A DNA stretch of 64,000 nt from an uncultured candidate division Zixibacteria bacterium (GCA_963713865.1 OY970208.1:416001-480000), one strand, 5' to 3'; shown: positions 1 to 64,000, counted from the first letter of the stretch. The notes: generated from the letters alone by a model not told the origin. Numbers and translations are program-made.

Positions 1-346
1 CTCCTGCACCAATCTTTTTCTCAAAATCTTTAGAGAACTCCAGTGCAGCTGTAATCCTTTTATCCTTTAAGGCGGTACTGTAATCCTTTTCCTGAACGAT
101 TTCAAAGGACTTATTCTCCTTGAGGATAGAGAATATAGATGGAGCTTCATCCCTCCCAATGATTACTAAGGGGTTAACCCTTTCCCCTGTTTTTTTAGCC
201 ATCATCATAGAGAGCGAAGTCATACCGAACATCAGAATCGGAAAAAGAAGGATCGGGACTAAAAGCATAGAGATAAGGGTTCTCCTGTCCCGGAGGATAT
301 CTTTCATCTCTTTGAAATAGATTATCTTTATCTTTTTAAAATTCAT
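1..346 (-). CDS. ABC transporter permease, NatB-like (runs off window start)
   Basis: Manual translation from ATG at 346: MNFKKIKIIYFKEMKDILRDRRTLISMLLVPILLFPILM, a typical ABC-2/NatB N-terminus, directly downstream of the ATPase gene. Confidence 0.8.
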   Translation of the reverse strand, partial: MNFKKIKIIYFKEMKDILRDRRTLISMLLVPILLFPILMFGMTSLSMMMAKKTGERVNPLVIIGRDEAPSIFSILKENKSFEIVQEKDYSTALKDKRITAALEFSKDFEKKIGAG

Positions 347-363
347 TCAAACTCCCCACTAAT

Positions 364-1080
364 TTAACAAAAACCTCGTCTAAATCCTTGAGTCTGGTTT
401 CGGATTGAAGTTTTTCTAAGGTGCCGAACCGCTAAGATTTTCCCTCTATGGATGATAGCGATCTCGTCACAGAGCTTTTCTGCCTCATGCATTATATGGG
501 TGGAGAAAAGAACACACTTATTCTCTTCCTTAGCTCTGCGGATGAACTGGATGATATTTTTTGAGGTTATCACATCTAAACCCAGAGTGGGTTCATCTAA
601 AATCAATACCTCCGGGTCATGTATAATGGTGCGAGCCAAAGAGACCTTTTGCTTCATCCCGGAGGAGAGTTTATCCACCCGTCTATCTCTGAAGTTCTTC
701 ATATCGAAAATCATGAAAATATTTTCTAATCTTTTCTGGATTACCTCCTCCTCTATCCCATTCAATCTGGCAAAATAAGTTACCGTCTCCTCTGCTGTCA
801 ACCTCGGATAAAGGGCGGTATCAGAAGAGAGGAACCCAATAGTGGCTTTTACTTTTTGAGAGTCAGTAAGGATATCGAAACCATTTACCTTTGCGGTTCC
901 AGAAGTTGGCTTTAATACAGTAGAAAGAAGACGCATCAGGGTGGTTTTACCTGCGCCATTTAGCCCTAAGAGTCCAAAAATTTTCCCGGGCTGACATTCC
1001 ATATCTACCTTATCCACCGCCACTATCTCCCCCCTCTTTCTATCCCAAAATATCTTTGTGAGATTAAAGGTTTTTATCAT
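364..1080 (-). CDS. ABC transporter ATP-binding protein, NatA-like; apparent 1-nt frameshift near 3' end
   Basis: Walker A GLNGAGKT, signature LSSGMKQK, Walker B LILDEP, H-loop STH. Confidence 0.88.
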   Translation of the reverse strand: MIKTFNLTKIFWDRKRGEIVAVDKVDMECQPGKIFGLLGLNGAGKTTLMRLLSTVLKPTSGTAKVNGFDILTDSQKVKATIGFLSSDTALYPRLTAEETVTYFARLNGIEEEVIQKRLENIFMIFDMKNFRDRRVDKLSSGMKQKVSLARTIIHDPEVLILDEPTLGLDVITSKNIIQFIRRAKEENKCVLFSTHIMHEAEKLCDEIAIIHRGKILAVRHLRKTSIRNQTQGFRRGFC

Positions 1081-1119
1081 CTTTAAAACTAAGAGGTGAA
1101 ATCCGGATCCTTTTTATTT

Positions 1120-2535
1120 TTAATACTCCGTGGTCTCCCTGGTCCTTTCAGACTCAAACTTTTCCAGCCAGCGCGGGTCTTTTATCTCCCCTTTGGCCGT
1201 AGACTGAACCAACTTGTAAACCCCATAACCTTGTTCATCTACGAAGATGAAGTAGACCCCACCCTGAATATAGTCATAGTTCCACCTCTCCCAGGATTTG
1301 GTTGACATAGAATAAGGGTGCCTTTCGATGTCAGTCGGCTCATCATATACAATATAGACCCTGCCCATATCAGTTTTCCAGCCATCTTTCTCTTTTTTAT
1401 TACTGGTTGAGTATCTGCGGTTTGCTTCTTCCCATCTATTATAATATCCGATTTTAAACTCGTTTTCAGGTGTTAGAGGATCCGGGTCCCTTTTCTTCCA
1501 GAATTCGAGCAAAAACTGGCTTTTGCCAAATAAATTCAGTTGATCATACATCTTTAATTCATCTTTCGTGCTGATGTAAGCGATCATCCTTCTTATAAGT
1601 TTGGCTTCTTCCTCAGTTCTGGGCTCTTCTGCGCTTTCTTGAAGAGACGGACCCAAGACCTGAAAAGGTTTTGTACCTTTGACCTCATCTCCGGAATCAA
1701 GATCTTTAACTAAAAGCTGGAGGAAATATTTACCGGGAGAAAGAGAATTTATATTCAGAGCGCTCATCACCACCGTAGAGTTCCCTGGCTTGGTGTTTAT
1801 CTGATAACCATAATCCTTGGGATTTGAGCCGGCAGAATCCAATATGGAAAAACTCAATGAATAACCCTTCTTCTCTCCCTCTAAATCTGTTTTGAGATTA
1901 TAAATCTCTGCGTAAAAATAGAGCATCGCTGTTTTCGAAATATATTCACCCCGGGGGTTGGGTAGGACCTTCATTCCGGATTTGTTGAATTTAACATCTA
2001 AGGTGTCCTCATCGGATAAGTTTAAAACCAACTGGAGGTCGCTCATCTGTAAAGCACCTCCTTTGAAATCTGGAATCAAAATTTGAGCCTTCTTAACCCC
2101 TACCTTACTGGAATTGAGATCAATAACTTTAAACTCCAGAAAATAGATACCCGGCTTGAGGGTATCTCCCAAGATATCGATCATCTGCACATCAGAGGTT
2201 TCAATTTTTTCCAAATCTGTTACCAAACTCCCGACCTGCCATTTTTTCTCCTTGACTTTTTCTCCTGCCTGATTTGTCAGGATAATCTCCAGAGAGATGA
2301 CGGTTCCGTATCCTTCAACCTGCTTTATATAATCCAGTTCCTTCTGTTCCAGGGAGTAATATATCTCCACATAACTTTTTTCTGTATCTGGTAGATATTT
2401 GAAAGCTCCATAATCCAGATTTATCTTAAGCGAGTCTATAGTTGTGCCCTGAGGCTGACCCTGAGGAACTAAAAAAATCAGAGTAAAAAACAAAAGATAG
2501 ATTATTCCCCTCCTCTGTTCTAACTGTCCTTTCAT
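1120..2535 (-). CDS. GWxTD domain-containing exported protein
   Basis: Signal peptide; FWKKRDPDP..NEF, GWKTDMGRVYIVY motif. Confidence 0.85.
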   Translation of the reverse strand: MKGQLEQRRGIIYLLFFTLIFLVPQGQPQGTTIDSLKINLDYGAFKYLPDTEKSYVEIYYSLEQKELDYIKQVEGYGTVISLEIILTNQAGEKVKEKKWQVGSLVTDLEKIETSDVQMIDILGDTLKPGIYFLEFKVIDLNSSKVGVKKAQILIPDFKGGALQMSDLQLVLNLSDEDTLDVKFNKSGMKVLPNPRGEYISKTAMLYFYAEIYNLKTDLEGEKKGYSLSFSILDSAGSNPKDYGYQINTKPGNSTVVMSALNINSLSPGKYFLQLLVKDLDSGDEVKGTKPFQVLGPSLQESAEEPRTEEEAKLIRRMIAYISTKDELKMYDQLNLFGKSQFLLEFWKKRDPDPLTPENEFKIGYYNRWEEANRRYSTSNKKEKDGWKTDMGRVYIVYDEPTDIERHPYSMSTKSWERWNYDYIQGGVYFIFVDEQGYGVYKLVQSTAKGEIKDPRWLEKFESERTRETTEY

Positions 2536-2595
2536 TTTTATCTCTCCTTTTTAAAATTGTTTTATTAAAAATTGAGGGGGATCTATGCTCGATTT

Positions 2596-3951
2596 TCACC
2601 TTCTGCCATCATAGGGATATTGAAGCTCATATTCTCCATGGCCAGTTACATCTACAAACAGGAATTTGCGATTGAGCCTGTAATAATACCAAACCAGATA
2701 GGATTTGGTGCTGAGCTCAAAAGGATGTCTATCCACTTCGTCTGGCGGACCAAACTTGATATAGACCATCCCCATATCGGTCTTATATCCCTCCTTATCG
2801 TAGATTCCGAAGTGTTCATTTGCATATTTCACCCTTTTATAATACTCCTCCATCAATTCATTCTCCGGTGTATCCGGGGTAGGGTCTTTAGATTTCCAGA
2901 AGTCTATCCATCTTTTTGTCCTATCTTCTTCCTTTGCATTTTTTAGATCTTTTAGTTCTTTATCCGAAGCCACATGGCGCAAAAGATCCACTGCCTTGGG
3001 GTAGTTGTTCTTCACCTGATAGAGCAGTGACCACTCAATATTCATCTCCTTTTGTGCTTTTGCCCTGACCCTCCCTTCCTTGTTCACGAGCTTAAGACGA
3101 AGGGTATAGGTTCCATCTTTTATTTCGCCAATTTTAATCTCTTTGAAATCATAGAAGCTCTGATCCGCTGCTGGTTGAAGTGGAATTCTGGAGGTATCTC
3201 TTAAGACTACAGCCTTATTACTTGTCTCTAATTCGTAGATTATCAAATACTCTTCTGCTCTTAAAGATTTAAAATTATAGATCTCATAATAAATCCAGAA
3301 AAGGGGTTCAGGATCACCGAAAATGCCTGAAACGCTGGGGATAACCTCTCTGCCTCGTTTGGTGAACTTGGAGGAATCCTGGTTCTCCTTCACGTCTCGA
3401 GCCAATTCTATACCACTAAAAGCTGGATCGTTACTCTTCAGAGAAGCAACACTGACCTGCTGTTCCGATTTAAGCACCTGATTGGAATTATGGTCGATTA
3501 GCTTAAAACTCAACTTGTACTCTCCAGCTGGAACTGATAAATTAACCTGGTTAATCAAGAAATTTGAAGGTGATTGAGTTTCCTGATAACTCTCAACCAT
3601 ATATTCTTCCTCATGGGAGCTGGCAGTAAACTGCTCATTTTTACTGAAAAGCACAATCTCGACCTCATAGCTGGCTTTGAACTTATCCTGTTCCTTTATG
3701 AAGGTGAATTTGTGGTTGAAAACCTTATAATAGATCTCTAATCTCCAGTTCTCCTCTTGTCCTTCTTTTCCTGTGGATCCGTTATCGAAGAAACAGGCAT
3801 AATCCAAGAAAATCCCCTTCTCTTCCGGTTCTTCTAAATATCCGAAATCGGTTTGTGAAAAAGCCCTGGGGATGAAAAACAAAGAAAGGCTCAAAATCAG
3901 TCCAAAACGGATACATCTAGAAAATGTAACCTTAGTTTTCATACTCTTCAT
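2596..3951 (-). CDS. GWxTD domain-containing exported protein (GYKTD variant)
   Basis: Signal peptide; FWKSKDPTP..NEL, GYKTDMGMVYIKFGPPD. Confidence 0.85.
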   Translation of the reverse strand: MKSMKTKVTFSRCIRFGLILSLSLFFIPRAFSQTDFGYLEEPEEKGIFLDYACFFDNGSTGKEGQEENWRLEIYYKVFNHKFTFIKEQDKFKASYEVEIVLFSKNEQFTASSHEEEYMVESYQETQSPSNFLINQVNLSVPAGEYKLSFKLIDHNSNQVLKSEQQVSVASLKSNDPAFSGIELARDVKENQDSSKFTKRGREVIPSVSGIFGDPEPLFWIYYEIYNFKSLRAEEYLIIYELETSNKAVVLRDTSRIPLQPAADQSFYDFKEIKIGEIKDGTYTLRLKLVNKEGRVRAKAQKEMNIEWSLLYQVKNNYPKAVDLLRHVASDKELKDLKNAKEEDRTKRWIDFWKSKDPTPDTPENELMEEYYKRVKYANEHFGIYDKEGYKTDMGMVYIKFGPPDEVDRHPFELSTKSYLVWYYYRLNRKFLFVDVTGHGEYELQYPYDGRR

Positions 3952-4056
3952 TTTACAATATACCTGAATTTATGAGAAATATCCATAAAAAATTTTACCC
4001 AGCTTTCTCTTATAATTACTCTAAACCCCACTTTTATATTTGATGCTGCCCTTTCA

Positions 4057-4226
4057 GGGACTGTTGAAAAAGTGTTTTTGGGGTGCAAAAGCTTGTTTTT
4101 ACGATTTTTTAGAAATTTAGATCTCTTTAGATTTCAACTACTTAGATTTTTGAGAAAAATAGCACCAGCCTCAAGGTCAACTTCGACAAGCTGGTGCACT
4201 CCGATTCAGGGTTTTTCAACACACCC
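4057..4226. mobile_element. MITE-like element with 15-bp imperfect terminal inverted repeats
   Basis: gggactgttgaaaaa (4057-4071) vs tttttcaacacaccc (4212-4226), 13/15 complementary; related ends at 23742-23879. Confidence 0.55.
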
Positions 4227-4228
4227 TT

Positions 4229-5485
4229 TTATTCGTACCTTAAGGAGATAATCGGGTCCACTTTGGCTGCCCGGTAAGCTGGATAGATGCCGAATATAAG
4301 CCCAACTCCGACAGCGACTGAGAAACCTATGATTACCCAGGGTAGGGAGATGCTGGCAGGCAAAGGGGTAGTTAAAGCTATAAGCTGGCTCAAAAGAAGC
4401 CCTATAGCTATACCCAGAACCCCGCCTGTTCCACTCAGGGTCATGGCCTCAATCAAAAACTGCCAGATGATATCCTTTTTTTTGGCTCCGATGGCTTTCC
4501 TTATCCCTATTTCCCTCGTTCTCTCCGTAACCGAGACCAGCATTATGTTCATCACCCCTACCCCCCCGACTAAAAGACCTATAGAGGAGATCACCACCAT
4601 TACCATATAAATAGCACTGGTGATCTGATGATAGACATTCATCAGGTCATCCTGAGTGGAGACGGCGAAATCATCCGGTTTATCGTAAGGGACAGCTCTC
4701 CTTCTTCTCATCATCTCAGTTATTTCGCCAATCGCCTTAGATATCAGCTCTGGTGATCTAGGCTTAGCAATTAAAAGCAGCTCCTTTTCCTCAGGGTAAA
4801 GTATATGGTAAGTACCATAAGGCAGTAGGACAAAATTGTTCATGCTTTCGCCCAATAGATTAGGCCTTTTCTCCATTACTCCTACAACTGTAAACTTCTT
4901 AGGTGAAAAGTTTGCCCCTCCCATTAATATCTCTTTGCCAATCGGGTCCTGAAAAGGAAATAGTTTCTCTTTCACATCTGGCCCTAAGACGATTACCTCA
5001 GCTTTATATTTTATATCCGAATCGGTGAAAAACCTTCCCTCCGCTACAAAATTGTTATTGACCACCTCATATTCCGGGGTAACGCCGATTAGCTGGAAAC
5101 CGGTTACCTCTTCTTTCCTGAATTTTATGATTTTGGATCCGGGTCCCCAATTCTGGGGAGAAACCTCGCTTATCGAAGGACAGTATTCCCTCACAGCCAT
5201 AGCATCCTCAAAAGTGATTGGTTTGCGATTCCTTTCCTCCTCCGGAATACGACCCATACGGATTCCAATCTTCTCTTTAGTAACATAAATGACATTTGAG
5301 CCTAAGGACTCTATCTGGGCAGCCATACTGTTATTCAAACCCTGGATAATCGAGACCATTCCGATAACTGCAGTCACCCCGATTAGAACCCCCAAGATAG
5401 TTAATAAAGAACGCATCTTGTTAGCCTTAAGCGCCGCCCAGGCCATCAACATACCTTCTCTTATCTCAAATAGATTCATCGTCAA
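4229..5485 (-). CDS. MacB/FtsX-family ABC permease
   Basis: RSLLTILGVLIGV N-terminal helix; GGVGVMNIMLVSVTERTREIGIRKAIGA. Confidence 0.92.
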   Translation of the reverse strand: MTMNLFEIREGMLMAWAALKANKMRSLLTILGVLIGVTAVIGMVSIIQGLNNSMAAQIESLGSNVIYVTKEKIGIRMGRIPEEERNRKPITFEDAMAVREYCPSISEVSPQNWGPGSKIIKFRKEEVTGFQLIGVTPEYEVVNNNFVAEGRFFTDSDIKYKAEVIVLGPDVKEKLFPFQDPIGKEILMGGANFSPKKFTVVGVMEKRPNLLGESMNNFVLLPYGTYHILYPEEKELLLIAKPRSPELISKAIGEITEMMRRRRAVPYDKPDDFAVSTQDDLMNVYHQITSAIYMVMVVISSIGLLVGGVGVMNIMLVSVTERTREIGIRKAIGAKKKDIIWQFLIEAMTLSGTGGVLGIAIGLLLSQLIALTTPLPASISLPWVIIGFSVAVGVGLIFGIYPAYRAAKVDPIISLRYE

Positions 5486-5656
5486 CCTATTCTTTATTCC
5501 TATTTGAATTCTACTAAAAAATCAAATCCGCCTGAGGTGGATAGCTTTACCTTTATTCAAGTTAAAAGAATCATTCTGATAGACCTAAAGGTTTATACTC
5601 CAATCTCTTTCTAAAACTACTTTTTCAATATTTTCTCTCTTATCTCTTACCTTTTT

Positions 5657-6874
5657 CTATTCATATCTCAGGCAAGCTATCGGATCCAGCTTGGCGGCCT
5701 TCATCGCCGGAAATATTCCGAAGAAAAGCCCTACTGAGGTAGCGATGATTAACCCGGTAATAACTGACCAGGCTTCAATTGCGGCTGGAAGTGGAGTAGT
5801 TGCAGCAATGATCTTAGCTATAAGGCTACCTAAGCTAACCCCGATTAAACCTCCAACTAAGGCTAAAGTAACCGCTTCAACTAAAAACTGCCAGAGTATA
5901 TTTTTCTTCTTCGCACCTACTGCCTTACGGATACCGATCTCCTTGGTTCTCTCTGTTACTGAGACCAGCATTATATTCATAATAACAATACCTCCAACCA
6001 CCAGAGCAATTGACGAAACCCCGATCATAACTAAGAAAGCGGTAGAGGTGAAAGTCCGATATAAATCCATAAAAGTATCAGAGGTCATAATGGCGAAATC
6101 ATCCGGCTTATCATAGGGAACATTTCTTCTGGTTCTGAGAACTAAGCGGACTTGATCTTGAGCTTCCTGCATTGAGCCAAAATTCTCCACCTTGACAAAG
6201 ATAGACATAAACCTTTTGGTTCCGAAAAGTTTACTGAAGGTGGTAATGGGGATTAAGACGAAATCGTCCTGATTCTCTCCCAAGAAAGTCCCTCTTTTCG
6301 TAGCTATTCCTACAACTCTGAAGTAATAATTCCCTATCTTGAGGTCTCTACCTAAGGGATCCTGGTTAGGAAATAGATTGTCCGCAATCTCCCATCCGAT
6401 AAGAACTACCCTTCTATTATGCTCATTTTCAAATTCAGAAGGGTACCTTCCACTGCTCAAATTTATGTCTGAGATCTCAGTTATGTTAGCAGTTGCTCCA
6501 GCTACAGCTATGTCACTAACATATTTCTCTCTATATTTAATTTTTTTAAAGGCAACCGCCCGAGCTCCAACCTTCCAGCACAACGGGCATCTTTCCTTTA
6601 TCGCCTCCATATCCTGCAGGGCAAAGTCTTTTCTTTTCAGCGCTTTTAAGTAGTCTTCTTCGCTCATAGTTATGCCGAACTTGTTCACAAAGAACGTGGA
6701 TGAGCCTAAAGCGTTGATTTGGTCAGCTACGTATTTGTTCATTCCGGCGATGATCGAGACTACTGCGATAACGGTCATAACCCCGATTATCACCCCGATC
6801 AGGGTGAGAATAGACCTGAGCTTATTTGAGATCAAAGACCTCAATGCCATCCCCACACTTTCTAAAAACTGCAA
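5657..6874 (-). CDS. MacB/FtsX-family ABC permease (paralog)
   Basis: RSILTLIGVIIGV; GGIVIMNIMLVSVTERTKEIGIRKAVGA. Confidence 0.92.
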   Translation of the reverse strand: MQFLESVGMALRSLISNKLRSILTLIGVIIGVMTVIAVVSIIAGMNKYVADQINALGSSTFFVNKFGITMSEEDYLKALKRKDFALQDMEAIKERCPLCWKVGARAVAFKKIKYREKYVSDIAVAGATANITEISDINLSSGRYPSEFENEHNRRVVLIGWEIADNLFPNQDPLGRDLKIGNYYFRVVGIATKRGTFLGENQDDFVLIPITTFSKLFGTKRFMSIFVKVENFGSMQEAQDQVRLVLRTRRNVPYDKPDDFAIMTSDTFMDLYRTFTSTAFLVMIGVSSIALVVGGIVIMNIMLVSVTERTKEIGIRKAVGAKKKNILWQFLVEAVTLALVGGLIGVSLGSLIAKIIAATTPLPAAIEAWSVITGLIIATSVGLFFGIFPAMKAAKLDPIACLRYE

Positions 6875-6899
6875 TCTTTTCCTCCATCAGAGAATAAAT

Positions 6900-7586
6900 T
6901 TATTTTAACCTTTCATCCTTCTCGATCATTCCATCCCGGATATGAACCACTCTATCAGCATATTTGGCTATGTCCGGCTCATGGGTAACAATAATCACTG
7001 TATTCCCCTCCGTATGCAACCGGTCAAAGAGTTTCATGATTTCCACTCCGGTGGCTGTATCCAGATTGCCGGTCGGTTCATCTGCTAAGATTAGCGAAGG
7101 GTTGTTCACTATTGCCCTGGCTATTGCTACCCTCTGTCTCTCCCCTCCAGAAAGCTCATTCGGTTTATGGGTAATCCTGACTTCTAAGTCAACCATCTTC
7201 AGGGCTTTTCTTGCTTTCTCTAACCTTTCTTTTGATTCAGTTCCGTTATAGATCAACGGAAGCTCCACATTATGCAGTGCAGTTGCTCTGGGTAAAAGGT
7301 TAAAAGTTTGGAACACAAACCCGATCTCTTTATTGCGGATAAAAGCTAATTCATCATCGTTCATCTGGCTCACCAGTCTGCTGTTGAGATAATATTTCCC
7401 CTGGGTGGGCGTATCCAAACACCCGATTAGATTCATAAGAGTCGACTTCCCGGAACCAGACGGTCCCATTATCGCCAGATACTCCCCTTTTTTCACTTCT
7501 AAATCAACCCCTCTTAAGGCCTGGACTTGAACCTTTTCGTTCCCGATCTCATATACCTTCCAGAGATTCTCAGTTTTAATCAGCAC
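6900..7586 (-). CDS. MacB/LolD-type ABC ATP-binding protein
   Basis: [32 protein letters not shown]. Confidence 0.93.
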
Positions 7587-7587
7587 T

Positions 7588-8823
7588 TTAACTTCCCTCT
7601 TTTTTCTCTATTTTTTTCTCAATCTTGATCCTATCCCCATCTTTTAAGGTTCTTAAGATCTTATAACTGCCAGTGATTATCTGGTCATTTTCCTTTAAAC
7701 CGGTAACTACTTCTATATTCTGCTGATCGGAAATTCCGCTTTTAATAGGAATGAATTTTGCCTTGCTTTTCTCAACCAAAAAGACCCCATCCAGCTCTTT
7801 TTTCTTCTTATTATTATTTTTTTCTTCTTCCGAGGAAGAGGCTAAGGCAGTAGCTTTACCTTCTTTGGATTTGGTATTCAGTGTATCTTTTTTCTCCTCT
7901 CGCATCACCACTGCGGCAATCGGGATCTGCAAAACGTCTTTATGAGAAGCGGTGGTAATATCCACTGAGGCTGACATACCGGGTTTTACCCCATTCACCT
8001 CATCTAAGAGCAAAACCTTAACCAGAAAATTGACCACCTGATCCTGGGTGCCATAACCGGTGATTTTAGCGGTATTGCCTATCTCTGAAACCTCTCCGTT
8101 AAAAACCGTATCCGGGAAAGCATCTATCTTTATTTTTGATTCCTGACCCAATTTCACCTCTGCGATATCGGTCTCGTCTACTTCTACTTCTACCTCGAAA
8201 AGAGATATGTCAGATATGGTCATGATCTCAGTTGGATTGTAAGTAGCACCGGTTACCATCTCCCCTTCTTTTTTCATCAACTCTGTAATCTTTCCATCCA
8301 TTGGAGCGGTAATGGTGGTTTTAGCCAAGAGATCGTTAGCTTGCCTAAGAGAAGCTGAGCTTTGATCATATTGAGCCTTAGCTATATTATACTCGGTCAT
8401 GCTTGCATCGTACTGTTCTTTGGAGGTAAGATTTTTTTCAAATAATTTCTTCTGGCGTTCAAAAACCAGTTCAGTCTGCTCAAAATTAGCTTTGGCAGAG
8501 TTTAATTGGGCAGTAGCTTGAGCAGCAGCAGATTTATATTCAGATGGGTCGATCTGAACCAGAAGCTGTCCTCTTTTAACCCAATCCCCATCCTTAACCG
8601 AAAGACTTATTATCACTCCCGGGACAGTAGCGCTGATCTTTACATCCTTTTTCGCTTGAACCTTTCCACTCCCTGTGACTATAGAGGCTATATCTCCTTT
8701 TTTGACTTTATCAACCTCCACCTTATAGACTTTTTCGCCGGATCGGGATAGATTGAGTAAAACGATAATCAATATTACAGCTATTACCACTACCCCGATT
8801 ATGATCTTACTTCTCTTCTTCAT
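7588..8823 (-). CDS. Efflux periplasmic adaptor (MacA/HlyD family)
   Basis: N-terminal TM anchor, lipoyl halves, coiled-coil hairpin, [13 protein letters not shown]. Confidence 0.9.
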
Positions 8824-8850
8824 AAATCTCCTCCAGTTTTTCTAATCCAC

Positions 8851-10131
8851 TTATTTGTCTATAGCTTTTTCAAATTGAGCTAAAGCTAAATTATAATCGT
8901 ACAGGGCTTGAACCTGGTTACTTTTGGCAGTTTTGTAGGAAACATTAGCATCTAAAAGCTCAAGGATAGATGCCGCACCCAGGTTGTATTTCTCCTGGGT
9001 TAATTTCAAATCCTCTTCGGCTGATTTCAAAGCATCATCCGTCAGTTGAATCTTCTGCTCTGCTTCTTTCACCGAAAGATAAGCCTGTTTTATCTCTAAT
9101 TCCAAATCCCTCCTGCTCTGCTTCAGGCTCTCTTTGGCTAAATTAAGCTGAGCCTTAGCACTTCTAACTTTGGAGGTGGTTAGAAAACCTTCAAATATAT
9201 TCAGGCTGATATTTATCCCGATCCCCCAGGAATCGTTCTTCTCTATATCCCGGCTTGAAGGAAATCCATAGCTGTTCCAGGAATAACTGCCCGAGAAAGA
9301 TATGTTGGGGAAATTGCCTCCTCTGGCAATGGTCAGGCTTGAATGAGCCTGATTTACTCCCATCTCGGCTTTATCGATCTGCGGATGATTTCCTAATGCT
9401 TTCCTGGTCTCCTCTTCTAAGTTAACTTCCAGCTTCTTATATCCTAACTTGGCATCTATCTCTAAGGGGGTATTTATATCTATACCTAACAAGCTGTTCA
9501 AGCTGGCTTCAGTTAATTTCACGTTGTTGGCATAAGTAATCAAATTCAGACTATCGTTCCCCAACTGCACTTTTGCCTTAAGATAATCGGAAAGGGAGGC
9601 AGAGCCTAAATCATACCTCGCTTTTGCCATGTTGAGCTGTTCGATACTCTTCTTCACTGCATCCTGCTGAACGTCATACAGCATCTGAGCTTTCAAAAGA
9701 TTATAACAGCCCTCTTTTACACTCAATGCCACAGATTTTTCTGCTAATTTTAAATCGTCCCAGGCTGACCTCTTTCCCGCTCTTCTCAAATTGAAACTCG
9801 CCCAGTTTGAACCACCGTCAAAAATAGTTTGGCTTACTCCAAGACTAAAACGATACTCATCATAATCTAATCTCTCCGGAAATGCATTTTGAATCGTCCA
9901 GCCCGAGGAAAGACCAAGGCTGGGCAATAAACCTGACCAGCCACCCAATAGCTCCCATCTGGCGGATTTATAATTCTCCTGGGCAGAACGAGCTTCAAAG
10001 TTGTTCTTCAGGGCTATCTGCACACAATCATCGATGGTGAGAACTTTTGGGGGAACCTCCTGTGCTTGCGCTAAAAAACCGGCCCAGAAGAAAAATATTA
10101 CCCAGAATGCAAAAAATACTCCTTTTTTCAT
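8851..10131 (-). CDS. TolC-family outer membrane efflux protein
   Basis: Signal peptide, two OEP repeats (ARYDLGSAS / EKYNLGAAS), operon context. Confidence 0.9.
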   Translation of the reverse strand: MKKGVFFAFWVIFFFWAGFLAQAQEVPPKVLTIDDCVQIALKNNFEARSAQENYKSARWELLGGWSGLLPSLGLSSGWTIQNAFPERLDYDEYRFSLGVSQTIFDGGSNWASFNLRRAGKRSAWDDLKLAEKSVALSVKEGCYNLLKAQMLYDVQQDAVKKSIEQLNMAKARYDLGSASLSDYLKAKVQLGNDSLNLITYANNVKLTEASLNSLLGIDINTPLEIDAKLGYKKLEVNLEEETRKALGNHPQIDKAEMGVNQAHSSLTIARGGNFPNISFSGSYSWNSYGFPSSRDIEKNDSWGIGINISLNIFEGFLTTSKVRSAKAQLNLAKESLKQSRRDLELEIKQAYLSVKEAEQKIQLTDDALKSAEEDLKLTQEKYNLGAASILELLDANVSYKTAKSNQVQALYDYNLALAQFEKAIDK

Positions 10132-10153
10132 TTATACTCCTTTTAAAAGTTTT

Positions 10154-10897
10154 TTACCAGCTAACCGGCACCCCGGAAATTGACATCCCCATCACACCCA
10201 AACCAATTCCCAGACATACCAATATTATCCAGCTTATAAAAACTGCAATGAATGCTTTGGTCATAGAGAATTTATATAGAACAGTCATACCCAAGATTAT
10301 CAAGATTATCTCCCAGATAGAAAAAATATCAAAAGCTGAGAGGAGCATATATCTAATCTTGGTGAAATCACCTTCAGGCATCAACAATGCCAGACCTGTT
10401 TGCACATCTGCTGAATTTTTCGCTAAGATCAAAGGGGTTTTAAGAATTCCCCCTAAGACAGTTATAAAAGATATATAGGTTACAACCGATAAGACCTTTT
10501 TGTAACTGCTGTCTCCACCGAGAATGATATTGCAGAAAAAATAGACCAGGGAGGTAAGAAGAAAAAGTCCGATAAGAGTCTTTATGATCTCACCTACAGC
10601 TGTGCTTATCCTCGCTGTTGTAGTAACCTCAGTCATTTTCTCCAACAATTCCGGAGAAGAAGAAAACCTGGGTATATTGGAAACAATCTCCTTCTGTTGA
10701 AGAAGACTCTGTGGTAAAATTATCTCCGCTATAATTATGCCAATTATCAAAATGAGAATAAAGGCAAAAAGCCAGGAAGGCTTGTTGTTCAAAAAACTGA
10801 AAACCTTTTTCGGTTCAAAAAAGACCCCAAAGACCCTGGACAAAAACCCCATCTTCTCCTCTGTTTCAGGTTCCTGCGATTTTAGTTCCTCTTCCAT
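10154..10897 (-). CDS. YIP1-family membrane protein
   Basis: VFFEPKKVF N-terminal motif, about 5 TM helices, first gene of the TolC/MacAB operon. Confidence 0.7.
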   Translation of the reverse strand: MEEELKSQEPETEEKMGFLSRVFGVFFEPKKVFSFLNNKPSWLFAFILILIIGIIIAEIILPQSLLQQKEIVSNIPRFSSSPELLEKMTEVTTTARISTAVGEIIKTLIGLFLLTSLVYFFCNIILGGDSSYKKVLSVVTYISFITVLGGILKTPLILAKNSADVQTGLALLMPEGDFTKIRYMLLSAFDIFSIWEIILIILGMTVLYKFSMTKAFIAVFISWIILVCLGIGLGVMGMSISGVPVSW

Positions 10898-11136
10898 TCT
10901 TCCTCCTTAAAAATAGATTATACAATTATTTTAACGTAATAAAACCTAAAAAGTTTCAAAAATCAACTGAAATCGGAGTTTGATATAAGTATTGTTTTTG
11001 CGGGAGATAAAGGATGTAAATAGTGCTTATTTTTCTCTGCTCTTCGCTGGTGTCCTCACTAACGAAGAAATAGTCTTTGGTGAAGAAATCAATGACCAGC
11101 GGAAAAGTCTAAAAATCTTGAGATATTTTTAGAATC

Positions 11137-13491
11137 TCAATCTTTGATAATTCCTCTTCTTTTACTGATAACCAATGCCACAACCAGAATAACAAAACCC
11201 AAAAAAGCTAAGGGAGCTTTTAGTCCAGAAGAAATCTGGCTTTTGCCAATAAGAAGAGGTAAAATAAGAATAGATACCAAGTTCATCACTTTAATCAGAG
11301 GATTGAGCGATGGACCGGCTGTATCTTTGAAAGGGTCACCCACTGTATCTCCGATAATTGCAGCTTTATGAGCCTCAGACCCTTTGCCTCCATAAAGCCC
11401 GGCTTCAATCGTCTTTTTGGCATTATCCCAAGTTCCACCAGCATTAGAAAGCATAACTGCAAGAAGCTGACCGGTTAAGATTGTTCCGGCTAAAAATCCG
11501 CCCAGACCATCCACCCCCAAGAGAAATCCAACTATCAGAGGAGAAAGGATAGCTAAAAGTCCCGGGGTGATAAGCTCTTTTTGAGCCGCCAAAGTAGAGA
11601 TATTTACACACTTATAATATTCAGGTTTGCCTATCCCCTCCATCAATCCGGGTATCTCCTTGAACTGTCTCCTGACCTCTTCCACGACCTGAAAGGCAGC
11701 TCTTCCTACAGCTCTTATAGCTAAAGAGCTGAAAAGAAAAGGCATTGCTCCACCGATAAGAAGACCTACAAAAGCCCTGGGCATATTTATCTGGATACCT
11801 TTTTCGAAGAACTTTAAGGCTGGATCGAGCAGATTGATATCGGAACCATAAGACCGGAACAGGGAGACTGCCGCTACCACGGCTGAAGCTATGGCAAAGC
11901 CTTTGGTTACTGCTTTGGTGGTATTTCCAACCGCATCTAATTTGTGCACTATCAGATGGGCATTCGGATTATTATCTTCCTCCAAGACTTTGGACATCTC
12001 GAAGATACCATTAGCATTATCTGATACTGGTCCATAAGAATCCATTGAGACTATAAACCCGGTTGTAGTAAGCATACCCATACCGCATAAAGCGATTCCG
12101 TAGGCGGCTAAGGCGATGTCTCCAGCGAAGATAATATTTGAAACTATTATAGCCAAAGAAATGGCTATAATGGCTAAAACAGTTGACTCCATCCCTTCAG
12201 AAAATCCTGCCAGAATCGTTGTTGCCGGACCGGTTTTAGTAGCTCTGGCAGTTTCCTTTACTGGACTGTATTCCACTGCAGTATAGTATTCAGTTAAATA
12301 ACTGATCAAAATCGCTAAGACAATCCCGGAGAAGGTTGCCAGGAAAAACCTCATATCCGGAGCACCAGAAGAAGTTTTTATATAGAAATAGTTTATCAAC
12401 CCGAAACCGATGGTGGAAGATAAAGCTGCGATTAAAAACCCGTTCTGAATAGGTCTCATCGGATTGAAATCTTTTGTGTCTTTACCTTTAACACTCCAGG
12501 TTCCCAGTATGGAAGCAAACACTCCAACTGCCCTGACTAAAAGTGGGAAGATTATCAATTTTAAAGCTAAGTCCCTGCCAAAAATAGTCGGATTAATGGC
12601 TGCATAGGAAGCTCCTAAGATCATTGCTGCTACTAAGGTAACCTCATAAGATTCAAAAAGGTCTGCAGCCATTCCCGCACAATCTCCAACATTATCTCCC
12701 ACATTGTCTGCTATTACTGCTGCATTTCTGGGGTCATCCTCTGGAATACCAGCTTCAATTTTACCCACCAGGTCTGCACCTACATCTGCGGCTTTGGTAT
12801 AGATTCCACCACCTACCCTCATAAATAATGCCACCAGACTGCCTCCAAAGCCAAAGCCGATCAAAACCATCATCGCCTGCTCTTTGAAAATCATAAATAT
12901 AACGGTTGCCCCAACTAATCCCATTCCGATAGTGAACATCCCGGTAACAGTTCCCGATTGAAAAGCGGTTTCTAAGGCATTTTTAAAGGAGGTCCTGGCT
13001 GCATGAGCTACCCTGACATTACCCCGGACTGCTACTGACATCCCGATAAGACCGGTCATAGCTGACAAAGTCGAGCCAGCTAAAAAGGATAAGGCGATTC
13101 CCCAGACTAACTTCCAGTTCGGAGTTCCATCTGAAAGCAGGTAGATGTTTTTATAAACAAAAAATAACAGAATGGTTAAAGCGATGATGAAAAGAAATAG
13201 AACCCTGAACTGACGGGTAAGGTAGGCTTTAGCCCCTTCCTGAATAGCCTTTGCCACCTCGATCATCTTAGGGGTGCCCTGATCTTTCTTAACAACTTTG
13301 AAAGCTAAATAAAGTCCATAGGCTAATCCTAAAATGGCAGAAAGCAAAACAAAATATAAAGCATTATTTACTGTCTGGTCAAAGGGAGGCAAAAGTACGT
13401 TGTTCTCTCCAGCTAAAAGATTACCGGGGAGAAGCGATAAAAAGAAAATGAAGATAAAAAAAATTAGTTTAAAGCTAAAAATTTTTGGCAT
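11137..13491 (-). CDS. hppA: Membrane-bound cation-translocating pyrophosphatase, probably K+-independent H+-PPase
   Basis: GGGIYTKAADVGADLVGKIEAGIPEDDPRN, DNVGDNVGD, GNTTKA, GDTVGDPFKDTAGP. Confidence 0.95.
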   Translation of the reverse strand: MPKIFSFKLIFFIFIFFLSLLPGNLLAGENNVLLPPFDQTVNNALYFVLLSAILGLAYGLYLAFKVVKKDQGTPKMIEVAKAIQEGAKAYLTRQFRVLFLFIIALTILLFFVYKNIYLLSDGTPNWKLVWGIALSFLAGSTLSAMTGLIGMSVAVRGNVRVAHAARTSFKNALETAFQSGTVTGMFTIGMGLVGATVIFMIFKEQAMMVLIGFGFGGSLVALFMRVGGGIYTKAADVGADLVGKIEAGIPEDDPRNAAVIADNVGDNVGDCAGMAADLFESYEVTLVAAMILGASYAAINPTIFGRDLALKLIIFPLLVRAVGVFASILGTWSVKGKDTKDFNPMRPIQNGFLIAALSSTIGFGLINYFYIKTSSGAPDMRFFLATFSGIVLAILISYLTEYYTAVEYSPVKETARATKTGPATTILAGFSEGMESTVLAIIAISLAIIVSNIIFAGDIALAAYGIALCGMGMLTTTGFIVSMDSYGPVSDNANGIFEMSKVLEEDNNPNAHLIVHKLDAVGNTTKAVTKGFAIASAVVAAVSLFRSYGSDINLLDPALKFFEKGIQINMPRAFVGLLIGGAMPFLFSSLAIRAVGRAAFQVVEEVRRQFKEIPGLMEGIGKPEYYKCVNISTLAAQKELITPGLLAILSPLIVGFLLGVDGLGGFLAGTILTGQLLAVMLSNAGGTWDNAKKTIEAGLYGGKGSEAHKAAIIGDTVGDPFKDTAGPSLNPLIKVMNLVSILILPLLIGKSQISSGLKAPLAFLGFVILVVALVISKRRGIIKD

Positions 13492-13602
13492 TCCTACCTC
13501 CCTTTCATATTTCTCCAGATTTAAAAAACAAAGGCAGCTTGATATAAACTGCCTTATGAATTTCCTATATAAAAAGCATCCTGCTGCTATTCCCCCTCTC
13601 CA

Positions 13603-14328
13603 TTATTTCAGGGTAAACTCCACTTTATACTGCACCCAGACCGCTACCGGCTCCTTATTGCTGATGGCTGGTTTATATTCATTCTGCATGGCGGCTTTGG
13701 TTGCGGCCTCACAGAAAATATCCTGGTTAACAGTGCCCGGTCCTTTAATACATTTCGCATCCCTGACTTTGCCATGTTTATCCACCAAGGCTTGCACCCA
13801 AACCACCCCTTCAACACTTGCCTTTCGAGCTAAATCCGGAAAGGGTGGTTTAATCCATTTTATTGGCACGGGAGCCTCTTCATACGGAACAAATTCATCC
13901 GCAGAAGGGAGATAATCTTCTGCTGGTATTTCTATAGATAATGACTCTTTACCCGTTCCCTCGGTTGAAGCTGTAGGGTTCTGCAAAACACTTAATTCAC
14001 TCTGGCTGGCTAAGGTAACGGTTTCCTTAACCTGATCGTCCGGAACCGCTTCGGGAATACCTACAGATGGTGCTGCTGCAGCTGGCGCTGCTACTGCAAC
14101 CTGCTGAGCCATACTCTGGCTCAAGGACGGTGGTGCTCCTAATTCAGCCACACTCTTTATCCTGATCACCCTAGTAGCCACTGGTTTCTGCGCTTTGATC
14201 TGGGTGAAAAGCAGAAAAGAACCTATTAGAATGATGTGTATCAACCCGGCAATAATCACTGCTAAGCCTAAATTTCTCTGATAAACTCTCTTGAGCTCAA
14301 AAGCTCCATAAGGTGTAGCGACTCTCAT
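13603..14328 (-). CDS. tonB: Energy transducer TonB
   Basis: N-terminal TM with His, Pro/Ala-rich linker, TonB_C-like P..ARKASVEGVVWV..LVDKHG. Confidence 0.85.
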   Translation of the reverse strand: MRVATPYGAFELKRVYQRNLGLAVIIAGLIHIILIGSFLLFTQIKAQKPVATRVIRIKSVAELGAPPSLSQSMAQQVAVAAPAAAAPSVGIPEAVPDDQVKETVTLASQSELSVLQNPTASTEGTGKESLSIEIPAEDYLPSADEFVPYEEAPVPIKWIKPPFPDLARKASVEGVVWVQALVDKHGKVRDAKCIKGPGTVNQDIFCEAATKAAMQNEYKPAISNKEPVAVWVQYKVEFTLK

Positions 14329-14876
14329 CTTTTCTTCCCTCCTTTCGGCTGGATCTTTCCGGTGATAAGCCCTTCGTCTTCATCCGTAAAGGGGGCAAGG
14401 CTGAAACGATAACTGAATTTATCGTTCTTTTCCTTTATCTGCCTTTCGATCAACTGAATCTCATCGATTATATCGACCATTTTGTAATATTTTGCATCTT
14501 TATGAATCTTGATCAAGGTCACCAGCTTTGGCTTTTCAAGATTCTTTCTTAACAGGAGAGACCTCAAAGAATCCGCAGGTAAGGGCTCTGGTTTATCCAC
14601 CCCCATGCTCCAGAATATTTTTCCCTCTATATCCACTCTTAAGGTTAAAAGGTTAGATTCCGCAATAGGAACTGGAACATCCTCTGGAGGGAGGTTAATC
14701 TCCATAGCCTGAGGCATACTGAAAATTGTGGTTACCATATAGAAAATCAAGAGTAGAAATGCTATATCCACCATAGGGGTCATATCAATTCGAATCCCTA
14801 TCCTTCTCTTGGGTCTTCTTAAACCGCTACCCTTTTTCCCTCGAGGACTTGGTCCTCCTACATCAACTGCTGCCAT
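14325..14876 (-). CDS. exbD: Biopolymer transporter ExbD
   Basis: IDMTPMVDIAFLLLIFYM. Confidence 0.9.
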   Translation of the reverse strand: MAAVDVGGPSPRGKKGSGLRRPKRRIGIRIDMTPMVDIAFLLLIFYMVTTIFSMPQAMEINLPPEDVPVPIAESNLLTLRVDIEGKIFWSMGVDKPEPLPADSLRSLLLRKNLEKPKLVTLIKIHKDAKYYKMVDIIDEIQLIERQIKEKNDKFSYRFSLAPFTDEDEGLITGKIQPKGGKKR

Positions 14877-14918
14877 AATAAATCACTCCTTAAGCAAAAA
14901 TTGCTTTAAATCCTCTTA

Positions 14919-15389
14919 TTAACTTCCGGTCTCGGTCTCGGTGACTAACTGAAAGCGCGGCATGTAGTTATCTCTCATGGTAGTCATCAGGCTCTGCATG
15001 GTCCCGTAACGAGCTTCTTTATCTGCTTTAATTACCACAAAGATCCGAGGGTACTTTGCCCGGATGGAATTTATAATTCCTACCACCGTATTAAGATTTA
15101 CCTCTTCATAAATTCTTTCAGTAATCTTCTCCTTCTTCCCCTTTATCTCCACTTCCTTCCTGGTCAAATAATCTACAAAGATTGAGTCTTCTTTAGTCAC
15201 TGTTATCGTCAAAATATCCGTCTCCGGAAGTTTGATCTCGGAATGGGAGGAGGGTAGAGCGACTGTTTTCTTTTCTGGAGGTTTGAACTGGGTTGTAGTC
15301 ATATAGAAGATCAAAAGCAGAAAGGCGATATCCACCATAGGGGTCATATCGATTTTGACTCCTATTCTCCTTTTCATCTTCTTTAACAT
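14919..15389 (-). CDS. exbD: Biopolymer transporter ExbD (second copy)
   Basis: IDMTPMVDIAFLLLIFYM; IKADKEARYG. Confidence 0.9.
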   Translation of the reverse strand: MLKKMKRRIGVKIDMTPMVDIAFLLLIFYMTTTQFKPPEKKTVALPSSHSEIKLPETDILTITVTKEDSIFVDYLTRKEVEIKGKKEKITERIYEEVNLNTVVGIINSIRAKYPRIFVVIKADKEARYGTMQSLMTTMRDNYMPRFQLVTETETGS

Positions 15390-16114
15390 TACTTTTCAGC
15401 CTCCTTGCTCTTCAACAGCTGTAATACCTCGTATGTAGCCTCATCCATAGTATAGTTAAAGGCATCTACTTTATTCACGAAGAAATTATAAGCTACGATC
15501 CCCACGATGGCATTAAAAAGCCCACCAGCAGTATTCACTAAAGCTTCGGAAATCCCTTTGGCTAACTGCATAGCATCCACCACACCTCCTACCCTTGACG
15601 AAGTTGCTGCAAAAGCTCTGATCATTCCGATAGTGGTTCCCAAAAGTCCCACCATGGTGGCAATCGAGGCAATAGTGGATAGAGCGATCAGGTTCCTCTC
15701 TAAAAGCGGGACTTCTAAGGCATTTGCCTCCTCAATTGCTCTCTGGGTTTCGCTTAAGCGTTTCTCCGAGGTAGTCCCCCCTTTCAATTGTTGATACCTC
15801 TCGATTCCGGCCCTTAAAACATTAGCAGTTGTACCTCTCTGTTTATCACAGGCTGCTATCGCACCATCGAAATCCCCTTTATCCAGCATCTGGATTACAT
15901 TTTTAAAAAAGGACTGGACTGAAGCTTTTCCCCGGGCTTTTCTCAAAGTGAAAATCCTTTCAAAGATAAATGATACAAGCATCACCGCTAAAGCTATCAG
16001 TACTGCCACCAGCGGACCCCCCTCTTTCAGGTAGGAAGGCAACATGCTCCAGATGACAAATCCTAGTATTAATGCCACCAACAACACCGCAGTTATAAAA
16101 ACCGATTGTTTCAC
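15389..16114 (-). CDS. exbB: MotA/TolQ/ExbB proton channel protein
   Basis: GLLGTTIGMIRAF, GISEALVNTAGGL. Confidence 0.9.
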   Translation of the reverse strand: MKQSVFITAVLLVALILGFVIWSMLPSYLKEGGPLVAVLIALAVMLVSFIFERIFTLRKARGKASVQSFFKNVIQMLDKGDFDGAIAACDKQRGTTANVLRAGIERYQQLKGGTTSEKRLSETQRAIEEANALEVPLLERNLIALSTIASIATMVGLLGTTIGMIRAFAATSSRVGGVVDAMQLAKGISEALVNTAGGLFNAIVGIVAYNFFVNKVDAFNYTMDEATYEVLQLLKSKEAEK

Positions 16115-16204
16115 GAGAATACCTCCTTTGAAGTTTAAAATTTAAGTTATAATTTTATATTTTTTTCTACTTAAAACTATCTCATCCTTACCTCCTTCAT
16201 ACTC

Positions 16205-16912
16205 TTATAGATCATTTGCTTTAATGCTATTCATCACCCAGCATCCCAGGCTGATCCACAGACCAGTTCCGGATATGCTCACTAAAGTTACCACATTGAA
16301 AGTATCCTTGAGCTGATTTACCCCGAAAGCAGATGCCAGCGGGGTAGCCATCCCGAATATCGAGAGGATAACCGCAATTAGCCACAAAAGCAAAGGGACG
16401 AAATTAAGTCTGAGCGACCTTTTGAGCTTCTGGAGATAACCACCTTCCGAGTTTGTTTTACTGTAAAGGGCTAACAGGTTCAGAATCCCAAAGATAAAGG
16501 AACTTAAAATCACGAACAAGAAGATAATCACTGAAAGTCCCAGAAGAGGTCCCCCTAAGCCGGAATAGGTCATCGCCGTTCCAAGATTAATCAGGTATTG
16601 AAGGGCATTGTAGCGTATGGCACTCTCTCCGCGGGTGAAAGTAAACCAGGGAAGAAAAACGCTCAAAATCATCAAAGAAGAAGTCAGGCTGAGCACCCAT
16701 TTCTCCACCGGAGTGAAAATCGGCACAAAAACTACGCTGTGGTCACGCTCCTCCCTTTCTCCCTTTTCCTTTCTTTTTTTAGTTTCTTCTAAATATCTTT
16801 TTTCCTCCTCCGCATTTTTCCAGAACTTCCTGGGCTTGAGGGGGAAAACCTCAAACCCGATATACTTATAGCGCAGGTCCTCTTCTTTTTCTCCCTTTTT
16901 TTCTTCTACCAT
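16205..16912 (-). CDS. Hypothetical membrane protein
   Basis: 235 aa ORF, about 4 hydrophobic segments, RBS upstream, co-oriented in operon. Confidence 0.7.
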   Translation of the reverse strand: MVEEKKGEKEEDLRYKYIGFEVFPLKPRKFWKNAEEEKRYLEETKKRKEKGEREERDHSVVFVPIFTPVEKWVLSLTSSLMILSVFLPWFTFTRGESAIRYNALQYLINLGTAMTYSGLGGPLLGLSVIIFLFVILSSFIFGILNLLALYSKTNSEGGYLQKLKRSLRLNFVPLLLWLIAVILSIFGMATPLASAFGVNQLKDTFNVVTLVSISGTGLWISLGCWVMNSIKANDL

Positions 16913-16983
16913 ATCACTCCTCTATTTCTATACAATTGAAATTAAATTTTATTCCTTTCGAATTCCTTGGGATAATTCGGTAA

Positions 16984-18723
16984 TTAATAGTTGAACTCTA
17001 AGAAAGCCAATCGGTCTTTAGCAAGTTTATTCTTTGGATCTAACCTCAAAACCTTGCGGTAAGCTTCTTTCGCCTTCTCATACTGGTTAGTGATATCATA
17101 AGCCTGAGCCAGCCATAAATTAAAGGAGATGTCGTTCTGCTGGCAGTTGACTGCCTCTATGAGAGGTCTTATCGCCTCAGAGGCTCTATTCATAGTAAGA
17201 AGTACATAACCGTAACTACCTTTGGCTTGACAGTCCTGAGGATTCAATAGAATGATCTTCTCATATTCCGCTTTAGCCTCAGGATAAGACTTAAGCTCGT
17301 TCAAATAGATATAGGCCAGATATTGATGAGCTTGCAGATAATCCGCTTTTAGCTCTACTACCTTCTTCAAAGGCTCTAAAGCTTCCTTATACTGCTTCAT
17401 ATTCACATAGCAATAAGCCAGATTAAGGTAGCTGTTAAAGCTGGTGGAATCCATTTCAATTTTCTTTTTCAGGGCAGGGATTGCCTCTGAATATTTTTTG
17501 AGTTGATAATAAGCTAAACCAAGATAAGAATAAGATTCGCTGTAATTTGAATCTAACTGGACGGCTAAGACAAGATAGTTCACCGCCTTCTCCAGATTTA
17601 GAGAATCACCTAAATAATAATGCACCTGACCTTTATCCACTAAGAAATCTCTATCTTTAACTGTCCATTCAAATTTATTTTTACTGGTATATCTTTTCTC
17701 ATAACTATCGTAGGCTGAAGCTGCCTCCGAATACATTTTCTTGTCCTGGTAGCTCTTACCTAAATAAAAGTAAGCTTCAGTCAGGTTAGAATCCAGCTGG
17801 ATAGCTTTATTCAAATCCACTAAGGTGCTATCCAGTTGATGCATATTATAATATGCTTTTCCCAGACCTAAATAGGCTAAAGGATTATTCGGGTCTAATT
17901 TTATATATTCATTATATGCCCATCCGGCCTCAGGATATTTTTTAGCTAAGATGTATATATTCCCCAGGTCGGTATAGACCGATTTGAATTCCGGTTCTAT
18001 TTTCACTGTTTTTTTAAAGGCATCTGCGGCCGAATTAAAATCCATCTGCAAAAGATAAGCTTTTCCTAAACTGTAGTACACCTCAGCCCGGTTGGAATCA
18101 AGGCTTAAAGCTTTATTATATTCCTCAATGGCTATAGAGGGAACCTCTTTCTTCAAATTGACATCCCCTAAATTCTTATGATACTCAGGTTTCTTAGGGT
18201 TCGCTGAGATGGCTGAGCGAAAACTTAGATCCGCCTCAACCAGGTTACCTTGAGCTATCTGCACCAAACCTTTTCCATTCAGGAAATCACCCGAGTTCTT
18301 TTTCGTTTCCAGCCCTTGATTAAACGTTTGTAGAGCCTGCTCGTAAGAGCCTTTATTTAGATAAGTTAAGCCAAGCTTGTAGATAGCTTCGAAATACTTT
18401 GGTTTTCGATCGATGGCATTTTGATATTGAGGGATAGCCTCATCCCACATCTTCTTTTCAAAATAACAGTTTCCTAAATAGTAATACCCCTCAGCATCAA
18501 GCGGCTTTTTCTCCAAATACGCTTTCAGGAGTTCAATGGCTTTATCGTAATTCCCATTCTGGTAAGCTTTTTTCCCGCTGTCCAGATCCTGACATCCAGC
18601 CGTTGTATAGAGGGTTAAAAAAAGTATTATTGCTGTAAGCCAGACCCGAAAAATCATCTCTTTTCTCCTCATCCGACCTTTACCTAAAAAGTTTAAAAAT
18701 ATCATATAACCTTTCGTTGTCAA
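16984..18723 (-). CDS. Exported tetratricopeptide-repeat protein
   Basis: Many TPR units (YYYLGNCY, YYSLGKAY, YFYLGKSY); hydrophobic leader; true start probably downstream of 18723. Confidence 0.88.
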   Translation of the reverse strand: MTTKGYMIFLNFLGKGRMRRKEMIFRVWLTAIILFLTLYTTAGCQDLDSGKKAYQNGNYDKAIELLKAYLEKKPLDAEGYYYLGNCYFEKKMWDEAIPQYQNAIDRKPKYFEAIYKLGLTYLNKGSYEQALQTFNQGLETKKNSGDFLNGKGLVQIAQGNLVEADLSFRSAISANPKKPEYHKNLGDVNLKKEVPSIAIEEYNKALSLDSNRAEVYYSLGKAYLLQMDFNSAADAFKKTVKIEPEFKSVYTDLGNIYILAKKYPEAGWAYNEYIKLDPNNPLAYLGLGKAYYNMHQLDSTLVDLNKAIQLDSNLTEAYFYLGKSYQDKKMYSEAASAYDSYEKRYTSKNKFEWTVKDRDFLVDKGQVHYYLGDSLNLEKAVNYLVLAVQLDSNYSESYSYLGLAYYQLKKYSEAIPALKKKIEMDSTSFNSYLNLAYCYVNMKQYKEALEPLKKVVELKADYLQAHQYLAYIYLNELKSYPEAKAEYEKIILLNPQDCQAKGSYGYVLLTMNRASEAIRPLIEAVNCQQNDISFNLWLAQAYDITNQYEKAKEAYRKVLRLDPKNKLAKDRLAFLEFNY

Positions 18724-18748
18724 GTGTTTATTTTATATAATATTAATT

Positions 18749-18973
18749 TTACTCTTCTTTCTCCTCAATTATTTGTTCTTTTCTATATTTATTCCTCAAA
18801 AGTAAAAACCTTAAAAACCCATAAACCAGTATAATCCCGCCAAATATTATACGAAAATTTGGTTCCATTCTGAACACACCCGAAATTACCAGAAGTCCCA
18901 GAAAAATTAGAATACCGATCAGGGTATAATTAAAAATCCTCTCGAATTTTGATGAATGATAATTCATAGTCAT
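18749..18973 (-). CDS. Small two-TM membrane protein
   Basis: 74 aa, two hydrophobic helices, co-oriented with the TPR gene. Confidence 0.55.
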   Translation of the reverse strand: MTMNYHSSKFERIFNYTLIGILIFLGLLVISGVFRMEPNFRIIFGGIILVYGFLRFLLLRNKYRKEQIIEEKEE

Positions 18974-19345
18974 AATTTATTATTTTTCAGTAATTCCTTG
19001 ACTAAAAAATACCACTTTAGTATTATTTTAACTTAAAAATTTATTTTGTCAAGCCTAAATTTAAGCTAATGCTCTACTTATAAAACAAGCATCTAAGGGT
19101 CTTTAAAACCCTTCAGAACATAAAAACCCATTTCATATATTCAAATCTCATACCAAAAAATAGTGTTTTTAATTCTTCAATATTACCATAGACTTATATC
19201 TGTTTATGATTGGGTCAAACATCAAATCTGACAAAATTTATACAAATTATTATACCGATTTTAAGGCAACAGTATCAAGTTATTGGCTATCTTTAGATTA
19301 AAATATATTAAATTTTTGCGTTCCTCTTTAAAAACTTACGTTTTT

Positions 19346-20545
19346 TCAGCCTAATTTCTTCTGAAAACGAAGGACACTGAAAATAAGGACTGCAATCCCA
19401 ATACCTGCCAGGGGCAAGAGTTTATCCCAGAGGACAGAAAGGTTGCTTCCTTTCAGAAAAATACCCCGGACAATAATCAAAAAATACCTGAGCGGATTGA
19501 TATAGGCAAGATATTGAATCAGTTCCGGCATGTTAGAGATCGGGAACATAAATCCGGATAGTATAATCGCCGGCATCAAGAAGAAGAAAGTCGTCATCAT
19601 AGCCTGTTGCTGGGTTTTGGTAAGGGTGGAGATGAAAAGCCCTATCCCGATTGTGGTTAGGAGATAAACTCCCACTGATAAAAAGAGCAGAAAGAAACTT
19701 CCTCTGAATGGAATTTTAAACCACAGGATAGCTACTGAAGTTACCAGCACCACATCAATAAACCCGATCAGAGCAAAAGGAACGACTTTACCTAAGATTA
19801 ACTCGGTGGTTTTAATCGGAGTAACCATCAACTGCTCGATAGTTCCGATCTCCTTTTCCCTGACAATAGCCATTGAGGTAAGCATCATCGTGGTGATCAT
19901 AAGAATCAGAGCTAAAACTCCGGGCAGGTTATAATCTCTGCTTTTCAATTCCGGATTATACCAGGCCCTGGTTTGATTTTCCAGATTTAGAAATTTTATC
20001 TCCGGGACAATTCCAGAGGATAAAGCTTGAGCAGCTTCTTTCTGTATCTTATCCTGGATAAGTTTTTTATTATAGGGTAAAAGAAGCTGATTGATATAAT
20101 CTGAAGCAACCCCGGCAGTGTTTGAATTGGTTCCATCGATTATTATCTGGATCGAGGCGGTTTTCCCCTTTTTTAACTCTTGGGCAAAATCACTTCCTAT
20201 CTCAATCCCCACCCAGGCTTTACCCTGATCCAGAAGCTCTACTAACTCTATCTGCGAGTCAGGGAAATAATTGATCTCAAAGCGGCCCGAGTTTTTGAAA
20301 AGCAAGAGAATCTCTCTGCTTTCCTGAGTTTTAGAGAAATCCAATATGGCTGTGGGAATCCGGTTTACATCTGTTGTTGCTGCATATCCCAATAGAATAA
20401 GCTGAATCACCGGTGCAACAAATATAATCATCAGCATCCTTCTATCTCTTCTGACCTGGATAGTCTCCTTAAGCAAGATATGTTTAATCCTTTCCCACAT
20501 ATCAGTCCGGCAGCCTTTTTTTGAAAAGTAGCTTGGCAACCGCAA
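19346..20545 (-). CDS. ABC-2 permease (YbhR-like)
   Basis: AIVREKEIGTIEQLMVTP; LSGFMFPI; likely start at 20500 (MWERIK). Confidence 0.9.
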   Translation of the reverse strand: MRLPSYFSKKGCRTDMWERIKHILLKETIQVRRDRRMLMIIFVAPVIQLILLGYAATTDVNRIPTAILDFSKTQESREILLLFKNSGRFEINYFPDSQIELVELLDQGKAWVGIEIGSDFAQELKKGKTASIQIIIDGTNSNTAGVASDYINQLLLPYNKKLIQDKIQKEAAQALSSGIVPEIKFLNLENQTRAWYNPELKSRDYNLPGVLALILMITTMMLTSMAIVREKEIGTIEQLMVTPIKTTELILGKVVPFALIGFIDVVLVTSVAILWFKIPFRGSFFLLFLSVGVYLLTTIGIGLFISTLTKTQQQAMMTTFFFLMPAIILSGFMFPISNMPELIQYLAYINPLRYFLIIVRGIFLKGSNLSVLWDKLLPLAGIGIAVLIFSVLRFQKKLG

Positions 20546-21614
20546 GCATCAAGAATGCAAAAACAGACAAAAGTAATACCTCCAGCCCCAGTATTTTAAA
20601 ACCGTTCCCTTTTAAAAAGATCCCCTGGAGAATCCTGATATAATATCTGGCAGGCACAAAATAGGTAATTATTCTCAAGAAAACAGGCATGCTGAATATC
20701 GGGAAGATGAAGCCAGAAAGTATGTATGAGGGCAAAAAAGAGGTTAGCATCGCCATCTGATAGGCTAATTGCTGTGATTTAGTTAAAATCGAAATGAACA
20801 TCCCGATCCCCAAAGCTCCGGTAAGAAATATTCCTGAGACCAGAAACATAAAAAGAAAGTTACCCCGGAACGGAACCTTAAAGATTAGACTGCTTAAGAG
20901 TACTGCCAATAATAAATCGATCATCCCTATGACAAAATAGGGAACAAGCTTCCCGAAAATAAGCTCAGAAGACCTGATCGGAGTAGCGATCAACTGCTCC
21001 ATTGTCCCCCTTTCCCACTCGCGGGCAATCACCAGGGAGGTCAGCAATGCCCCGATGATCATCATAATCACCGCAATCAAACCGGGGATGATAAAGTTTT
21101 TGCTTTTAAGCTCCTGGTTATACCAGATTCTGATTCTTCCTTCGATTGCGGGTTTATAAACTGTCCGGCTCATCTTCTGGGAGAAAAGCTGTAAAACTCC
21201 TGAAAGATAACCAGAGCCAATGGTGGCAGTGTTAGCGTCACTGCCATCCAAGAGGGTTTGAATCTCTGTTTTACCCCCTGATTTTATCTTTCTGGAAAAA
21301 TCCTCAGGAATTACCAGGGCAATTTTGATTTTACCTTTTTCGATTAGATCCTGGAGCTCTTCATAATTTCCCGCATAGCCATTTATTGAAAAATAACCTG
21401 ACTGAACCAGGCTTGTTATTAACTCCCTGCTTTCCTGGGAATTACTCTGGTCATAAACTCCTAAAGGAAGATCGTTAATATCCAGGGTTACTGCGTACCC
21501 AAAAAGGATAAGAAGTATCAGCGGAATGGCAAAAGCCATAATCAAAACCCGAACATCCCGGAATATCTGAAGAAATTCCTTATAAGCAACTGCTGTAAAT
21601 TTCTTAAATTTCAT
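20502..21614 (-). CDS. ABC-2 permease (YbhS-like)
   Basis: IAREWERGTMEQLIATP; LSGFIFPI. Confidence 0.9.
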   Translation of the reverse strand: MKFKKFTAVAYKEFLQIFRDVRVLIMAFAIPLILLILFGYAVTLDINDLPLGVYDQSNSQESRELITSLVQSGYFSINGYAGNYEELQDLIEKGKIKIALVIPEDFSRKIKSGGKTEIQTLLDGSDANTATIGSGYLSGVLQLFSQKMSRTVYKPAIEGRIRIWYNQELKSKNFIIPGLIAVIMMIIGALLTSLVIAREWERGTMEQLIATPIRSSELIFGKLVPYFVIGMIDLLLAVLLSSLIFKVPFRGNFLFMFLVSGIFLTGALGIGMFISILTKSQQLAYQMAMLTSFLPSYILSGFIFPIFSMPVFLRIITYFVPARYYIRILQGIFLKGNGFKILGLEVLLLSVFAFLMLAVAKLLFKKRLPD

Positions 21615-21617
21615 TTA

Positions 21618-22553
21618 TTAAGCCGCCTCTCTGATCAAAGAAACAAATACATCCTCTAATGACGGAACTATCTTCTCTAATTTTATAATCTCAATCCCTT
21701 TTCCCTTTAAGAATTGCGATACAAAAGCAGGTTCTTTTTCCTCTATGGTAAGGAGGAAATGGATATTCATTCCGAAAAAGGAAGCTTCGATTACCCTCTT
21801 GTCATTTTGCAAAGATTCCAGAGCCTCGATCGGATTATGGCACTCTAATTCCCAGATCGAGTTAGCCATGGTCTTACCTTTCAGCTCTTCCGGAGTTCCG
21901 ATCTGCACCAGCTTCCCTCTGAAGATAAGCCCTAACCTGTGGCAATATTCTGCCTCATCCATATAATGCGTGGTGACGAAAACGGTGGTCCCCTTATCCG
22001 AAAGTGAATAGATTAAATCCCAGAAATTGCGTCTGGAAACCGGGTCAACTCCAGAAGTGGGCTCATCCAGAAAAAGGATGGGCGGGTCATGCAGAAGAGC
22101 GCACCCTAAAGCTAATCTCTGTTTCCAGCCTAAGGCTAACTCTCTGGTTTTTCTCTTTGTTTTATCCACCAGATCCGCCATTTTCAAGACCCATTCCTTT
22201 TTATCCTTCTTGAGCTCTTTTCTCACCTTGTATATCCCGCTGTAGAAATCTATGTTCTCTTCAACGGTCAGGTCCTCATATAAAGAGAATCTCTGGGACA
22301 TATAACCTATATTCTCTTTGATCTTCTCCGACTGGGTGAAAACGTCATATTCTCCCACTCTCCCCTTGCCTGCAGTTGGGGTTAAAAGTCCGCAGAGTAT
22401 CTTTATGGTAGTGGTTTTTCCAGCACCATTGGGTCCCAAAAATCCGAAAACCTCACCTTTATTTACCTGAAAACTGATATTGTCCACTGCGGTGAAAACA
22501 CCGAACCTTTTCACTAAATTTTCCACCTCAACTGCAATCTCAGTTTTATCCAT
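21618..22553 (-). CDS. ABC ATP-binding protein (YbhF C-half-like)
   Basis: GPNGAGKTT, LFLDEPTSGVDP, TTHYMDEAE. Confidence 0.92.
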   Translation of the reverse strand: MDKTEIAVEVENLVKRFGVFTAVDNISFQVNKGEVFGFLGPNGAGKTTTIKILCGLLTPTAGKGRVGEYDVFTQSEKIKENIGYMSQRFSLYEDLTVEENIDFYSGIYKVRKELKKDKKEWVLKMADLVDKTKRKTRELALGWKQRLALGCALLHDPPILFLDEPTSGVDPVSRRNFWDLIYSLSDKGTTVFVTTHYMDEAEYCHRLGLIFRGKLVQIGTPEELKGKTMANSIWELECHNPIEALESLQNDKRVIEASFFGMNIHFLLTIEEKEPAFVSQFLKGKGIEIIKLEKIVPSLEDVFVSLIREAA

Positions 22554-22752
22554 CTAATCCTCTTTTTGTGCCCGGCGTCCGCCTAAGGCGGACTGACCCG
22601 ACGGGATTAAAACCAGTCAAGTCAGGGGACTTGACTGGCACAGAAGCCTGCGAAAACGAGATATTGAAATTTAATGATATGCGTAACCTGTAGGTTACGG
22701 CTGCCAATTCTTCTATGGTAATGTCATCATTCCCCATGTAGTCCTCATTTTC

Positions 22753-23655
22753 TTACTGCTTGAGCAAGATGAAGATATCCTCTAAAGAAGGTGTAATCCT
22801 TTTCAAACTAAAAATCACAATGCTGTTTTCTTCAAGCTTGGATTTAATATTATCTAGGAGCTTTTCATCCTTCACCGTAAAATGAATCTTTTCACCAAAA
22901 ATGGAGATTCCTGAAACCCCTTCCCCTTTTTCCAGAAACGTTCTTGCTTCCCTTCTTTTATCACAGCTTAATTCAAAAAGAGCCTTTTCCATTATCTTTT
23001 TAAGTTTGAGAGGAGTATCATAGGCAATCAATTCCCCCTTATCCAAAAAGGCGACTTTCTGGCACCTTTCCGCCTCATCCATATAGGAGGTGGAGATGAA
23101 AATGGTCATCCCCCTTTTTTGCTGTTCATAAAGAATTCCCCAGAAGTCTCTTCGCGAAATCGGATCAACCCCGCGTGTAGGCTCATCCAGGAGCAGAACC
23201 TCCGGATTATGTAAAAGGACACAGGATAAAGCTAATTTCTGTTTCATCCCCCCGGAAAGGTTCCCAGCAAGAAAATCTTTAAACGGCTCAAGCTGGCTGA
23301 ACCCAAAAAGCTCTTTGTATTTTTCCTTTCTTTTCTCCCCGGTAAGTTGATATATATCTGAAAAGAAATTGAGATTCTCCAGCACTGTCAAATCCTCATA
23401 CAAACCAAACCGCTGGGGCATATATCCGATTTTTTCTTTGAGTTTTTCTGATTCTTTATTTATATCATATCCAGCTACGGATGCAGTTCCAGAAGAAGGC
23501 GATAAAATCGCAGAAAGAATTCTCATCAGGGTAGTTTTTCCGGCACCATCCGGACCCACCAGTCCCACCATCTCCCCTTTTTCTATTTTCAAACTGAGAT
23601 TATCAATGGCTATTACTGAATCGAATTTTTTCTGTAGATTTAATATCTCCACCAT
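22753..23655 (-). CDS. ABC ATP-binding protein (YbhF N-half-like)
   Basis: GPDGAGKTT, LSGGMKQK, LLLDEPT. Confidence 0.92.
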   Translation of the reverse strand: MVEILNLQKKFDSVIAIDNLSLKIEKGEMVGLVGPDGAGKTTLMRILSAILSPSSGTASVAGYDINKESEKLKEKIGYMPQRFGLYEDLTVLENLNFFSDIYQLTGEKRKEKYKELFGFSQLEPFKDFLAGNLSGGMKQKLALSCVLLHNPEVLLLDEPTRGVDPISRRDFWGILYEQQKRGMTIFISTSYMDEAERCQKVAFLDKGELIAYDTPLKLKKIMEKALFELSCDKRREARTFLEKGEGVSGISIFGEKIHFTVKDEKLLDNIKSKLEENSIVIFSLKRITPSLEDIFILLKQ

Positions 23656-23741
23656 AAAATTTTAAAAGTATGGGTGTTTTTGGAGTGCATTGACCGTGTC
23701 AATACTTAGTCGTCGAGTCAGGGGACTCGACGACCACCAAT

Positions 23742-23879
23742 AAGTGCTGAAAAAGTCCTGCCTGTCATTCTGAGGGAGAGTAGCGACCGAAGAATCTCTT
23801 TGGTTCGTACAGAGATTCTCCCCCCGCCTACGGCGGGGTTAGAATGACACTCTCTTATCCCCGGTTTTTCAACAGTCTT
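23742..23879. repeat. MITE-like ends enclosing a GTCATTCTGAG-type double-hairpin repeat
   Basis: aagtgctgaaaaa...tttttcaacagtctt ends; inner gtcattctgaggga..gaagaatctc..gagattct..agaatgac, also present at 62031-62120. Confidence 0.6.
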
Positions 23880-23905
23880 AAAGGTTCGCACTCCAGTCAT
23901 TCTTT

Positions 23906-24775
23906 TTATTCTTTCAATAAACTCACATCTGCAGGCATGCCCGGCTTTAAAATCTGCAAAGGGTTATCCAGGCTGACCTTTATCCCGAAAACAAGCTTCA
24001 CCCTTTCCTCTTTGGTTTGGATATTCTTGGGAGTGAATTCAGCCTGGCTGGAGATATAAGTTACTTTCCCCTCGAAAACTTTATCCGGATAAGTATCTAT
24101 TTTGACCTCTGCCTTCTGTCCTAATTTAACTTTGCCTAAATCTGTTTCTTTGATATAGATTTTCACCCAGGGCTTGGAGAGATCCCCTAAGGTCAAAAGA
24201 GAGTTGCCGGGCAAGACCACTTCACCCATCTCTGTGTTTTTACTTAATACCAGACCATCAATCGGTGATTTTATTATGGAGTTATCTATATTGGTTTTGA
24301 TTAACTCGATAGTCGCCTTATTCTGCTCGGTCAAATGAGAGGCTAAATTAAACTGGTCCTTTGCCACATCATATTTTGTCTCCATATCATCCAATTGCTG
24401 CTGGGTAGCACTCCCGGCCTTGAAAAGCTCTTTTATTCTATCCAAATTAGTCTTGAGATTATCTAAACTGGACCTGGATTGGGAGAGTTGAGCCAAAGAA
24501 ACCTGATAAGCTGCTTCTACCTGTTTAAGCTGAGCCTGAAGCTCTTTTGCTTCTAACTCGATTAAAACTTGGCCTTTAATTACGCTGTCCCCTTCATCTA
24601 TCATAAGCTTTTCTATCCTTCCGGAAACCTTTGAGCTTACCTCCACCTCAGTAATCTCAATCGTGCCCGAGGCAGATATTTGGTTTTTATTATTTCCCCC
24701 TTTAGTCTTGAGCAAAAAATAAAGAACCAATCCCAAGACTATTATAAATAGAAACAAAATCCTTAGCCTTTTCAT
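23906..24775 (-). CDS. HlyD-family secretion adaptor (YbhG-like)
   Basis: ASGTIE, AEFTPKNIQTKEERVKLVF, LKPGMPA. Confidence 0.9.
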   Translation of the reverse strand: MKRLRILFLFIIVLGLVLYFLLKTKGGNNKNQISASGTIEITEVEVSSKVSGRIEKLMIDEGDSVIKGQVLIELEAKELQAQLKQVEAAYQVSLAQLSQSRSSLDNLKTNLDRIKELFKAGSATQQQLDDMETKYDVAKDQFNLASHLTEQNKATIELIKTNIDNSIIKSPIDGLVLSKNTEMGEVVLPGNSLLTLGDLSKPWVKIYIKETDLGKVKLGQKAEVKIDTYPDKVFEGKVTYISSQAEFTPKNIQTKEERVKLVFGIKVSLDNPLQILKPGMPADVSLLKE

Positions 24776-24870
24776 TATTTTCTCCTTTACCTTATTATCA
24801 TATCATTCTTAAATGAAGAATATAAGAACCTCCTCCCTTTTTCACAAATGAAATTAATTTTTTCGTTTTT

Positions 24871-25010
24871 GTAGTTGCCAAATTTATTGGCATTTGATTT
24901 TTGGTAGGTTAGACATTCCTATCTAACCGTCGTGAACACTTCGTAGCGTCCGGACCCGTATCGGATGTTTTTTTATAATTTTGTCGGGCAGTCTTTAAAG
25001 ACCTGACCTA
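24871..25010. repeat. Composite GTAG-type REP-like block, copy 1 of 4
   Basis: gtagttgcc..ggcatttgattttt plus tcgtagcgtccggacccgtatcgga; the latter core recurs at 30931, 32511 and 33887. Confidence 0.75.
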
Positions 25011-25029
25011 TAAAAAATAAGAATTTTTA

Positions 25030-25058
25030 TTGACAAGATTTTTGGGGTGTAGTATAAT
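25030..25058 (+). promoter_or_regulatory. Consensus sigma70 promoter of platform 1 (Pc-like)
   Basis: TTGACA-17 bp-TATAAT; near-identical copy at 33986-34014. Confidence 0.8.
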
Positions 25059-25106
25059 ATTAACTATAAAAGTCTGAATTTGAATTCATTGGGAGTTATA
25101 ATGGGA

Positions 25107-25186
25107 ATAAACGCAACAGGTTCGTCTATAACCCCAATTTTAAGATGATAAACGAACTTATTACGCCAGTAACCAAGTTAAATGAA
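25107..25186 (+). other. attI-like site 1 (crossover G/TT at 25177-25179)
   Basis: ataaacgaac...aaccaaGTTAAATGAA; the 10-mer is the exact reverse complement of ttcatttaac at 30697-30706. Confidence 0.6.
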
Positions 25187-25382
25187 ATTTCGGGTATGAA
25201 AAAGAGAGCAAGACATCGAATTTTCTTTTCGGTTTTGATATACTATTGTACTATTATAAGTCTTGCACAGGGGTACCTTGGTGTTATGGAGCTTTTGGGC
25301 TTATCTAGAGCGCGGATTGAATTGAGGAGAAAAAAATGAAAAAGGTAAATATGGAAACAAAATCTATCTACCTATTATAACT

Positions 25383-26543
25383 ATGTCTATAAGCACAAGC
25401 GTAATCAAAGAAGCTATTATTGAAAACCTCAAGAGTCAAGGATTTAAGATTAAAAAGAATGGATTAATCTCTATTTCTCAGAATCTGACAAAAGAGCATA
25501 TTAGAGGACTTCATGACCGTGGTCGTGTTGAAAAAATATTATCAGAAAAAACATTTATTAAGGAACACTTTAGTGAATTGTCTACTTATTTTGCAGATGG
25601 TACTTCAGTAAACCCTGAGAAATTTAAACCTGTTGTCCATATAGTACAGCCAGATACTGAGTTTTCAGCACTATTCCGTTTTGCAACACTACTTTGGAGT
25701 GTCCCTGTCTCTCAGGGATATGGTAGAAGATTAAGATTTATAGTCATTGATGAACATAACGGAAAGCTTGTTGGACTTTTCGCTCTTGGTGACCCCGTTT
25801 TTAATTTGAATGTCCGTGATAAATGGATTGGATGGGACCAACAATTGCGATCAGAAAGACTATATAATGTTATGGACTTATTTGTAGTCGGGGCTGTACC
25901 TCCTTATTCTCAATTGGTATGTGGTAAACTTATGGCAATGTTGGCTACAAGTTATGAAATTAGGAAAATCCTGTGGCATAAATACAGAGATTCAGAAACT
26001 ACGATCAAAAAAGAATTAAAAAAACCACACCTTGTCTTGTTAACTACCTCATCTGCCTTAGGTAGATCTTCGCTCTATAATCGAATAACTTTTAATGGGA
26101 AACCTCTTTTTATAAAAATCGGGGAAACGGTCGGTTGGGGACACTTCCATCTTTCTAATGGAAGCTTTAAACTAATGCGTAATTATTTAAGCTATATAGA
26201 ACATCCAATTAATAAATCTCATAGATTTGGACAAGGACCCAATTGGAAAATACGAACAATAAGAACCTGCCTTGAACTATTAGGGCTATCTCCTGATTTA
26301 TTAATGCACGGTATTAAAAGAGAGGTTTACATTGCACCTTTAGCAGAGAATTATAAAGAGTTTCTTTTAGGACAATCAAAGAGACCCAAGTATTATGAAA
26401 TAAGAAAAGAAAGTCTAATAGATTTTTTCACTCAGCGATGGCTTCTCCCGAGGTCGTTTCGCAATAATGATTACATAAGAGTTAGAGCAAAAGATATACT
26501 AAGAGAAATAAAGAAAATTGCAAAAGATAAAGAGGTTCATTGA
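25383..26543 (+). CDS. DUF4338 / Druantia DruA-like protein
   Basis: WSVPVSQGYGRRLRFIV, GKLVGLFALGDPVFNL..RD.WIGW, GAVPPY..L..GKL, TTSSALGRSS.YNR, recognised as DruA-family motifs. Confidence 0.75.
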   Translation: MSISTSVIKEAIIENLKSQGFKIKKNGLISISQNLTKEHIRGLHDRGRVEKILSEKTFIKEHFSELSTYFADGTSVNPEKFKPVVHIVQPDTEFSALFRFATLLWSVPVSQGYGRRLRFIVIDEHNGKLVGLFALGDPVFNLNVRDKWIGWDQQLRSERLYNVMDLFVVGAVPPYSQLVCGKLMAMLATSYEIRKILWHKYRDSETTIKKELKKPHLVLLTTSSALGRSSLYNRITFNGKPLFIKIGETVGWGHFHLSNGSFKLMRNYLSYIEHPINKSHRFGQGPNWKIRTIRTCLELLGLSPDLLMHGIKREVYIAPLAENYKEFLLGQSKRPKYYEIRKESLIDFFTQRWLLPRSFRNNDYIRVRAKDILREIKKIAKDKEVH

Positions 26544-26544
26544 A

Positions 26545-29070
26545 ATGGCAAAAAACTTTGAAGATATTAGTTGTATTTTCTGTGGAGAAAAAAACAATTG
26601 TAGAGATACAGCTTGCATCTCATGCAAAATGCCTCTAGATATTGGAAAAGAATTCTTAGGAAAAACCATTAATAACTACATCTTAAAGGAATATAAGACC
26701 AGAGGTTTTTATGGACTTACCTTTAGAGCAGTCGATAACTATGGGAAGAATTTTGCTATTAAGCTTATATCAACAAGTAGTTATTCAAAAAACAGCAAGG
26801 ATTTTTATAGAGAAGCTGGAATGTATGCAAATCTTCCTGCAACACCCTCAATTGTAAATTATGTTGGTGCTGGGGAGACAACAATCTTATACAACGACAG
26901 ACCTTTAGACTTTTTTTATATAGTTTGTCAGTGGGTAAATGGTTCAGTATTTAAAGATTTTATTTCCGATCAAAATGTTGAACCCGAGGATTTAATAATC
27001 GCGGCCAGAGATTTATTATTGGGATTACAGGACTTATATGATAACAACCTTTGGCATAATGACTTGCATGATGAAAATGTAATGATAGAACCCTTAAGCC
27101 AAACTCAAATTAGAAGATTTAATAGGTCGATCCCACGAATATATAGAATCATTGATGTAGGAAGTATGGTTTATAGAAATCCAGCAGATACAAAGTCATT
27201 CACAGATATGAATTGTATAGGGAATATATTGTTTCAAATATCCGAGAAACTCAAAACGAACTTTAGCGAGTTTCCAAAGGAAGATCAATATTTCATAAAT
27301 CTCTTAGATAGCACCTTTATTCAGATGATGGATGAACATCCTGGAAGATCATTTCCAACGCCTGTTGATGCTCTCAATCAAATAGAGGAATTTTATAAAA
27401 TTTCTCGAATTGGTGAAATTTCTCCAAGCAAGAAATTAGATAGCCCATATGGATATATAAATGCAAATGATATACCTTCTCCTTGGCTCTTAAAACAAAT
27501 GTTTTCAGACAAGTTCCCTTATTTTAATAGAATCATGAGTACGTCCGACCAATGCCTTTTAATTACTGGCCCCCGTGGATGTGGTAAGACCATGATTTTA
27601 AAATATATGCGTTTTATAACTATGTATGATTCTCAAGAAGAAAATAAAGAAGAATTCTTAAAAAATCTGCCATATATCGGCCTTTTTTTATCTGCCAGAA
27701 CAAACTTTGGAAACTATCTAGTTTCATATAGGCAACAAGAATGGATAAACAGTGAATCCAAAATTCTATTATATTTTAATATTCTGGTCTCGATTGAGCT
27801 AATAGATGTTCTTTACAGATTAGTTTTTGATCGTTTAATAGAAGAGCAGCAAATCAAACCAATAATCGATATGATATCAGAACGATTTTCCGTGCCCTTT
27901 GTGAATTTACTCACTGTCAAAACGAAACTGGTGCAAATTAGCAGACACTTGATAGCGAACAAAGATGTTACTACAACAATAGATAATTCAACCCCTGCCT
28001 ATTTGAATGATCTGTTCCAAGTTCTTAGAAGTGTTATTCCCATCATAAGAGATAAAGAAGTTATTATTTTGATAGATGATCTTTCTTTGCCTCGCATTCC
28101 TGTTAAAATACAAAAGTCTATTATTCCGTCTGTATTTAATACGGGGTCAAGTTATAAAACAAGGATTACTGCACATAGCGATGGAATAGTCTTTAAGGAT
28201 TATTCTGGTGAAGTATACAAAGCAAACAGAGATTTTACTCAAATTAATCTTGGATATGAATATTGGCAACTTTCAGAAAAATATGAGACGTGTCGTGATG
28301 GCTTTGATGACATATTAAACAAAAGATTTAATTTAGCAAAAAAAGAAACTTTTATAGGACTGGAAAACATGCTTGAGCGGGGTGATAAGTTGGATAATAT
28401 AGGGAGAGAAATCCACCGTTTATATAAGGAAAAACTTCTAAGAACCCTCAATTATCACGGGGCAAAAGTTTTAATTAAATTGTGCTCGGGTGACTTAAGT
28501 TATCTTCTTGAGATTTTAGGCAAAATGGAACTTCGAGCTAATGGAAAAACACCTATCCCAATCAGAATTCAAAATAGCGTAATCAGAAATTATGCAAGAA
28601 ACGAGTTAAGAAGTCTTCAGGATATTAGATCAGATTATATAAGATGTTCTCTTTATGATATTGCTTATTATTTTGGTGTATGGTCGAAAAGTCAGTTAAT
28701 AAAGGCAGATGAAGACTATATTCGGATTGAATTTCCCATGCAAAAACTTCCTGAAAAGTTAAAGGTTGTGGCAAGAGAATTACTTTGTTACGGGGTATTC
28801 ATAGACGGGGGGTCCAGCACTATGTCTGATGGACAAACTGCCCGAAAATTTCTATTCCGAAGAATATTCACTCCAGCGTTTCCGACTACATTCACTGATC
28901 ACAGCACGTATCCAATGGTACCGAAATCTTTCAAAAAATTTGTCGAGAATCCTAAAGATTTTGTTCGGGAAAGAATGAGCGCTTATGAAATACCTCCTTC
29001 AGAACAACAAAGATTAGAACAACTTGATTTAATGCTTGAAGATAATGGGGAACCCAATGAAAATCTTTAA
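26545..29070 (+). CDS. Zn-ribbon + Ser/Thr-type protein kinase + P-loop (STAND/ORC-CDC6-like) ATPase fusion
   Basis: CIFC..CISC; RGFYG, FAIK, REA, HNDLHDEN, IIDVG; Walker A GPRGCGKT, Walker B IILIDD; ATG 1 nt after upstream stop. Confidence 0.75.
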   Translation: MAKNFEDISCIFCGEKNNCRDTACISCKMPLDIGKEFLGKTINNYILKEYKTRGFYGLTFRAVDNYGKNFAIKLISTSSYSKNSKDFYREAGMYANLPATPSIVNYVGAGETTILYNDRPLDFFYIVCQWVNGSVFKDFISDQNVEPEDLIIAARDLLLGLQDLYDNNLWHNDLHDENVMIEPLSQTQIRRFNRSIPRIYRIIDVGSMVYRNPADTKSFTDMNCIGNILFQISEKLKTNFSEFPKEDQYFINLLDSTFIQMMDEHPGRSFPTPVDALNQIEEFYKISRIGEISPSKKLDSPYGYINANDIPSPWLLKQMFSDKFPYFNRIMSTSDQCLLITGPRGCGKTMILKYMRFITMYDSQEENKEEFLKNLPYIGLFLSARTNFGNYLVSYRQQEWINSESKILLYFNILVSIELIDVLYRLVFDRLIEEQQIKPIIDMISERFSVPFVNLLTVKTKLVQISRHLIANKDVTTTIDNSTPAYLNDLFQVLRSVIPIIRDKEVIILIDDLSLPRIPVKIQKSIIPSVFNTGSSYKTRITAHSDGIVFKDYSGEVYKANRDFTQINLGYEYWQLSEKYETCRDGFDDILNKRFNLAKKETFIGLENMLERGDKLDNIGREIHRLYKEKLLRTLNYHGAKVLIKLCSGDLSYLLEILGKMELRANGKTPIPIRIQNSVIRNYARNELRSLQDIRSDYIRCSLYDIAYYFGVWSKSQLIKADEDYIRIEFPMQKLPEKLKVVARELLCYGVFIDGGSSTMSDGQTARKFLFRRIFTPAFPTTFTDHSTYPMVPKSFKKFVENPKDFVRERMSAYEIPPSEQQRLEQLDLMLEDNGEPNENL

Positions 29071-30082
29071 ATTTATAGATAAACTGCAAGAGACTCCTTA
29101 TAAGAAAAAGAATCTCGTTCTAATTCTAGCTGCTGGCTTTGAAGAAAGGGATCTCTCAATTATTGAAATAATTAAAGCAGTTGCTATCCCTATAAAAAAA
29201 ATAATAGTTCTTGATTATGAGAATACAGAACAAAATGAGCCAGTCCGTTCAAAAGTTATTAACATGGCAAGGTCAATTTCAGCAGCTGTTAAAACAGTAA
29301 AAGTGGGAGAATTACCAAATCTGTTGACTCATATAGAAATACTTGAAAATGACATGTTAATCATAGATATCACAGGGATGTCAAGGATTATCATATTCCA
29401 AATTTTGAATCAAATTGACAAAGCAAAAATATCCTACAACATTGCATACACCGAGGCAGAAGAATATTTTCCGCTAAAAGGACTATATGACACTCTTATT
29501 GCAAATCAAGCAAGTGAAGAAGTTGCTTTTACCAGATATCTGGAAACCGAAAAAGCAGAATTTGTATACTCATATGATTGCTCCATAATTCAACCCCCTG
29601 AATTTATGGGTAATCCTGAGCCAGGGAGACCCGCAATGATATTAGCTTTTTTTACTTTTAAAAGATCACGCTTACAAGCTATATTGCAAGTTCTAGAAAT
29701 TGAAAAAAGAGTTTTAATCTTAAGTGAACCTGTAAGGCAAGACTTAAAATGGAGAAAGGATTTTATGAAAATTGCAAATCTGGATATAATCCAAAAAAAT
29801 GAACCAGATGTTAACATTCTGGGCACTCTTGACGCATTCCAGCTAATGGATTTTTTTGAGGATAAGATATACAGAAATAAAGAGTACACAAAATATAATT
29901 TGATACTCGCTCCTCTTGGGAGCAAAATGCAAACGATTGGAAGTTACTTATTTTGGAGAAAACATTCTGAAATTAGTGTTTTATTTTCACAACCAGGATC
30001 TTATTTTAAGGACGCCTACTCAAAAGGCTATAGAGATACATTCATCATTACTGCAGAAACATTAGAAAAGACCATATCTTGA
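29057..30082 (+). CDS. Hypothetical protein, probable tandem CARF-like Rossmann folds
   Basis: LILAAGFEER..IIDITGMSR..YTEAEEY and second half ILAFFTFKRSR..LAPLGSKMQ..FSQPGSY; overlaps the ATPase stop. Fold is inference. Confidence 0.55.
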   Translation: MKIFKFIDKLQETPYKKKNLVLILAAGFEERDLSIIEIIKAVAIPIKKIIVLDYENTEQNEPVRSKVINMARSISAAVKTVKVGELPNLLTHIEILENDMLIIDITGMSRIIIFQILNQIDKAKISYNIAYTEAEEYFPLKGLYDTLIANQASEEVAFTRYLETEKAEFVYSYDCSIIQPPEFMGNPEPGRPAMILAFFTFKRSRLQAILQVLEIEKRVLILSEPVRQDLKWRKDFMKIANLDIIQKNEPDVNILGTLDAFQLMDFFEDKIYRNKEYTKYNLILAPLGSKMQTIGSYLFWRKHSEISVLFSQPGSYFKDAYSKGYRDTFIITAETLEKTIS

Positions 30083-30093
30083 GATGGACTTTT

Positions 30094-30663
30094 ATGAAAG
30101 AAAATACCACTATAACAAAGACTCTTGATAGTTCAAGAAAGATTATTACAATAATTCTAATTTTTCAAATATTCCTGCTCCTCCTAACATTTGCGCTTTT
30201 ATTTATCAATAATGCAACACAATTGTATTTATTTAATATCGGATATTCTATCATTATAAATGCAGCTCTCTTTGGATTTGCAGGCTGTTTAATTTATTTT
30301 TCGCGTAAAAGCTATGTCTACTTAATAACAAATAAATTTTTGAAAATAGTAAACGATAACACTACAAATAAAGGAATTGATGATTATGTGATTTCTAATA
30401 TTATTTATGGATATTATTTATATTTGGCCCTACGACCTTTTGTAGGTCTTATTATCGGCCCAATTATATATATGTTAGTTCTTACAGGGTTAATTACTTT
30501 TATGAAAACTTCTATTTCAATGGACGCTGATTTATCACGATCTGGAAGATATTTAATTTATTTTCTCTCATTTATTGGCGGACATGCATCGAGCGATATT
30601 TTAGATTATTTTTCAAAATTAGCAAAAAAAATAGTTGAAAAAAGTAACGAAAAAATATCCTAG
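30094..30663 (+). CDS. Hypothetical 4-TM membrane protein
   Basis: Four hydrophobic segments, GFAG..LRPFVG..SFIGGHAS pattern; last gene before attC. Confidence 0.65.
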   Translation: MKENTTITKTLDSSRKIITIILIFQIFLLLLTFALLFINNATQLYLFNIGYSIIINAALFGFAGCLIYFSRKSYVYLITNKFLKIVNDNTTNKGIDDYVISNIIYGYYLYLALRPFVGLIIGPIIYMLVLTGLITFMKTSISMDADLSRSGRYLIYFLSFIGGHASSDILDYFSKLAKKIVEKSNEKIS

Positions 30664-30699
30664 AGGGGACGGTTCTATTTGAAGAATGCCCGAAACTTC

Positions 30700-30803
30700 A
30701 TTTAACAACAGGCTTGCGCAAAGGCCAACAGGCAAACAAAAACGCTTTATTATTGAATCCCTTGACTCTGGTGTTTTTGTTTCGCAAGCCCACCACGTTA
30801 TAC
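30700..30803 (+). other. attC-like site 1
   Basis: R'' ATTTAAC, L'' ggcttgcg (30711-30718), L' cgcaagcc (30783-30790), R' GTTATAC; 104 bp, just after a stop codon. Confidence 0.8.
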
Positions 30804-30893
30804 TCCCTCGTTTAGTCCGATTTTGCCCGCCTTATGCGGACTGTTTAAAGACATAATGAAATTTCTGTCCTACGGAGAAAAATATTCTATTTT

Positions 30894-31004
30894 GTAGTTG
30901 CCCAAATTATTGGGCATTTGATTTTTCAGTTCGTAGCGTCCGGACCCGTATCGGACGCTATTTTTTGGTAGATTTTGCCGGACAGACTTCATTGGCCCGA
31001 CCTA
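30894..31004. repeat. Composite REP-like block, copy 2
   Basis: gtagttgcccaaattattgggcatttgattttt, tcgtagcgtccggacccgtatcggacg, ..cccgaccta. Confidence 0.75.
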
Positions 31005-31141
31005 CTTTATAAAATCTCCTTGACAACGTACACGTTAAAATTATTTTAGCTTTGAACAGTTATGATTATAAGCACAGATTAAATCTAAACATTTCAGCGA
31101 TATTCCCTGGTCTTAACCGGAGAATATCCGAAGGAGGAAAG

Positions 31142-31786
31142 ATGAAAAAGATGAGTGCACTGGTTGTTCTCTTGGCGCTTTTGACTGGAGGTATTATGAA
31201 TGCCCAGGATTTAAAAACCATAAAGCTTCCTGCTCCCGCTTTAAAGAACGACAAACTGTTCATGCAAACAGTAAAAGAGAGAAAAAGCAGCCGGGAATTC
31301 TCCGAAAAGGAGCTCAGCCTGCAGGACCTGTCTAACCTGCTCTGGTGTGCCAACGGGGTTAACCGGCCGGAAAGCGGAATGCGCACCAGCCCCTCAGCCA
31401 TGAATAAGCAGGACGTGGACGTTTATGCAGTATTGAAAGATGGGATATATCTGTATGAAGCCATAAAGCATGAGCTACTTCCTGTCGTTTCCGGAGATTT
31501 TCGCAAAAATACCGGTATGCAGCCCTATGTAGGCACTGCCCCTCTGAACCTGGTCTATGTTTCCGATCTTGCTAAATTCGATTTCGTTAAAGAGCGGGAA
31601 GGGCAGGTTATGACTGCAGCCATAGATGCCGGACACTGTTCGCAGAATGTGTATCTGTATGGAGCTGCCGCCAACCTGGCGGTTGTCACCCGCACCTCGA
31701 TTGATAAGACAAAAATGGCTGAAATATTAAAACTGAGACCCCAGCAGCTGGTCATAATGGCACAAACCGTCGGTTACCCGAAATGA
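31142..31786 (+). CDS. SagB/ThcOx-like nitroreductase-family protein with signal peptide
   Basis: ERKSSREFS, LSNLLWCANG, RTSPSA, DAGHCSQNVYL; RBS ggagga before ATG 31142. Confidence 0.85.
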   Translation: MKKMSALVVLLALLTGGIMNAQDLKTIKLPAPALKNDKLFMQTVKERKSSREFSEKELSLQDLSNLLWCANGVNRPESGMRTSPSAMNKQDVDVYAVLKDGIYLYEAIKHELLPVVSGDFRKNTGMQPYVGTAPLNLVYVSDLAKFDFVKEREGQVMTAAIDAGHCSQNVYLYGAAANLAVVTRTSIDKTKMAEILKLRPQQLVIMAQTVGYPK

Positions 31787-31943
31787 GTAGGTTGGGTTTC
31801 GATAGCTACCCATCTACGAAAAAGTAGCGTTGCCACTCCGGCCCTACGGGGGCTTGCTCTGGCAACGATATTTATTAACAGATAATCGTCCTCACTGGAG
31901 TGAGGACGCTACGGTTTTTATTAAATTTGTTCAATTAATACTT

Positions 31944-32423
31944 ATGTCTGAAATCAAATATCGAAAAGCAAATAGTAAAGACGCGAATGCCATATCGCTC
32001 CTCTGGGCTGAATTTTTCGATTATCATTTCTCAGTAGACCCGCTTTATCAGCGCAGGATAGACTCGGAAAAGGATATCGCCGATCTCCTGATAAAAGCAG
32101 TTGACGATGAAAATAAATTCATATGCGTGGCTGAATGCAATGAGAGTTTAATTGGCTACATCTGGTGTGAAATCGATAAAAAGCCCCCCTGTTACGAAAA
32201 CCGTTTTTACGGACTGGTGAGCGACATTGCAGTTACTAAAAAGTACAGAGGAAAGGGCATTGCCAAATCACTGCTCAAAAACGGGCTTGACTGGTTCAAA
32301 ACTAAAGATATAAAACATATTGAAGCTCGCGTATTGTTAGCCAATCCATTGGCTACCAAATTCTGGACATCAAGCGGCTTTGAACCTTTTATTAAAATAT
32401 TTCGCTATAAACTGAATAAATAA
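31944..32423 (+). CDS. GNAT-family N-acetyltransferase
   Basis: IAVTKKYRGKGIA acetyl-CoA motif; NPLATKFWTSSGF. Confidence 0.88.
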   Translation: MSEIKYRKANSKDANAISLLWAEFFDYHFSVDPLYQRRIDSEKDIADLLIKAVDDENKFICVAECNESLIGYIWCEIDKKPPCYENRFYGLVSDIAVTKKYRGKGIAKSLLKNGLDWFKTKDIKHIEARVLLANPLATKFWTSSGFEPFIKIFRYKLNK

Positions 32424-32510
32424 AGCTGGGATTTAGGACAGAATCCGCCTTAGGCGGATTCTGTCCCTACTTAGCTACACGACAATAAAGATTTTTTTAT
32501 TTTTTGAAGT

Positions 32511-32580
32511 TCGTAGCGTCCGAACCCGTGTCGGACGTTCTTTTTATAACTTTGCCGGGTAATTCCCATTGCCCGACCTG
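32511..32580. repeat. Composite REP-like block, copy 3
   Basis: tcgtagcgtccgaacccgtgtcggacg..tttgccggg..cccgacct. Confidence 0.7.
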
Positions 32581-32612
32581 TCTGTAATCTTCTTATTAAT
32601 TAAAAAATTTTG

Positions 32613-32640
32613 TTGTGAATTATTCTAAATTGGGTATAAT
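32613..32640 (+). promoter_or_regulatory. Probable sigma70 promoter of platform 2
   Basis: TTGTGA-16 bp-TATAAT at a position equivalent to platforms 1 and 3. Confidence 0.5.
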
Positions 32641-32778
32641 ATTAAAGGTATAGGTACTAAAAGCATTAGCAAGAGGAAGAGTCCTTTAGACACTTTAAAT
32701 TTAGGGAAAGGAGGTCTCGGGCTGACCCCGATTTATCGGGGTCAGAGTAGAGGAAGGCTGATCTTCAGCCAGAGGTGG

Positions 32779-32816
32779 TATAGACGAACCAATTCGTCTA
32801 TGAACAAGCTATCGGA
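32779..32816 (+). other. attI-like site 2 (core reads GCT instead of GTT)
   Basis: tatagacgaaccaattcgtctatgaacaaGCTATCGGA, almost identical to 34140-34171; 8/9 complementary to tccgataac at 33647-33655. Confidence 0.6.
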
Positions 32817-32854
32817 AATAAATTATTTTTTTATTGCTATTTTTTTGCTTTTAT

Positions 32855-33640
32855 ATGAAAAAATTAAACTTTCAACCTTCATTTCTACAAATTTTATATT
32901 TGGTAATCTATTTAATTCTATTTTCTTTTATAATTTCTACTCCGATATTAATCAGTGGATCTGTATATTTAACGGAAAAATTTATTGTCGATGAAGAAAT
33001 CATCGAAGGGTCTCTTCTTGGTATTTCGTTTTTTCTGAGTATTTTGATATTAAATTTATATAAACATGAAGTTTACAAACAAAAAGAACTAATTAAAAAA
33101 ATTAATAATGATAAAAAGACGGCTGAGGAAAAGCTTTTTGATTCATTGAATTATATTGGTAAAGTAAATGTCCAAATTCAGGAAATTAAGTCAATTTTTA
33201 ATAATACTAATAAATATCCGGAAACAAAAAATGATTTTAAAAAAGCCTTCCGTTTTCTTAGCGGGCGCGTTCTTGGAATCGTAAACACGAATTGGGTCTT
33301 ATTTAGAATAATTAACAGCAATACCCAGAAAACTATCAGCGAATGCTTTGAAACAAGGCAAGGCTTTTCTTTTAATCATCCTCAGATCAAGAATAAAATG
33401 ATTATTGAAAAACAACTTATTTTACCCTTTACTACAGTCATTTCAAATCCGCAAAATTTAAATATCCTCGTCTGTTGTGTTTTGCCCATCGATGAAATCA
33501 GCAATGATCAGCGTATTTTTATTCAAGCTATTATAAACGAGATCACTATGCTGTTTGTTATTTTAAATTCCTCATATTACAAAAACGAAAATAACATTCT
33601 TGCAGAAAATAAACCTGCTAAAAAAATAGTAAAAAAATAA
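32855..33640 (+). CDS. Hypothetical protein, 2 TM + coiled coil + soluble domain (cassette 2, 32809-33766)
   Basis: AT-rich ORF between attI-like and attC-like sites. Confidence 0.7.
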   Translation: MKKLNFQPSFLQILYLVIYLILFSFIISTPILISGSVYLTEKFIVDEEIIEGSLLGISFFLSILILNLYKHEVYKQKELIKKINNDKKTAEEKLFDSLNYIGKVNVQIQEIKSIFNNTNKYPETKNDFKKAFRFLSGRVLGIVNTNWVLFRIINSNTQKTISECFETRQGFSFNHPQIKNKMIIEKQLILPFTTVISNPQNLNILVCCVLPIDEISNDQRIFIQAIINEITMLFVILNSSYYKNENNILAENKPAKKIVKK

Positions 33641-33648
33641 TTTACCTC

Positions 33649-33772
33649 CGATAACAAGTTATCTCCGGTCCGGGAATTTTTCAATTAATAAAATTAAGGT
33701 GCGCTAAATCCCCTCCCCTGAATTCGCTTTCGTTTCACTTCAGCGAACTTCAGATCTACCTGAACGTTAATC
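33649..33772 (+). other. attC-like site 2 (degenerate L boxes)
   Basis: CGATAAC 8 nt after stop codon ... cagatctacctgaacGTTAATC. Confidence 0.6.
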
Positions 33773-33886
33773 TGATCTTAGATCTTGTAGAAAGGATATA
33801 ATAAAATTCCTGTCCTGCGGAGAAAAATATTCTATTTTGCAGTTGCCCAATCAATTGAACCTTTTTTAAGCATTGACACGGTCAGC

Positions 33887-33955
33887 TCGTAGCGTCCGAA
33901 CCTGTGTCGGACGTTTTTTTTAAATTTTGTCTGTCAGTCACTGACAGCCCGACCT
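33887..33955. repeat. Composite REP-like block, copy 4
   Basis: tcgtagcgtccgaacctgtgtcggacg..tttgtc..cccgacct. Confidence 0.7.
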
Positions 33956-33985
33956 GGGAAACTTGTAAAAAAATCAAAATTTTTC

Positions 33986-34014
33986 TTGACAAGATTTTTG
34001 GGGGTTAGTATTAT
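33986..34014 (+). promoter_or_regulatory. sigma70 promoter of platform 3 (Pc-like)
   Basis: TTGACA-agatttttgggggttag (17 bp)-TATTAT, near-identical to 25030-25058. Confidence 0.75.
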
Positions 34015-34139
34015 ATTGACAGTTCAATTTCTAATTTACATCTATGGGGAGAATATATTCGTCATAGTCGTCTATATCTCTCTATAAGGAGCAATACCCG
34101 GTGTAGCTGCCGTAAAACTTTTATCGGACAAAATTGGAG

Positions 34140-34178
34140 TATAAACGAACCAATTCGTCTATGAACAAGTTATGTGAA
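34140..34178 (+). other. attI-like site 3 (crossover G/TT at 34169-34171)
   Basis: tataaacgaaccaattcgtctatgaacaaGTTATGTGAA; the 10-mer is the exact reverse complement of ttcacataac at 35274-35283. Confidence 0.65.
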
Positions 34179-34231
34179 ATTGCACTGCCATGTAACTAAT
34201 TGTCATTTTGGTTCAAACCTTAAGGCCGAAC

Positions 34232-35227
34232 ATGAAATCGTCAAACCTTCTTTTCCTTGTGGTTCTCTCCACTTTTTATCTCAATGTTTCCGGGGCTCAG
34301 GGAAAACTGGATGTTCCAAGTGCCATCTCGATCAAGATTCAAACCTCAAAGGCACAGCCAGCTGTGGGAAGCGGACTGGGGGTCATGGCAGAAATCAAGA
34401 ATGTGTCCAACACCATTGTTAGCCTCCATGCGAAAAGTCTTACGCTTACGCTTCCACCGGAACTCGAGGGGCCTTTCCAGCCTTCCTGGGCCGAGTACGC
34501 ATTGTTTCCCACTGAAATGGAAACCCCAAAAGACTACTACGATGCCTACATAAGGCTTCAACCCGGAGATACATACAAAGTCTTTTGGAGTCCGGGAAGG
34601 GGAGAGAAGACAAGCGACACGCCTTCTTTCTCTCCAATTATAACCCTCGTAAAGACAATCACATCCGAACTGCGATTTCTCTTATTTTCGCCCGGCGAAT
34701 ACACATTAACCGTTAATGCAAAGTATTGGCTCGAACCCAATAACAATTATCATACGGTTACGGAAAGTACCACACTTCCTTTCGCTGCACCAGAGTCAGT
34801 GATTCTTGTGGGTGCTGCATTTGGCGGTTTGATTGCGTTCTATCTATTCCCCCAGGCACGGCGAAGGTTTGTCATGCGCAAGAAACCCCGCGAGGATTCC
34901 CTCATGGCATTCGTCTTATTTGTCGTGAAAGAGGTCACAGGTATTACTGGCTCGATCCTCCTGAGCGTAGTAGTCACAATCCTCCTTTCGCGAATCTCTG
35001 AAACACAGTTCCTTATTAAAGTAACCATCACCGATTTCTGGGGAGCCATTGCCATAGGATTTGTGGCGAATTACTCAGGGGCGAAAATCCTCGATAGGTG
35101 GCCACCACAGGGTACTTCATCATCCGTTCAGGTTGGTTCCCCTACCCCATCAGCGGAAGCAGCGGCAACTGCCGGAGAAAAAGTGCTCTCCAATGAAGAG
35201 AAACACGAGGACCGTGAAGGCAAATGA
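34232..35227 (+). CDS. Hypothetical protein: signal peptide, beta-rich extracytoplasmic domain, C-terminal 3-TM region (cassette 3, 34170-35370)
   Basis: Leader MKSSNLLFLVVLS; GAAFGGLIAF and AIAIGFVANYSG helices. Confidence 0.7.
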   Translation: MKSSNLLFLVVLSTFYLNVSGAQGKLDVPSAISIKIQTSKAQPAVGSGLGVMAEIKNVSNTIVSLHAKSLTLTLPPELEGPFQPSWAEYALFPTEMETPKDYYDAYIRLQPGDTYKVFWSPGRGEKTSDTPSFSPIITLVKTITSELRFLLFSPGEYTLTVNAKYWLEPNNNYHTVTESTTLPFAAPESVILVGAAFGGLIAFYLFPQARRRFVMRKKPREDSLMAFVLFVVKEVTGITGSILLSVVVTILLSRISETQFLIKVTITDFWGAIAIGFVANYSGAKILDRWPPQGTSSSVQVGSPTPSAEAAATAGEKVLSNEEKHEDREGK

Positions 35228-35276
35228 TATCGGTAGGACGAAAGTATGGCAAGGGGTTTCATAAGAGTGTAACTTC

Positions 35277-35376
35277 ACATAACAGTCGGCACAATCAAAA
35301 GTGTTCGCTCATCACCTCGCTCATTTGATAGAAAAGCATGGTGCTCGGCGTTGCGTTGTGCCGCGGGATGTTATAT
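35277..35376 (+). other. attC-like site 3
   Basis: R'' ACATAAC, L'' cggcacaa (35287-35294), L' ttgtgccg (35356-35363), R' GTTATAT; 100 bp. Confidence 0.82.
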
Positions 35377-35418
35377 GGCAGTATGCTCAATGTTCAACTT
35401 AATTCAACGGAGTGAACC

Positions 35419-35709
35419 ATGAAACATAAAGTTGCAGTTGAAGTTACGGGCCACTTTACATCGGTTTTTGTTCAACTAGAGGGTGTTGAGATCGGGCTCT
35501 CCTTTGATGGTGACAAGACCTGGAAAGCAACGAAAGAACTTGAAATCGTAGGAGACCTTGACCTCGTATTCGAAGTCCGTGGCTTGAATGGGACGCAATG
35601 GACTATTTCAATCACGCTGGATGATGCTGAAAAACCAACGTTCAAAAAGTCAGGCACCATCGAACACGATAATCGCTACTTCCTGAAGGTATCAATACCT
35701 GTAAAATGA
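35419..35709 (+). CDS. Hypothetical small beta-rich protein (cassette 4, gene 1)
   Basis: 96 aa ORF with RBS ggag, starts 42 nt after attC. Confidence 0.7.
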   Translation: MKHKVAVEVTGHFTSVFVQLEGVEIGLSFDGDKTWKATKELEIVGDLDLVFEVRGLNGTQWTISITLDDAEKPTFKKSGTIEHDNRYFLKVSIPVK

Positions 35710-35730
35710 CCGGAAAGGAGAGGTTCGTTT

Positions 35731-36627
35731 ATGAAAAGTTTACTGATGATATTGCCATTATTTCTCTTATCCTTCTCATTGGGATGGGCTCAATCCAGCT
35801 TTGAAGATTCTGACGGAAAGAGTAGCTTCATATTTGATGAGATAGGAGGGACTGGAAAAATCAATTTGACAGATGCCAGTATCAAGATCAGCTATCTCTA
35901 TCGGAAGAGCAATAAACCCTGCCGCTATGGCGTTGAACTCTCAGGCAAAGCAACAAATGGGATCAGCACACTTTTTGAAAAAGACAATATTGCACCTGAG
36001 GCAAAAGTGAAGGTGTCTTTTGGCCGCCAGTGGCTTCTGAGCAAGAAGTCCCCCGGCAGCGATAAAGTAAAGAGGGGCATTATCGTTGATGACTGGGCAA
36101 CCATTCAACTGGGTTACTCCAGGGCACAATACAAACTGTTTACTCCATCAAAGCCCCTTGCTGATCAAATACAGAAAAAAAACTTCGATGGTTTCTCTCT
36201 CACAGCATATTACAATGCGCTCCTGAGAGGCAATGTCTTAATAGGTCTTTCTATAGGACTCGATCACCAAAGCAACTACACCTCCCTGAAAGAAATCGAA
36301 CTGTCTGATAGAACAACTGTATTTGACAGTGCCGGTTTTTCGCGCATAACGAACAAGACCGAAAAACTCCGGCAGGGGAACTTCGCTGAAGTAAACCACT
36401 TTCTTGGGAACTATGATATCGTTTGGGTGCCAGAGTTTCTACATAATCGAATCGGTTTTGATCTATTTAGCAGGTTTGACTGGAATAAGGATGACAATTC
36501 ATTCAAACCCGGTATTGGCGTCTTCATAACTGAAGAAGAGGCGTGGACCAAAGTGGTCGGTGGTATCACTTTTGAGTCGGTTGAAGGAAACCTTAGGGTC
36601 GGACTTCTCGCTGGGTTTAATTTCTGA
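35731..36627 (+). CDS. Hypothetical exported protein, likely outer-membrane beta-barrel (cassette 4, gene 2)
   Basis: Signal peptide, alternating amphipathic strands, C-terminal AGFNF; RBS aggag. Confidence 0.65.
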   Translation: MKSLLMILPLFLLSFSLGWAQSSFEDSDGKSSFIFDEIGGTGKINLTDASIKISYLYRKSNKPCRYGVELSGKATNGISTLFEKDNIAPEAKVKVSFGRQWLLSKKSPGSDKVKRGIIVDDWATIQLGYSRAQYKLFTPSKPLADQIQKKNFDGFSLTAYYNALLRGNVLIGLSIGLDHQSNYTSLKEIELSDRTTVFDSAGFSRITNKTEKLRQGNFAEVNHFLGNYDIVWVPEFLHNRIGFDLFSRFDWNKDDNSFKPGIGVFITEEEAWTKVVGGITFESVEGNLRVGLLAGFNF

Positions 36628-36649
36628 ATTAGTTCATGAGCGTGCCACC

Positions 36650-36753
36650 CCATAACAATCGCAACCACGACATTCGCTCTTTCAAATAATTATTATAGTT
36701 CTAACTCAATGGCGGAACTGTGTGGTTGCTCGAACCGGTACATTTTGTTTGGC
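36650..36753 (+). other. attC-like site 4 (degenerate spacing)
   Basis: CCATAAC, L'' gcaaccac (36661-36668), L' gtggttgc (36722-36729); core GTTTGGC at 36747 lies about 10 nt further out than in the other sites. Confidence 0.6.
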
Positions 36754-36873
36754 GATTTGAAAGGAGGTGTGTATAAGATGTAGAAAGGGGAGTAAGAGCT
36801 TTTGTGACCGGTGGATGGTTTTAGTTCAACAAAAAGTCAGTGGACAAATCTCAAAAACAAAAGAGGTAACATT

Positions 36874-37218
36874 ATGGCAACGGTTAATTTTGAAGTTAAG
36901 AATTATGAAATTAAGATTGCTAGAGAACTAAACGGTACGGCAGGTGGACTTAACCTAAAGTTCCCTGCTTATATTCTTTGTAAAGGAGTTGAATACCATG
37001 CTGTTGTATACGTTCTAGACGATACCAGCCCGGTACCAGCTAACACATTTCTGCCAGCATACAAAAGAGGTACGATTTTTGTTCCAAGATGGCAATTTAA
37101 ATGGTTTGTTGATCTACTTCGCAACGAGAAACCTATATTTTGCTACCTCAACAGTGATACGCCAAAGTGGAATAGTCTTTATACTGGAGCAGAGCCAGTA
37201 GGTGAAGCAGAGATATAA
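36874..37218 (+). CDS. Hypothetical protein (cassette 5, 36748-37363)
   Basis: RBS gagg before ATG 36874; C-terminal DLLRNEKP..TGAEPVGE. Confidence 0.7.
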   Translation: MATVNFEVKNYEIKIARELNGTAGGLNLKFPAYILCKGVEYHAVVYVLDDTSPVPANTFLPAYKRGTIFVPRWQFKWFVDLLRNEKPIFCYLNSDTPKWNSLYTGAEPVGEAEI

Positions 37219-37260
37219 ATTAGCTTGTGGATAGAATATGGTTTTACATGAAAAACGGTC

Positions 37261-37369
37261 GCCTAACAATGGATTGGTGTTGGTAAAACCCTTCGGGAAA
37301 TCGGCAGGCTTTATTTTCGTATTTTTAAAGGAAGAAGCCTGCCGACTTCGCCAATCCAAACCGTTATAC
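37261..37369 (+). other. attC-like site 5
   Basis: R'' GCCTAAC, ggattgg/ccaatcc boxes, inner stem tcggcaggctt/aagcctgccga, R' GTTATAC; 109 bp. Confidence 0.82.
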
Positions 37370-37487
37370 GCCATCATTTAGTCTAATTTTTATCCCCGTT
37401 AGGCGGACTGTGGAAAGGATATAATGAAATTCCTGAAGATAAACATTATGATTTTACGATTAAATTGAATCTGTCCCTTCCTACGGA

Positions 37488-38996
37488 TCAAAAATCAGAC
37501 ATCAACTCTTTTATCTTCACCAAATCCCCAACCAATATCCTGTCTTTTTTGATTTCTTTGACCCTTTGTTTTATTCTGTTAAATATCTTATTTGTCCCGA
37601 TCCCTGGCTTCAAAGGTGCTCTAAAACAAACCCCCTGATAAGCGCATAGAAACTCAATTGCCAAAACCTCTTCAGTATTATTGGCAATTTCCCTTGCCTT
37701 TCTTGAGGCAATAGTCCCCATACTCACATGGTCTTCCTGATTCAAGGAAGTTGGTATGGAATCAACTGATGCAGGATGAGCCAAGACCTTGTTTTCTGAG
37801 ACCAAGGCGGCGGCTGTGGTTTGAGCCATCATCAAACCTGAGTTTATACCCGGCTCACTGATAAGAAAAGCTGGCAGGTCAGTTATATTAGGATCCATCA
37901 TGACGGCTATCCTTCTTTCCGAGATACTGGCAAGCTCAGCCATTGCAATCCCCAGGAAATCCAATGCCAAGGCAACCGGCTCACCGTGAAAGTTCCCCCC
38001 GGAGATGATTTTTTTCTTGTCTGGAAAAATCAGAGGGTTATCTGTAACTGAATTCACTTCAATTTCCAAGACCGAGCGGACATAACCTAAAACATCCCTG
38101 ACAGCGCCGTGAACCTGGGGCATACAGCGAAAAGAGTAAGGGTCCTGAACTTTGGGACAGGCTTTATGGAACTCCCTAATCTGGCTGTTTTTCATAAGAG
38201 AAACTAAATTTTTAGCTGAGATAGACTGCCCTTTGTGTTTTCTTACTTTCTGCAAATCCTCGTCAAATGCCACTGGAGTAGCTAAAGCCGCTTCACAGCT
38301 TAAAGCCCCTGCCATATCCGATAACTCAGCCAATCTTTCTCCTTTGAGCAAAGTTAGAACTCCCAGACCGGTCATCATCTCAGTGCCATTAACCAGGGCA
38401 ATCCCCTCTTTGGCTGAAAGTTTTAAAGGCTTAAGTCCTGCTTTTCTCAAAACCTCTTTTCCAGACAAGAGTCTTTTCTTATCCCAAGGATCCAAATTCG
38501 GATAAAAAGCCCATCCCTCTCCAATCAATACCAGGGCTATAAAAGATAAAGGAGCTAAATCCCCGGACGCCCCCACCGAGCCTTTTTCCGGAACCATAGG
38601 TGTAATTCCGGAGTTTAGTAATTTGATTAGACTGTCAATTACCTCTACTCTCACTCCTGAATGACCTTTGGCTAAAACGTTCGCCTGGAGGAGCATTGCA
38701 GCTCTGACCTCTTCCTCGCAGAAGACTGGTCCAACTCCAATCGCATGACTTAAAATCAAATTCTTCTGTAATTTTTCGATTTCCGCCGGGCTGATTTTAA
38801 CTTTACAGAGCTTCCCAAATCCAGTATTAATCCCGTAAACTGTCTCCCCTTTCTTGACTATCTTTTCCACATATTTCCTACAGCGTTTAATTTTGGGAAT
38901 AGCTTTTTTGGAAAGCCTGACTAAAGCTTTTCCATGGGCAACTTGTTCGATTTGTTCTAATTTTAGATTTTCCCCGTCGATTGTAATAAATTTCAT
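37488..38996 (-). CDS. hutH: Histidine ammonia-lyase
   Basis: YGINTGFG, GSVGASGDLAPL (MIO-forming ASG), QDPYSFRC, GGNFHG, NQEDHVSMG. Confidence 0.95.
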   Translation of the reverse strand: MKFITIDGENLKLEQIEQVAHGKALVRLSKKAIPKIKRCRKYVEKIVKKGETVYGINTGFGKLCKVKISPAEIEKLQKNLILSHAIGVGPVFCEEEVRAAMLLQANVLAKGHSGVRVEVIDSLIKLLNSGITPMVPEKGSVGASGDLAPLSFIALVLIGEGWAFYPNLDPWDKKRLLSGKEVLRKAGLKPLKLSAKEGIALVNGTEMMTGLGVLTLLKGERLAELSDMAGALSCEAALATPVAFDEDLQKVRKHKGQSISAKNLVSLMKNSQIREFHKACPKVQDPYSFRCMPQVHGAVRDVLGYVRSVLEIEVNSVTDNPLIFPDKKKIISGGNFHGEPVALALDFLGIAMAELASISERRIAVMMDPNITDLPAFLISEPGINSGLMMAQTTAAALVSENKVLAHPASVDSIPTSLNQEDHVSMGTIASRKAREIANNTEEVLAIEFLCAYQGVCFRAPLKPGIGTNKIFNRIKQRVKEIKKDRILVGDLVKIKELMSDF

Positions 38997-39006
38997 TGTT
39001 CTCCCC

Positions 39007-41778
39007 TCAGTTTTTTAATTGGGTTAATTTCGTTTCTTTTCCAAACCATCCGGATATTTCATCTAAAAGCTCTTTTTTATTTTTAACGACTCCGCTTTTT
39101 ATCGGGAGCGAGTCTAAAAAGAATCTCCCATACCTCTGGGTTAAAACCCGGCTGTCCAAAATTATCACCAATCCATAATCGTCCTTTTTCCGGATAAGCC
39201 TTCCAAAACCCTGCTTGAACTTAATAACCGCCTCAGGCAAAGAGTAGCTCAAAAACGGGTTTTCTCCAGCACTTTCTAACTTTTCCATCCGGGCACTTAC
39301 CAAAGGCTCGGTTGGCACTGCAAAAGGTAATTTTACCAGGATTAAAATCTCCAGGGCTTTGCCCGGTGCATCCACCCCTTCCCAGAAAGAGGAAGTCCCT
39401 AAAAGAATTGCCCCTTCTTCTCCCTTGAACCTCTCAAATAGATTGGTGCTCTGCCCGTCTCTTCCCTGGGCTAAAAAGACGATTCCGTCTTCTTCAAAAC
39501 CTGATTTGAGACTCTTATAAACCTTATCCAACATCTCATAGGAGGTGAACAAAGCTAAAATATTTTTTCTGTATTTTTTACCGCATTCCTTTATCAATTC
39601 CTTGGAGGCTTCAACATACCCCTCTGCCTTAGGAGAAGGTATGAATGAGGGAATTAAAACTTTTGCCTGCTTTTCAAAAGTAAAAGCAGAGCCCAGGCAG
39701 AGGGTTTTGACCCTTTCCTCTTCGACCAGATTCAAACCCAATCTTTCTTTTATATAAGAGAAATCTCCATTAACTGAAAGAGTAGCTGAGGTAAAGACTA
39801 CCGTTCGCAGATTTTCATATAAAAGCTGATTTAAACTTTCCCCAACCTCTAAGGGAGCCATATAGAATTTGGAATCAAGCCCATCTTTTTGAGCTGGAAA
39901 CTCTATCCAGAAGACAAAACCTTCATCCTCAGCTGAAAACAAAGCTTTAGCCGTGTCGATCAGAGACTGAATTTCTGCTACATCGGCTTGAAGCTGTTGC
40001 AGGTTTTCATACTTTCCCTCTATCTCTGAGCTTTTAAACTCCTCTAATCCGGTTGAGATTACCTCTAAACCATCTTTCAATTTCTTAAAATGATTTAGAA
40101 GCTTCTCTCCTTCCTCTTTTAGCTCTGAAATTAAGGGGTCATCCTTTTTATATCTGAGTTTGAAGCTGTCATTGGAAGAATATCTTTTTAATCCTGGAGG
40201 AATTTTGTTGAAAAACTCTTCAGAGAATTTATAAGTTTTGAGAACCTCCTCTATCCCTTTTTTCAGTTTCTCCTCCAGCCAGACCTTTTCAGCTTTTTTC
40301 AGATATCCCTGTTGAAACTTTGATTTTATCTCTCCTAATACCCCCCATTCAGTTTGAAGTTTTCTGTGATAAATCTGGTCCAGGACCTCTTTTATTTTCC
40401 AGAAGGAAAGCTCATTTCCCAAAAACTGGGTTGCCACATTTTCCAGGTTATGGGCTTCATCCAGGATCAGATTGTCTGCCGCCAGAGTTTTCCCCTCAGC
40501 CAGAAGGTCTGAGAACAAAAGGGAATGATTTACCACTAAAAGGTCTGATTTTTGTGCCTCCCTTCTGATTTTAAAATAGAAGCATCTTTGATAATATGGG
40601 CATTCCTGGTTCAGACAAAAGCTGCCGTCACACTGGACCCTGTTCCATATTGAGAAATCTTTGGATAGATCAAACCCGCTGTCTTCAGCCACATCTCCGG
40701 ATCCGGTCTCTGAAGCCCAGACTGCCAAATTTGCCAGGCATCTCTGGTCTTCAAGCGAAAGCTCGTATTCAGCCTTATTAATCCAGCCATAAAGCCGGTA
40801 AAGGCAGAGATAATTCTTTTTCCCTTTAAGCAGGGTTACTTTAAATTTAAAGGGTAGAGCTTTTTCTAACAGGGGAAGGTCTTTGAAGAAAAGCTGCTCC
40901 TGGAGATTTTTGGTATTGGTGGAAACGACACTCTTTTCATTATTTTTTTCTGACCATAACAAAGCTGGCACCAGATAGGCTAAGGATTTTCCTACGCCCG
41001 CACCAGCCTCGACTAAAAGGAATTCTCCCTGGTTAAAAGCTCTTGCCACGTTTTGCGCCATCCTTTTCTGTTCTTCCCTTTGTTCAAATTTTTTCATCTG
41101 AGAGGAAATCAACCCTTCACTCTGGTAATATTCTAAAACCTCCTCCTCCTTGAGCCAAACGTGACTGTAATTTTTGTTTGGGCTTTTCTCTTTCTCACCT
41201 CGACTCCCCTGGAAATCGAGCAGAAGCTCCCCATTTTCCTCAGGAGGTATGAGATCTTTCAGCTCTATTTTTCTTCCCTCCATCAGAAATTTTAAACAGC
41301 TGTCTTTTGACCCGAAGGAAAGGCTCATCAGCTGCTGAAAAACAGAGGGGCTTAATTTCTGGATTTTATGAATCAAAGCTAACAGAAGCTGATTAACCAA
41401 GTCAGCTTCTCTTCTGGAATAAGTCGAATCTAAATTGAAATACTGAGCAACCGTCTCTAACTTGAAATCTTTTAAGCGGGGCAAGAGTATTCTGGATAAT
41501 TCTTTCAGGTCTAAGATATTTTCTGGTTGAATGGAAATTTTTCTCAGAACATTCTCCCAATCCTCAAGGTCAAAAATGACTATAGTGCTTTCTTCTGTGA
41601 ACTCCTCTAAGACTTGAATCTCTTTTGGTTTAATCTTTTTTGAAGCGACAGGGAGACCCAACTTCCCTTCTATTTTCAAATCCTCAAGTTGAATCCCCGA
41701 GAGCTTGATTAACTTCTCTTCAGAAGTTGAATCGGGTTTACCTAAAACCGCAATCTTTTTCATAAATCCTGCTCTCAT
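39007..41778 (-). CDS. dinG: DinG-family ATP-dependent helicase with degenerate N-terminal exonuclease-like region
   Basis: EAGAGVGKS, Fe-S Cys cluster, DEAH, TSATL, FWEGVD, QGFGRLIR. Confidence 0.88.
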   Translation of the reverse strand: MRAGFMKKIAVLGKPDSTSEEKLIKLSGIQLEDLKIEGKLGLPVASKKIKPKEIQVLEEFTEESTIVIFDLEDWENVLRKISIQPENILDLKELSRILLPRLKDFKLETVAQYFNLDSTYSRREADLVNQLLLALIHKIQKLSPSVFQQLMSLSFGSKDSCLKFLMEGRKIELKDLIPPEENGELLLDFQGSRGEKEKSPNKNYSHVWLKEEEVLEYYQSEGLISSQMKKFEQREEQKRMAQNVARAFNQGEFLLVEAGAGVGKSLAYLVPALLWSEKNNEKSVVSTNTKNLQEQLFFKDLPLLEKALPFKFKVTLLKGKKNYLCLYRLYGWINKAEYELSLEDQRCLANLAVWASETGSGDVAEDSGFDLSKDFSIWNRVQCDGSFCLNQECPYYQRCFYFKIRREAQKSDLLVVNHSLLFSDLLAEGKTLAADNLILDEAHNLENVATQFLGNELSFWKIKEVLDQIYHRKLQTEWGVLGEIKSKFQQGYLKKAEKVWLEEKLKKGIEEVLKTYKFSEEFFNKIPPGLKRYSSNDSFKLRYKKDDPLISELKEEGEKLLNHFKKLKDGLEVISTGLEEFKSSEIEGKYENLQQLQADVAEIQSLIDTAKALFSAEDEGFVFWIEFPAQKDGLDSKFYMAPLEVGESLNQLLYENLRTVVFTSATLSVNGDFSYIKERLGLNLVEEERVKTLCLGSAFTFEKQAKVLIPSFIPSPKAEGYVEASKELIKECGKKYRKNILALFTSYEMLDKVYKSLKSGFEEDGIVFLAQGRDGQSTNLFERFKGEEGAILLGTSSFWEGVDAPGKALEILILVKLPFAVPTEPLVSARMEKLESAGENPFLSYSLPEAVIKFKQGFGRLIRKKDDYGLVIILDSRVLTQRYGRFFLDSLPIKSGVVKNKKELLDEISGWFGKETKLTQLKN

Positions 41779-41923
41779 AGCTCTACCAACGAATTGTCTA
41801 TCGGGTTGCTGGATTATAAAGCTTTAGCTTTATCTAGTAAACCTGTCCTACTAATCCAAATTTGGAAAGGTTTACACTCCAGATCATCTATCTGTCAACC
41901 TGCCACCTACCACCTATAACTGA

Positions 41924-43354
41924 TTATTTTCTCAAATTGAAGCAAACCATTTTAATGTCGGTCATTTCTTCAATTGCAAATTTTACACCCTCTCTACCGA
42001 TTCCGCTTTCTTTTACGCCACCGTAAGGCATATTATCTGCCCGGTAAGTAGGCACGTCATTTACTATTACCCCGCCTACTTTTATTCCTTTGATTGCCTC
42101 AAAGGCATTTTCGATATTATCTGTAAAGACTCCTGCCTGAAGCCCGTAGATAGAATTGTCTACCATCTTGACTGCATCAGAGAAATCATCAAACGGAATA
42201 AAACTTACCACAGGGGCAAAGACCTCTAAAGCCATAACCTTCATCTCCGGTTTGACATTTTCTAAAACAGTTGGGGAATAGAAAGCTACTTCCCTTTTCC
42301 CTCCGATTAAAATTTTGGCTCCATCTCTTACCGCTTCATTCACCCAAGATTCTGTTCTTATAGCATCTTCTTCTGTAATCATTGGACCAACATCAGTGGT
42401 TTTATCCAGGGGATCGCCCAATTTAAGCTTTGAAGTTTTCTCTAAAAAATCTTTTTTGAATCTTTCATATATATTTTTATGCAAATATACCCTTTGAACA
42501 GAGATGCAGATCTGCCCGGCATAAGCAAAGCTCCCCATAACCGACCTTTCCACGGCTAAATCTAAATCCGCATTTTCATCTACTATAACAGCAGAGTTTG
42601 AGCCAAGCTCCAAGGTAACTTTTTTCAAACCTGATTTTTCCTTAATCCTTCTTCCTACGGGTGGGCTTCCGGTAAAAGTAATCATTGAAACCCTTTCGTC
42701 TGTCACCAGCCAATCGCCAACCGTTCCACCTGAGCCGAAGATAATGTTCAGACCACCTGGCCGTAGCCCTGCTTCTATCATTATCTCCCCTAATTTAATC
42801 GAGGTCAAAGGGGTTAAAGAGGCAGGTTTAAGAATCACCGAACAACCAGCCGCAACGGCTGGTGCTACTTTATGCGCCACTAAGTTCAAAGGAAAATTAA
42901 AAGGGGAAATTGCTCCGATCACTCCTACTGGAAATCTCAGAAAAAATCCCACCCTTTTCTCTCCGCCAACTGAGGCATCTAAGGGAACAGTATGTCCGCA
43001 AATATTTTTTGCCTCTTCAGATGCGAACTTAAAGGTCTGAACAGACCTTTCCACTTCAGCCATAGCATGTTTCCAGGCTTTGCCCGCCTCCATACAGATT
43101 ATACGGGTCATCTCCTCCTTGTTCTTCTCAATTAACTCTGAGGTGTTCTGTAAAATCTTTCCCCTCTGGTAAGCTGGAAGAGAAAACACCGCTTTAAATC
43201 CATCCAGTGAAGATAAAATCGCCTTCTCAAAGTTCTCTTTACTTGTATCCGGAACTTTTCCGATCACCTCTTGAGTGTATTTGTTTTTAACCTCAAAATA
43301 TTTCTCCCCGGAGACCCACTTGCCCCCGATCAACATCTTATATTCCTTTTCCAT
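41924..43354 (-). CDS. Aldehyde dehydrogenase family protein
   Basis: SPFNFP, FTGS, LELGSN, GQICIS, EVFAP, YGGVKESG. Confidence 0.92.
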   Translation of the reverse strand: MEKEYKMLIGGKWVSGEKYFEVKNKYTQEVIGKVPDTSKENFEKAILSSLDGFKAVFSLPAYQRGKILQNTSELIEKNKEEMTRIICMEAGKAWKHAMAEVERSVQTFKFASEEAKNICGHTVPLDASVGGEKRVGFFLRFPVGVIGAISPFNFPLNLVAHKVAPAVAAGCSVILKPASLTPLTSIKLGEIMIEAGLRPGGLNIIFGSGGTVGDWLVTDERVSMITFTGSPPVGRRIKEKSGLKKVTLELGSNSAVIVDENADLDLAVERSVMGSFAYAGQICISVQRVYLHKNIYERFKKDFLEKTSKLKLGDPLDKTTDVGPMITEEDAIRTESWVNEAVRDGAKILIGGKREVAFYSPTVLENVKPEMKVMALEVFAPVVSFIPFDDFSDAVKMVDNSIYGLQAGVFTDNIENAFEAIKGIKVGGVIVNDVPTYRADNMPYGGVKESGIGREGVKFAIEEMTDIKMVCFNLRK

Positions 43355-43605
43355 TTTCCCCTCTGGATTTTCTCTTTTTAAATCACACCAGAAATTTTTT
43401 ATCAATATAACCATCTTTATTTTTGCGGTCAAGGATTAAACTTGAGCAATACTATGGAGTGTAAACCTTTAGGTTTATCGAGCTTAAAGGCAAAGCTGAA
43501 GCTTTACACTCCAATTAACATTTTCTGGATTTCAACTTTTACCTTGACTTAGACTTATCCCAAAACTATTTTTCAAAATGTCTTAAAAAATCAAAGGAGA
43601 AATAA

Positions 43606-45003
43606 ATGTCCCATCTGGAAAAATTAGCCATAATCGGGGGAGGACCTGCCGGGTATGTGGGAGCTATCAGAGGAGCTCAATTGGGAGCAGAAATCACTCT
43701 GATCGAGAAAAAAGAGGTTGGCGGCACCTGCTTAAATGTTGGCTGTATCCCTACTAAAACATTGACCTCCACCGCTCACCTTTATACCCTTATGAAGAAA
43801 TCTTCAAACTGGGGCATAGAGGCTGGTTTTCCCAGTTTAAACTGGGATCAGGTGATGAAGAGGAAAGAACAGGTTGTAAGAAGACTGGTCAACGGGGTTA
43901 AATTTCTTCTGAAAGAAAGAAAGGTAAATCTGATCTTAGGTACAGCTTCATTTTTAGATGAGAAAACTTTATTAATAAACAAAACTAATGGGGGGATAGA
44001 AAAGGTTCAGGCAGACAAAATTCTTATCTCAACCGGCTCAATTCCGATTAATCTTCCAGTTCCAGGAGCAGATTTAGATGGCGTGGTTGATAGCACTAAA
44101 GCTTTATCTTTTGAGGAAGTGCCAAAAACCCTTCTGATCGTGGGAGGTGGATATATAGGTTGTGAATTTGCTTCAATCTATCATTCCTTCGGCACTGAGG
44201 TAACCATAGTGGAGATGCTTCCCCAGATACTTCCGGGAGAAGACGAGGAGATAGTCTCTTTGCTCAGAAGAAAATTTGAAAAAGAGGGTATAAAAATCTA
44301 TACAGAGTCTAAAGTTACTGGAATCTATCTTACAGACAATAATACTAGGAAAATAAAAATATCCACCCTTGAGGGTGAAAAAGAGATCTTATCTGAAAAA
44401 GTCCTGATCTCTGTGGGAAGAAAGGTTTATACGGACGGATTAAATCTAAAAAGGATCGGAATAGAGCAGGAAAAGGTTCATATAAAAGTGGATGAATATA
44501 TGAGAACTAATCTTGAGGGTATTTACTCTGCCGGGGATTGCATCGGAGGATACCTTTTAGCTCATGTGGCTTCAATGGAGGCAGAATGTGCAGTTGAAAA
44601 TGCCTTGGGTGGAAATGTGAAAATGGATTATACGGCCGTGCCCAGATGCATCTTTACCTATCCGGAGATCGGTGGAGTGGGATTAACTGAGAAGGAAGCT
44701 TTAGCTAAAGGTTTTAAAACAAAAATCGGAAGATTCCCTTTCGTAGCCAATGGAAGAGCCTTAGCCGAGGATGAATCTGAAGGGATGGTAAAAATAATTG
44801 CAGAGGAGAAATCTGATAAAATTTTAGGATGTATAATAATGGGCAATCGAGGCACAGACCTAATAGCTGAACTGACTTTGGGAATTAAGATGGGGATAAA
44901 GCTTAAAGACTTAACTGAGACTATTCATGCTCATCCGACCTTGGCTGAGGCAGTCCGGGAAAGCGCTCTAAAATCCGATGGAAGATCAATTCATATCTTA
45001 TAA
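43606..45003 (+). CDS. lpdA: Dihydrolipoamide dehydrogenase
   Basis: GGGPAGY, GGTCLNVGCIP, GGGYIGCE, HAHPTLAE. Confidence 0.93.
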   Translation: MSHLEKLAIIGGGPAGYVGAIRGAQLGAEITLIEKKEVGGTCLNVGCIPTKTLTSTAHLYTLMKKSSNWGIEAGFPSLNWDQVMKRKEQVVRRLVNGVKFLLKERKVNLILGTASFLDEKTLLINKTNGGIEKVQADKILISTGSIPINLPVPGADLDGVVDSTKALSFEEVPKTLLIVGGGYIGCEFASIYHSFGTEVTIVEMLPQILPGEDEEIVSLLRRKFEKEGIKIYTESKVTGIYLTDNNTRKIKISTLEGEKEILSEKVLISVGRKVYTDGLNLKRIGIEQEKVHIKVDEYMRTNLEGIYSAGDCIGGYLLAHVASMEAECAVENALGGNVKMDYTAVPRCIFTYPEIGGVGLTEKEALAKGFKTKIGRFPFVANGRALAEDESEGMVKIIAEEKSDKILGCIIMGNRGTDLIAELTLGIKMGIKLKDLTETIHAHPTLAEAVRESALKSDGRSIHIL

Positions 45004-45014
45004 ATAGACAAAGA

Positions 45015-45220
45015 TGGAGTGCATCAGCGTGTCGAATTTGACCTTGAGGCTGATGCATATTAGATAGAATGCAAGAGCAAGCTCTTGCACTCCGATCAAT
45101 TCATATATTGTAAAAAAACATTTCGGATTAACGGATATCATATAACGATTAGAATTCGTAGTGCGACCCTTTTAGGGTCGCTTAAGCGAGGCTAATCCCG
45201 CCGGCGGCGGGACGCACTAC
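45015..45220. repeat. Cluster of GGAG- and GTAG-type REP-like palindromes
   Basis: ggagtgcatcagc..gctgatgc..gcactcc (related to 4162-4202 in opposite orientation); gtagtgcgaccc..gggtcgc..cgcactac. Confidence 0.65.
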
Positions 45221-45685
45221 ATATCCCCTCTCCTTTTACAAATGTATCGGCATTTCCCAATGTTGAGATCATAGAGACAGACCCAGGGGTCAGTTGCTGA
45301 AGTCTCTTTTGGGTGAATTTTTATATAGGGACAGGGCTTGTTGAGCGAAGCGAAATCTCGCCAAAGGCGGAGGTCCCTGTCCTAACCCTAATACTATGTT
45401 CACTCCTCCAGACTCAATATACCGTTTCTATGAGTTCGTCAACAGCCTCCCTGTATCTGCCCGATTCGAACTTGCTCACAAACAGGTGGAACAGACCTCT
45501 GGTCTGTTCAAAACAGGTCCTAGAAACGGATCCGTAGGACTGGAAGCCCGTACCACCCAATCTGAAAGCAAATTCTATAGCCGCAGATTTTAGTCTGCGT
45601 TCTGTTTTAAGACGGGATTAGGCGATTTATTGGGAATATAATATATACGGAAGAAAGGGGTTGTCATACAAATCTCTAAGGAATT

Positions 45686-46669
45686 TTATCGTGAAGAGGT
45701 AGAACTATCTCGACTTTCATAGAACTCTTCAATAAGCTCCTTCACTTTTATTCCGATCACCATTTTCCCCAATCGCGTAGCTAATTCTTTCTCTCCTATT
45801 CTTTCAAATAGAACTCCACCCAATCTTATCTCCGTGATGTCTTTCAGGGTGTCGAGATTAAAAAATACAGGACTTCCACTTTCACCGGGGAAAATAAAAT
45901 CTTCTATTCGTACTATGGCACAATCTTTCTTAAGAAAGATTTTTGGAATCATCGATATATTTGAGATAACTGCCACAGTATCTATTCTTCCTTCTTTGCA
46001 GCAGGTTTTCAAAAGGTTAGCTTCGGGATTATAAGACCCTGTGATAAAGCTAAACACATGGATTTCTGTACCTGTTGTGCATGCATCAAGGGGTAAAAGC
46101 ATATATTTTTTTAAAAAATGGTACGTCAAGGTGGTGTCAATCTCGAAATGATAAATTGCTAATTCAATTCCAGGATCAGAATGGAACACCAAAGCTTTTG
46201 ATTTGTAATAGGACTTTCTTGTATTAATTTTATCAACCTTTATTAAATTCTTATCCCTCTGTTGAGAATTGCACAGAAAATAAACTGGGTCTCTCCATCT
46301 TTTTTTGGCATGTCCCGCACTATCGTAGAAATCATAGAAATTGTGATTGACAGTTATCAAGAACAAGTATTTTGAGCTGACAGTATCTTCCACGAAAAAA
46401 CCCGTACCAATTATGCTATCGGTTGTCGGGTCGAGTGAAAGAAGCACGCACGTCTGGTTTACAAAATCCTTGACGACTGCGGAGATATCGCAGGAGGGGG
46501 GTTCTTTCTGAATTTTGATTTCACGCACCACTATCTGTTGAACTTGGCGGGGAAATAAAAAATAGGCAAGTGCAAATCCTGCGACGAAAAAAATAGCAAG
46601 AGCCGAGATAATGGTTGAGAATTTAGTGGTAAGATAATAGTATTTTCTGGGTACGAAGATTATTTTCAT
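45686..46669 (-). CDS. Membrane-anchored trypsin-like serine protease domain protein
   Basis: GTGFFV, LITVNH, PGESGSPV; N-terminal TM helix. Confidence 0.65.
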   Translation of the reverse strand: MKIIFVPRKYYYLTTKFSTIISALAIFFVAGFALAYFLFPRQVQQIVVREIKIQKEPPSCDISAVVKDFVNQTCVLLSLDPTTDSIIGTGFFVEDTVSSKYLFLITVNHNFYDFYDSAGHAKKRWRDPVYFLCNSQQRDKNLIKVDKINTRKSYYKSKALVFHSDPGIELAIYHFEIDTTLTYHFLKKYMLLPLDACTTGTEIHVFSFITGSYNPEANLLKTCCKEGRIDTVAVISNISMIPKIFLKKDCAIVRIEDFIFPGESGSPVFFNLDTLKDITEIRLGGVLFERIGEKELATRLGKMVIGIKVKELIEEFYESRDSSTSSR

Positions 46670-46759
46670 ACTACTCTTATAACCTCTGAAGAGATGTAAA
46701 TTGTCTTATCTTTATATTATAAAAAATTTTTCAGAATTGTCAAGGATTTTTGGCTCCGG

Positions 46760-48181
46760 TGTCAAGCCAATTTAGAAATGTTCTAGTTTTGCCAAAATAG
46801 AAATGACCTATTTGGTTAATATACATGTGCCTTCCTTTTTTGCAACGGGATTCCAATTTAAAGATCTTCTCCATGGATGATTCTCTGCAGGTTTAGGAGG
46901 GCGGTGAAATCTTCTCAGGTCTATGGCCTGTTCTATCTTAACAGGTTTTTCAGCGATCTCCCTATACCGCAGACTGGTTCCCTTGCCCATTATATGCAGG
47001 GAGCTGTTGAGCCTCTCCTCCACGATCACCTTATTGGTCTTCACAACCTCCCTTATCTGATAAAGCCTGCCGTTATGAGTTATGGTGTTATCGTTTCTTA
47101 CTGTGCGCTCGGTCTTTATGCAAAGATATTTGTCAAGATTGAAGTATTTTGGAACCCTTACATGCACATTGGTGTCATTTGCCGGACATACCCTGAACCG
47201 CCGGTTAAATTGTGGCAGATAATCCGCAAGGAATTCATTGGCCTCCTCAAGCGTCTTTATCCCCCTCAACCTCATTTCCTTTACAAGCCTGTCCTGTAAA
47301 ACTCCAAAGAGCCTTTCTACCCTTCCTTTTGCCTGTGGAGAATAAGCATGGATTACGTCTACCCCAAGCTCTTTAAGTGCTCTCTCAAACTGGCTCAAAG
47401 GCTCTATTTTCTCAAACTCCTCCCACTCTGTAGGCTTCTTAGTTGATTTGTAGGTGGTGTGCCTGTCCAGATAGATGCTTACAGGAAGCCCATATCTCCT
47501 CGCATAACGCTTAAAACTGTCCATCCCAGGGATAGTCCCCTCATAATCGTAAAACCTCGCAAAAACATGGTTGGTGGCATCATCTATGTAAGCCATCAGC
47601 ACAAGCTCAGGACCCCTGCCTTCAAGCCAGTCATGATGAGAACCATCCATCTGAACCATTTCTCCAAAACATTCCTTCCTTTGTTTCCACTGTCTGTGCC
47701 TTGACCTTTTATACCTCCTCTGCCATAGACCCGCCTCCATAAGCCATTTCCTCAGGGTCTCATCGCTTAACTTAATGCCGTCCAGTTCACCTAACTTCTC
47801 AGTTGCAAGGGTTGGACCAAAACCACTATACTTGCTTCTGTAGAACATTAATACCTTGGCTTTAACCTCAGCCGGTGTTTTCCTGTTTGAAAAACGACCT
47901 CGTAACCTGTGGATTACTCCTTCTTCTCCCTCCTCACGCACCACCCTAACCAGCCTTCTTGTCTGTCTCTCTGAAAGCCCTATCAGGGAAGCAGCTACCC
48001 TCTGGGTTATGTGTCTCTCTATAGCCTCCTGGATTACCTTTAATCGCTTAACCTCTCTTATGCTCATCCTGATAATGTCCTTCTCTGTCATAATCCTCCC
48101 GGTCTTTTAAGGGAAAATTATAGCTATGTCTTAGGACATTTCTACTTTGGTTAATTAGGACATTATCACTTTGGTGTAACA
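46760..48181 (-). mobile_element. Insertion sequence, IS1202 (former ISNCY) family, 1422 bp
   Basis: TGT...ACA ends, internal repeated tagaaatg/catttcta units, 16-bp direct repeat ggatttttggctccgg at 46744-46759 and 48182-48197. Confidence 0.88.
46808..48091 (-). CDS. DDE transposase (ISNCY/IS1202 family)
   Basis: N-terminal HTH, GEMVQMDGSHHDW, IDDAT, YLDRH, PQAKGRVERLFGVLQDRL. Confidence 0.93.
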   Translation of the reverse strand: MTEKDIIRMSIREVKRLKVIQEAIERHITQRVAASLIGLSERQTRRLVRVVREEGEEGVIHRLRGRFSNRKTPAEVKAKVLMFYRSKYSGFGPTLATEKLGELDGIKLSDETLRKWLMEAGLWQRRYKRSRHRQWKQRKECFGEMVQMDGSHHDWLEGRGPELVLMAYIDDATNHVFARFYDYEGTIPGMDSFKRYARRYGLPVSIYLDRHTTYKSTKKPTEWEEFEKIEPLSQFERALKELGVDVIHAYSPQAKGRVERLFGVLQDRLVKEMRLRGIKTLEEANEFLADYLPQFNRRFRVCPANDTNVHVRVPKYFNLDKYLCIKTERTVRNDNTITHNGRLYQIREVVKTNKVIVEERLNSSLHIMGKGTSLRYREIAEKPVKIEQAIDLRRFHRPPKPAENHPWRRSLNWNPVAKKEGTCILTK

Positions 48182-48489
48182 GGATTTTTGGCTCCGGCTC
48201 TGCATTTAATCCATAGGGAAGAAATACTCTGAAAATAATCCTTGACAAATAATAAGACTGAATTATCTTTAGATGGACAGTTTAAAAAAGAAAGGAGGTG
48301 TTTTCTTATAATGTAAGTCTTTATTCTGCAACTGCTTAATTTTTTATAATTTTTTTCTTGAAAAAGTTTTTAAAAAAAATTAATTAATTGAGAGGAAACT
48401 CCGATTAACAAAAGAGGAGGATTTTTTTAGAATATTTATCAAATAAATGAGTTAGCTAACCGTAAAACAGTTTGGGAGGAAAAGCTAAG

Positions 48490-48594
48490 ATGGTTAAGAA
48501 ATTTTTCTTCTTTTTTTGGATAATGATTTTTTTAGCATTTGTGGTAATTGGACCTTCAGTAATAGCTGGTGTGAGCATGGGTGGACACTATTAG
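48490..48594 (+). CDS. Putative 34-aa hydrophobic peptide
   Basis: MVKKFFFFFWIMIFLAFVVIGPSVIAGVSMGGHY, preceded by gggagga. Confidence 0.4.
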   Translation: MVKKFFFFFWIMIFLAFVVIGPSVIAGVSMGGHY

Positions 48595-48670
48595 ACCGAA
48601 GGGGGAACAGGGGGCAAGTCAGGTTAAATCTAAATCGTCTTAGCAGCCCCTTGAAGCTAAAAGTACAGAT

Positions 48671-49390
48671 ATGAGAAGCAGACTGGTTTTACTTGCCGAA
48701 ATAATAGTTTTTCTGCTCTTATTTTTTCTTATTATAAAAGCCTATACAGTGTGGGTGTGGGTGGCATTGGCTATATTCATTGCTTTATTAATCTATTTCA
48801 ATATAAAGTCCACATTAGTTATGCAACCGCTTCCGTTTCATGCCAAAGAGCTAAATCTACGGTTAGACTTCCTGGACAGTACTGGAGAGCGGGTTCATGT
48901 GACTAAAGAGCAACTAACCAAATCCCTGAAGAGAACCGCTTATAAATATGTAGATCGAGGTATAGGTGGGACAGGAAAGATAAATAATTTTAAATCCTCT
49001 GTTTACATTGCAAACGAATGGCAGGTGGTGAAGACCCCTCTTCAGGTTACTGTGGAGGGGGCTGAACTTGCTGTGACAACAACCTTTGATGTCCCTTTAT
49101 CTCACAAAATATGGATCAGAAGAAAATTTGAGTTTGATTGTATTAATTGTTTTTTAGAAAAAGAAGAAAGCTTCGTCTTCAGAATCGATAATCCGACTGA
49201 GTTATTAAAGATAATGTTTGTCTTTAATGAACATCGGAGACCTGATCAGATAAACATCACTAAGATAATGGGAGCTTTTAAGAAGGAGTTACCCGAAATT
49301 CGACCCTCTTCGATAAAACGAGAAGTATTCGAATGGTTTATCCAAAAGCCTCCATTGTATTCGGAGTATCTTTTTCTGTGGAAGTGGTAG
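48671..49390 (+). CDS. Hypothetical protein, 2 N-terminal TM + beta-rich domain
   Basis: 239 aa ORF, hydrophobic N-terminus, ends LFLWKW. Confidence 0.65.
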   Translation: MRSRLVLLAEIIVFLLLFFLIIKAYTVWVWVALAIFIALLIYFNIKSTLVMQPLPFHAKELNLRLDFLDSTGERVHVTKEQLTKSLKRTAYKYVDRGIGGTGKINNFKSSVYIANEWQVVKTPLQVTVEGAELAVTTTFDVPLSHKIWIRRKFEFDCINCFLEKEESFVFRIDNPTELLKIMFVFNEHRRPDQINITKIMGAFKKELPEIRPSSIKREVFEWFIQKPPLYSEYLFLWKW

Positions 49391-49644
49391 AGATTCTCGC
49401 AACGAAAGAACACTTATCTCCTAGCCAGTTTGTCCTTTCATTTTTTGCATAGCACCAGTCATCAAATCTTTACTTGCTCATGATTTTATAGTTGGACTAA
49501 AAACTTCTGAAATTTCTCAAGGAATAGGATTCTAGACTTACGGTAGAGCATTTCTATTGACATCTTCAGTGTAAGGTCTTAGTTTAAGCTTTCATTGGAT
49601 ATATATTGGGACCACTTATTTGATTTTCCAGCTTGGAGGTTTTT

Positions 49645-51303
49645 ATGGAATATAGACCGATAAAAGCACTCCGGGGAACAACTCTTTCATGCAAGGGCTG
49701 GCACCAGGAGGCAGCTTTGAGGATGCTCCAGAATAATTTGGATGAGGAGGTGGCAGAAAACCCTCAGGAGCTTATCATTTACGGGGGGAGTGGAAAAGCA
49801 GCTCGTAACTGGGAATGTTATTATGCCATTGTGGAAGCTTTAAAAAATTTAGAGAACGATGAAACTCTTTTAGTCCAATCTGGTAAGCCAGTGGGGATTT
49901 TCAAAACCCATTCTTATGCTCCCAGAGTTTTAATCTCCAACTCGATGATGGTTCCTGCCTGGGCTAACTGGGAGAAGTTCAGGGAATTGGAAAAACTGGG
50001 TTTGATTATGTTCGGACAGATGACTGCCGGCTCGTGGATTTATATCGGCACTCAGGGAATCTTGCAAGGGACTTATGAGACCTTTGCCTCAGTGGCAAAA
50101 AAGCATTTTACCGGAGACCTGAAAGGGAGATTCGTCCTGACTGGTGGAATGGGTGGTATGGGCGGGGCTCAACCCTTAGCAGTTACGATGAATGGTGGTG
50201 CGGTTCTCTGTGTGGAGGTGGATAAAAAAAGAATAGAAAGGAGACTTTCCAAAGGTTATTGCGATAAGATGGTAGAAAGCTTAGATGAAGCTCTGGATAT
50301 GATATTAAAAGCTAAAAATAAAGGAAAAGCCATCTCAGTTGGTTTGGTGGCTAACTGTGCTGACACTCATCCAGAGATTTTAAAAAGAGGGATAATCCCG
50401 GATATCGTAACTGATCAGACCAGCGCCCATGATGAGTTGAATGGATATGTCCCCGCAGGGATACCTTATGAAGAAGCTTTGAACTTAAGAAAAGAAAATC
50501 CGGAAGAATATATCAAAAGGTCGATGGAGTCTATTACTAAACATGTTGAAGCGATGTTAGGATTTTTAAAAGCTGGCTCAATAGTATTTGATTACGGAAA
50601 TAATATAAGGGGTCAGGCAAAAAAGGCAGGGGTTGAGAATGCCTTTGAATTCCCGGGTTTTGTTAGCGCTTATATCAGACCTCTATTCTGTCTGGGAAAG
50701 GGTCCTTTTAGATGGGCGGCTTTGTCTGGTGACCCGGAGGATATTAAAATCACGGATAAAATAGTTCTGCGGGAGTTCAAAGAGGATGAGCCTTTGTGCC
50801 GGTGGATAAAATTGGCTTCCAAAAAAGTCCAGTTCCAGGGACTGCCTGCAAGAATCTGCTGGCTGGGTTATGGCGAAAGAGCTCATTTCGGTGATATTAT
50901 CAACAGATTGGTCAAAAGAGGGAAGATAAAAGCCCCGGTTGTTATTGGCAGAGACCATCTGGACTGCGGGTCTGTGGCATCACCCTACAGGGAGACAGAG
51001 GGGATGAAAGACGGCTCAGATGCGATTGCAGACTGGCCTATTTTGAATGGGCTTTTAAATGCGGTTTCAGGAGCCTCCTGGGTCTCAGTTCACCACGGTG
51101 GTGGAGTAGGTATCGGGAACTCAATTCATGCCGGGATGGTGATAGTGGCAGACGGGTCAAAAGAGATGAAATTGAGGCTGGAAAGAGTCTTGACCAATGA
51201 TCCAGGCACAGGAGTTGCAAGACATGCGGATGCAGGCTATGAAGAAGCAATCAAAGTGGCAAAAGAAAAAGGGATAAAGATACCGATGTTGAAAGAGAAG
51301 TAA
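49645..51303 (+). CDS. hutU: Urocanate hydratase
   Basis: [44 protein letters not shown]. Confidence 0.97.
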
Positions 51304-51439
51304 GAAGTGAGACGGAAGACGGGAGACGAGACTTTGTGCCCGCAAGGTCCCCTGACCTTGCGGGGAAACTAATCCTGTCGGGTCAGGGGACCCGAAAGGC
51401 ACCTATATGTAAGATGTGAGATGTGAGACGAAAAAGAAA

Positions 51440-52699
51440 ATGAAAAAAGTTACTCTTCTTATTAAAAACGCTAAACAACTTCTAACCCTCTCCTCTGATA
51501 AGAAAGGTCCCCGCAGGGGGAGGGAGATGGATGATCTGAGGTTGATTGAAGACGGGGCAATTGCTGTATCCGGCAAAAAGATAGTGGCAGTCGGAAAAAC
51601 CAAGGATGTTTTAACTCGGATTAAGACAGATAAAAAGACAAAAGTTATTAAAGCTGACGATAAAGTCGTTCTTCCCGGATTTGTGGACTGTCATACTCAC
51701 CCGGTTTTTGGTGCTACCCGAGAGGAGGAGTTTGAATTAAGAATAAAAGGTAAAACCTATGAGGAGATTGCCCGGGCTGGTGGTGGGATCAAGTCGAGCG
51801 TCAAGTCATTGAGGCAATTATCAAAAGAAGAATTAATAAAATTAACTCTACCCCGTTTAGATAGATTTTTATCCTATGGCACAACCACGATTGAGGCAAA
51901 ATCAGGTTACGGTCTTTCACTGAACGACGAGATTAAGATTTTAGAGGTGATTAAAAAGTTAAGCCAGATTCATCCAATAGATTTAGTTCCTACTTTTTTG
52001 GGGGCACATGAAATCCCGGATGAGTATAGAGAAAGAAGAGAGGAATATATTGATTTATTAGTCAAGCAGATGATTCCGGAGGTGGCTAAAAGGAAATTAG
52101 CTTACTTCTGTGATGTTTTCTGCGAAAAAGGAGTCTTTAGCCTGGACGAATCCAGAAAAATATTAGAAACAGCTAAAAATTATGGATTAAAGCCAAAGCT
52201 TCACGCAGATCAGTTGACTCCTTTTGGTGGGGCTGAATTATCCGCAGAAGTTGGTGCCGTCTCCGCTGACCATTTGGAATTTGTTTCTGATTCCGGGATT
52301 GACAGGATGAAAAAATCCGGAACAATCGCAGTCCTTTTACCTGGCTCGGTTTTCGGATTGGGTAAAGAAAATTACCCGCCGGCACGTAAAATGATTGAGA
52401 GGGGTTTGCCTGTAGCTTTAGCCACAGATTTCAATCCGGGCAGCTCTTTTACAGAATCTATGCCTGTTATCTTGAGCTTAGCCTGTTTGAGGATGAAGCT
52501 TACCCCGGCTGAAGGTATAACTGCGGCAACTATCAACTCCGCCTATGCCATAGATAGAGGAGATTCAATCGGCAGTTTAGAGTCAGGCAAGAAAGCAGAT
52601 ATAGTTATCTGGGATGTGAAAAATTACAAAGAGCTACCGTATCATTATGGAGTTAATTTAGTGGATAAGGTCATTAAAAACGGAGAAATTATCCGGTGA
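51440..52699 (+). CDS. hutI: Imidazolonepropionase
   Basis: PGFVDCHTH, EAKSGYGL, FLGAH, KLHADQ, ATDFNPG. Confidence 0.95.
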   Translation: MKKVTLLIKNAKQLLTLSSDKKGPRRGREMDDLRLIEDGAIAVSGKKIVAVGKTKDVLTRIKTDKKTKVIKADDKVVLPGFVDCHTHPVFGATREEEFELRIKGKTYEEIARAGGGIKSSVKSLRQLSKEELIKLTLPRLDRFLSYGTTTIEAKSGYGLSLNDEIKILEVIKKLSQIHPIDLVPTFLGAHEIPDEYRERREEYIDLLVKQMIPEVAKRKLAYFCDVFCEKGVFSLDESRKILETAKNYGLKPKLHADQLTPFGGAELSAEVGAVSADHLEFVSDSGIDRMKKSGTIAVLLPGSVFGLGKENYPPARKMIERGLPVALATDFNPGSSFTESMPVILSLACLRMKLTPAEGITAATINSAYAIDRGDSIGSLESGKKADIVIWDVKNYKELPYHYGVNLVDKVIKNGEIIR

Positions 52700-53226
52700 G
52701 AAAAAAAATTCGCTGTTCGCTATTCGCTACTGGCCATTTGAAATTCTTAACCCTGTTTGCTGTCTACTGTCTACTGTCTACTCTCTTAAGCTGTGGTCCT
52801 TACTCATTTACCGGCTCTGGTTTGCCCGGTATAAAAACCATTGCCATCCCTCTGTTTGAAAACCAGACCCAGGAATACGGCATAAGGGAGGAATTAACCG
52901 AGAAGATTGTCCAGGGATTCGTTCAGGATAATACTCTGAAAGTAGTAAATGAAAAGATTGCAGATTCAATTCTCAGGGGGACGATTTTAAAATACGAGAA
53001 AGTTGCCCACACCTTTGATGAAAAAGAGAATGTGAAAGAATATATAGTCAGGATTTTTGTAAAGGTGGTATTGGAGGATAAGAAACATAGCAAGAATATC
53101 TGGGAGGAGGAAAACCTTCAGGGCTGGGGGATTTATCCTGCAGATTCAACTGAGGTATATGGAAAGACTAAAGCGATTGATAAGTTGACTGAGGATATTG
53201 TGAACAGGACGGTTAAAGGGTGGTAG
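52696..53226 (+). CDS. LptE-family lipoprotein
   Basis: Lipobox LLSC followed by GPYSF; KTIAIPLFEN. Confidence 0.7.
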   Translation: MRKKIRCSLFATGHLKFLTLFAVYCLLSTLLSCGPYSFTGSGLPGIKTIAIPLFENQTQEYGIREELTEKIVQGFVQDNTLKVVNEKIADSILRGTILKYEKVAHTFDEKENVKEYIVRIFVKVVLEDKKHSKNIWEEENLQGWGIYPADSTEVYGKTKAIDKLTEDIVNRTVKGW

Positions 53227-53475
53227 GTGTTAGGTAATAGGTGATGGGTTGTTGGATATAGGGGAAAACTTAAAACATAATTTTGTCTTTCTAATTTTTA
53301 CCCACAAATTTTAGGCGTGTTAGTTAAATCAGCTTAGCACAGTATTTTCCATTTATTTTTTCTAATCTTGGCACCTAAACTTTAGCTAAAGTTGTCCGAT
53401 AATTTAAACAGATTGAAGTAATAAAACCGCGCATAGGCCGGTTTTTCAAAGTCTTTCGTTGTTAGGGGGGCAGGA

Positions 53476-53739
53476 ATGAAAGACGAGTATAAGCCTAAAG
53501 AAGAGTACAATTCTCGCCTGGTAACTTCATTCAGGTCGTTTTCCCAATTCATCGATATTTTTGTAGTCCTGGTGGGCGGAGCGGTGCTCATCGGCTGGAT
53601 GTTTGACGTCTCAATTTTGAAAAGCATCCATCCCCACTTAGTGGCGATGAAAGCCAGCTTCGCGCTTTGCTTCGTGTTGATTGGTGTCACTGTGGCTATT
53701 CCGCGCGGAAAAACCACAATCCATAGTTCAAAAACGTAA
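53476..53739 (+). pseudogene. Truncated N-terminal membrane sensor fragment of a histidine kinase
   Basis: VLIGWMFDV..LKSI.P.LVAMKA..ALCFVLIG then frame lost; a 1-nt difference vs the copy at 57096 shifts the tail. Confidence 0.55.
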
Positions 53740-53771
53740 GCGTAATATCGCGGGGGTATGCGCATGTCTTT

Positions 53772-55157
53772 ATGATTTTGAACGATAAGGTTGGAGGAAA
53801 AGAAATGAATAGTACGGAAAAGACCAAAGACAAAACAGTGGGAGAAAAGGAAAAACTGTTACGAATCCAGGTGGTGGAGCCGGATAATTCGGAATTCAAG
53901 CGCAAGGAAGCAGAAAAGAGACTGCGCGGGAAGAAGGTTAAGGACGTGCAGAAACTATCAGCTAAAGAAGTCCAGCGCAGGCGAGCGGAGGAGGTGCTGA
54001 GCGCTTCGGAGGTCCGGTATCGTCGGCTCTTTGAGACAGCTAAAGACGGAATTTTGATACTCGATGCCGAGACCGGGATGATCGTAGATGTGAATCCGTA
54101 CTTGATTGAGATGTTGGGTTTCTCGCACGAACAGTTAACGGGAAAGGAAATCTGGGAAATAGGGCTTTTCAAGGATATCGCCTCCAACAAAGCCAACTTC
54201 ATGGAATTACAAAGGCAGGGATATGTCCGCTATGAGGATTTGCCGCTGGAAACCGTCGATGGGCGGCGGATCGAGGTGGAGTTCGTCAGCAACGTTTATA
54301 CAGTGAACCACCAGAAGGTGATCCAGTGCAACATCCGCGACATTACCGACCGCATACGGGCGCAAGATAAGTTGAAGAAAGCTCTTCTTGATTTAGAACG
54401 CTCCAATAAAGAACTGGAGGTATTCAGTTATTCTGTTTCCCACGACCTGCGCGCTCCATTAAGGAGTATAAATGGCTTCAGTGAAGCTTTGCTTGAAGAG
54501 TATGCGGATAAGTTAGACATGCAAGGTAAGGATTTTCTTCAACGAGTATGCGCGGCAAGCCGGCATATGGGAGAGCTGATTGAGGGGTTGTTGAATCTCT
54601 CGCGAGTGGCACGCGCACCGCTACGTCAACAGGCAATGGATCTTAGCGCCATGGCACGCTCAATTGCGAATGAACTTCGCCAAAGACAACCCGAGCGCCA
54701 GGTGGAGTTTGTTATTGCTGAGGGGGTGATGGGGAATAGTGATCTCCACTTACTTGAGATAGTGTTAGAGAATCTTTTAAGCAATGCCTGGAAGTTTACC
54801 GAGAAACACCCCCGCGCCAGAATAGAATTTGGAGTTATGCAGAAAGAAGACGAAACTGTCTATTTCGTGCGAGATGACGGCGCGGGTTTTGATATGGCTT
54901 ACGTGGACAAGCTTTTCGGCGCATTCCAGCGTCTGCATACCAAGAATGATTTTGAGGGCACTGGAATTGGCTTAGCTACGGTGCAACGTATTATTCATCG
55001 CCATGGAGGGCGAGTCTGGGCGGAAGGAGGCGTAGAAAAAGGAGCAACTTTTTACTTTACCTTACCAAAAGTCAATGCGGCGGTTGTAGAGGAAACCCTA
55101 AACAAAGAAGGGATAAATGAAGAAGAAATTTGTCTTATTGGTGGAGGACAACAGTGA
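53772..55157 (+). CDS. PAS sensor histidine kinase
   Basis: PAS (YRRLFETAKDGILILD), FSYSVSHDLRAP, NAWKF, DDGAGF, GTGIGL. Confidence 0.92.
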   Translation: MILNDKVGGKEMNSTEKTKDKTVGEKEKLLRIQVVEPDNSEFKRKEAEKRLRGKKVKDVQKLSAKEVQRRRAEEVLSASEVRYRRLFETAKDGILILDAETGMIVDVNPYLIEMLGFSHEQLTGKEIWEIGLFKDIASNKANFMELQRQGYVRYEDLPLETVDGRRIEVEFVSNVYTVNHQKVIQCNIRDITDRIRAQDKLKKALLDLERSNKELEVFSYSVSHDLRAPLRSINGFSEALLEEYADKLDMQGKDFLQRVCAASRHMGELIEGLLNLSRVARAPLRQQAMDLSAMARSIANELRQRQPERQVEFVIAEGVMGNSDLHLLEIVLENLLSNAWKFTEKHPRARIEFGVMQKEDETVYFVRDDGAGFDMAYVDKLFGAFQRLHTKNDFEGTGIGLATVQRIIHRHGGRVWAEGGVEKGATFYFTLPKVNAAVVEETLNKEGINEEEICLIGGGQQ

Positions 55158-55569
55158 CGACGTGGAGCTAACTCTACGTTCGTTTAAGAAGAACAAATTA
55201 ATCAACGAGGTGGTGGTGGTACGGGATGGGGCGGAGGCATTGGATTTTCTCTTTGGCACAGGTAAATATGCCGATCGTGATTTGAGCATTACGCCTCAGC
55301 TTATTCTCTTAGATTTGAAACTGCCCAAAGTCGATGGCTTAGAGGTGCTCAAGCGTCTGCGCTCCGACGAACGGACTAAGCTTACTCCAGTAACCATTCT
55401 TACCTCATCCAAAGAGGAACAAGACGTGGTAAATGGATACAAGTGGGGCGCCAACAGTTACATCCGAAAACCGGTGGACTTTGAAAAATTCTCCGAAGCC
55501 ATACGGCAGTTGGGGTTGTATTGGCTGGTTTTAAACGAGTCCGTGCCTGAGAATGTGTTGTTTCATTAA
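55117..55569 (+). CDS. Single-domain response regulator
   Basis: LLVEDN, LILLDLKLPKVDG, ANSYIRKP. Confidence 0.92.
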   Translation: MKKKFVLLVEDNSDDVELTLRSFKKNKLINEVVVVRDGAEALDFLFGTGKYADRDLSITPQLILLDLKLPKVDGLEVLKRLRSDERTKLTPVTILTSSKEEQDVVNGYKWGANSYIRKPVDFEKFSEAIRQLGLYWLVLNESVPENVLFH

Positions 55570-55662
55570 GGGGATTAGGGGCTTGGGACTAGAGGATAGT
55601 GATTTTACCCACCAGCCCCAACTTTTTTACCCACGGGTTGGGTGAAAAGGAAGGAGTAAACA

Positions 55663-56793
55663 GTGAGCAAACCGCTTCGGGTTTTGATAGTTGAAGATTC
55701 AGAGGATGACGCCCAACTGATTTTGCACGAGCTCAAATGCGGTGGCTTTGAGCCCAACTTTGAACGGGTGGATACACCCGAGGCAATGCAGACGGTGCTG
55801 GACAAACAGGCATGGGACATTATCCTGTCTGACTATGTAATGCCCCGCTTTAGTGGGCTGGAGGCACTGAAAATAGTTAAAGAGAAGGGGTTAGATCTGC
55901 CGTTCATTATTATATCTGGCAAAATTGGCGAGGATGTCGCGGTTGGGGCTATGAAAGCCGGGGCGCATGATTATCTAATGAAAGGCAATCTCAAAAGATT
56001 ATCTGCCGTAGTAGAGCGGGAGTTAAGAGAGGCACAAGTGAGAGCGGCGCACCGGAATGCAGAAGAACAATTACAGATGACTGAAAGGCTTCGCTTGTTG
56101 GGTGAGATGGCCGCTTCTATTATGCACGACCTTAAAAACCCAATGCAGATTGTATTAGGTACTGCTGAAATCTTGGACACGGATAATTTAGCACCCTCCC
56201 GACGCTCGAAACACTGCCAGATGATTGTTCAGCAGGTCAAGCGTATGGTCAGCTTGACCCAAGATATTCTAGATTTTGCCAAAGATCAATTGCAGATAAC
56301 TCCCCAGCCAGTGAACATAGAGGAGTTCTGCCAGGAGTTAGTTAACGACTACCAAAGCACTCTTCCAGCATCAGGGATTAATGTTACTTATGTTCATCAA
56401 TTGCAGAAGGATGGTTCACCTCTTGTCTTTTTGGATGCGGAGAGAATCAGGCGAGTTTTGGTCAACCTGATAGACAATGCTAAAGATGCTATGCCCAAGG
56501 GAGGGGAAATCAAACTCACCTCTGGGCTGAGTAAACAAGCCCTATATCTGAAAGTTGAAGATACTGGTATGGGGATACCAGAGAAGATCAGGGATTCAAT
56601 TTTCAAAGCCTTTGTCACTTATGGGAAGTGTAAAGGAACAGGACTGGGTTTATCCGTGGTGCAAAAAATTGTGGAGGCACATAAGGGCTGGATTACTTTT
56701 ACTTCAACTCCCGGGGCCGGGACTACATTCACAGTAACGCTCCCTCAATCGATCATAAAGGAAAGGGAGCCAAGCTTAATTCAGAGTGGTTAA
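55663..56793 (+). CDS. Hybrid receiver-histidine kinase
   Basis: REC (VLIVEDS, ILSDYVMP), HDLKNP, NAKDA, DTGMG, GTGLGL. Confidence 0.92.
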   Translation: MSKPLRVLIVEDSEDDAQLILHELKCGGFEPNFERVDTPEAMQTVLDKQAWDIILSDYVMPRFSGLEALKIVKEKGLDLPFIIISGKIGEDVAVGAMKAGAHDYLMKGNLKRLSAVVERELREAQVRAAHRNAEEQLQMTERLRLLGEMAASIMHDLKNPMQIVLGTAEILDTDNLAPSRRSKHCQMIVQQVKRMVSLTQDILDFAKDQLQITPQPVNIEEFCQELVNDYQSTLPASGINVTYVHQLQKDGSPLVFLDAERIRRVLVNLIDNAKDAMPKGGEIKLTSGLSKQALYLKVEDTGMGIPEKIRDSIFKAFVTYGKCKGTGLGLSVVQKIVEAHKGWITFTSTPGAGTTFTVTLPQSIIKEREPSLIQSG

Positions 56794-56809
56794 AAAAAGG
56801 GAGGGTTAA

Positions 56810-57241
56810 ATAGCTAAGCCACTAAAGGTTTTAATTGTAGAAGATTCAGAGGATGATACTCAACTGATTTTGCGCGAGCTCAAACGTGGCGGTTACGAAC
56901 CTGTGTTTGAGCGGGTGAATAATCCTGCGGCCCTGAGTGCCGCGCTGGAAAAAAAGGAGTGGGACGTTGTCTTGAGTGATTACGTTATGCCCCAGCTCAG
57001 TGGGCTGGATGCTCTGGGGCTATTAAAAAAGAAGGGGCTGGATCCTCCGTTCATCGTTATTTCGGGTAAAGTCGGTGAGGATACCGCAGTCGAAACGATG
57101 AAAGCCAGCTCCGCGCTTTGTTTCGTGTTGATTGGCGTGCCACTGTGGCAATTCCGTGCGGAAAAACCACAACCCACAGTTCAAAAACGTAAGCATAATA
57201 TCGCGGGGGTATGCACATTCATTTATGATTTTGAACGATAA
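56810..57241 (+). pseudogene. Chimeric pseudogene: REC fragment fused to sensor-membrane fragment
   Basis: ATA in place of start codon after RBS; paralog of 55663 up to MKA, then switches to sequence repeated from 53645. Confidence 0.65.
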
Positions 57242-57259
57242 GGTTGGAGGAGGCGCTAA

Positions 57260-59590
57260 ATGAATCTCAATAAACCACTTCAAAACATTCGATTAGGCTG
57301 GTCGCCTTTTGTTGTAATTGCCATAACAACACTTGCCAGCATCGCCGTAAGCATCTATTGTCTTGTCTCCGGCGGGGTTATCATTTTCCAGAATCTCTTT
57401 TATATTCCTATTATCATTGCCTGTGTGTATTACACGAAGAAAGGTTTTGCTTTTTCTGTCGTCCTTTCATCTATTTATCTTTTCCTCATCATTGCTTTTA
57501 CAAGAGATTCAGCAGTTATCATACAGGCTTTGGTAAGAATCCTCATATTCGTGGTTATCGCAGGGGTTACCACGTTCTTGTCAATAAAACGCAAGCATAT
57601 GGAAGAGGCGCTGCAACAGGCACACGATGAACTGGAAAATCGTGTGGCGGAGCGGACGGAGGAGTTGCGGCAGGCCAATGAGGAGCTACGGACGGATATC
57701 ACCGACCGCAAGCGAGCGGAGGAGGCGTTGAGCGCTTCGGAGGTCCGGTATCGCCGGCTTTTTGAAACAGCGAAAGACGGAATTTTGATACTCGATGCCG
57801 AGACCGGGACGATCGTAGATGTGAATCCGTTTTTGATCAAGATGTTGGGTTTCTCGCACGAACAGTTCCTGGGAAAGACGATCTGGGAAATAGGGGTTTT
57901 CAAGGATGTCGCCTCCAACAAAGCTAACTTCATGGAATTACAACGGCAGGAATACGTCCGCTATGAGGATTTGCCGCTGGAAACCGCCGAGGGGCGGCGG
58001 ATCGAGGTGGAGTTCGTCAGCAACGTCTATGAAGTGAACAACCAGAATGTGATCCAGTGTAATATCCGGGACATCACCGAGCGCAGGAGGGCGGAGGAGA
58101 TACTGAAAGTTTCCGAAACTCGTTACCGCCGGCTCTTTGAAACAGCTCAAGATGGGATATTGATTCTGGGTGCAAAAACCGGACAGATAACCGATGTTAA
58201 CCCGTTTCTAATAGATATGCTGGGCTATTCTCATCAGGAGTTTGTCGGGAAAAAGCTCTGGGATATCGGTGTTTTCAAAGATAGGGTGATGAGTAAAAAA
58301 GCGTTTTGGGAATTGCAGACGAAAGGGTTTATCCGCTATGAAGATCTGCCGCTGGAGACTAAAGACGGACAGCACATCGAGGTGGAGTTTGTCAGCAACG
58401 TCTACCAGATTAACGGAGAGGAAGTGATCCAATGCAATGTCCGCAACATCACCAATCGCAAACGCTTTGAAGCAGTCAAGGACGATTTCGTCAGCATGGT
58501 TTCTCACGAGCTCCGGACCCCTTTAACTTCCATAAGGGAGGCGGTCTCACAAACTTTAGACGGGATATTAGGCGAAGTTTCGGAGCAACAGAGAGAGATC
58601 TTAGCTATGGCACTTTCCGATATTGACCGGCTCACCCGGCTGATTAATGACCTTTTAGATGTATCTAAGATCGATGCGGGCAAGATGAAGATGAAAATAG
58701 AAGTGTGCGAGATGGTGGCTTTAGTTAAAAAGCTTATTTCATCTTTTATCCCGCAGGTAAAAGCCAAAGGGTTGGAGATGGAAGGGAGTTTCTCCAAAGA
58801 GAAAATAAAAGCCTATGTGGATAGAGATCGAATCACCCAGGTGTTTTCCAACTTAATTGGTAATGCAGTTAAATTTACACAGAAGGGTCGAATACAGGTT
58901 TCGCTATTGGACAGAGAAGATGCCATAGAGTGCTCTGTTTCTGATACGGGACCGGGAATCGCCAAGAAGGACTTTGCCCAGTTATTTGACAAGTTTCAAC
59001 AATTCGGCCACCAGGTAAATGGAGAAGAAAAAGGCACAGGCTTGGGCCTGGCTGTTTCTAAGGGTATTGTGGAATTGCACAAAGGGAGAATCTGGGTAGA
59101 AAGTCAGGTTAATGCAGGAACTAAATTTACCTTTGCGCTGCCTAAATTTACCGGGAAAGAATTAATAAGCGATGGATTGAAAAAGGCAATTAAGGAGGGT
59201 CAGCCTTTATCTGTTTTGATTTTCAATATCAAGAACCCTGACGCAATCCAGAAAAAGATGGGCCAAGAGAAAGTTGGGCTGCTTATCAATAATTTTTGGG
59301 AATTGATAAAAGAGAACCTCCGCCGGGATGAAGACGATCTGGGCATTCAAGATCTACACACCATTTTAACCATACTGCCCGGAACGGAAAAAGAAAGTGC
59401 CGCATCGGCATTGGAAAGGATGAACGATTTGCTGCGGGATTATTTGCTTCGAGAAGGGATAAAGGAAGAAATAGAACTGGTTTGTGAAAACAGAGCCTAT
59501 CCGGATGATGGGAAAACAGAGGAGGAATTGCTTTCCAGGCTTGAGAATATACTGGCAACCAAAGGAGAGGTAGAGGTGTCAAGTAAATAA
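57260..59590 (+). CDS. Membrane histidine kinase with two PAS domains and degenerate C-terminal GGDEF-like domain
   Basis: 4 TM, 2x YRRLFETA.DGILIL, SHELRTP, NAVKF, GTGLGL, YPDDG without a GGDEF motif. Confidence 0.9.
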   Translation: MNLNKPLQNIRLGWSPFVVIAITTLASIAVSIYCLVSGGVIIFQNLFYIPIIIACVYYTKKGFAFSVVLSSIYLFLIIAFTRDSAVIIQALVRILIFVVIAGVTTFLSIKRKHMEEALQQAHDELENRVAERTEELRQANEELRTDITDRKRAEEALSASEVRYRRLFETAKDGILILDAETGTIVDVNPFLIKMLGFSHEQFLGKTIWEIGVFKDVASNKANFMELQRQEYVRYEDLPLETAEGRRIEVEFVSNVYEVNNQNVIQCNIRDITERRRAEEILKVSETRYRRLFETAQDGILILGAKTGQITDVNPFLIDMLGYSHQEFVGKKLWDIGVFKDRVMSKKAFWELQTKGFIRYEDLPLETKDGQHIEVEFVSNVYQINGEEVIQCNVRNITNRKRFEAVKDDFVSMVSHELRTPLTSIREAVSQTLDGILGEVSEQQREILAMALSDIDRLTRLINDLLDVSKIDAGKMKMKIEVCEMVALVKKLISSFIPQVKAKGLEMEGSFSKEKIKAYVDRDRITQVFSNLIGNAVKFTQKGRIQVSLLDREDAIECSVSDTGPGIAKKDFAQLFDKFQQFGHQVNGEEKGTGLGLAVSKGIVELHKGRIWVESQVNAGTKFTFALPKFTGKELISDGLKKAIKEGQPLSVLIFNIKNPDAIQKKMGQEKVGLLINNFWELIKENLRRDEDDLGIQDLHTILTILPGTEKESAASALERMNDLLRDYLLREGIKEEIELVCENRAYPDDGKTEEELLSRLENILATKGEVEVSSK

Positions 59591-59605
59591 AAAGGAGCAG
59601 TAGTT

Positions 59606-60367
59606 ATGGCAAGGAAAATATTAATCGCGGATGATGATCAGCACATCGTGTCGTTGCTCTCCTCCAGGCTAAAGGCACATCACTATGAGGTGATAGCGGC
59701 TTATGACGCCATGCAGACCCTGCATCAGGCTCATAAAGAGAAACCGGATCTTATTATTTTAGATATCAGGATGCCCGCTGGCAGCGGCATAAGCGTCTTA
59801 GACAATTTAAAAATGTCCGTTGATACTTCCAACACCTCGATAATAGTCATGACTGCTTATCCCAGCGAGGAGATGAAGCAGAGGGCTTTAGAGAAGGGTG
59901 CGGTAGATTTTATCGCCAAGCCGTTTAAACCCGAGGAAGTTTTGCAAAAAGTCAGGAAAGCCCTGGGCGAAGTAAGTCTGGAAGAAGAGAGGCACCCCGG
60001 AGCCAAGAAGATCCTGGTAGTGGATGACAATCCTAACATCGTAAAATTGTTAGAGTACAGATTAAAGGCTAATAAATATGAGGTGATTACTGCGCATGAT
60101 GGTGAGGAAGCTCTGGAGAGGGTTCGTCAGGAGAAGCCCGGGTTAATACTCCTGGATGTGGTAATTCCCAAGCTCGATGGCTATCAGGTCTTAAGCATCC
60201 TTAAAGCGGATGAGCAGTACAAAGATATTCCCATAGTAATGTTAACTGCCAAGGGGCAAATAAAGGACATGAAAAAAGGATTGGAATTGGGAGCGGATTC
60301 CTACATAACCAAGCCATTTGACCCGGATGTGCTGTTGGAAATTATAAAAGGGACAACCGGTGGATAA
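59606..60367 (+). CDS. Response regulator with two receiver domains
   Basis: KILIADDD..LDIRMP..KP and KILVVDDN..LDVVIP..KP. Confidence 0.92.
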   Translation: MARKILIADDDQHIVSLLSSRLKAHHYEVIAAYDAMQTLHQAHKEKPDLIILDIRMPAGSGISVLDNLKMSVDTSNTSIIVMTAYPSEEMKQRALEKGAVDFIAKPFKPEEVLQKVRKALGEVSLEEERHPGAKKILVVDDNPNIVKLLEYRLKANKYEVITAHDGEEALERVRQEKPGLILLDVVIPKLDGYQVLSILKADEQYKDIPIVMLTAKGQIKDMKKGLELGADSYITKPFDPDVLLEIIKGTTGG

Positions 60368-60789
60368 GAGACATTAGACACCATATATAACCTTTTCTTT
60401 TCTACTATGCTTCGGCAATAGGAATCATCCAAACAGAAAACCATAATCGTTTTATACTTTAATCCCTTTCCCCCTTGACCATCTTTATGCAGAAAGGGGA
60501 TTTTTTTATCCCCTTTAACGGAAGGGGTTAGAGAAAGGTAACAAGAACAATCCTTCTTTCTATTCTTGACGTATTTATCAGATGAAGATTCAATTATGAT
60601 TCTTATAGGAACTGAGGTGGATTCAGCTTTCACAGGTAGTCTTGACTTTCAGGGAGATGTTTTATTATAAATACGGATAAGGCGTAGGATGGAAAAAGAG
60701 CGAACCTTCAACCATTTTACAAAAATTATTGACAATTCAAACGAAGTGTAGTAAATTCTGTTAAAGATAGATTTTAAAGTGAGGATAAA

Positions 60790-61737
60790 ATGAGAGAGAA
60801 AAGAATTTTAGTTGGAGCAGTTATATTTTTACTGTTATTTACCTCAATTAGTTTGGGAACAAACTCGAAAGTGGGAACCACTGCCTATCCCTTCTTAAAA
60901 GTTGGTGTGGGAGCCCGGGCTTCTGCTCTGGGTGGCGCTTTTGTGGGTTTATCAGATGATGAATCAGCTTTATATTTTAACCCGGCTGGCCTTTTGCAAT
61001 TGAAAGGCAATCATTTCATCACCTATTACAACAACTTTATTACCGACATTCAATCTGGCTTTGTGGGTTATATCCATCCCTATTCAGAAAAAGTCAACTT
61101 AGGTTTATCCATAAACTATTTCAACTACGGTTCAATGGAGGAGACAGACAGTTCTGGCAGAAGTTTGGGGACTTTTGGAGCAGGTGATTTGTGTTTTGCC
61201 TTCTCTTATGCCAGAGATATTAAGCCCAGACTGGATTTGGGTGCAAATGTAAAGTTCATCCTGGAAAACGAGAGTGCCCAGGGTCATTCCTCAGATGCTT
61301 TAGCCTTAGATTTAGGTGGATTTTATCAGCTCAAAGATGAGCGCACCAGATTCGGGGCAGTAGTTCAAAACTTAGGATTTCAGCTTAAAGGATTTACCTC
61401 AAGCCATAAAGACCCTTTGCCCACTGTGGTAAAAGCAGGGATCTCACACAACTTAAAAGAGGTTCCTCTCTTAGTGGCAGGTGATGTGTCTTTACCCTTT
61501 GATAATGACATCTACTTCAGTTTAGGAGGGGAGATAACCTATTTTAAACCTCTTTTCTTGAGACTGGGCTGGACCTCTTTTGGTGAAAATTTCAAAACCG
61601 ACTCAGATAAAGATAAGTGGGCTGGGGTTTCTTTGGGTTTTGGGATGCACTGGAGAAAATATAAATTCGATTATGCTTATTCCTCCTATGCAGATTTAGG
61701 AGGGATACACCGGATAACCATAGCCGGCGGGATATAA
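60790..61737 (+). CDS. PorV/PorQ-family outer membrane beta-barrel
   Basis: FLKVGVGARASALGGAF..DESALYFNPAGL; signal peptide. Confidence 0.8.
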   Translation: MREKRILVGAVIFLLLFTSISLGTNSKVGTTAYPFLKVGVGARASALGGAFVGLSDDESALYFNPAGLLQLKGNHFITYYNNFITDIQSGFVGYIHPYSEKVNLGLSINYFNYGSMEETDSSGRSLGTFGAGDLCFAFSYARDIKPRLDLGANVKFILENESAQGHSSDALALDLGGFYQLKDERTRFGAVVQNLGFQLKGFTSSHKDPLPTVVKAGISHNLKEVPLLVAGDVSLPFDNDIYFSLGGEITYFKPLFLRLGWTSFGENFKTDSDKDKWAGVSLGFGMHWRKYKFDYAYSSYADLGGIHRITIAGGI

Positions 61738-61762
61738 ACTTTTATATTCAGGAGGGGAAAAG

Positions 61763-62020
61763 ATGCCAGAAGAAGAAATTGGGAAAATAGCGGATTATTT
61801 TGCTAAAATCAATGTAGCTGCCATTGACATTACCAAAGGCACTTTAAAAGTTGGAGACACAATCCATATCAAAGGACATACCACAGATTTTGAACAAGCG
61901 GTTGATTCGATCCAGATAGAACATCAGAGTGTCCCGGAGGCAAAGCCTGGCGATTCTATCGGCATAAAGGTGAAAGATAAGGTCAGGGACCACGATATTG
62001 TCTATAAGGTACTTCCTTAA
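61763..62020 (+). CDS. Small translation elongation factor-like beta-barrel protein
   Basis: IGKIADYFAKINVA, LKVGDTIHIKG, SIQI, GDSIGIKV. Confidence 0.75.
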   Translation: MPEEEIGKIADYFAKINVAAIDITKGTLKVGDTIHIKGHTTDFEQAVDSIQIEHQSVPEAKPGDSIGIKVKDKVRDHDIVYKVLP

Positions 62021-62030
62021 CTTAAAGAGT

Positions 62031-62120
62031 GTCATTCTGAGGGAGTCCGCCTTTGGCGAGACGACTGAAGAATCTCTTGATTTATATGGAGATTCTTCGC
62101 CCTTCGGGGTCAGAATGACA
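62031..62120. repeat. GTCATTCTGAG-type double-hairpin repeat
   Basis: gtcattctgaggga..gaagaatctc..gagattcttc..cagaatgac; second copy at 23764-23848. Confidence 0.7.
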
Positions 62121-62197
62121 AATAATTAATTCCAGTTTTACAGTGTTACTGAAAGGTCTGACCTGAGAGAGACATTATTGATTAAGAGGAGGATAAC

Positions 62198-62677
62198 TTG
62201 ATAAAAATCCCAGGAGGTGTTGATTTCAAGGGTATTCCGGTAGAGGAAAAATATAAAAGCGCCACTGCCGGGCTTTTGCAAAGAGTACATACAATCTATA
62301 AAGGGCTTTATCAGAGATTTGGCCAGCAGGGATTAGACCTGATCCGGGAGGTAAGCGAAACCTACGGAAAAGAAATTGCTGAAAGGGGCAAGAAGAGGGT
62401 TAAACCGGGAGATGTGAAATCCGCAGGGCTTTTTCTCATGCGGGTTTTTGATATGATTAACTGCGAGGGGGAGGTAACAGAATTTTCAGACGACAAAGTA
62501 GTCATCCGCCTTTTCAAATGTCCTTACCCTTTTGACGACCCCAAAATCTGCGAAGCGCATACCGCCATGGAAAAAGCACTGATAGAATCTTTAAGCGACG
62601 AATTTTTCTATAAGATTACCGAATCTATCCCCTCGGGTGGAAGGTTCTGCGAGCATGTGATCAGTTTAAAAAAGTAG
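62198..62677 (+). CDS. V4R/ATC-hydrolase-like protein with putative metal-binding Cys
   Basis: CPY, ICEAH, GGRFCEH pattern. Confidence 0.55.
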   Translation: MIKIPGGVDFKGIPVEEKYKSATAGLLQRVHTIYKGLYQRFGQQGLDLIREVSETYGKEIAERGKKRVKPGDVKSAGLFLMRVFDMINCEGEVTEFSDDKVVIRLFKCPYPFDDPKICEAHTAMEKALIESLSDEFFYKITESIPSGGRFCEHVISLKK

Positions 62678-62953
62678 GGACAGAATCCACCTCAGGCGGA
62701 TTCTGTCCTGTGTTATTTTTTAGTGCTTTAAAGCTGGGACAGGGATTGCACCCCTGTCCCATTTACGAGCAGGGTGAGATTTGGTAGGTCAAGTATGTCC
62801 AAGGGACTGCTTGACAAAATTGATTGCTTTGAGATTCTTCGGTAATAGCACCCTCAAACCAGTTTGAGGGTGCCACCCACAGTGGAACAGACATCTTGTC
62901 TGTTCTTCAGGTTATTCGTTGCTACAGGAGTAGCAACGCTACGTATTTAAAAT

Positions 62954-63697
62954 ATGCTCGACACCATTACCTTTGACCTCTGGAATACTCTGATATATTT
63001 CTCGCCTGAGGACAATCTCAAATTCAAAAATAAGAGAATTGAAGGATTTATCGAAGTTCTAAAAAATATCGGGGTTAATTTGTCCAGAGAAGAGATGGAG
63101 AAAGCCTATGATGAGAGTTCCGAGAGATATAAGCCTATCCGGGAAAGAGAAGAGGATATCTCTACCCGGGAGCAGGTTCAGATAATCTTAGACTGTTTAG
63201 AGACTCATGGTTTTAAAGAATTTGATGAAGAGGTTTTGAATAGATTAGAGGAGGTGCTAGCAAATCAGATACTTACAGAGCTTCCAATCCTTGAAGAAGG
63301 TAGCGAAGAGATACTGAGTTATCTTAAGAATAAAAATTATAAAATTGGTCTTATCTGTAACACCGGCAGGACACCGGGAAAAGTTTTAAGGGAAGTGCTT
63401 AAAAGAAAAAATATATTTCAATTTTTCAAAGTTTTGACTTTCTCAGACGAATTGAGGATTCGCAAACCAAATTCCAAAATTTTTATTTCTACCCTTAAAA
63501 CACTTGATAGTTCCCCAGATTCTTCTTTACACATAGGGGATTTGCTGGAATCCGATATCTTAGGAGCTAAAAGATGCGGGATGAAAGCGGGCTGGATTTG
63601 CCCGGAGTGGGATAGATGCCAGATAGATTTTCTGCCTGAACAAAGACCAGATTTCATTTTGCCCAATCTGACTTCTATTAAAAAAAATTTAACGTAG
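62954..63697 (+). CDS. HAD-family hydrolase
   Basis: FDLWNTL, ICNT, RKP, HIGDLLESDILGA. Confidence 0.9.
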   Translation: MLDTITFDLWNTLIYFSPEDNLKFKNKRIEGFIEVLKNIGVNLSREEMEKAYDESSERYKPIREREEDISTREQVQIILDCLETHGFKEFDEEVLNRLEEVLANQILTELPILEEGSEEILSYLKNKNYKIGLICNTGRTPGKVLREVLKRKNIFQFFKVLTFSDELRIRKPNSKIFISTLKTLDSSPDSSLHIGDLLESDILGAKRCGMKAGWICPEWDRCQIDFLPEQRPDFILPNLTSIKKNLT

Positions 63698-63943
63698 ATA
63701 GAGTCTAATTCCTCAAGAAGCATAACCTAATAGATTAATTCTGCCGATATATTTTATGCGAATATAACTTTAAGGGGGATAGAGGTCTATAGAAAGCCGG
63801 GAGCGAGCAATAAGACAGTTTCTTATGTTTTTTTTAGGCCACCCGCCTTTATAAAACTATTTTCATAGGAGGTCTTGGATTATTTTCTTGACAGCATTAA
63901 GAAAAACTTTATATTGAAAAACTCTGAAATGAGGTGAGTTAGA

Positions 63944-64000
63944 ATGAAGATCGGTATTTTAACTGGCGGAGGGGATTGTCCGGGGCTCAATGCAGTTATC
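63944..64000 (+). CDS. pfkA: 6-phosphofructokinase (5' end only)
   Basis: MKIGILTGGGDCPGLNAVI after RBS gaggtg. Confidence 0.85.
   Translation, partial: MKIGILTGGGDCPGLNAVI

Follow-up and report, generated by a model that had tools for sequence, protein, structure and literature searches.

A variable island in the chromosome of an uncultured candidate division Zixibacteria bacterium is probably a gene-capture island of the integron type that no longer has its recombinase. It occupies a hot spot of variation flanked by two housekeeping genes, an HlyD-type gene and hutH. We analyzed a 64,000-nucleotide stretch of this genome (GCA_963713865.1 OY970208.1:416001-480000, hereafter the window), in which sequence annotation delimited the island at 24860-37435. 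The island contained three units with left arms, five attC-like sites, and three conserved right arms, all on the + strand. In each unit a pair of terminator-like hairpins was followed by a near-consensus promoter, a leader, and the left arm, which was conserved. The elements listed in an earlier sequence-only reading were all present at or within a few bases of where it had placed them. We regard as established the anatomy of the region, the conservation of its junctions, the recombinase link in homologous copies, the lack of an intact integrase, and the variability of the locus; the region itself is most likely a set of decayed, multiplied integron platforms, a novel form of CALIN or complex integron.

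Layout and variability of the island

Insulators and promoters. The unit 1 insulator (24876-24969) had hairpins at 24876-24892 and 24945-24969, each with a T-run after it in the terminator scan. The second hairpin belongs to what had been called a REP block at the head of each unit. The block was indeed present in each, with the terminator at 32515-32539 in unit 2 (insulator plus promoter, 32515-32640) and at 33891-33915 in unit 3 (33891-34014), but as a genome-wide repeat it was rejected: the motif is a local terminator-like hairpin with just four copies in the 2.72-Mb genome, all at this locus (24941, 30931, 32511, and 33887), and these were the top + strand terminator-like sites. The fourth copy lay in a resident unit without attI (30899-32470; hairpins at 30899-30916 and 32440-32470). 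There the REP terminator (30933-30961) and a promoter-like site (31020-31047) headed genes for a nitroreductase (31052-31786) and a GNAT protein (31830-32423; both Pfam), with no left arm and with host-like GC in the GC profile. The three promoters proposed from sequence were borne out at 12/12 (P1, 25030-25058; TTGACA, 17 nt, TATAAT), 10/12 (P2, 32613-32640), and 11/12 (P3, 33986-34014). In the promoter scan they were among the highest-scoring matches on the + strand, and as near-consensus sigma-70 promoters they are presumably active. P1 and P3 had a common 84-nt block with 76% identity, and the promoters and leaders of the three platforms formed a mosaic. Leaders were 84-88% conserved compared with 73-77% for neighbouring coding DNA, and Rfam had zero matches within them.

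Cassettes. Cassette 1 (25177-30803) spanned 5.6 kb with a GC content of ~0.32 and a 21-nt terminal inverted repeat. Pfam and PADLOC assigned its genes to DruA (25383-26543), a Ser/Thr-kinase plus AAA ATPase (26518-29070), a CARF-like protein (29036-30082), and an unknown protein (30079-30663). It is a predicted defence-type operon (DruA, kinase-ATPase, and CARF-like) in a first position, and among the PADLOC models run it matched no complete known Druantia or CARF system. The ORFs of the other cassettes belonged to no family. Cassette 2 (32808-33772, GC ~0.30) contained one ORF (32834/32855-33640) whose ortholog in the sister genome G003 had 78% identity in a different junction context. Cassette 3 (34169-35376) had an ORF at 34208-35227 and a 38-nt terminal inverted repeat, cassette 4 (35370-36753) had ORFs at 35419-35709 and 35731-36627, and cassette 5 (36747-37369) had one ORF (36811/36874-37218). 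The end of hutH (37488) was just beyond the terminal right arm.

Variability. The locus was empty in the same-genus genome G002, with ~113 bp between the HlyD gene and hutH. Contig L161 carried a single platform with other cargo between flanking proteins 90-93% identical to those here, and in G008 the nitroreductase adjoined HlyD, placed between REP copies. The expectation of alternative cargo in relatives was thus confirmed, and with the empty locus of G002 it means that the content is not fixed. Module joints were rearranged in environmental contigs, and homologous recombination between the repeated parts of platforms continues in related populations.

Left arms, attC-like sites, and right arms

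Left arms. The comparisons below support the view that the left arms behave as attI sites. There were two arm types. The long arm (attI-type A) occurred once, in unit 1 (25104-25179, crossover G|TT at 25177-25179), and the short arm (type B) twice, in unit 2 (32778-32810) and unit 3 (34139-34171, crossover G|TT at 34169-34171). The arms terminated at G 25177, 32808, and 34169. Joining at GTT, as originally described for all three, held for units 1 and 3, but in unit 2 the 9-bp palindrome and GAACAA were followed by G|CT, a mutated crossover triplet. The two short arms had 90% identity over 42 nt, and their start, GTATARAC, is close to the complement of GTTATAC.

The long arm was found at the same locus in three sister genomes (G003, G005, and G006), each with different cargo from the G|TT onward, and at 45 sites on 44 metagenome contigs, again with different DNA joined at the same G|TT. 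Mean column entropy over 33 unique junctions was 0.74 bits upstream (-30 to -1) vs 1.62 bits downstream (+3 to +32). These junctions had 26 distinct first 10-mers, and 31/33 started with GTT. The insertion point is therefore fixed as in attI, with the arm conserved up to the G and the sequence divergent beyond GTT(A) both in these junctions and in the three sister genomes. This part of the sequence-only reading, that the arms are attI-like, was upheld, and homologous arms were also found downstream of a recombinase gene elsewhere (see below). Its expectation of empty sites was not: a left arm fused to a GTTATAC right arm was found in none of 285 genomes and in none of 45 metagenome junctions. 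In G003 the long-arm cargo ran to hutH, and no recognisable attC was found. The long arm (~75 nt) is imperfectly palindromic, its fold was no better than that of shuffles (z -0.65), and in both G006 and contig L159 its central hairpin had changed in a compensatory way (CCCC/GGGG to CTCC/GGAG). Because of this imperfect palindrome, the long arm may also have an attC-like folded mode. The short arm forms a 9-bp hairpin.

attC-like sites. We set the limits of the sites manually and with the help of folding, and took fold z-scores from 200 shuffles per site. Three were canonical, at the ends of cassettes 1 (30700-30803, z -2.15), 3 (35277-35376, z -3.18), and 5 (37261-37369, z -3.77), with the R''/L''/L'/R' box layout of R'' xxxxAAC, 5 nt, L'' paired with L', 5-6 nt, and GTT, and their folds were better than those of the shuffles. 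The remaining two, which had also been read as attC-like cassette ends, lacked a clean layout: the cassette 2 site (33649-33772) was degenerate and folded poorly (z -1.20), and the likewise degenerate cassette 4 site (36650-36753, z -0.62) was atypical in its 18-nt L'-R' spacer. Sites at the locus resembled each other in structure only and not in sequence. Each cassette start had been proposed to complement its own R''. Over 14 nt we counted 13, 11, 12, 9, and 8 matches for cassettes 1-5, compared with a mean of 7.55 and a maximum of 10 in the cross pairings (n = 20), so cassettes 1-3 show strong complementarity and cassettes 4-5 weak complementarity.

Right arms. Right arm 1 (30797-30867) and the terminal right arm (37363-37435) both read GTTATAC..TTTAGTC.., then a hairpin, then AAAGACATAATGAAATTTCTG and AAAGGATATAATGAAATTCCTG, respectively. 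Right arm 2 (33766-33812) is a variant with GTTAATC.. and then AAAGGATATAATAAAATTCCTG. The block AAAGGATATAATRAAATTCCTG proved common to all three, as had been noticed. The right arm 1 type also followed the last attC in contigs L139, L153, L161, L173, and L177 and in G006.

A short recombinase and the proposed mechanism

Recombinase linked to the arms. In both G010 and L148, a tyrosine recombinase gene in the same orientation preceded an arm of this family by ~85-170 nt. G010 had the full-length gene, for an IntI/XerA-like protein of 286 aa, followed by an attI of this arm family. In L148, an attC-ended cassette whose R'' was complementary to its own start was directly behind the arm. Of the metagenome sites, 38 had 300 nt or more of upstream sequence, and at 14 of these, fragments of the same short gene were directly upstream and co-oriented. 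None of these 14 copies was demonstrably full length, and the L148 copy ended at the contig end. The G010 protein scored 219 bits against TIGR02249, below the 265-bit cut-off, and its best family was NF040815 ('site-specific tyrosine recombinase/integron integrase') at 240 bits (cut-off 220). It belongs to the tyrosine recombinase superfamily (PF13495 and PF00589, precomputed by Pfam for an identical protein), and the motifs ..HxLRHSFATHLL.. and ..LLGH..TTxIYTH.. were present in the alignment. The IntI-specific insertion (~35 residues near patch III) was absent: aligned with three canonical IntI proteins from the class, the protein lacked ~41 residues there, and the match to the IntI4 structure sequence was split into two stretches. 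MAGs bearing the labels of many phyla carried the gene, which was highly conserved at 74-86% identity.

Within the window, PF00589 and TIGR02249 had zero matches, in line with the earlier statement that no tyrosine recombinase is present. Translation and alignment did however recover a relic of the short recombinase in the unit 2 leader (32653-32715), its last ~21 codons, ending in ..KSISKRKSPLDTLNLGKGG; in the window it is the only trace of an integrase gene beside an attI. The nucleotide alignment of this leader with five metagenome copies of the gene's 3' end and spacer had 84-90 identities over 136-139 aligned nt and scores of 91-106 vs 49 +/- 6 for shuffles. The protein relic is too short for significance and had no tblastn match genome-wide at E <= 10. 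The platforms are best seen as decayed integrons.

Integrases of the genome. A genome-wide search found no intact integrase of either kind. What remained was two relics of the short recombinase and one IntI remnant, a 69-position C-terminal piece at 753.9 kb with its own attI and one cassette; the search for intI suggested by the earlier reading returned only this piece. Among 285 genomes of the class, 7 had an IntI above the family cut-off. Canonical IntI integrons in three genomes of the class had the same layout, and their core geometry (..ATAAAC/ATAACC, 2-4 nt, G|TTRGGY) matched the arms.

Proposed mechanism. In the explanation that we favour, three attI platforms, each behind two terminator-like hairpins and with its own near-consensus sigma-70 promoter, would have received cassettes at the left-arm G|TT through attI x attC recombination. 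At the end of a sub-array the R' half of the attC would run into the right arm (GTTATAC...), presumably the original right half of attI. The ancestors would have been integrons with a co-oriented integrase gene just upstream, of which ~21 codons are left in unit 2 and none in units 1 and 3. With no intact integrase in the genome, cassettes have probably ceased to move by site-specific recombination.

Alternative explanations and known systems

The identity of the loading enzyme bears on this mechanism, and we lean towards the short recombinase rather than the canonical IntI that the sequence-only reading had assumed. A less favoured but still appreciable possibility is that canonical IntI loaded the cassettes in trans while the short recombinase did other work, such as Xer-like resolution or platform movement. 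The attC sites are canonical, the genome's IntI remnant has its own attI and one cassette, and IntI integrons in the class share the attI core geometry of the arms. A recombinase without the IntI insertion would moreover not be expected to handle folded attC, as stated in PMC9668308, citing Messier and Roy (2001). Against this, attI is described as normally recognised only by its cognate integrase (PMC2095811), the arm family consistently follows the gene of the short, non-canonical enzyme just as canonical attI follows intI, and in L148 an attC-ended cassette comes directly after an arm linked to the short recombinase. As for the earlier proposal that one platform was multiplied and loaded independently in trans, the two arm types and the mosaic promoters and leaders show that the platforms are not copies of one unit. 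We infer how the platforms became three, and duplication followed by loading in trans would give the same structure as the insertion of platforms as cassettes. In the latter scheme, which we consider unlikely, the segment from G|TTATAC through terminators, promoter, and leader to ..AAG| would be a non-coding, promoter-bearing cassette whose circle is a complete attI and which was inserted into attC sites of one existing array, dividing it into blocks with separate transcription. Such insertion would be expected to leave internal platforms after an attC with R' GTTATAC/GTTAATC and before a cassette that begins with a match to its own R'', as found here; the near complementarity of the short-arm start to GTTATAC and the recurrence of right arm then left arm in contigs L177 and L153 also fit, and cassettes ending in (delta)attI are described as excised and inserted by IntI1 in class 1 and 2 integrons (PMC12901181). 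Neither an attC nor a proximal right arm precedes the first platform, however, and at least one platform must therefore be resident. The module was never encountered as a circle or on its own, and the inter-unit spacers contain pieces that resemble both chromosomal flanks (ATGAAATT.. and CCTACGGA), a weak indication that tandem unit duplication fits better.

Two further readings dispense with attI altogether. That the left arms derive, by decay or specialisation, from attC halves of a single ancestral array, which would make the locus a plain CALIN with inserted promoters, is very improbable: the palindrome and compensatory hairpin change of the long arm and the hairpin of the short arm would suit it, but the arm sequence is conserved over ~75 nt across 44 contigs whereas true attC here share structure alone. 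The arms also lie at a fixed distance past the recombinase gene and lack the R''/L''/L'/R' layout of attC proportions, and the long-arm fold is unremarkable. We give even less credence to a promoter and leader that form a cis-regulatory RNA, with ordinary homologous recombination or deletion, and no integron chemistry, behind the exchange of cargo. Leader conservation in excess of coding DNA and the single compensatory change in the leader hairpin are what such an RNA would show, yet the leaders matched nothing in Rfam, the breakpoint is exact at G|TT and followed by GTTRRRY-type starts, cassette ends are inverted copies of the starts followed by attC hairpins, and the unit 2 leader holds the recombinase relic.

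Multiple attI sites at one locus have a precedent in In104 of Salmonella genomic island 1, a complex class 1 integron in which two integrons lie head to tail and the second attI1 is behind a truncated intI1. In104 belongs to a mobile resistance island and still has one intact copy of intI1. The island resembles it in having more than one attI per locus and, in unit 2, an internal attI after a truncated integrase gene; it differs in having three heads with arms of two types, terminators as insulators, and no intact integrase. Another known kind is the CALIN: CALINs are defined as clusters of attC without an integrase of the integron type (Cury et al. 2016, PMC4889954; IntegronFinder 2.0, PMC9024848) and thought to be degraded integrons, with 15/279 described near intI pseudogenes (PMC4889954). 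With five hand-delimited attC-like sites and no integrase domain, the window has the CALIN attributes of at least two attC and no intI within clustering distance, and it lacks the adjacent intI with an IntI-specific domain of a complete integron. The attC-bounded cassette row without a nearby intI is thus CALIN-like. Unlike CALINs as described there, the island keeps three tandem attI with promoters behind terminator-like hairpins, and its relic is invisible to the IntI-specific profile.

The order of recombinase gene, attI, and cassettes on one strand with G|TT insertion, seen in G010 and L148, is that of the 'inverted integron-integrase group', in which the integrase is co-oriented with the cassettes and attI is downstream of intI (PMC4889954), and of archaeal integrons, whose integrase is likewise co-oriented (Ghaly et al. 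2022, PMC9668308). In the window, by contrast, the gene is gone or reduced to ~21 codons, and the linked enzyme lacks the IntI additional domain that is defining in both accounts. Internal or second attI sites have already been described in delta-attI-type cassettes (2026, PMC12901181), where an attI or partial attI inside the array is usable as a cassette-end recombination site, as may be the case here. Those described are short remnants that follow resistance genes in clinical integrons with an integrase, whereas here whole terminator-promoter-attI heads recur at a chromosomal locus without an integrase. Anti-phage defence systems are reported to travel as integron cassettes (preprint 10.1101/2024.07.02.601686), and cassette 1 is similar as a compact four-gene DruA/kinase-AAA/CARF-like operon in first position; it differs from those in that its combination is no complete Druantia or CARF system in PADLOC and its defence role is predicted.

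If the island is a set of decayed integron platforms, as we favour, its consequence for the organism would be several strongly transcribed first positions, one of them with the cassette 1 operon, given that the promoters are active. A broader and more tentative idea, which we think doubtful at present, is that the arms mark a distinct, widespread integron-like class whose ~290-aa IntI/XerA-like integrase does without the domain thought indispensable for attC, and whose platforms outlive the gene, multiply, and are served in trans. If true, recombinase-less, terminator-insulated expression slots would routinely outlive the integrase gene upstream of a co-oriented attI.

Anatomy of the three units

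The source genome (G000) is one contig of 2.72 Mb, in which the island at 24860-37435 lies between an HlyD-type membrane-fusion-domain gene (23906-24775, minus strand) on the left and a histidine/aromatic ammonia-lyase gene (hutH, 37488-38996, minus strand) on the right. The sequence-only reading had described three units of common anatomy here, and this was borne out by a repeat finder, a promoter and terminator scan, and attC-like sites read by hand. The repeat finder returned a four-copy family (D1; 24941, 30931, 32511, and 33887), an 84-nt promoter block at 25012 and 33968 (D2), the right-arm blocks (D3 and D12), the short left arm of units 2 and 3 (42 nt; 32778 vs 34139, 90% identity; D7), and inverted repeats running from a cassette start to its own end (I10, 21 nt, 90%; I1, 41 nt, 78%; I2, 38 nt, 74%). 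Predicted promoters at 25030 (12/12), 33986 (11/12), and 31020 and 32613 (10/12 each) were among the top plus-strand sites of the promoter scan. The best plus-strand terminator-like sites in the same scan were the four D1 copies, each a GC-rich stem of 9-11 bp with a T-run behind it. This block had been labelled 'REP', and we ruled out that it is a genome-wide REP element: allowing up to five mismatches, the motif has four copies in the genome, all at this locus. Genuine dispersed repeats, unlike the local block, were found by BLAST at 23745-23893, 31825-31915, and 32434-32471, with dozens of copies and in all genomes of the family; the last of these is a GC hairpin 3' of a GNAT gene. An Rfam search of 24700-37600 gave no match in the leaders, and its one sub-threshold match, at 28.9 bits where the gathering score is 55.8, was to an unrelated plastid family within cassette 1. 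Both the unit 1 leader and the right arms contain small ORFs, of 15 and 13-14 codons respectively, which were dropped as coding features because they were not conserved in relatives.

Five attC-like sites were delimited by hand from sequence and folded as single-stranded DNA. Three showed the textbook arrangement (..AAC, 5 nt, L''/L' stem of 7-8 bp, 5-6 nt, GTT), with folding z values of -2.2 (30700-30803), -3.2 (35277-35376), and -3.8 (37261-37369). The site at 33649-33772 was degenerate (z -1.2), and that at 36650-36753 had an L'-R' gap of 18 nt (z -0.6). The claim that each cassette start complements its own R'' side held: over 14 nt, cassettes 1-5 gave 13, 11, 12, 9, and 8 matches, against a mean of 7.55 and a maximum of 10 in the 20 cross pairings, a background that is high because a consensus is common to all cassette ends. 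The crossover triplet of unit 2, given in that reading as GTT, is actually GCT. Cassette starts in the window (25177-25200 and 34169-34190), elsewhere in the genome (L133:3695-3715), and on many metagenome contigs had a consensus beyond GTT, roughly GTTRNNNGAAATTKCGGGCATGA. Cassette ends are the complement of this start consensus, and cassettes therefore carry 20-40-nt terminal inverted repeats that extend beyond the 7-nt core boxes. When eight attC sites from outside the window were aligned with MAFFT, the AAC and GTT ends alone aligned. The first version of our own rule-based attC finder recovered no sites and the second 3/5, and its 22 matches window-wide on both strands (11 in the region) were used as pointers only. 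A reverse-complement copy of the initial 12 nt (≤1 mismatch) occurred 3' of 8/41 metagenome junctions vs 2/41 in a reversed-sequence control, a test too strict for a census.

Cassette 1 is AT-rich (GC ~0.32 vs ~0.42 in the flanks) and has predicted products matching DruA (PADLOC, E 1.5e-137), a Ser/Thr-kinase plus AAA protein (kinase-ATPase model of a CARF system, E 1.7e-62), and a CARF-like protein (E 1.2e-22). The product of 30079-30663, also in cassette 1, and the products of cassettes 2-5 had no family match in Pfam, NCBIfam, or PADLOC.

Left and right arms in relatives and metagenomes

Sequence comparison across genomes and metagenomes was decisive for the nature of the left arms, which we read as putative attI sites. 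The arms contain repeats of the motif GTTCGTYTAT. GTDB sampling comprised nine genomes in the family, 34 in the order, and 285 in the class, which is equivalent to the phylum. One protein encoded in a genome of the order has an identical database entry labelled Candidatus Zixiibacteriota. In G002, a member of the same genus with flanks 87-88% identical, ~113 bp separate the HlyD-type gene from hutH and the whole 12.6 kb is absent. Other genera of the family had arrays of different content at the same HlyD-hutH locus. In one of these genomes (G005), the long arm, which in unit 1 spans 25104-25179, meets a different cassette at the same G/TT (the slash marks the junction here and below), and that cassette ends in a 158-nt attC; in another (G006), the same long arm precedes yet another cassette start. 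A third (G003) had three promoter units, an ortholog of cassette 2 (78%) in the array, and the long arm in third position ahead of multi-gene cargo. The suggested search of relatives for different cargo gave such cargo in G003, G005, and G006, and in G002 the locus is empty. The G003 cargo (L098:3750-7230, minus strand) is a ~3.4-kb multi-gene block reaching the hutH stop, within which no attC or right arm was recognisable. In G008, a nitroreductase gene flanked by two 'REP' copies adjoins the HlyD-type gene. Between genera, the promoter-leader-arm block was 84-88% identical vs 73-77% for neighbouring genes.

We searched metagenomes with a 23-nt arm pattern placed 40-62 nt upstream of the junction, which gave 45 sites on 44 contigs, and compared the 33 unique sequences from the 43 sites with enough flanking sequence. 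Mean column entropy was 0.74 bits from -30 to -1 vs 1.62 bits from +3 to +32, with the jump directly after GTTA (n = 33). These junctions had 26 distinct first 10-mers, and 31/33 started with GTT. At least six contigs with the arm represent the HlyD-hutH locus of relatives (flank proteins 81-93% identical), and the remainder had no such flanks. With varied cargo, the head recurs in genomes of relatives and on metagenome contigs of sediment, wetland, and groundwater type. A small hairpin in the long arm (25130-25150, and the equivalent position in G005, G006, L159, and other contigs) reads CCCC..GGGG and changes to CTCC..GGAG, a compensatory pair, in G006 and L159; the source genome's copy is broken (CCCC..GATG).

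In contigs L139, L153 (twice), L161, L173, and L177 (twice) and in G006, the last attC is succeeded by the GTTATAC right arm, which is on this placement a natural candidate for attI's original right half. Contig L177 carries the left arm and the right arm twice each, which shows that tandem units also occur outside the source genome. Across the 285 genomes, the right-arm pattern matched two arms of this locus and one in G006, with one-mismatch matches in G066 and G186; neither this search nor the metagenome junctions yielded an empty platform. Environmental contigs also contained alternative joints (≥88% likeness), each on one contig of one run: 24860 to 30885, which deletes unit 1, 30916 to 33888, promoter 3 to the long arm, and 'REP' 3 to promoter 1. 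The highest share of sampled words in any public run was 0.19, those listed included no RNA run, and gaps in the contig cover of the stretch carry no evidential weight.

Arms related to those of the island, each ahead of a separate cassette, occur at 523.6 kb in the source genome and on another G002 contig. The one in the source genome belongs to a second platform (G000:C1:523,400-526,600; L133:3400-6600), which has no integrase. The promoter of this platform is TTGACA/TATATT, its leader has ..CTTCAGCCAGA.. in common with unit 2, and its long arm is a variant with the end ..ATAAACGAG/TTAAGT; one cassette with a canonical attC follows, and then further ORFs. The G002 copy of the arm sits elsewhere and has a different cassette start. 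At G000:C1:668,300-672,350 (minus strand), a different junction module (..AATTTAATTAG.ATAGATAAACC.ATG/TTRG..) occurs three times, each time heading different genes, and its last 12 nt resemble the arm cores in the window.

Recombinases of the genome and of the arms

Integrases in the genome. A search for intI, as the sequence-only reading had proposed, recovered only a C-terminal IntI remnant with its own attI adjoining. The three tyrosine-recombinase loci of the genome are an intact Xer-like gene, a frameshifted Xer-like gene, and this remnant, and no intact integrase was found in the genome. The remnant, an ORF of 97 codons, matches the integron-integrase C-terminus over its final 69 residues (106.7 bits; model positions 247-315). 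At G000:C1:753,800-755,000 (L001:1377-2600) it is followed by an attI (..CCATATAACCATCG/TTGGGC), and a single cassette with a 67-nt attC, and a direct repeat of ~35-45 nt flanks the whole insert on either side (L001:1377-1420 and 2553-2600). Of the 285 genomes of the class, 7 had a canonical IntI scoring over the family cut-off. In the three of these that were read, attI sits beyond the stop codon of intI, downstream on the same strand, and ends ..CATATAAAC or CATATAACC, 3-4 nt, G/TTRGGY; the attI of the remnant is of the same type.

Short recombinase. Co-oriented fragments of one recombinase gene lay directly 5' of the arm at 14/38 metagenome arm sites with at least 300 nt upstream and were missing from the other 24. 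The gene ends ..KSLGKIRSPLDxxNLGKGG, ~85 nt ahead of the arm. None of the 14 copies was provably full length, that of contig L148 because the contig end cuts it, and the cassette behind the L148 arm has a terminal R'' complementary to the initial 10 nt of that cassette. A full-length copy in G010, from the same order, encodes 286 aa, is 80% identical to L148, and is followed ~170 nt downstream by the junction ..GGATATGAACGAG/TTATAC. The unit 2 leader, translated as ..KSISKRKSPLDTLNLGKGG, had 84-90 of 136-139 nt identical to the gene 3' end plus spacer of five contigs, with alignment scores of 91-106 vs 49 ± 6 (maximum 68) for shuffles. On this nucleotide alignment, the leader appears to hold a relic of the recombinase gene; tblastn of the protein on the genome left this very short piece unrecovered at E ≤ 10. 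The same search returned a frameshifted second relic at G000:C1:1,868,351-1,868,472 (minus strand; ..LESGTDLRYIQE.. / ..GKITSPLD..), 3' of which no left arm was recognised.

The short recombinase is not a canonical IntI. Its TIGR02249 score was 219 bits against a cut-off of 265, and its NF040815 score was 240 bits against a cut-off of 220. The protein lacks ~41 residues at the site of the IntI-specific insertion, and it aligned with the structure sequence of IntI4 in two stretches (148 bits) vs XerA in one (145 bits). The IntI-specific insertion is believed to make recombination of single-stranded attC possible. Within the phylum, an intact copy occurred in 1/285 genomes. Among several thousand homologues, the best 120 relatives listed (P0001-P0120) share an unusually high 74-86% identity and come from MAGs labelled Nitrospirota, Desulfobacteria, Acidobacteriota, Armatimonadetes, WOR-3, and even Micrarchaeota; such identity across so many phylum labels points to a possible recent spread by way of a mobile element. 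Of the listed relatives, many were called at 350-400 aa, which may reflect an N-terminal extension or mis-called starts. No arm-like motif occurred in the DNA 3' of distant relatives (33-47% identity; eight loci), and so the G010/L148 clade alone is tied to this attI. Separately, locus L006 (G005:C101:1-3270) has a short recombinase without the IntI insertion, divergent from two cassettes (GNAT-like and LysE-like ORFs) that are parted by an 85-nt attC with GCCTAAC/GTTAGGC boxes, a classical integron layout with a non-canonical integrase.

Origin and significance of the tandem heads

Each unit runs from two terminator-like hairpins through a predicted promoter, a leader, and the putative attI arm to cassettes with attC, and beyond the last attC lies the conserved right arm beginning GTTATAC. 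We propose that cassettes entered by attI x attC recombination, with an integrase present in cis or supplied in trans. The integrase gene would later have decayed by deletion; the metagenome copies of the recombinase span every stage of decay. The heads would have been retained after this loss, probably because they drive expression, and homologous exchange between the repeated parts would now be the sole expected traffic since no intact integrase remains. The earlier interpretation of the locus as integron-derived was largely right, with the amendment that its units are decayed, mosaic integron heads. The heads may have multiplied by duplication, or the head may itself be an attI-ended mobile module; the loading enzyme may have been the short recombinase or a canonical IntI; and the palindromic long arm may also act in folded form.

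Integrons are defined and searched via the integrase and attC sites, and integrase-less arrays are filed as featureless CALINs; IntegronFinder would class this locus as one or more of these. To our knowledge, attI sites are known for few classes only. Published work proposes CALINs as degraded integrons, with IntI pseudogenes near 15/279 (PMC4889954), and describes co-oriented integrases with attI directly 3' of intI (PMC4889954, PMC9668308) and, in clinical integrons, internal delta-attI sites that work as cassette ends (PMC12901181). Outside supplementary files, our searches of the literature on integrons, their integrases, CALINs, and attI gave no description of several tandem complete terminator-promoter-attI heads at an integrase-less chromosomal locus, or of an attI family associated with an IntI-like enzyme that lacks the additional domain.

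The locus indicates that the head of an integron, with its promoter and attI, can outlast the integrase, diversify, and occur in tandem, and tandem heads would provide several first positions with strong predicted transcription. The short recombinase is a concrete candidate integrase outside the IntI definition: its context points to attI capture of attC-ended cassettes, whereas the protein is without the IntI-specific insertion. If it works on attC, the accepted account of integron-integrase origin needs revising and profile-based integron censuses miss a class; otherwise, the locus still illustrates cleanly how CALINs come about and remain expressed.
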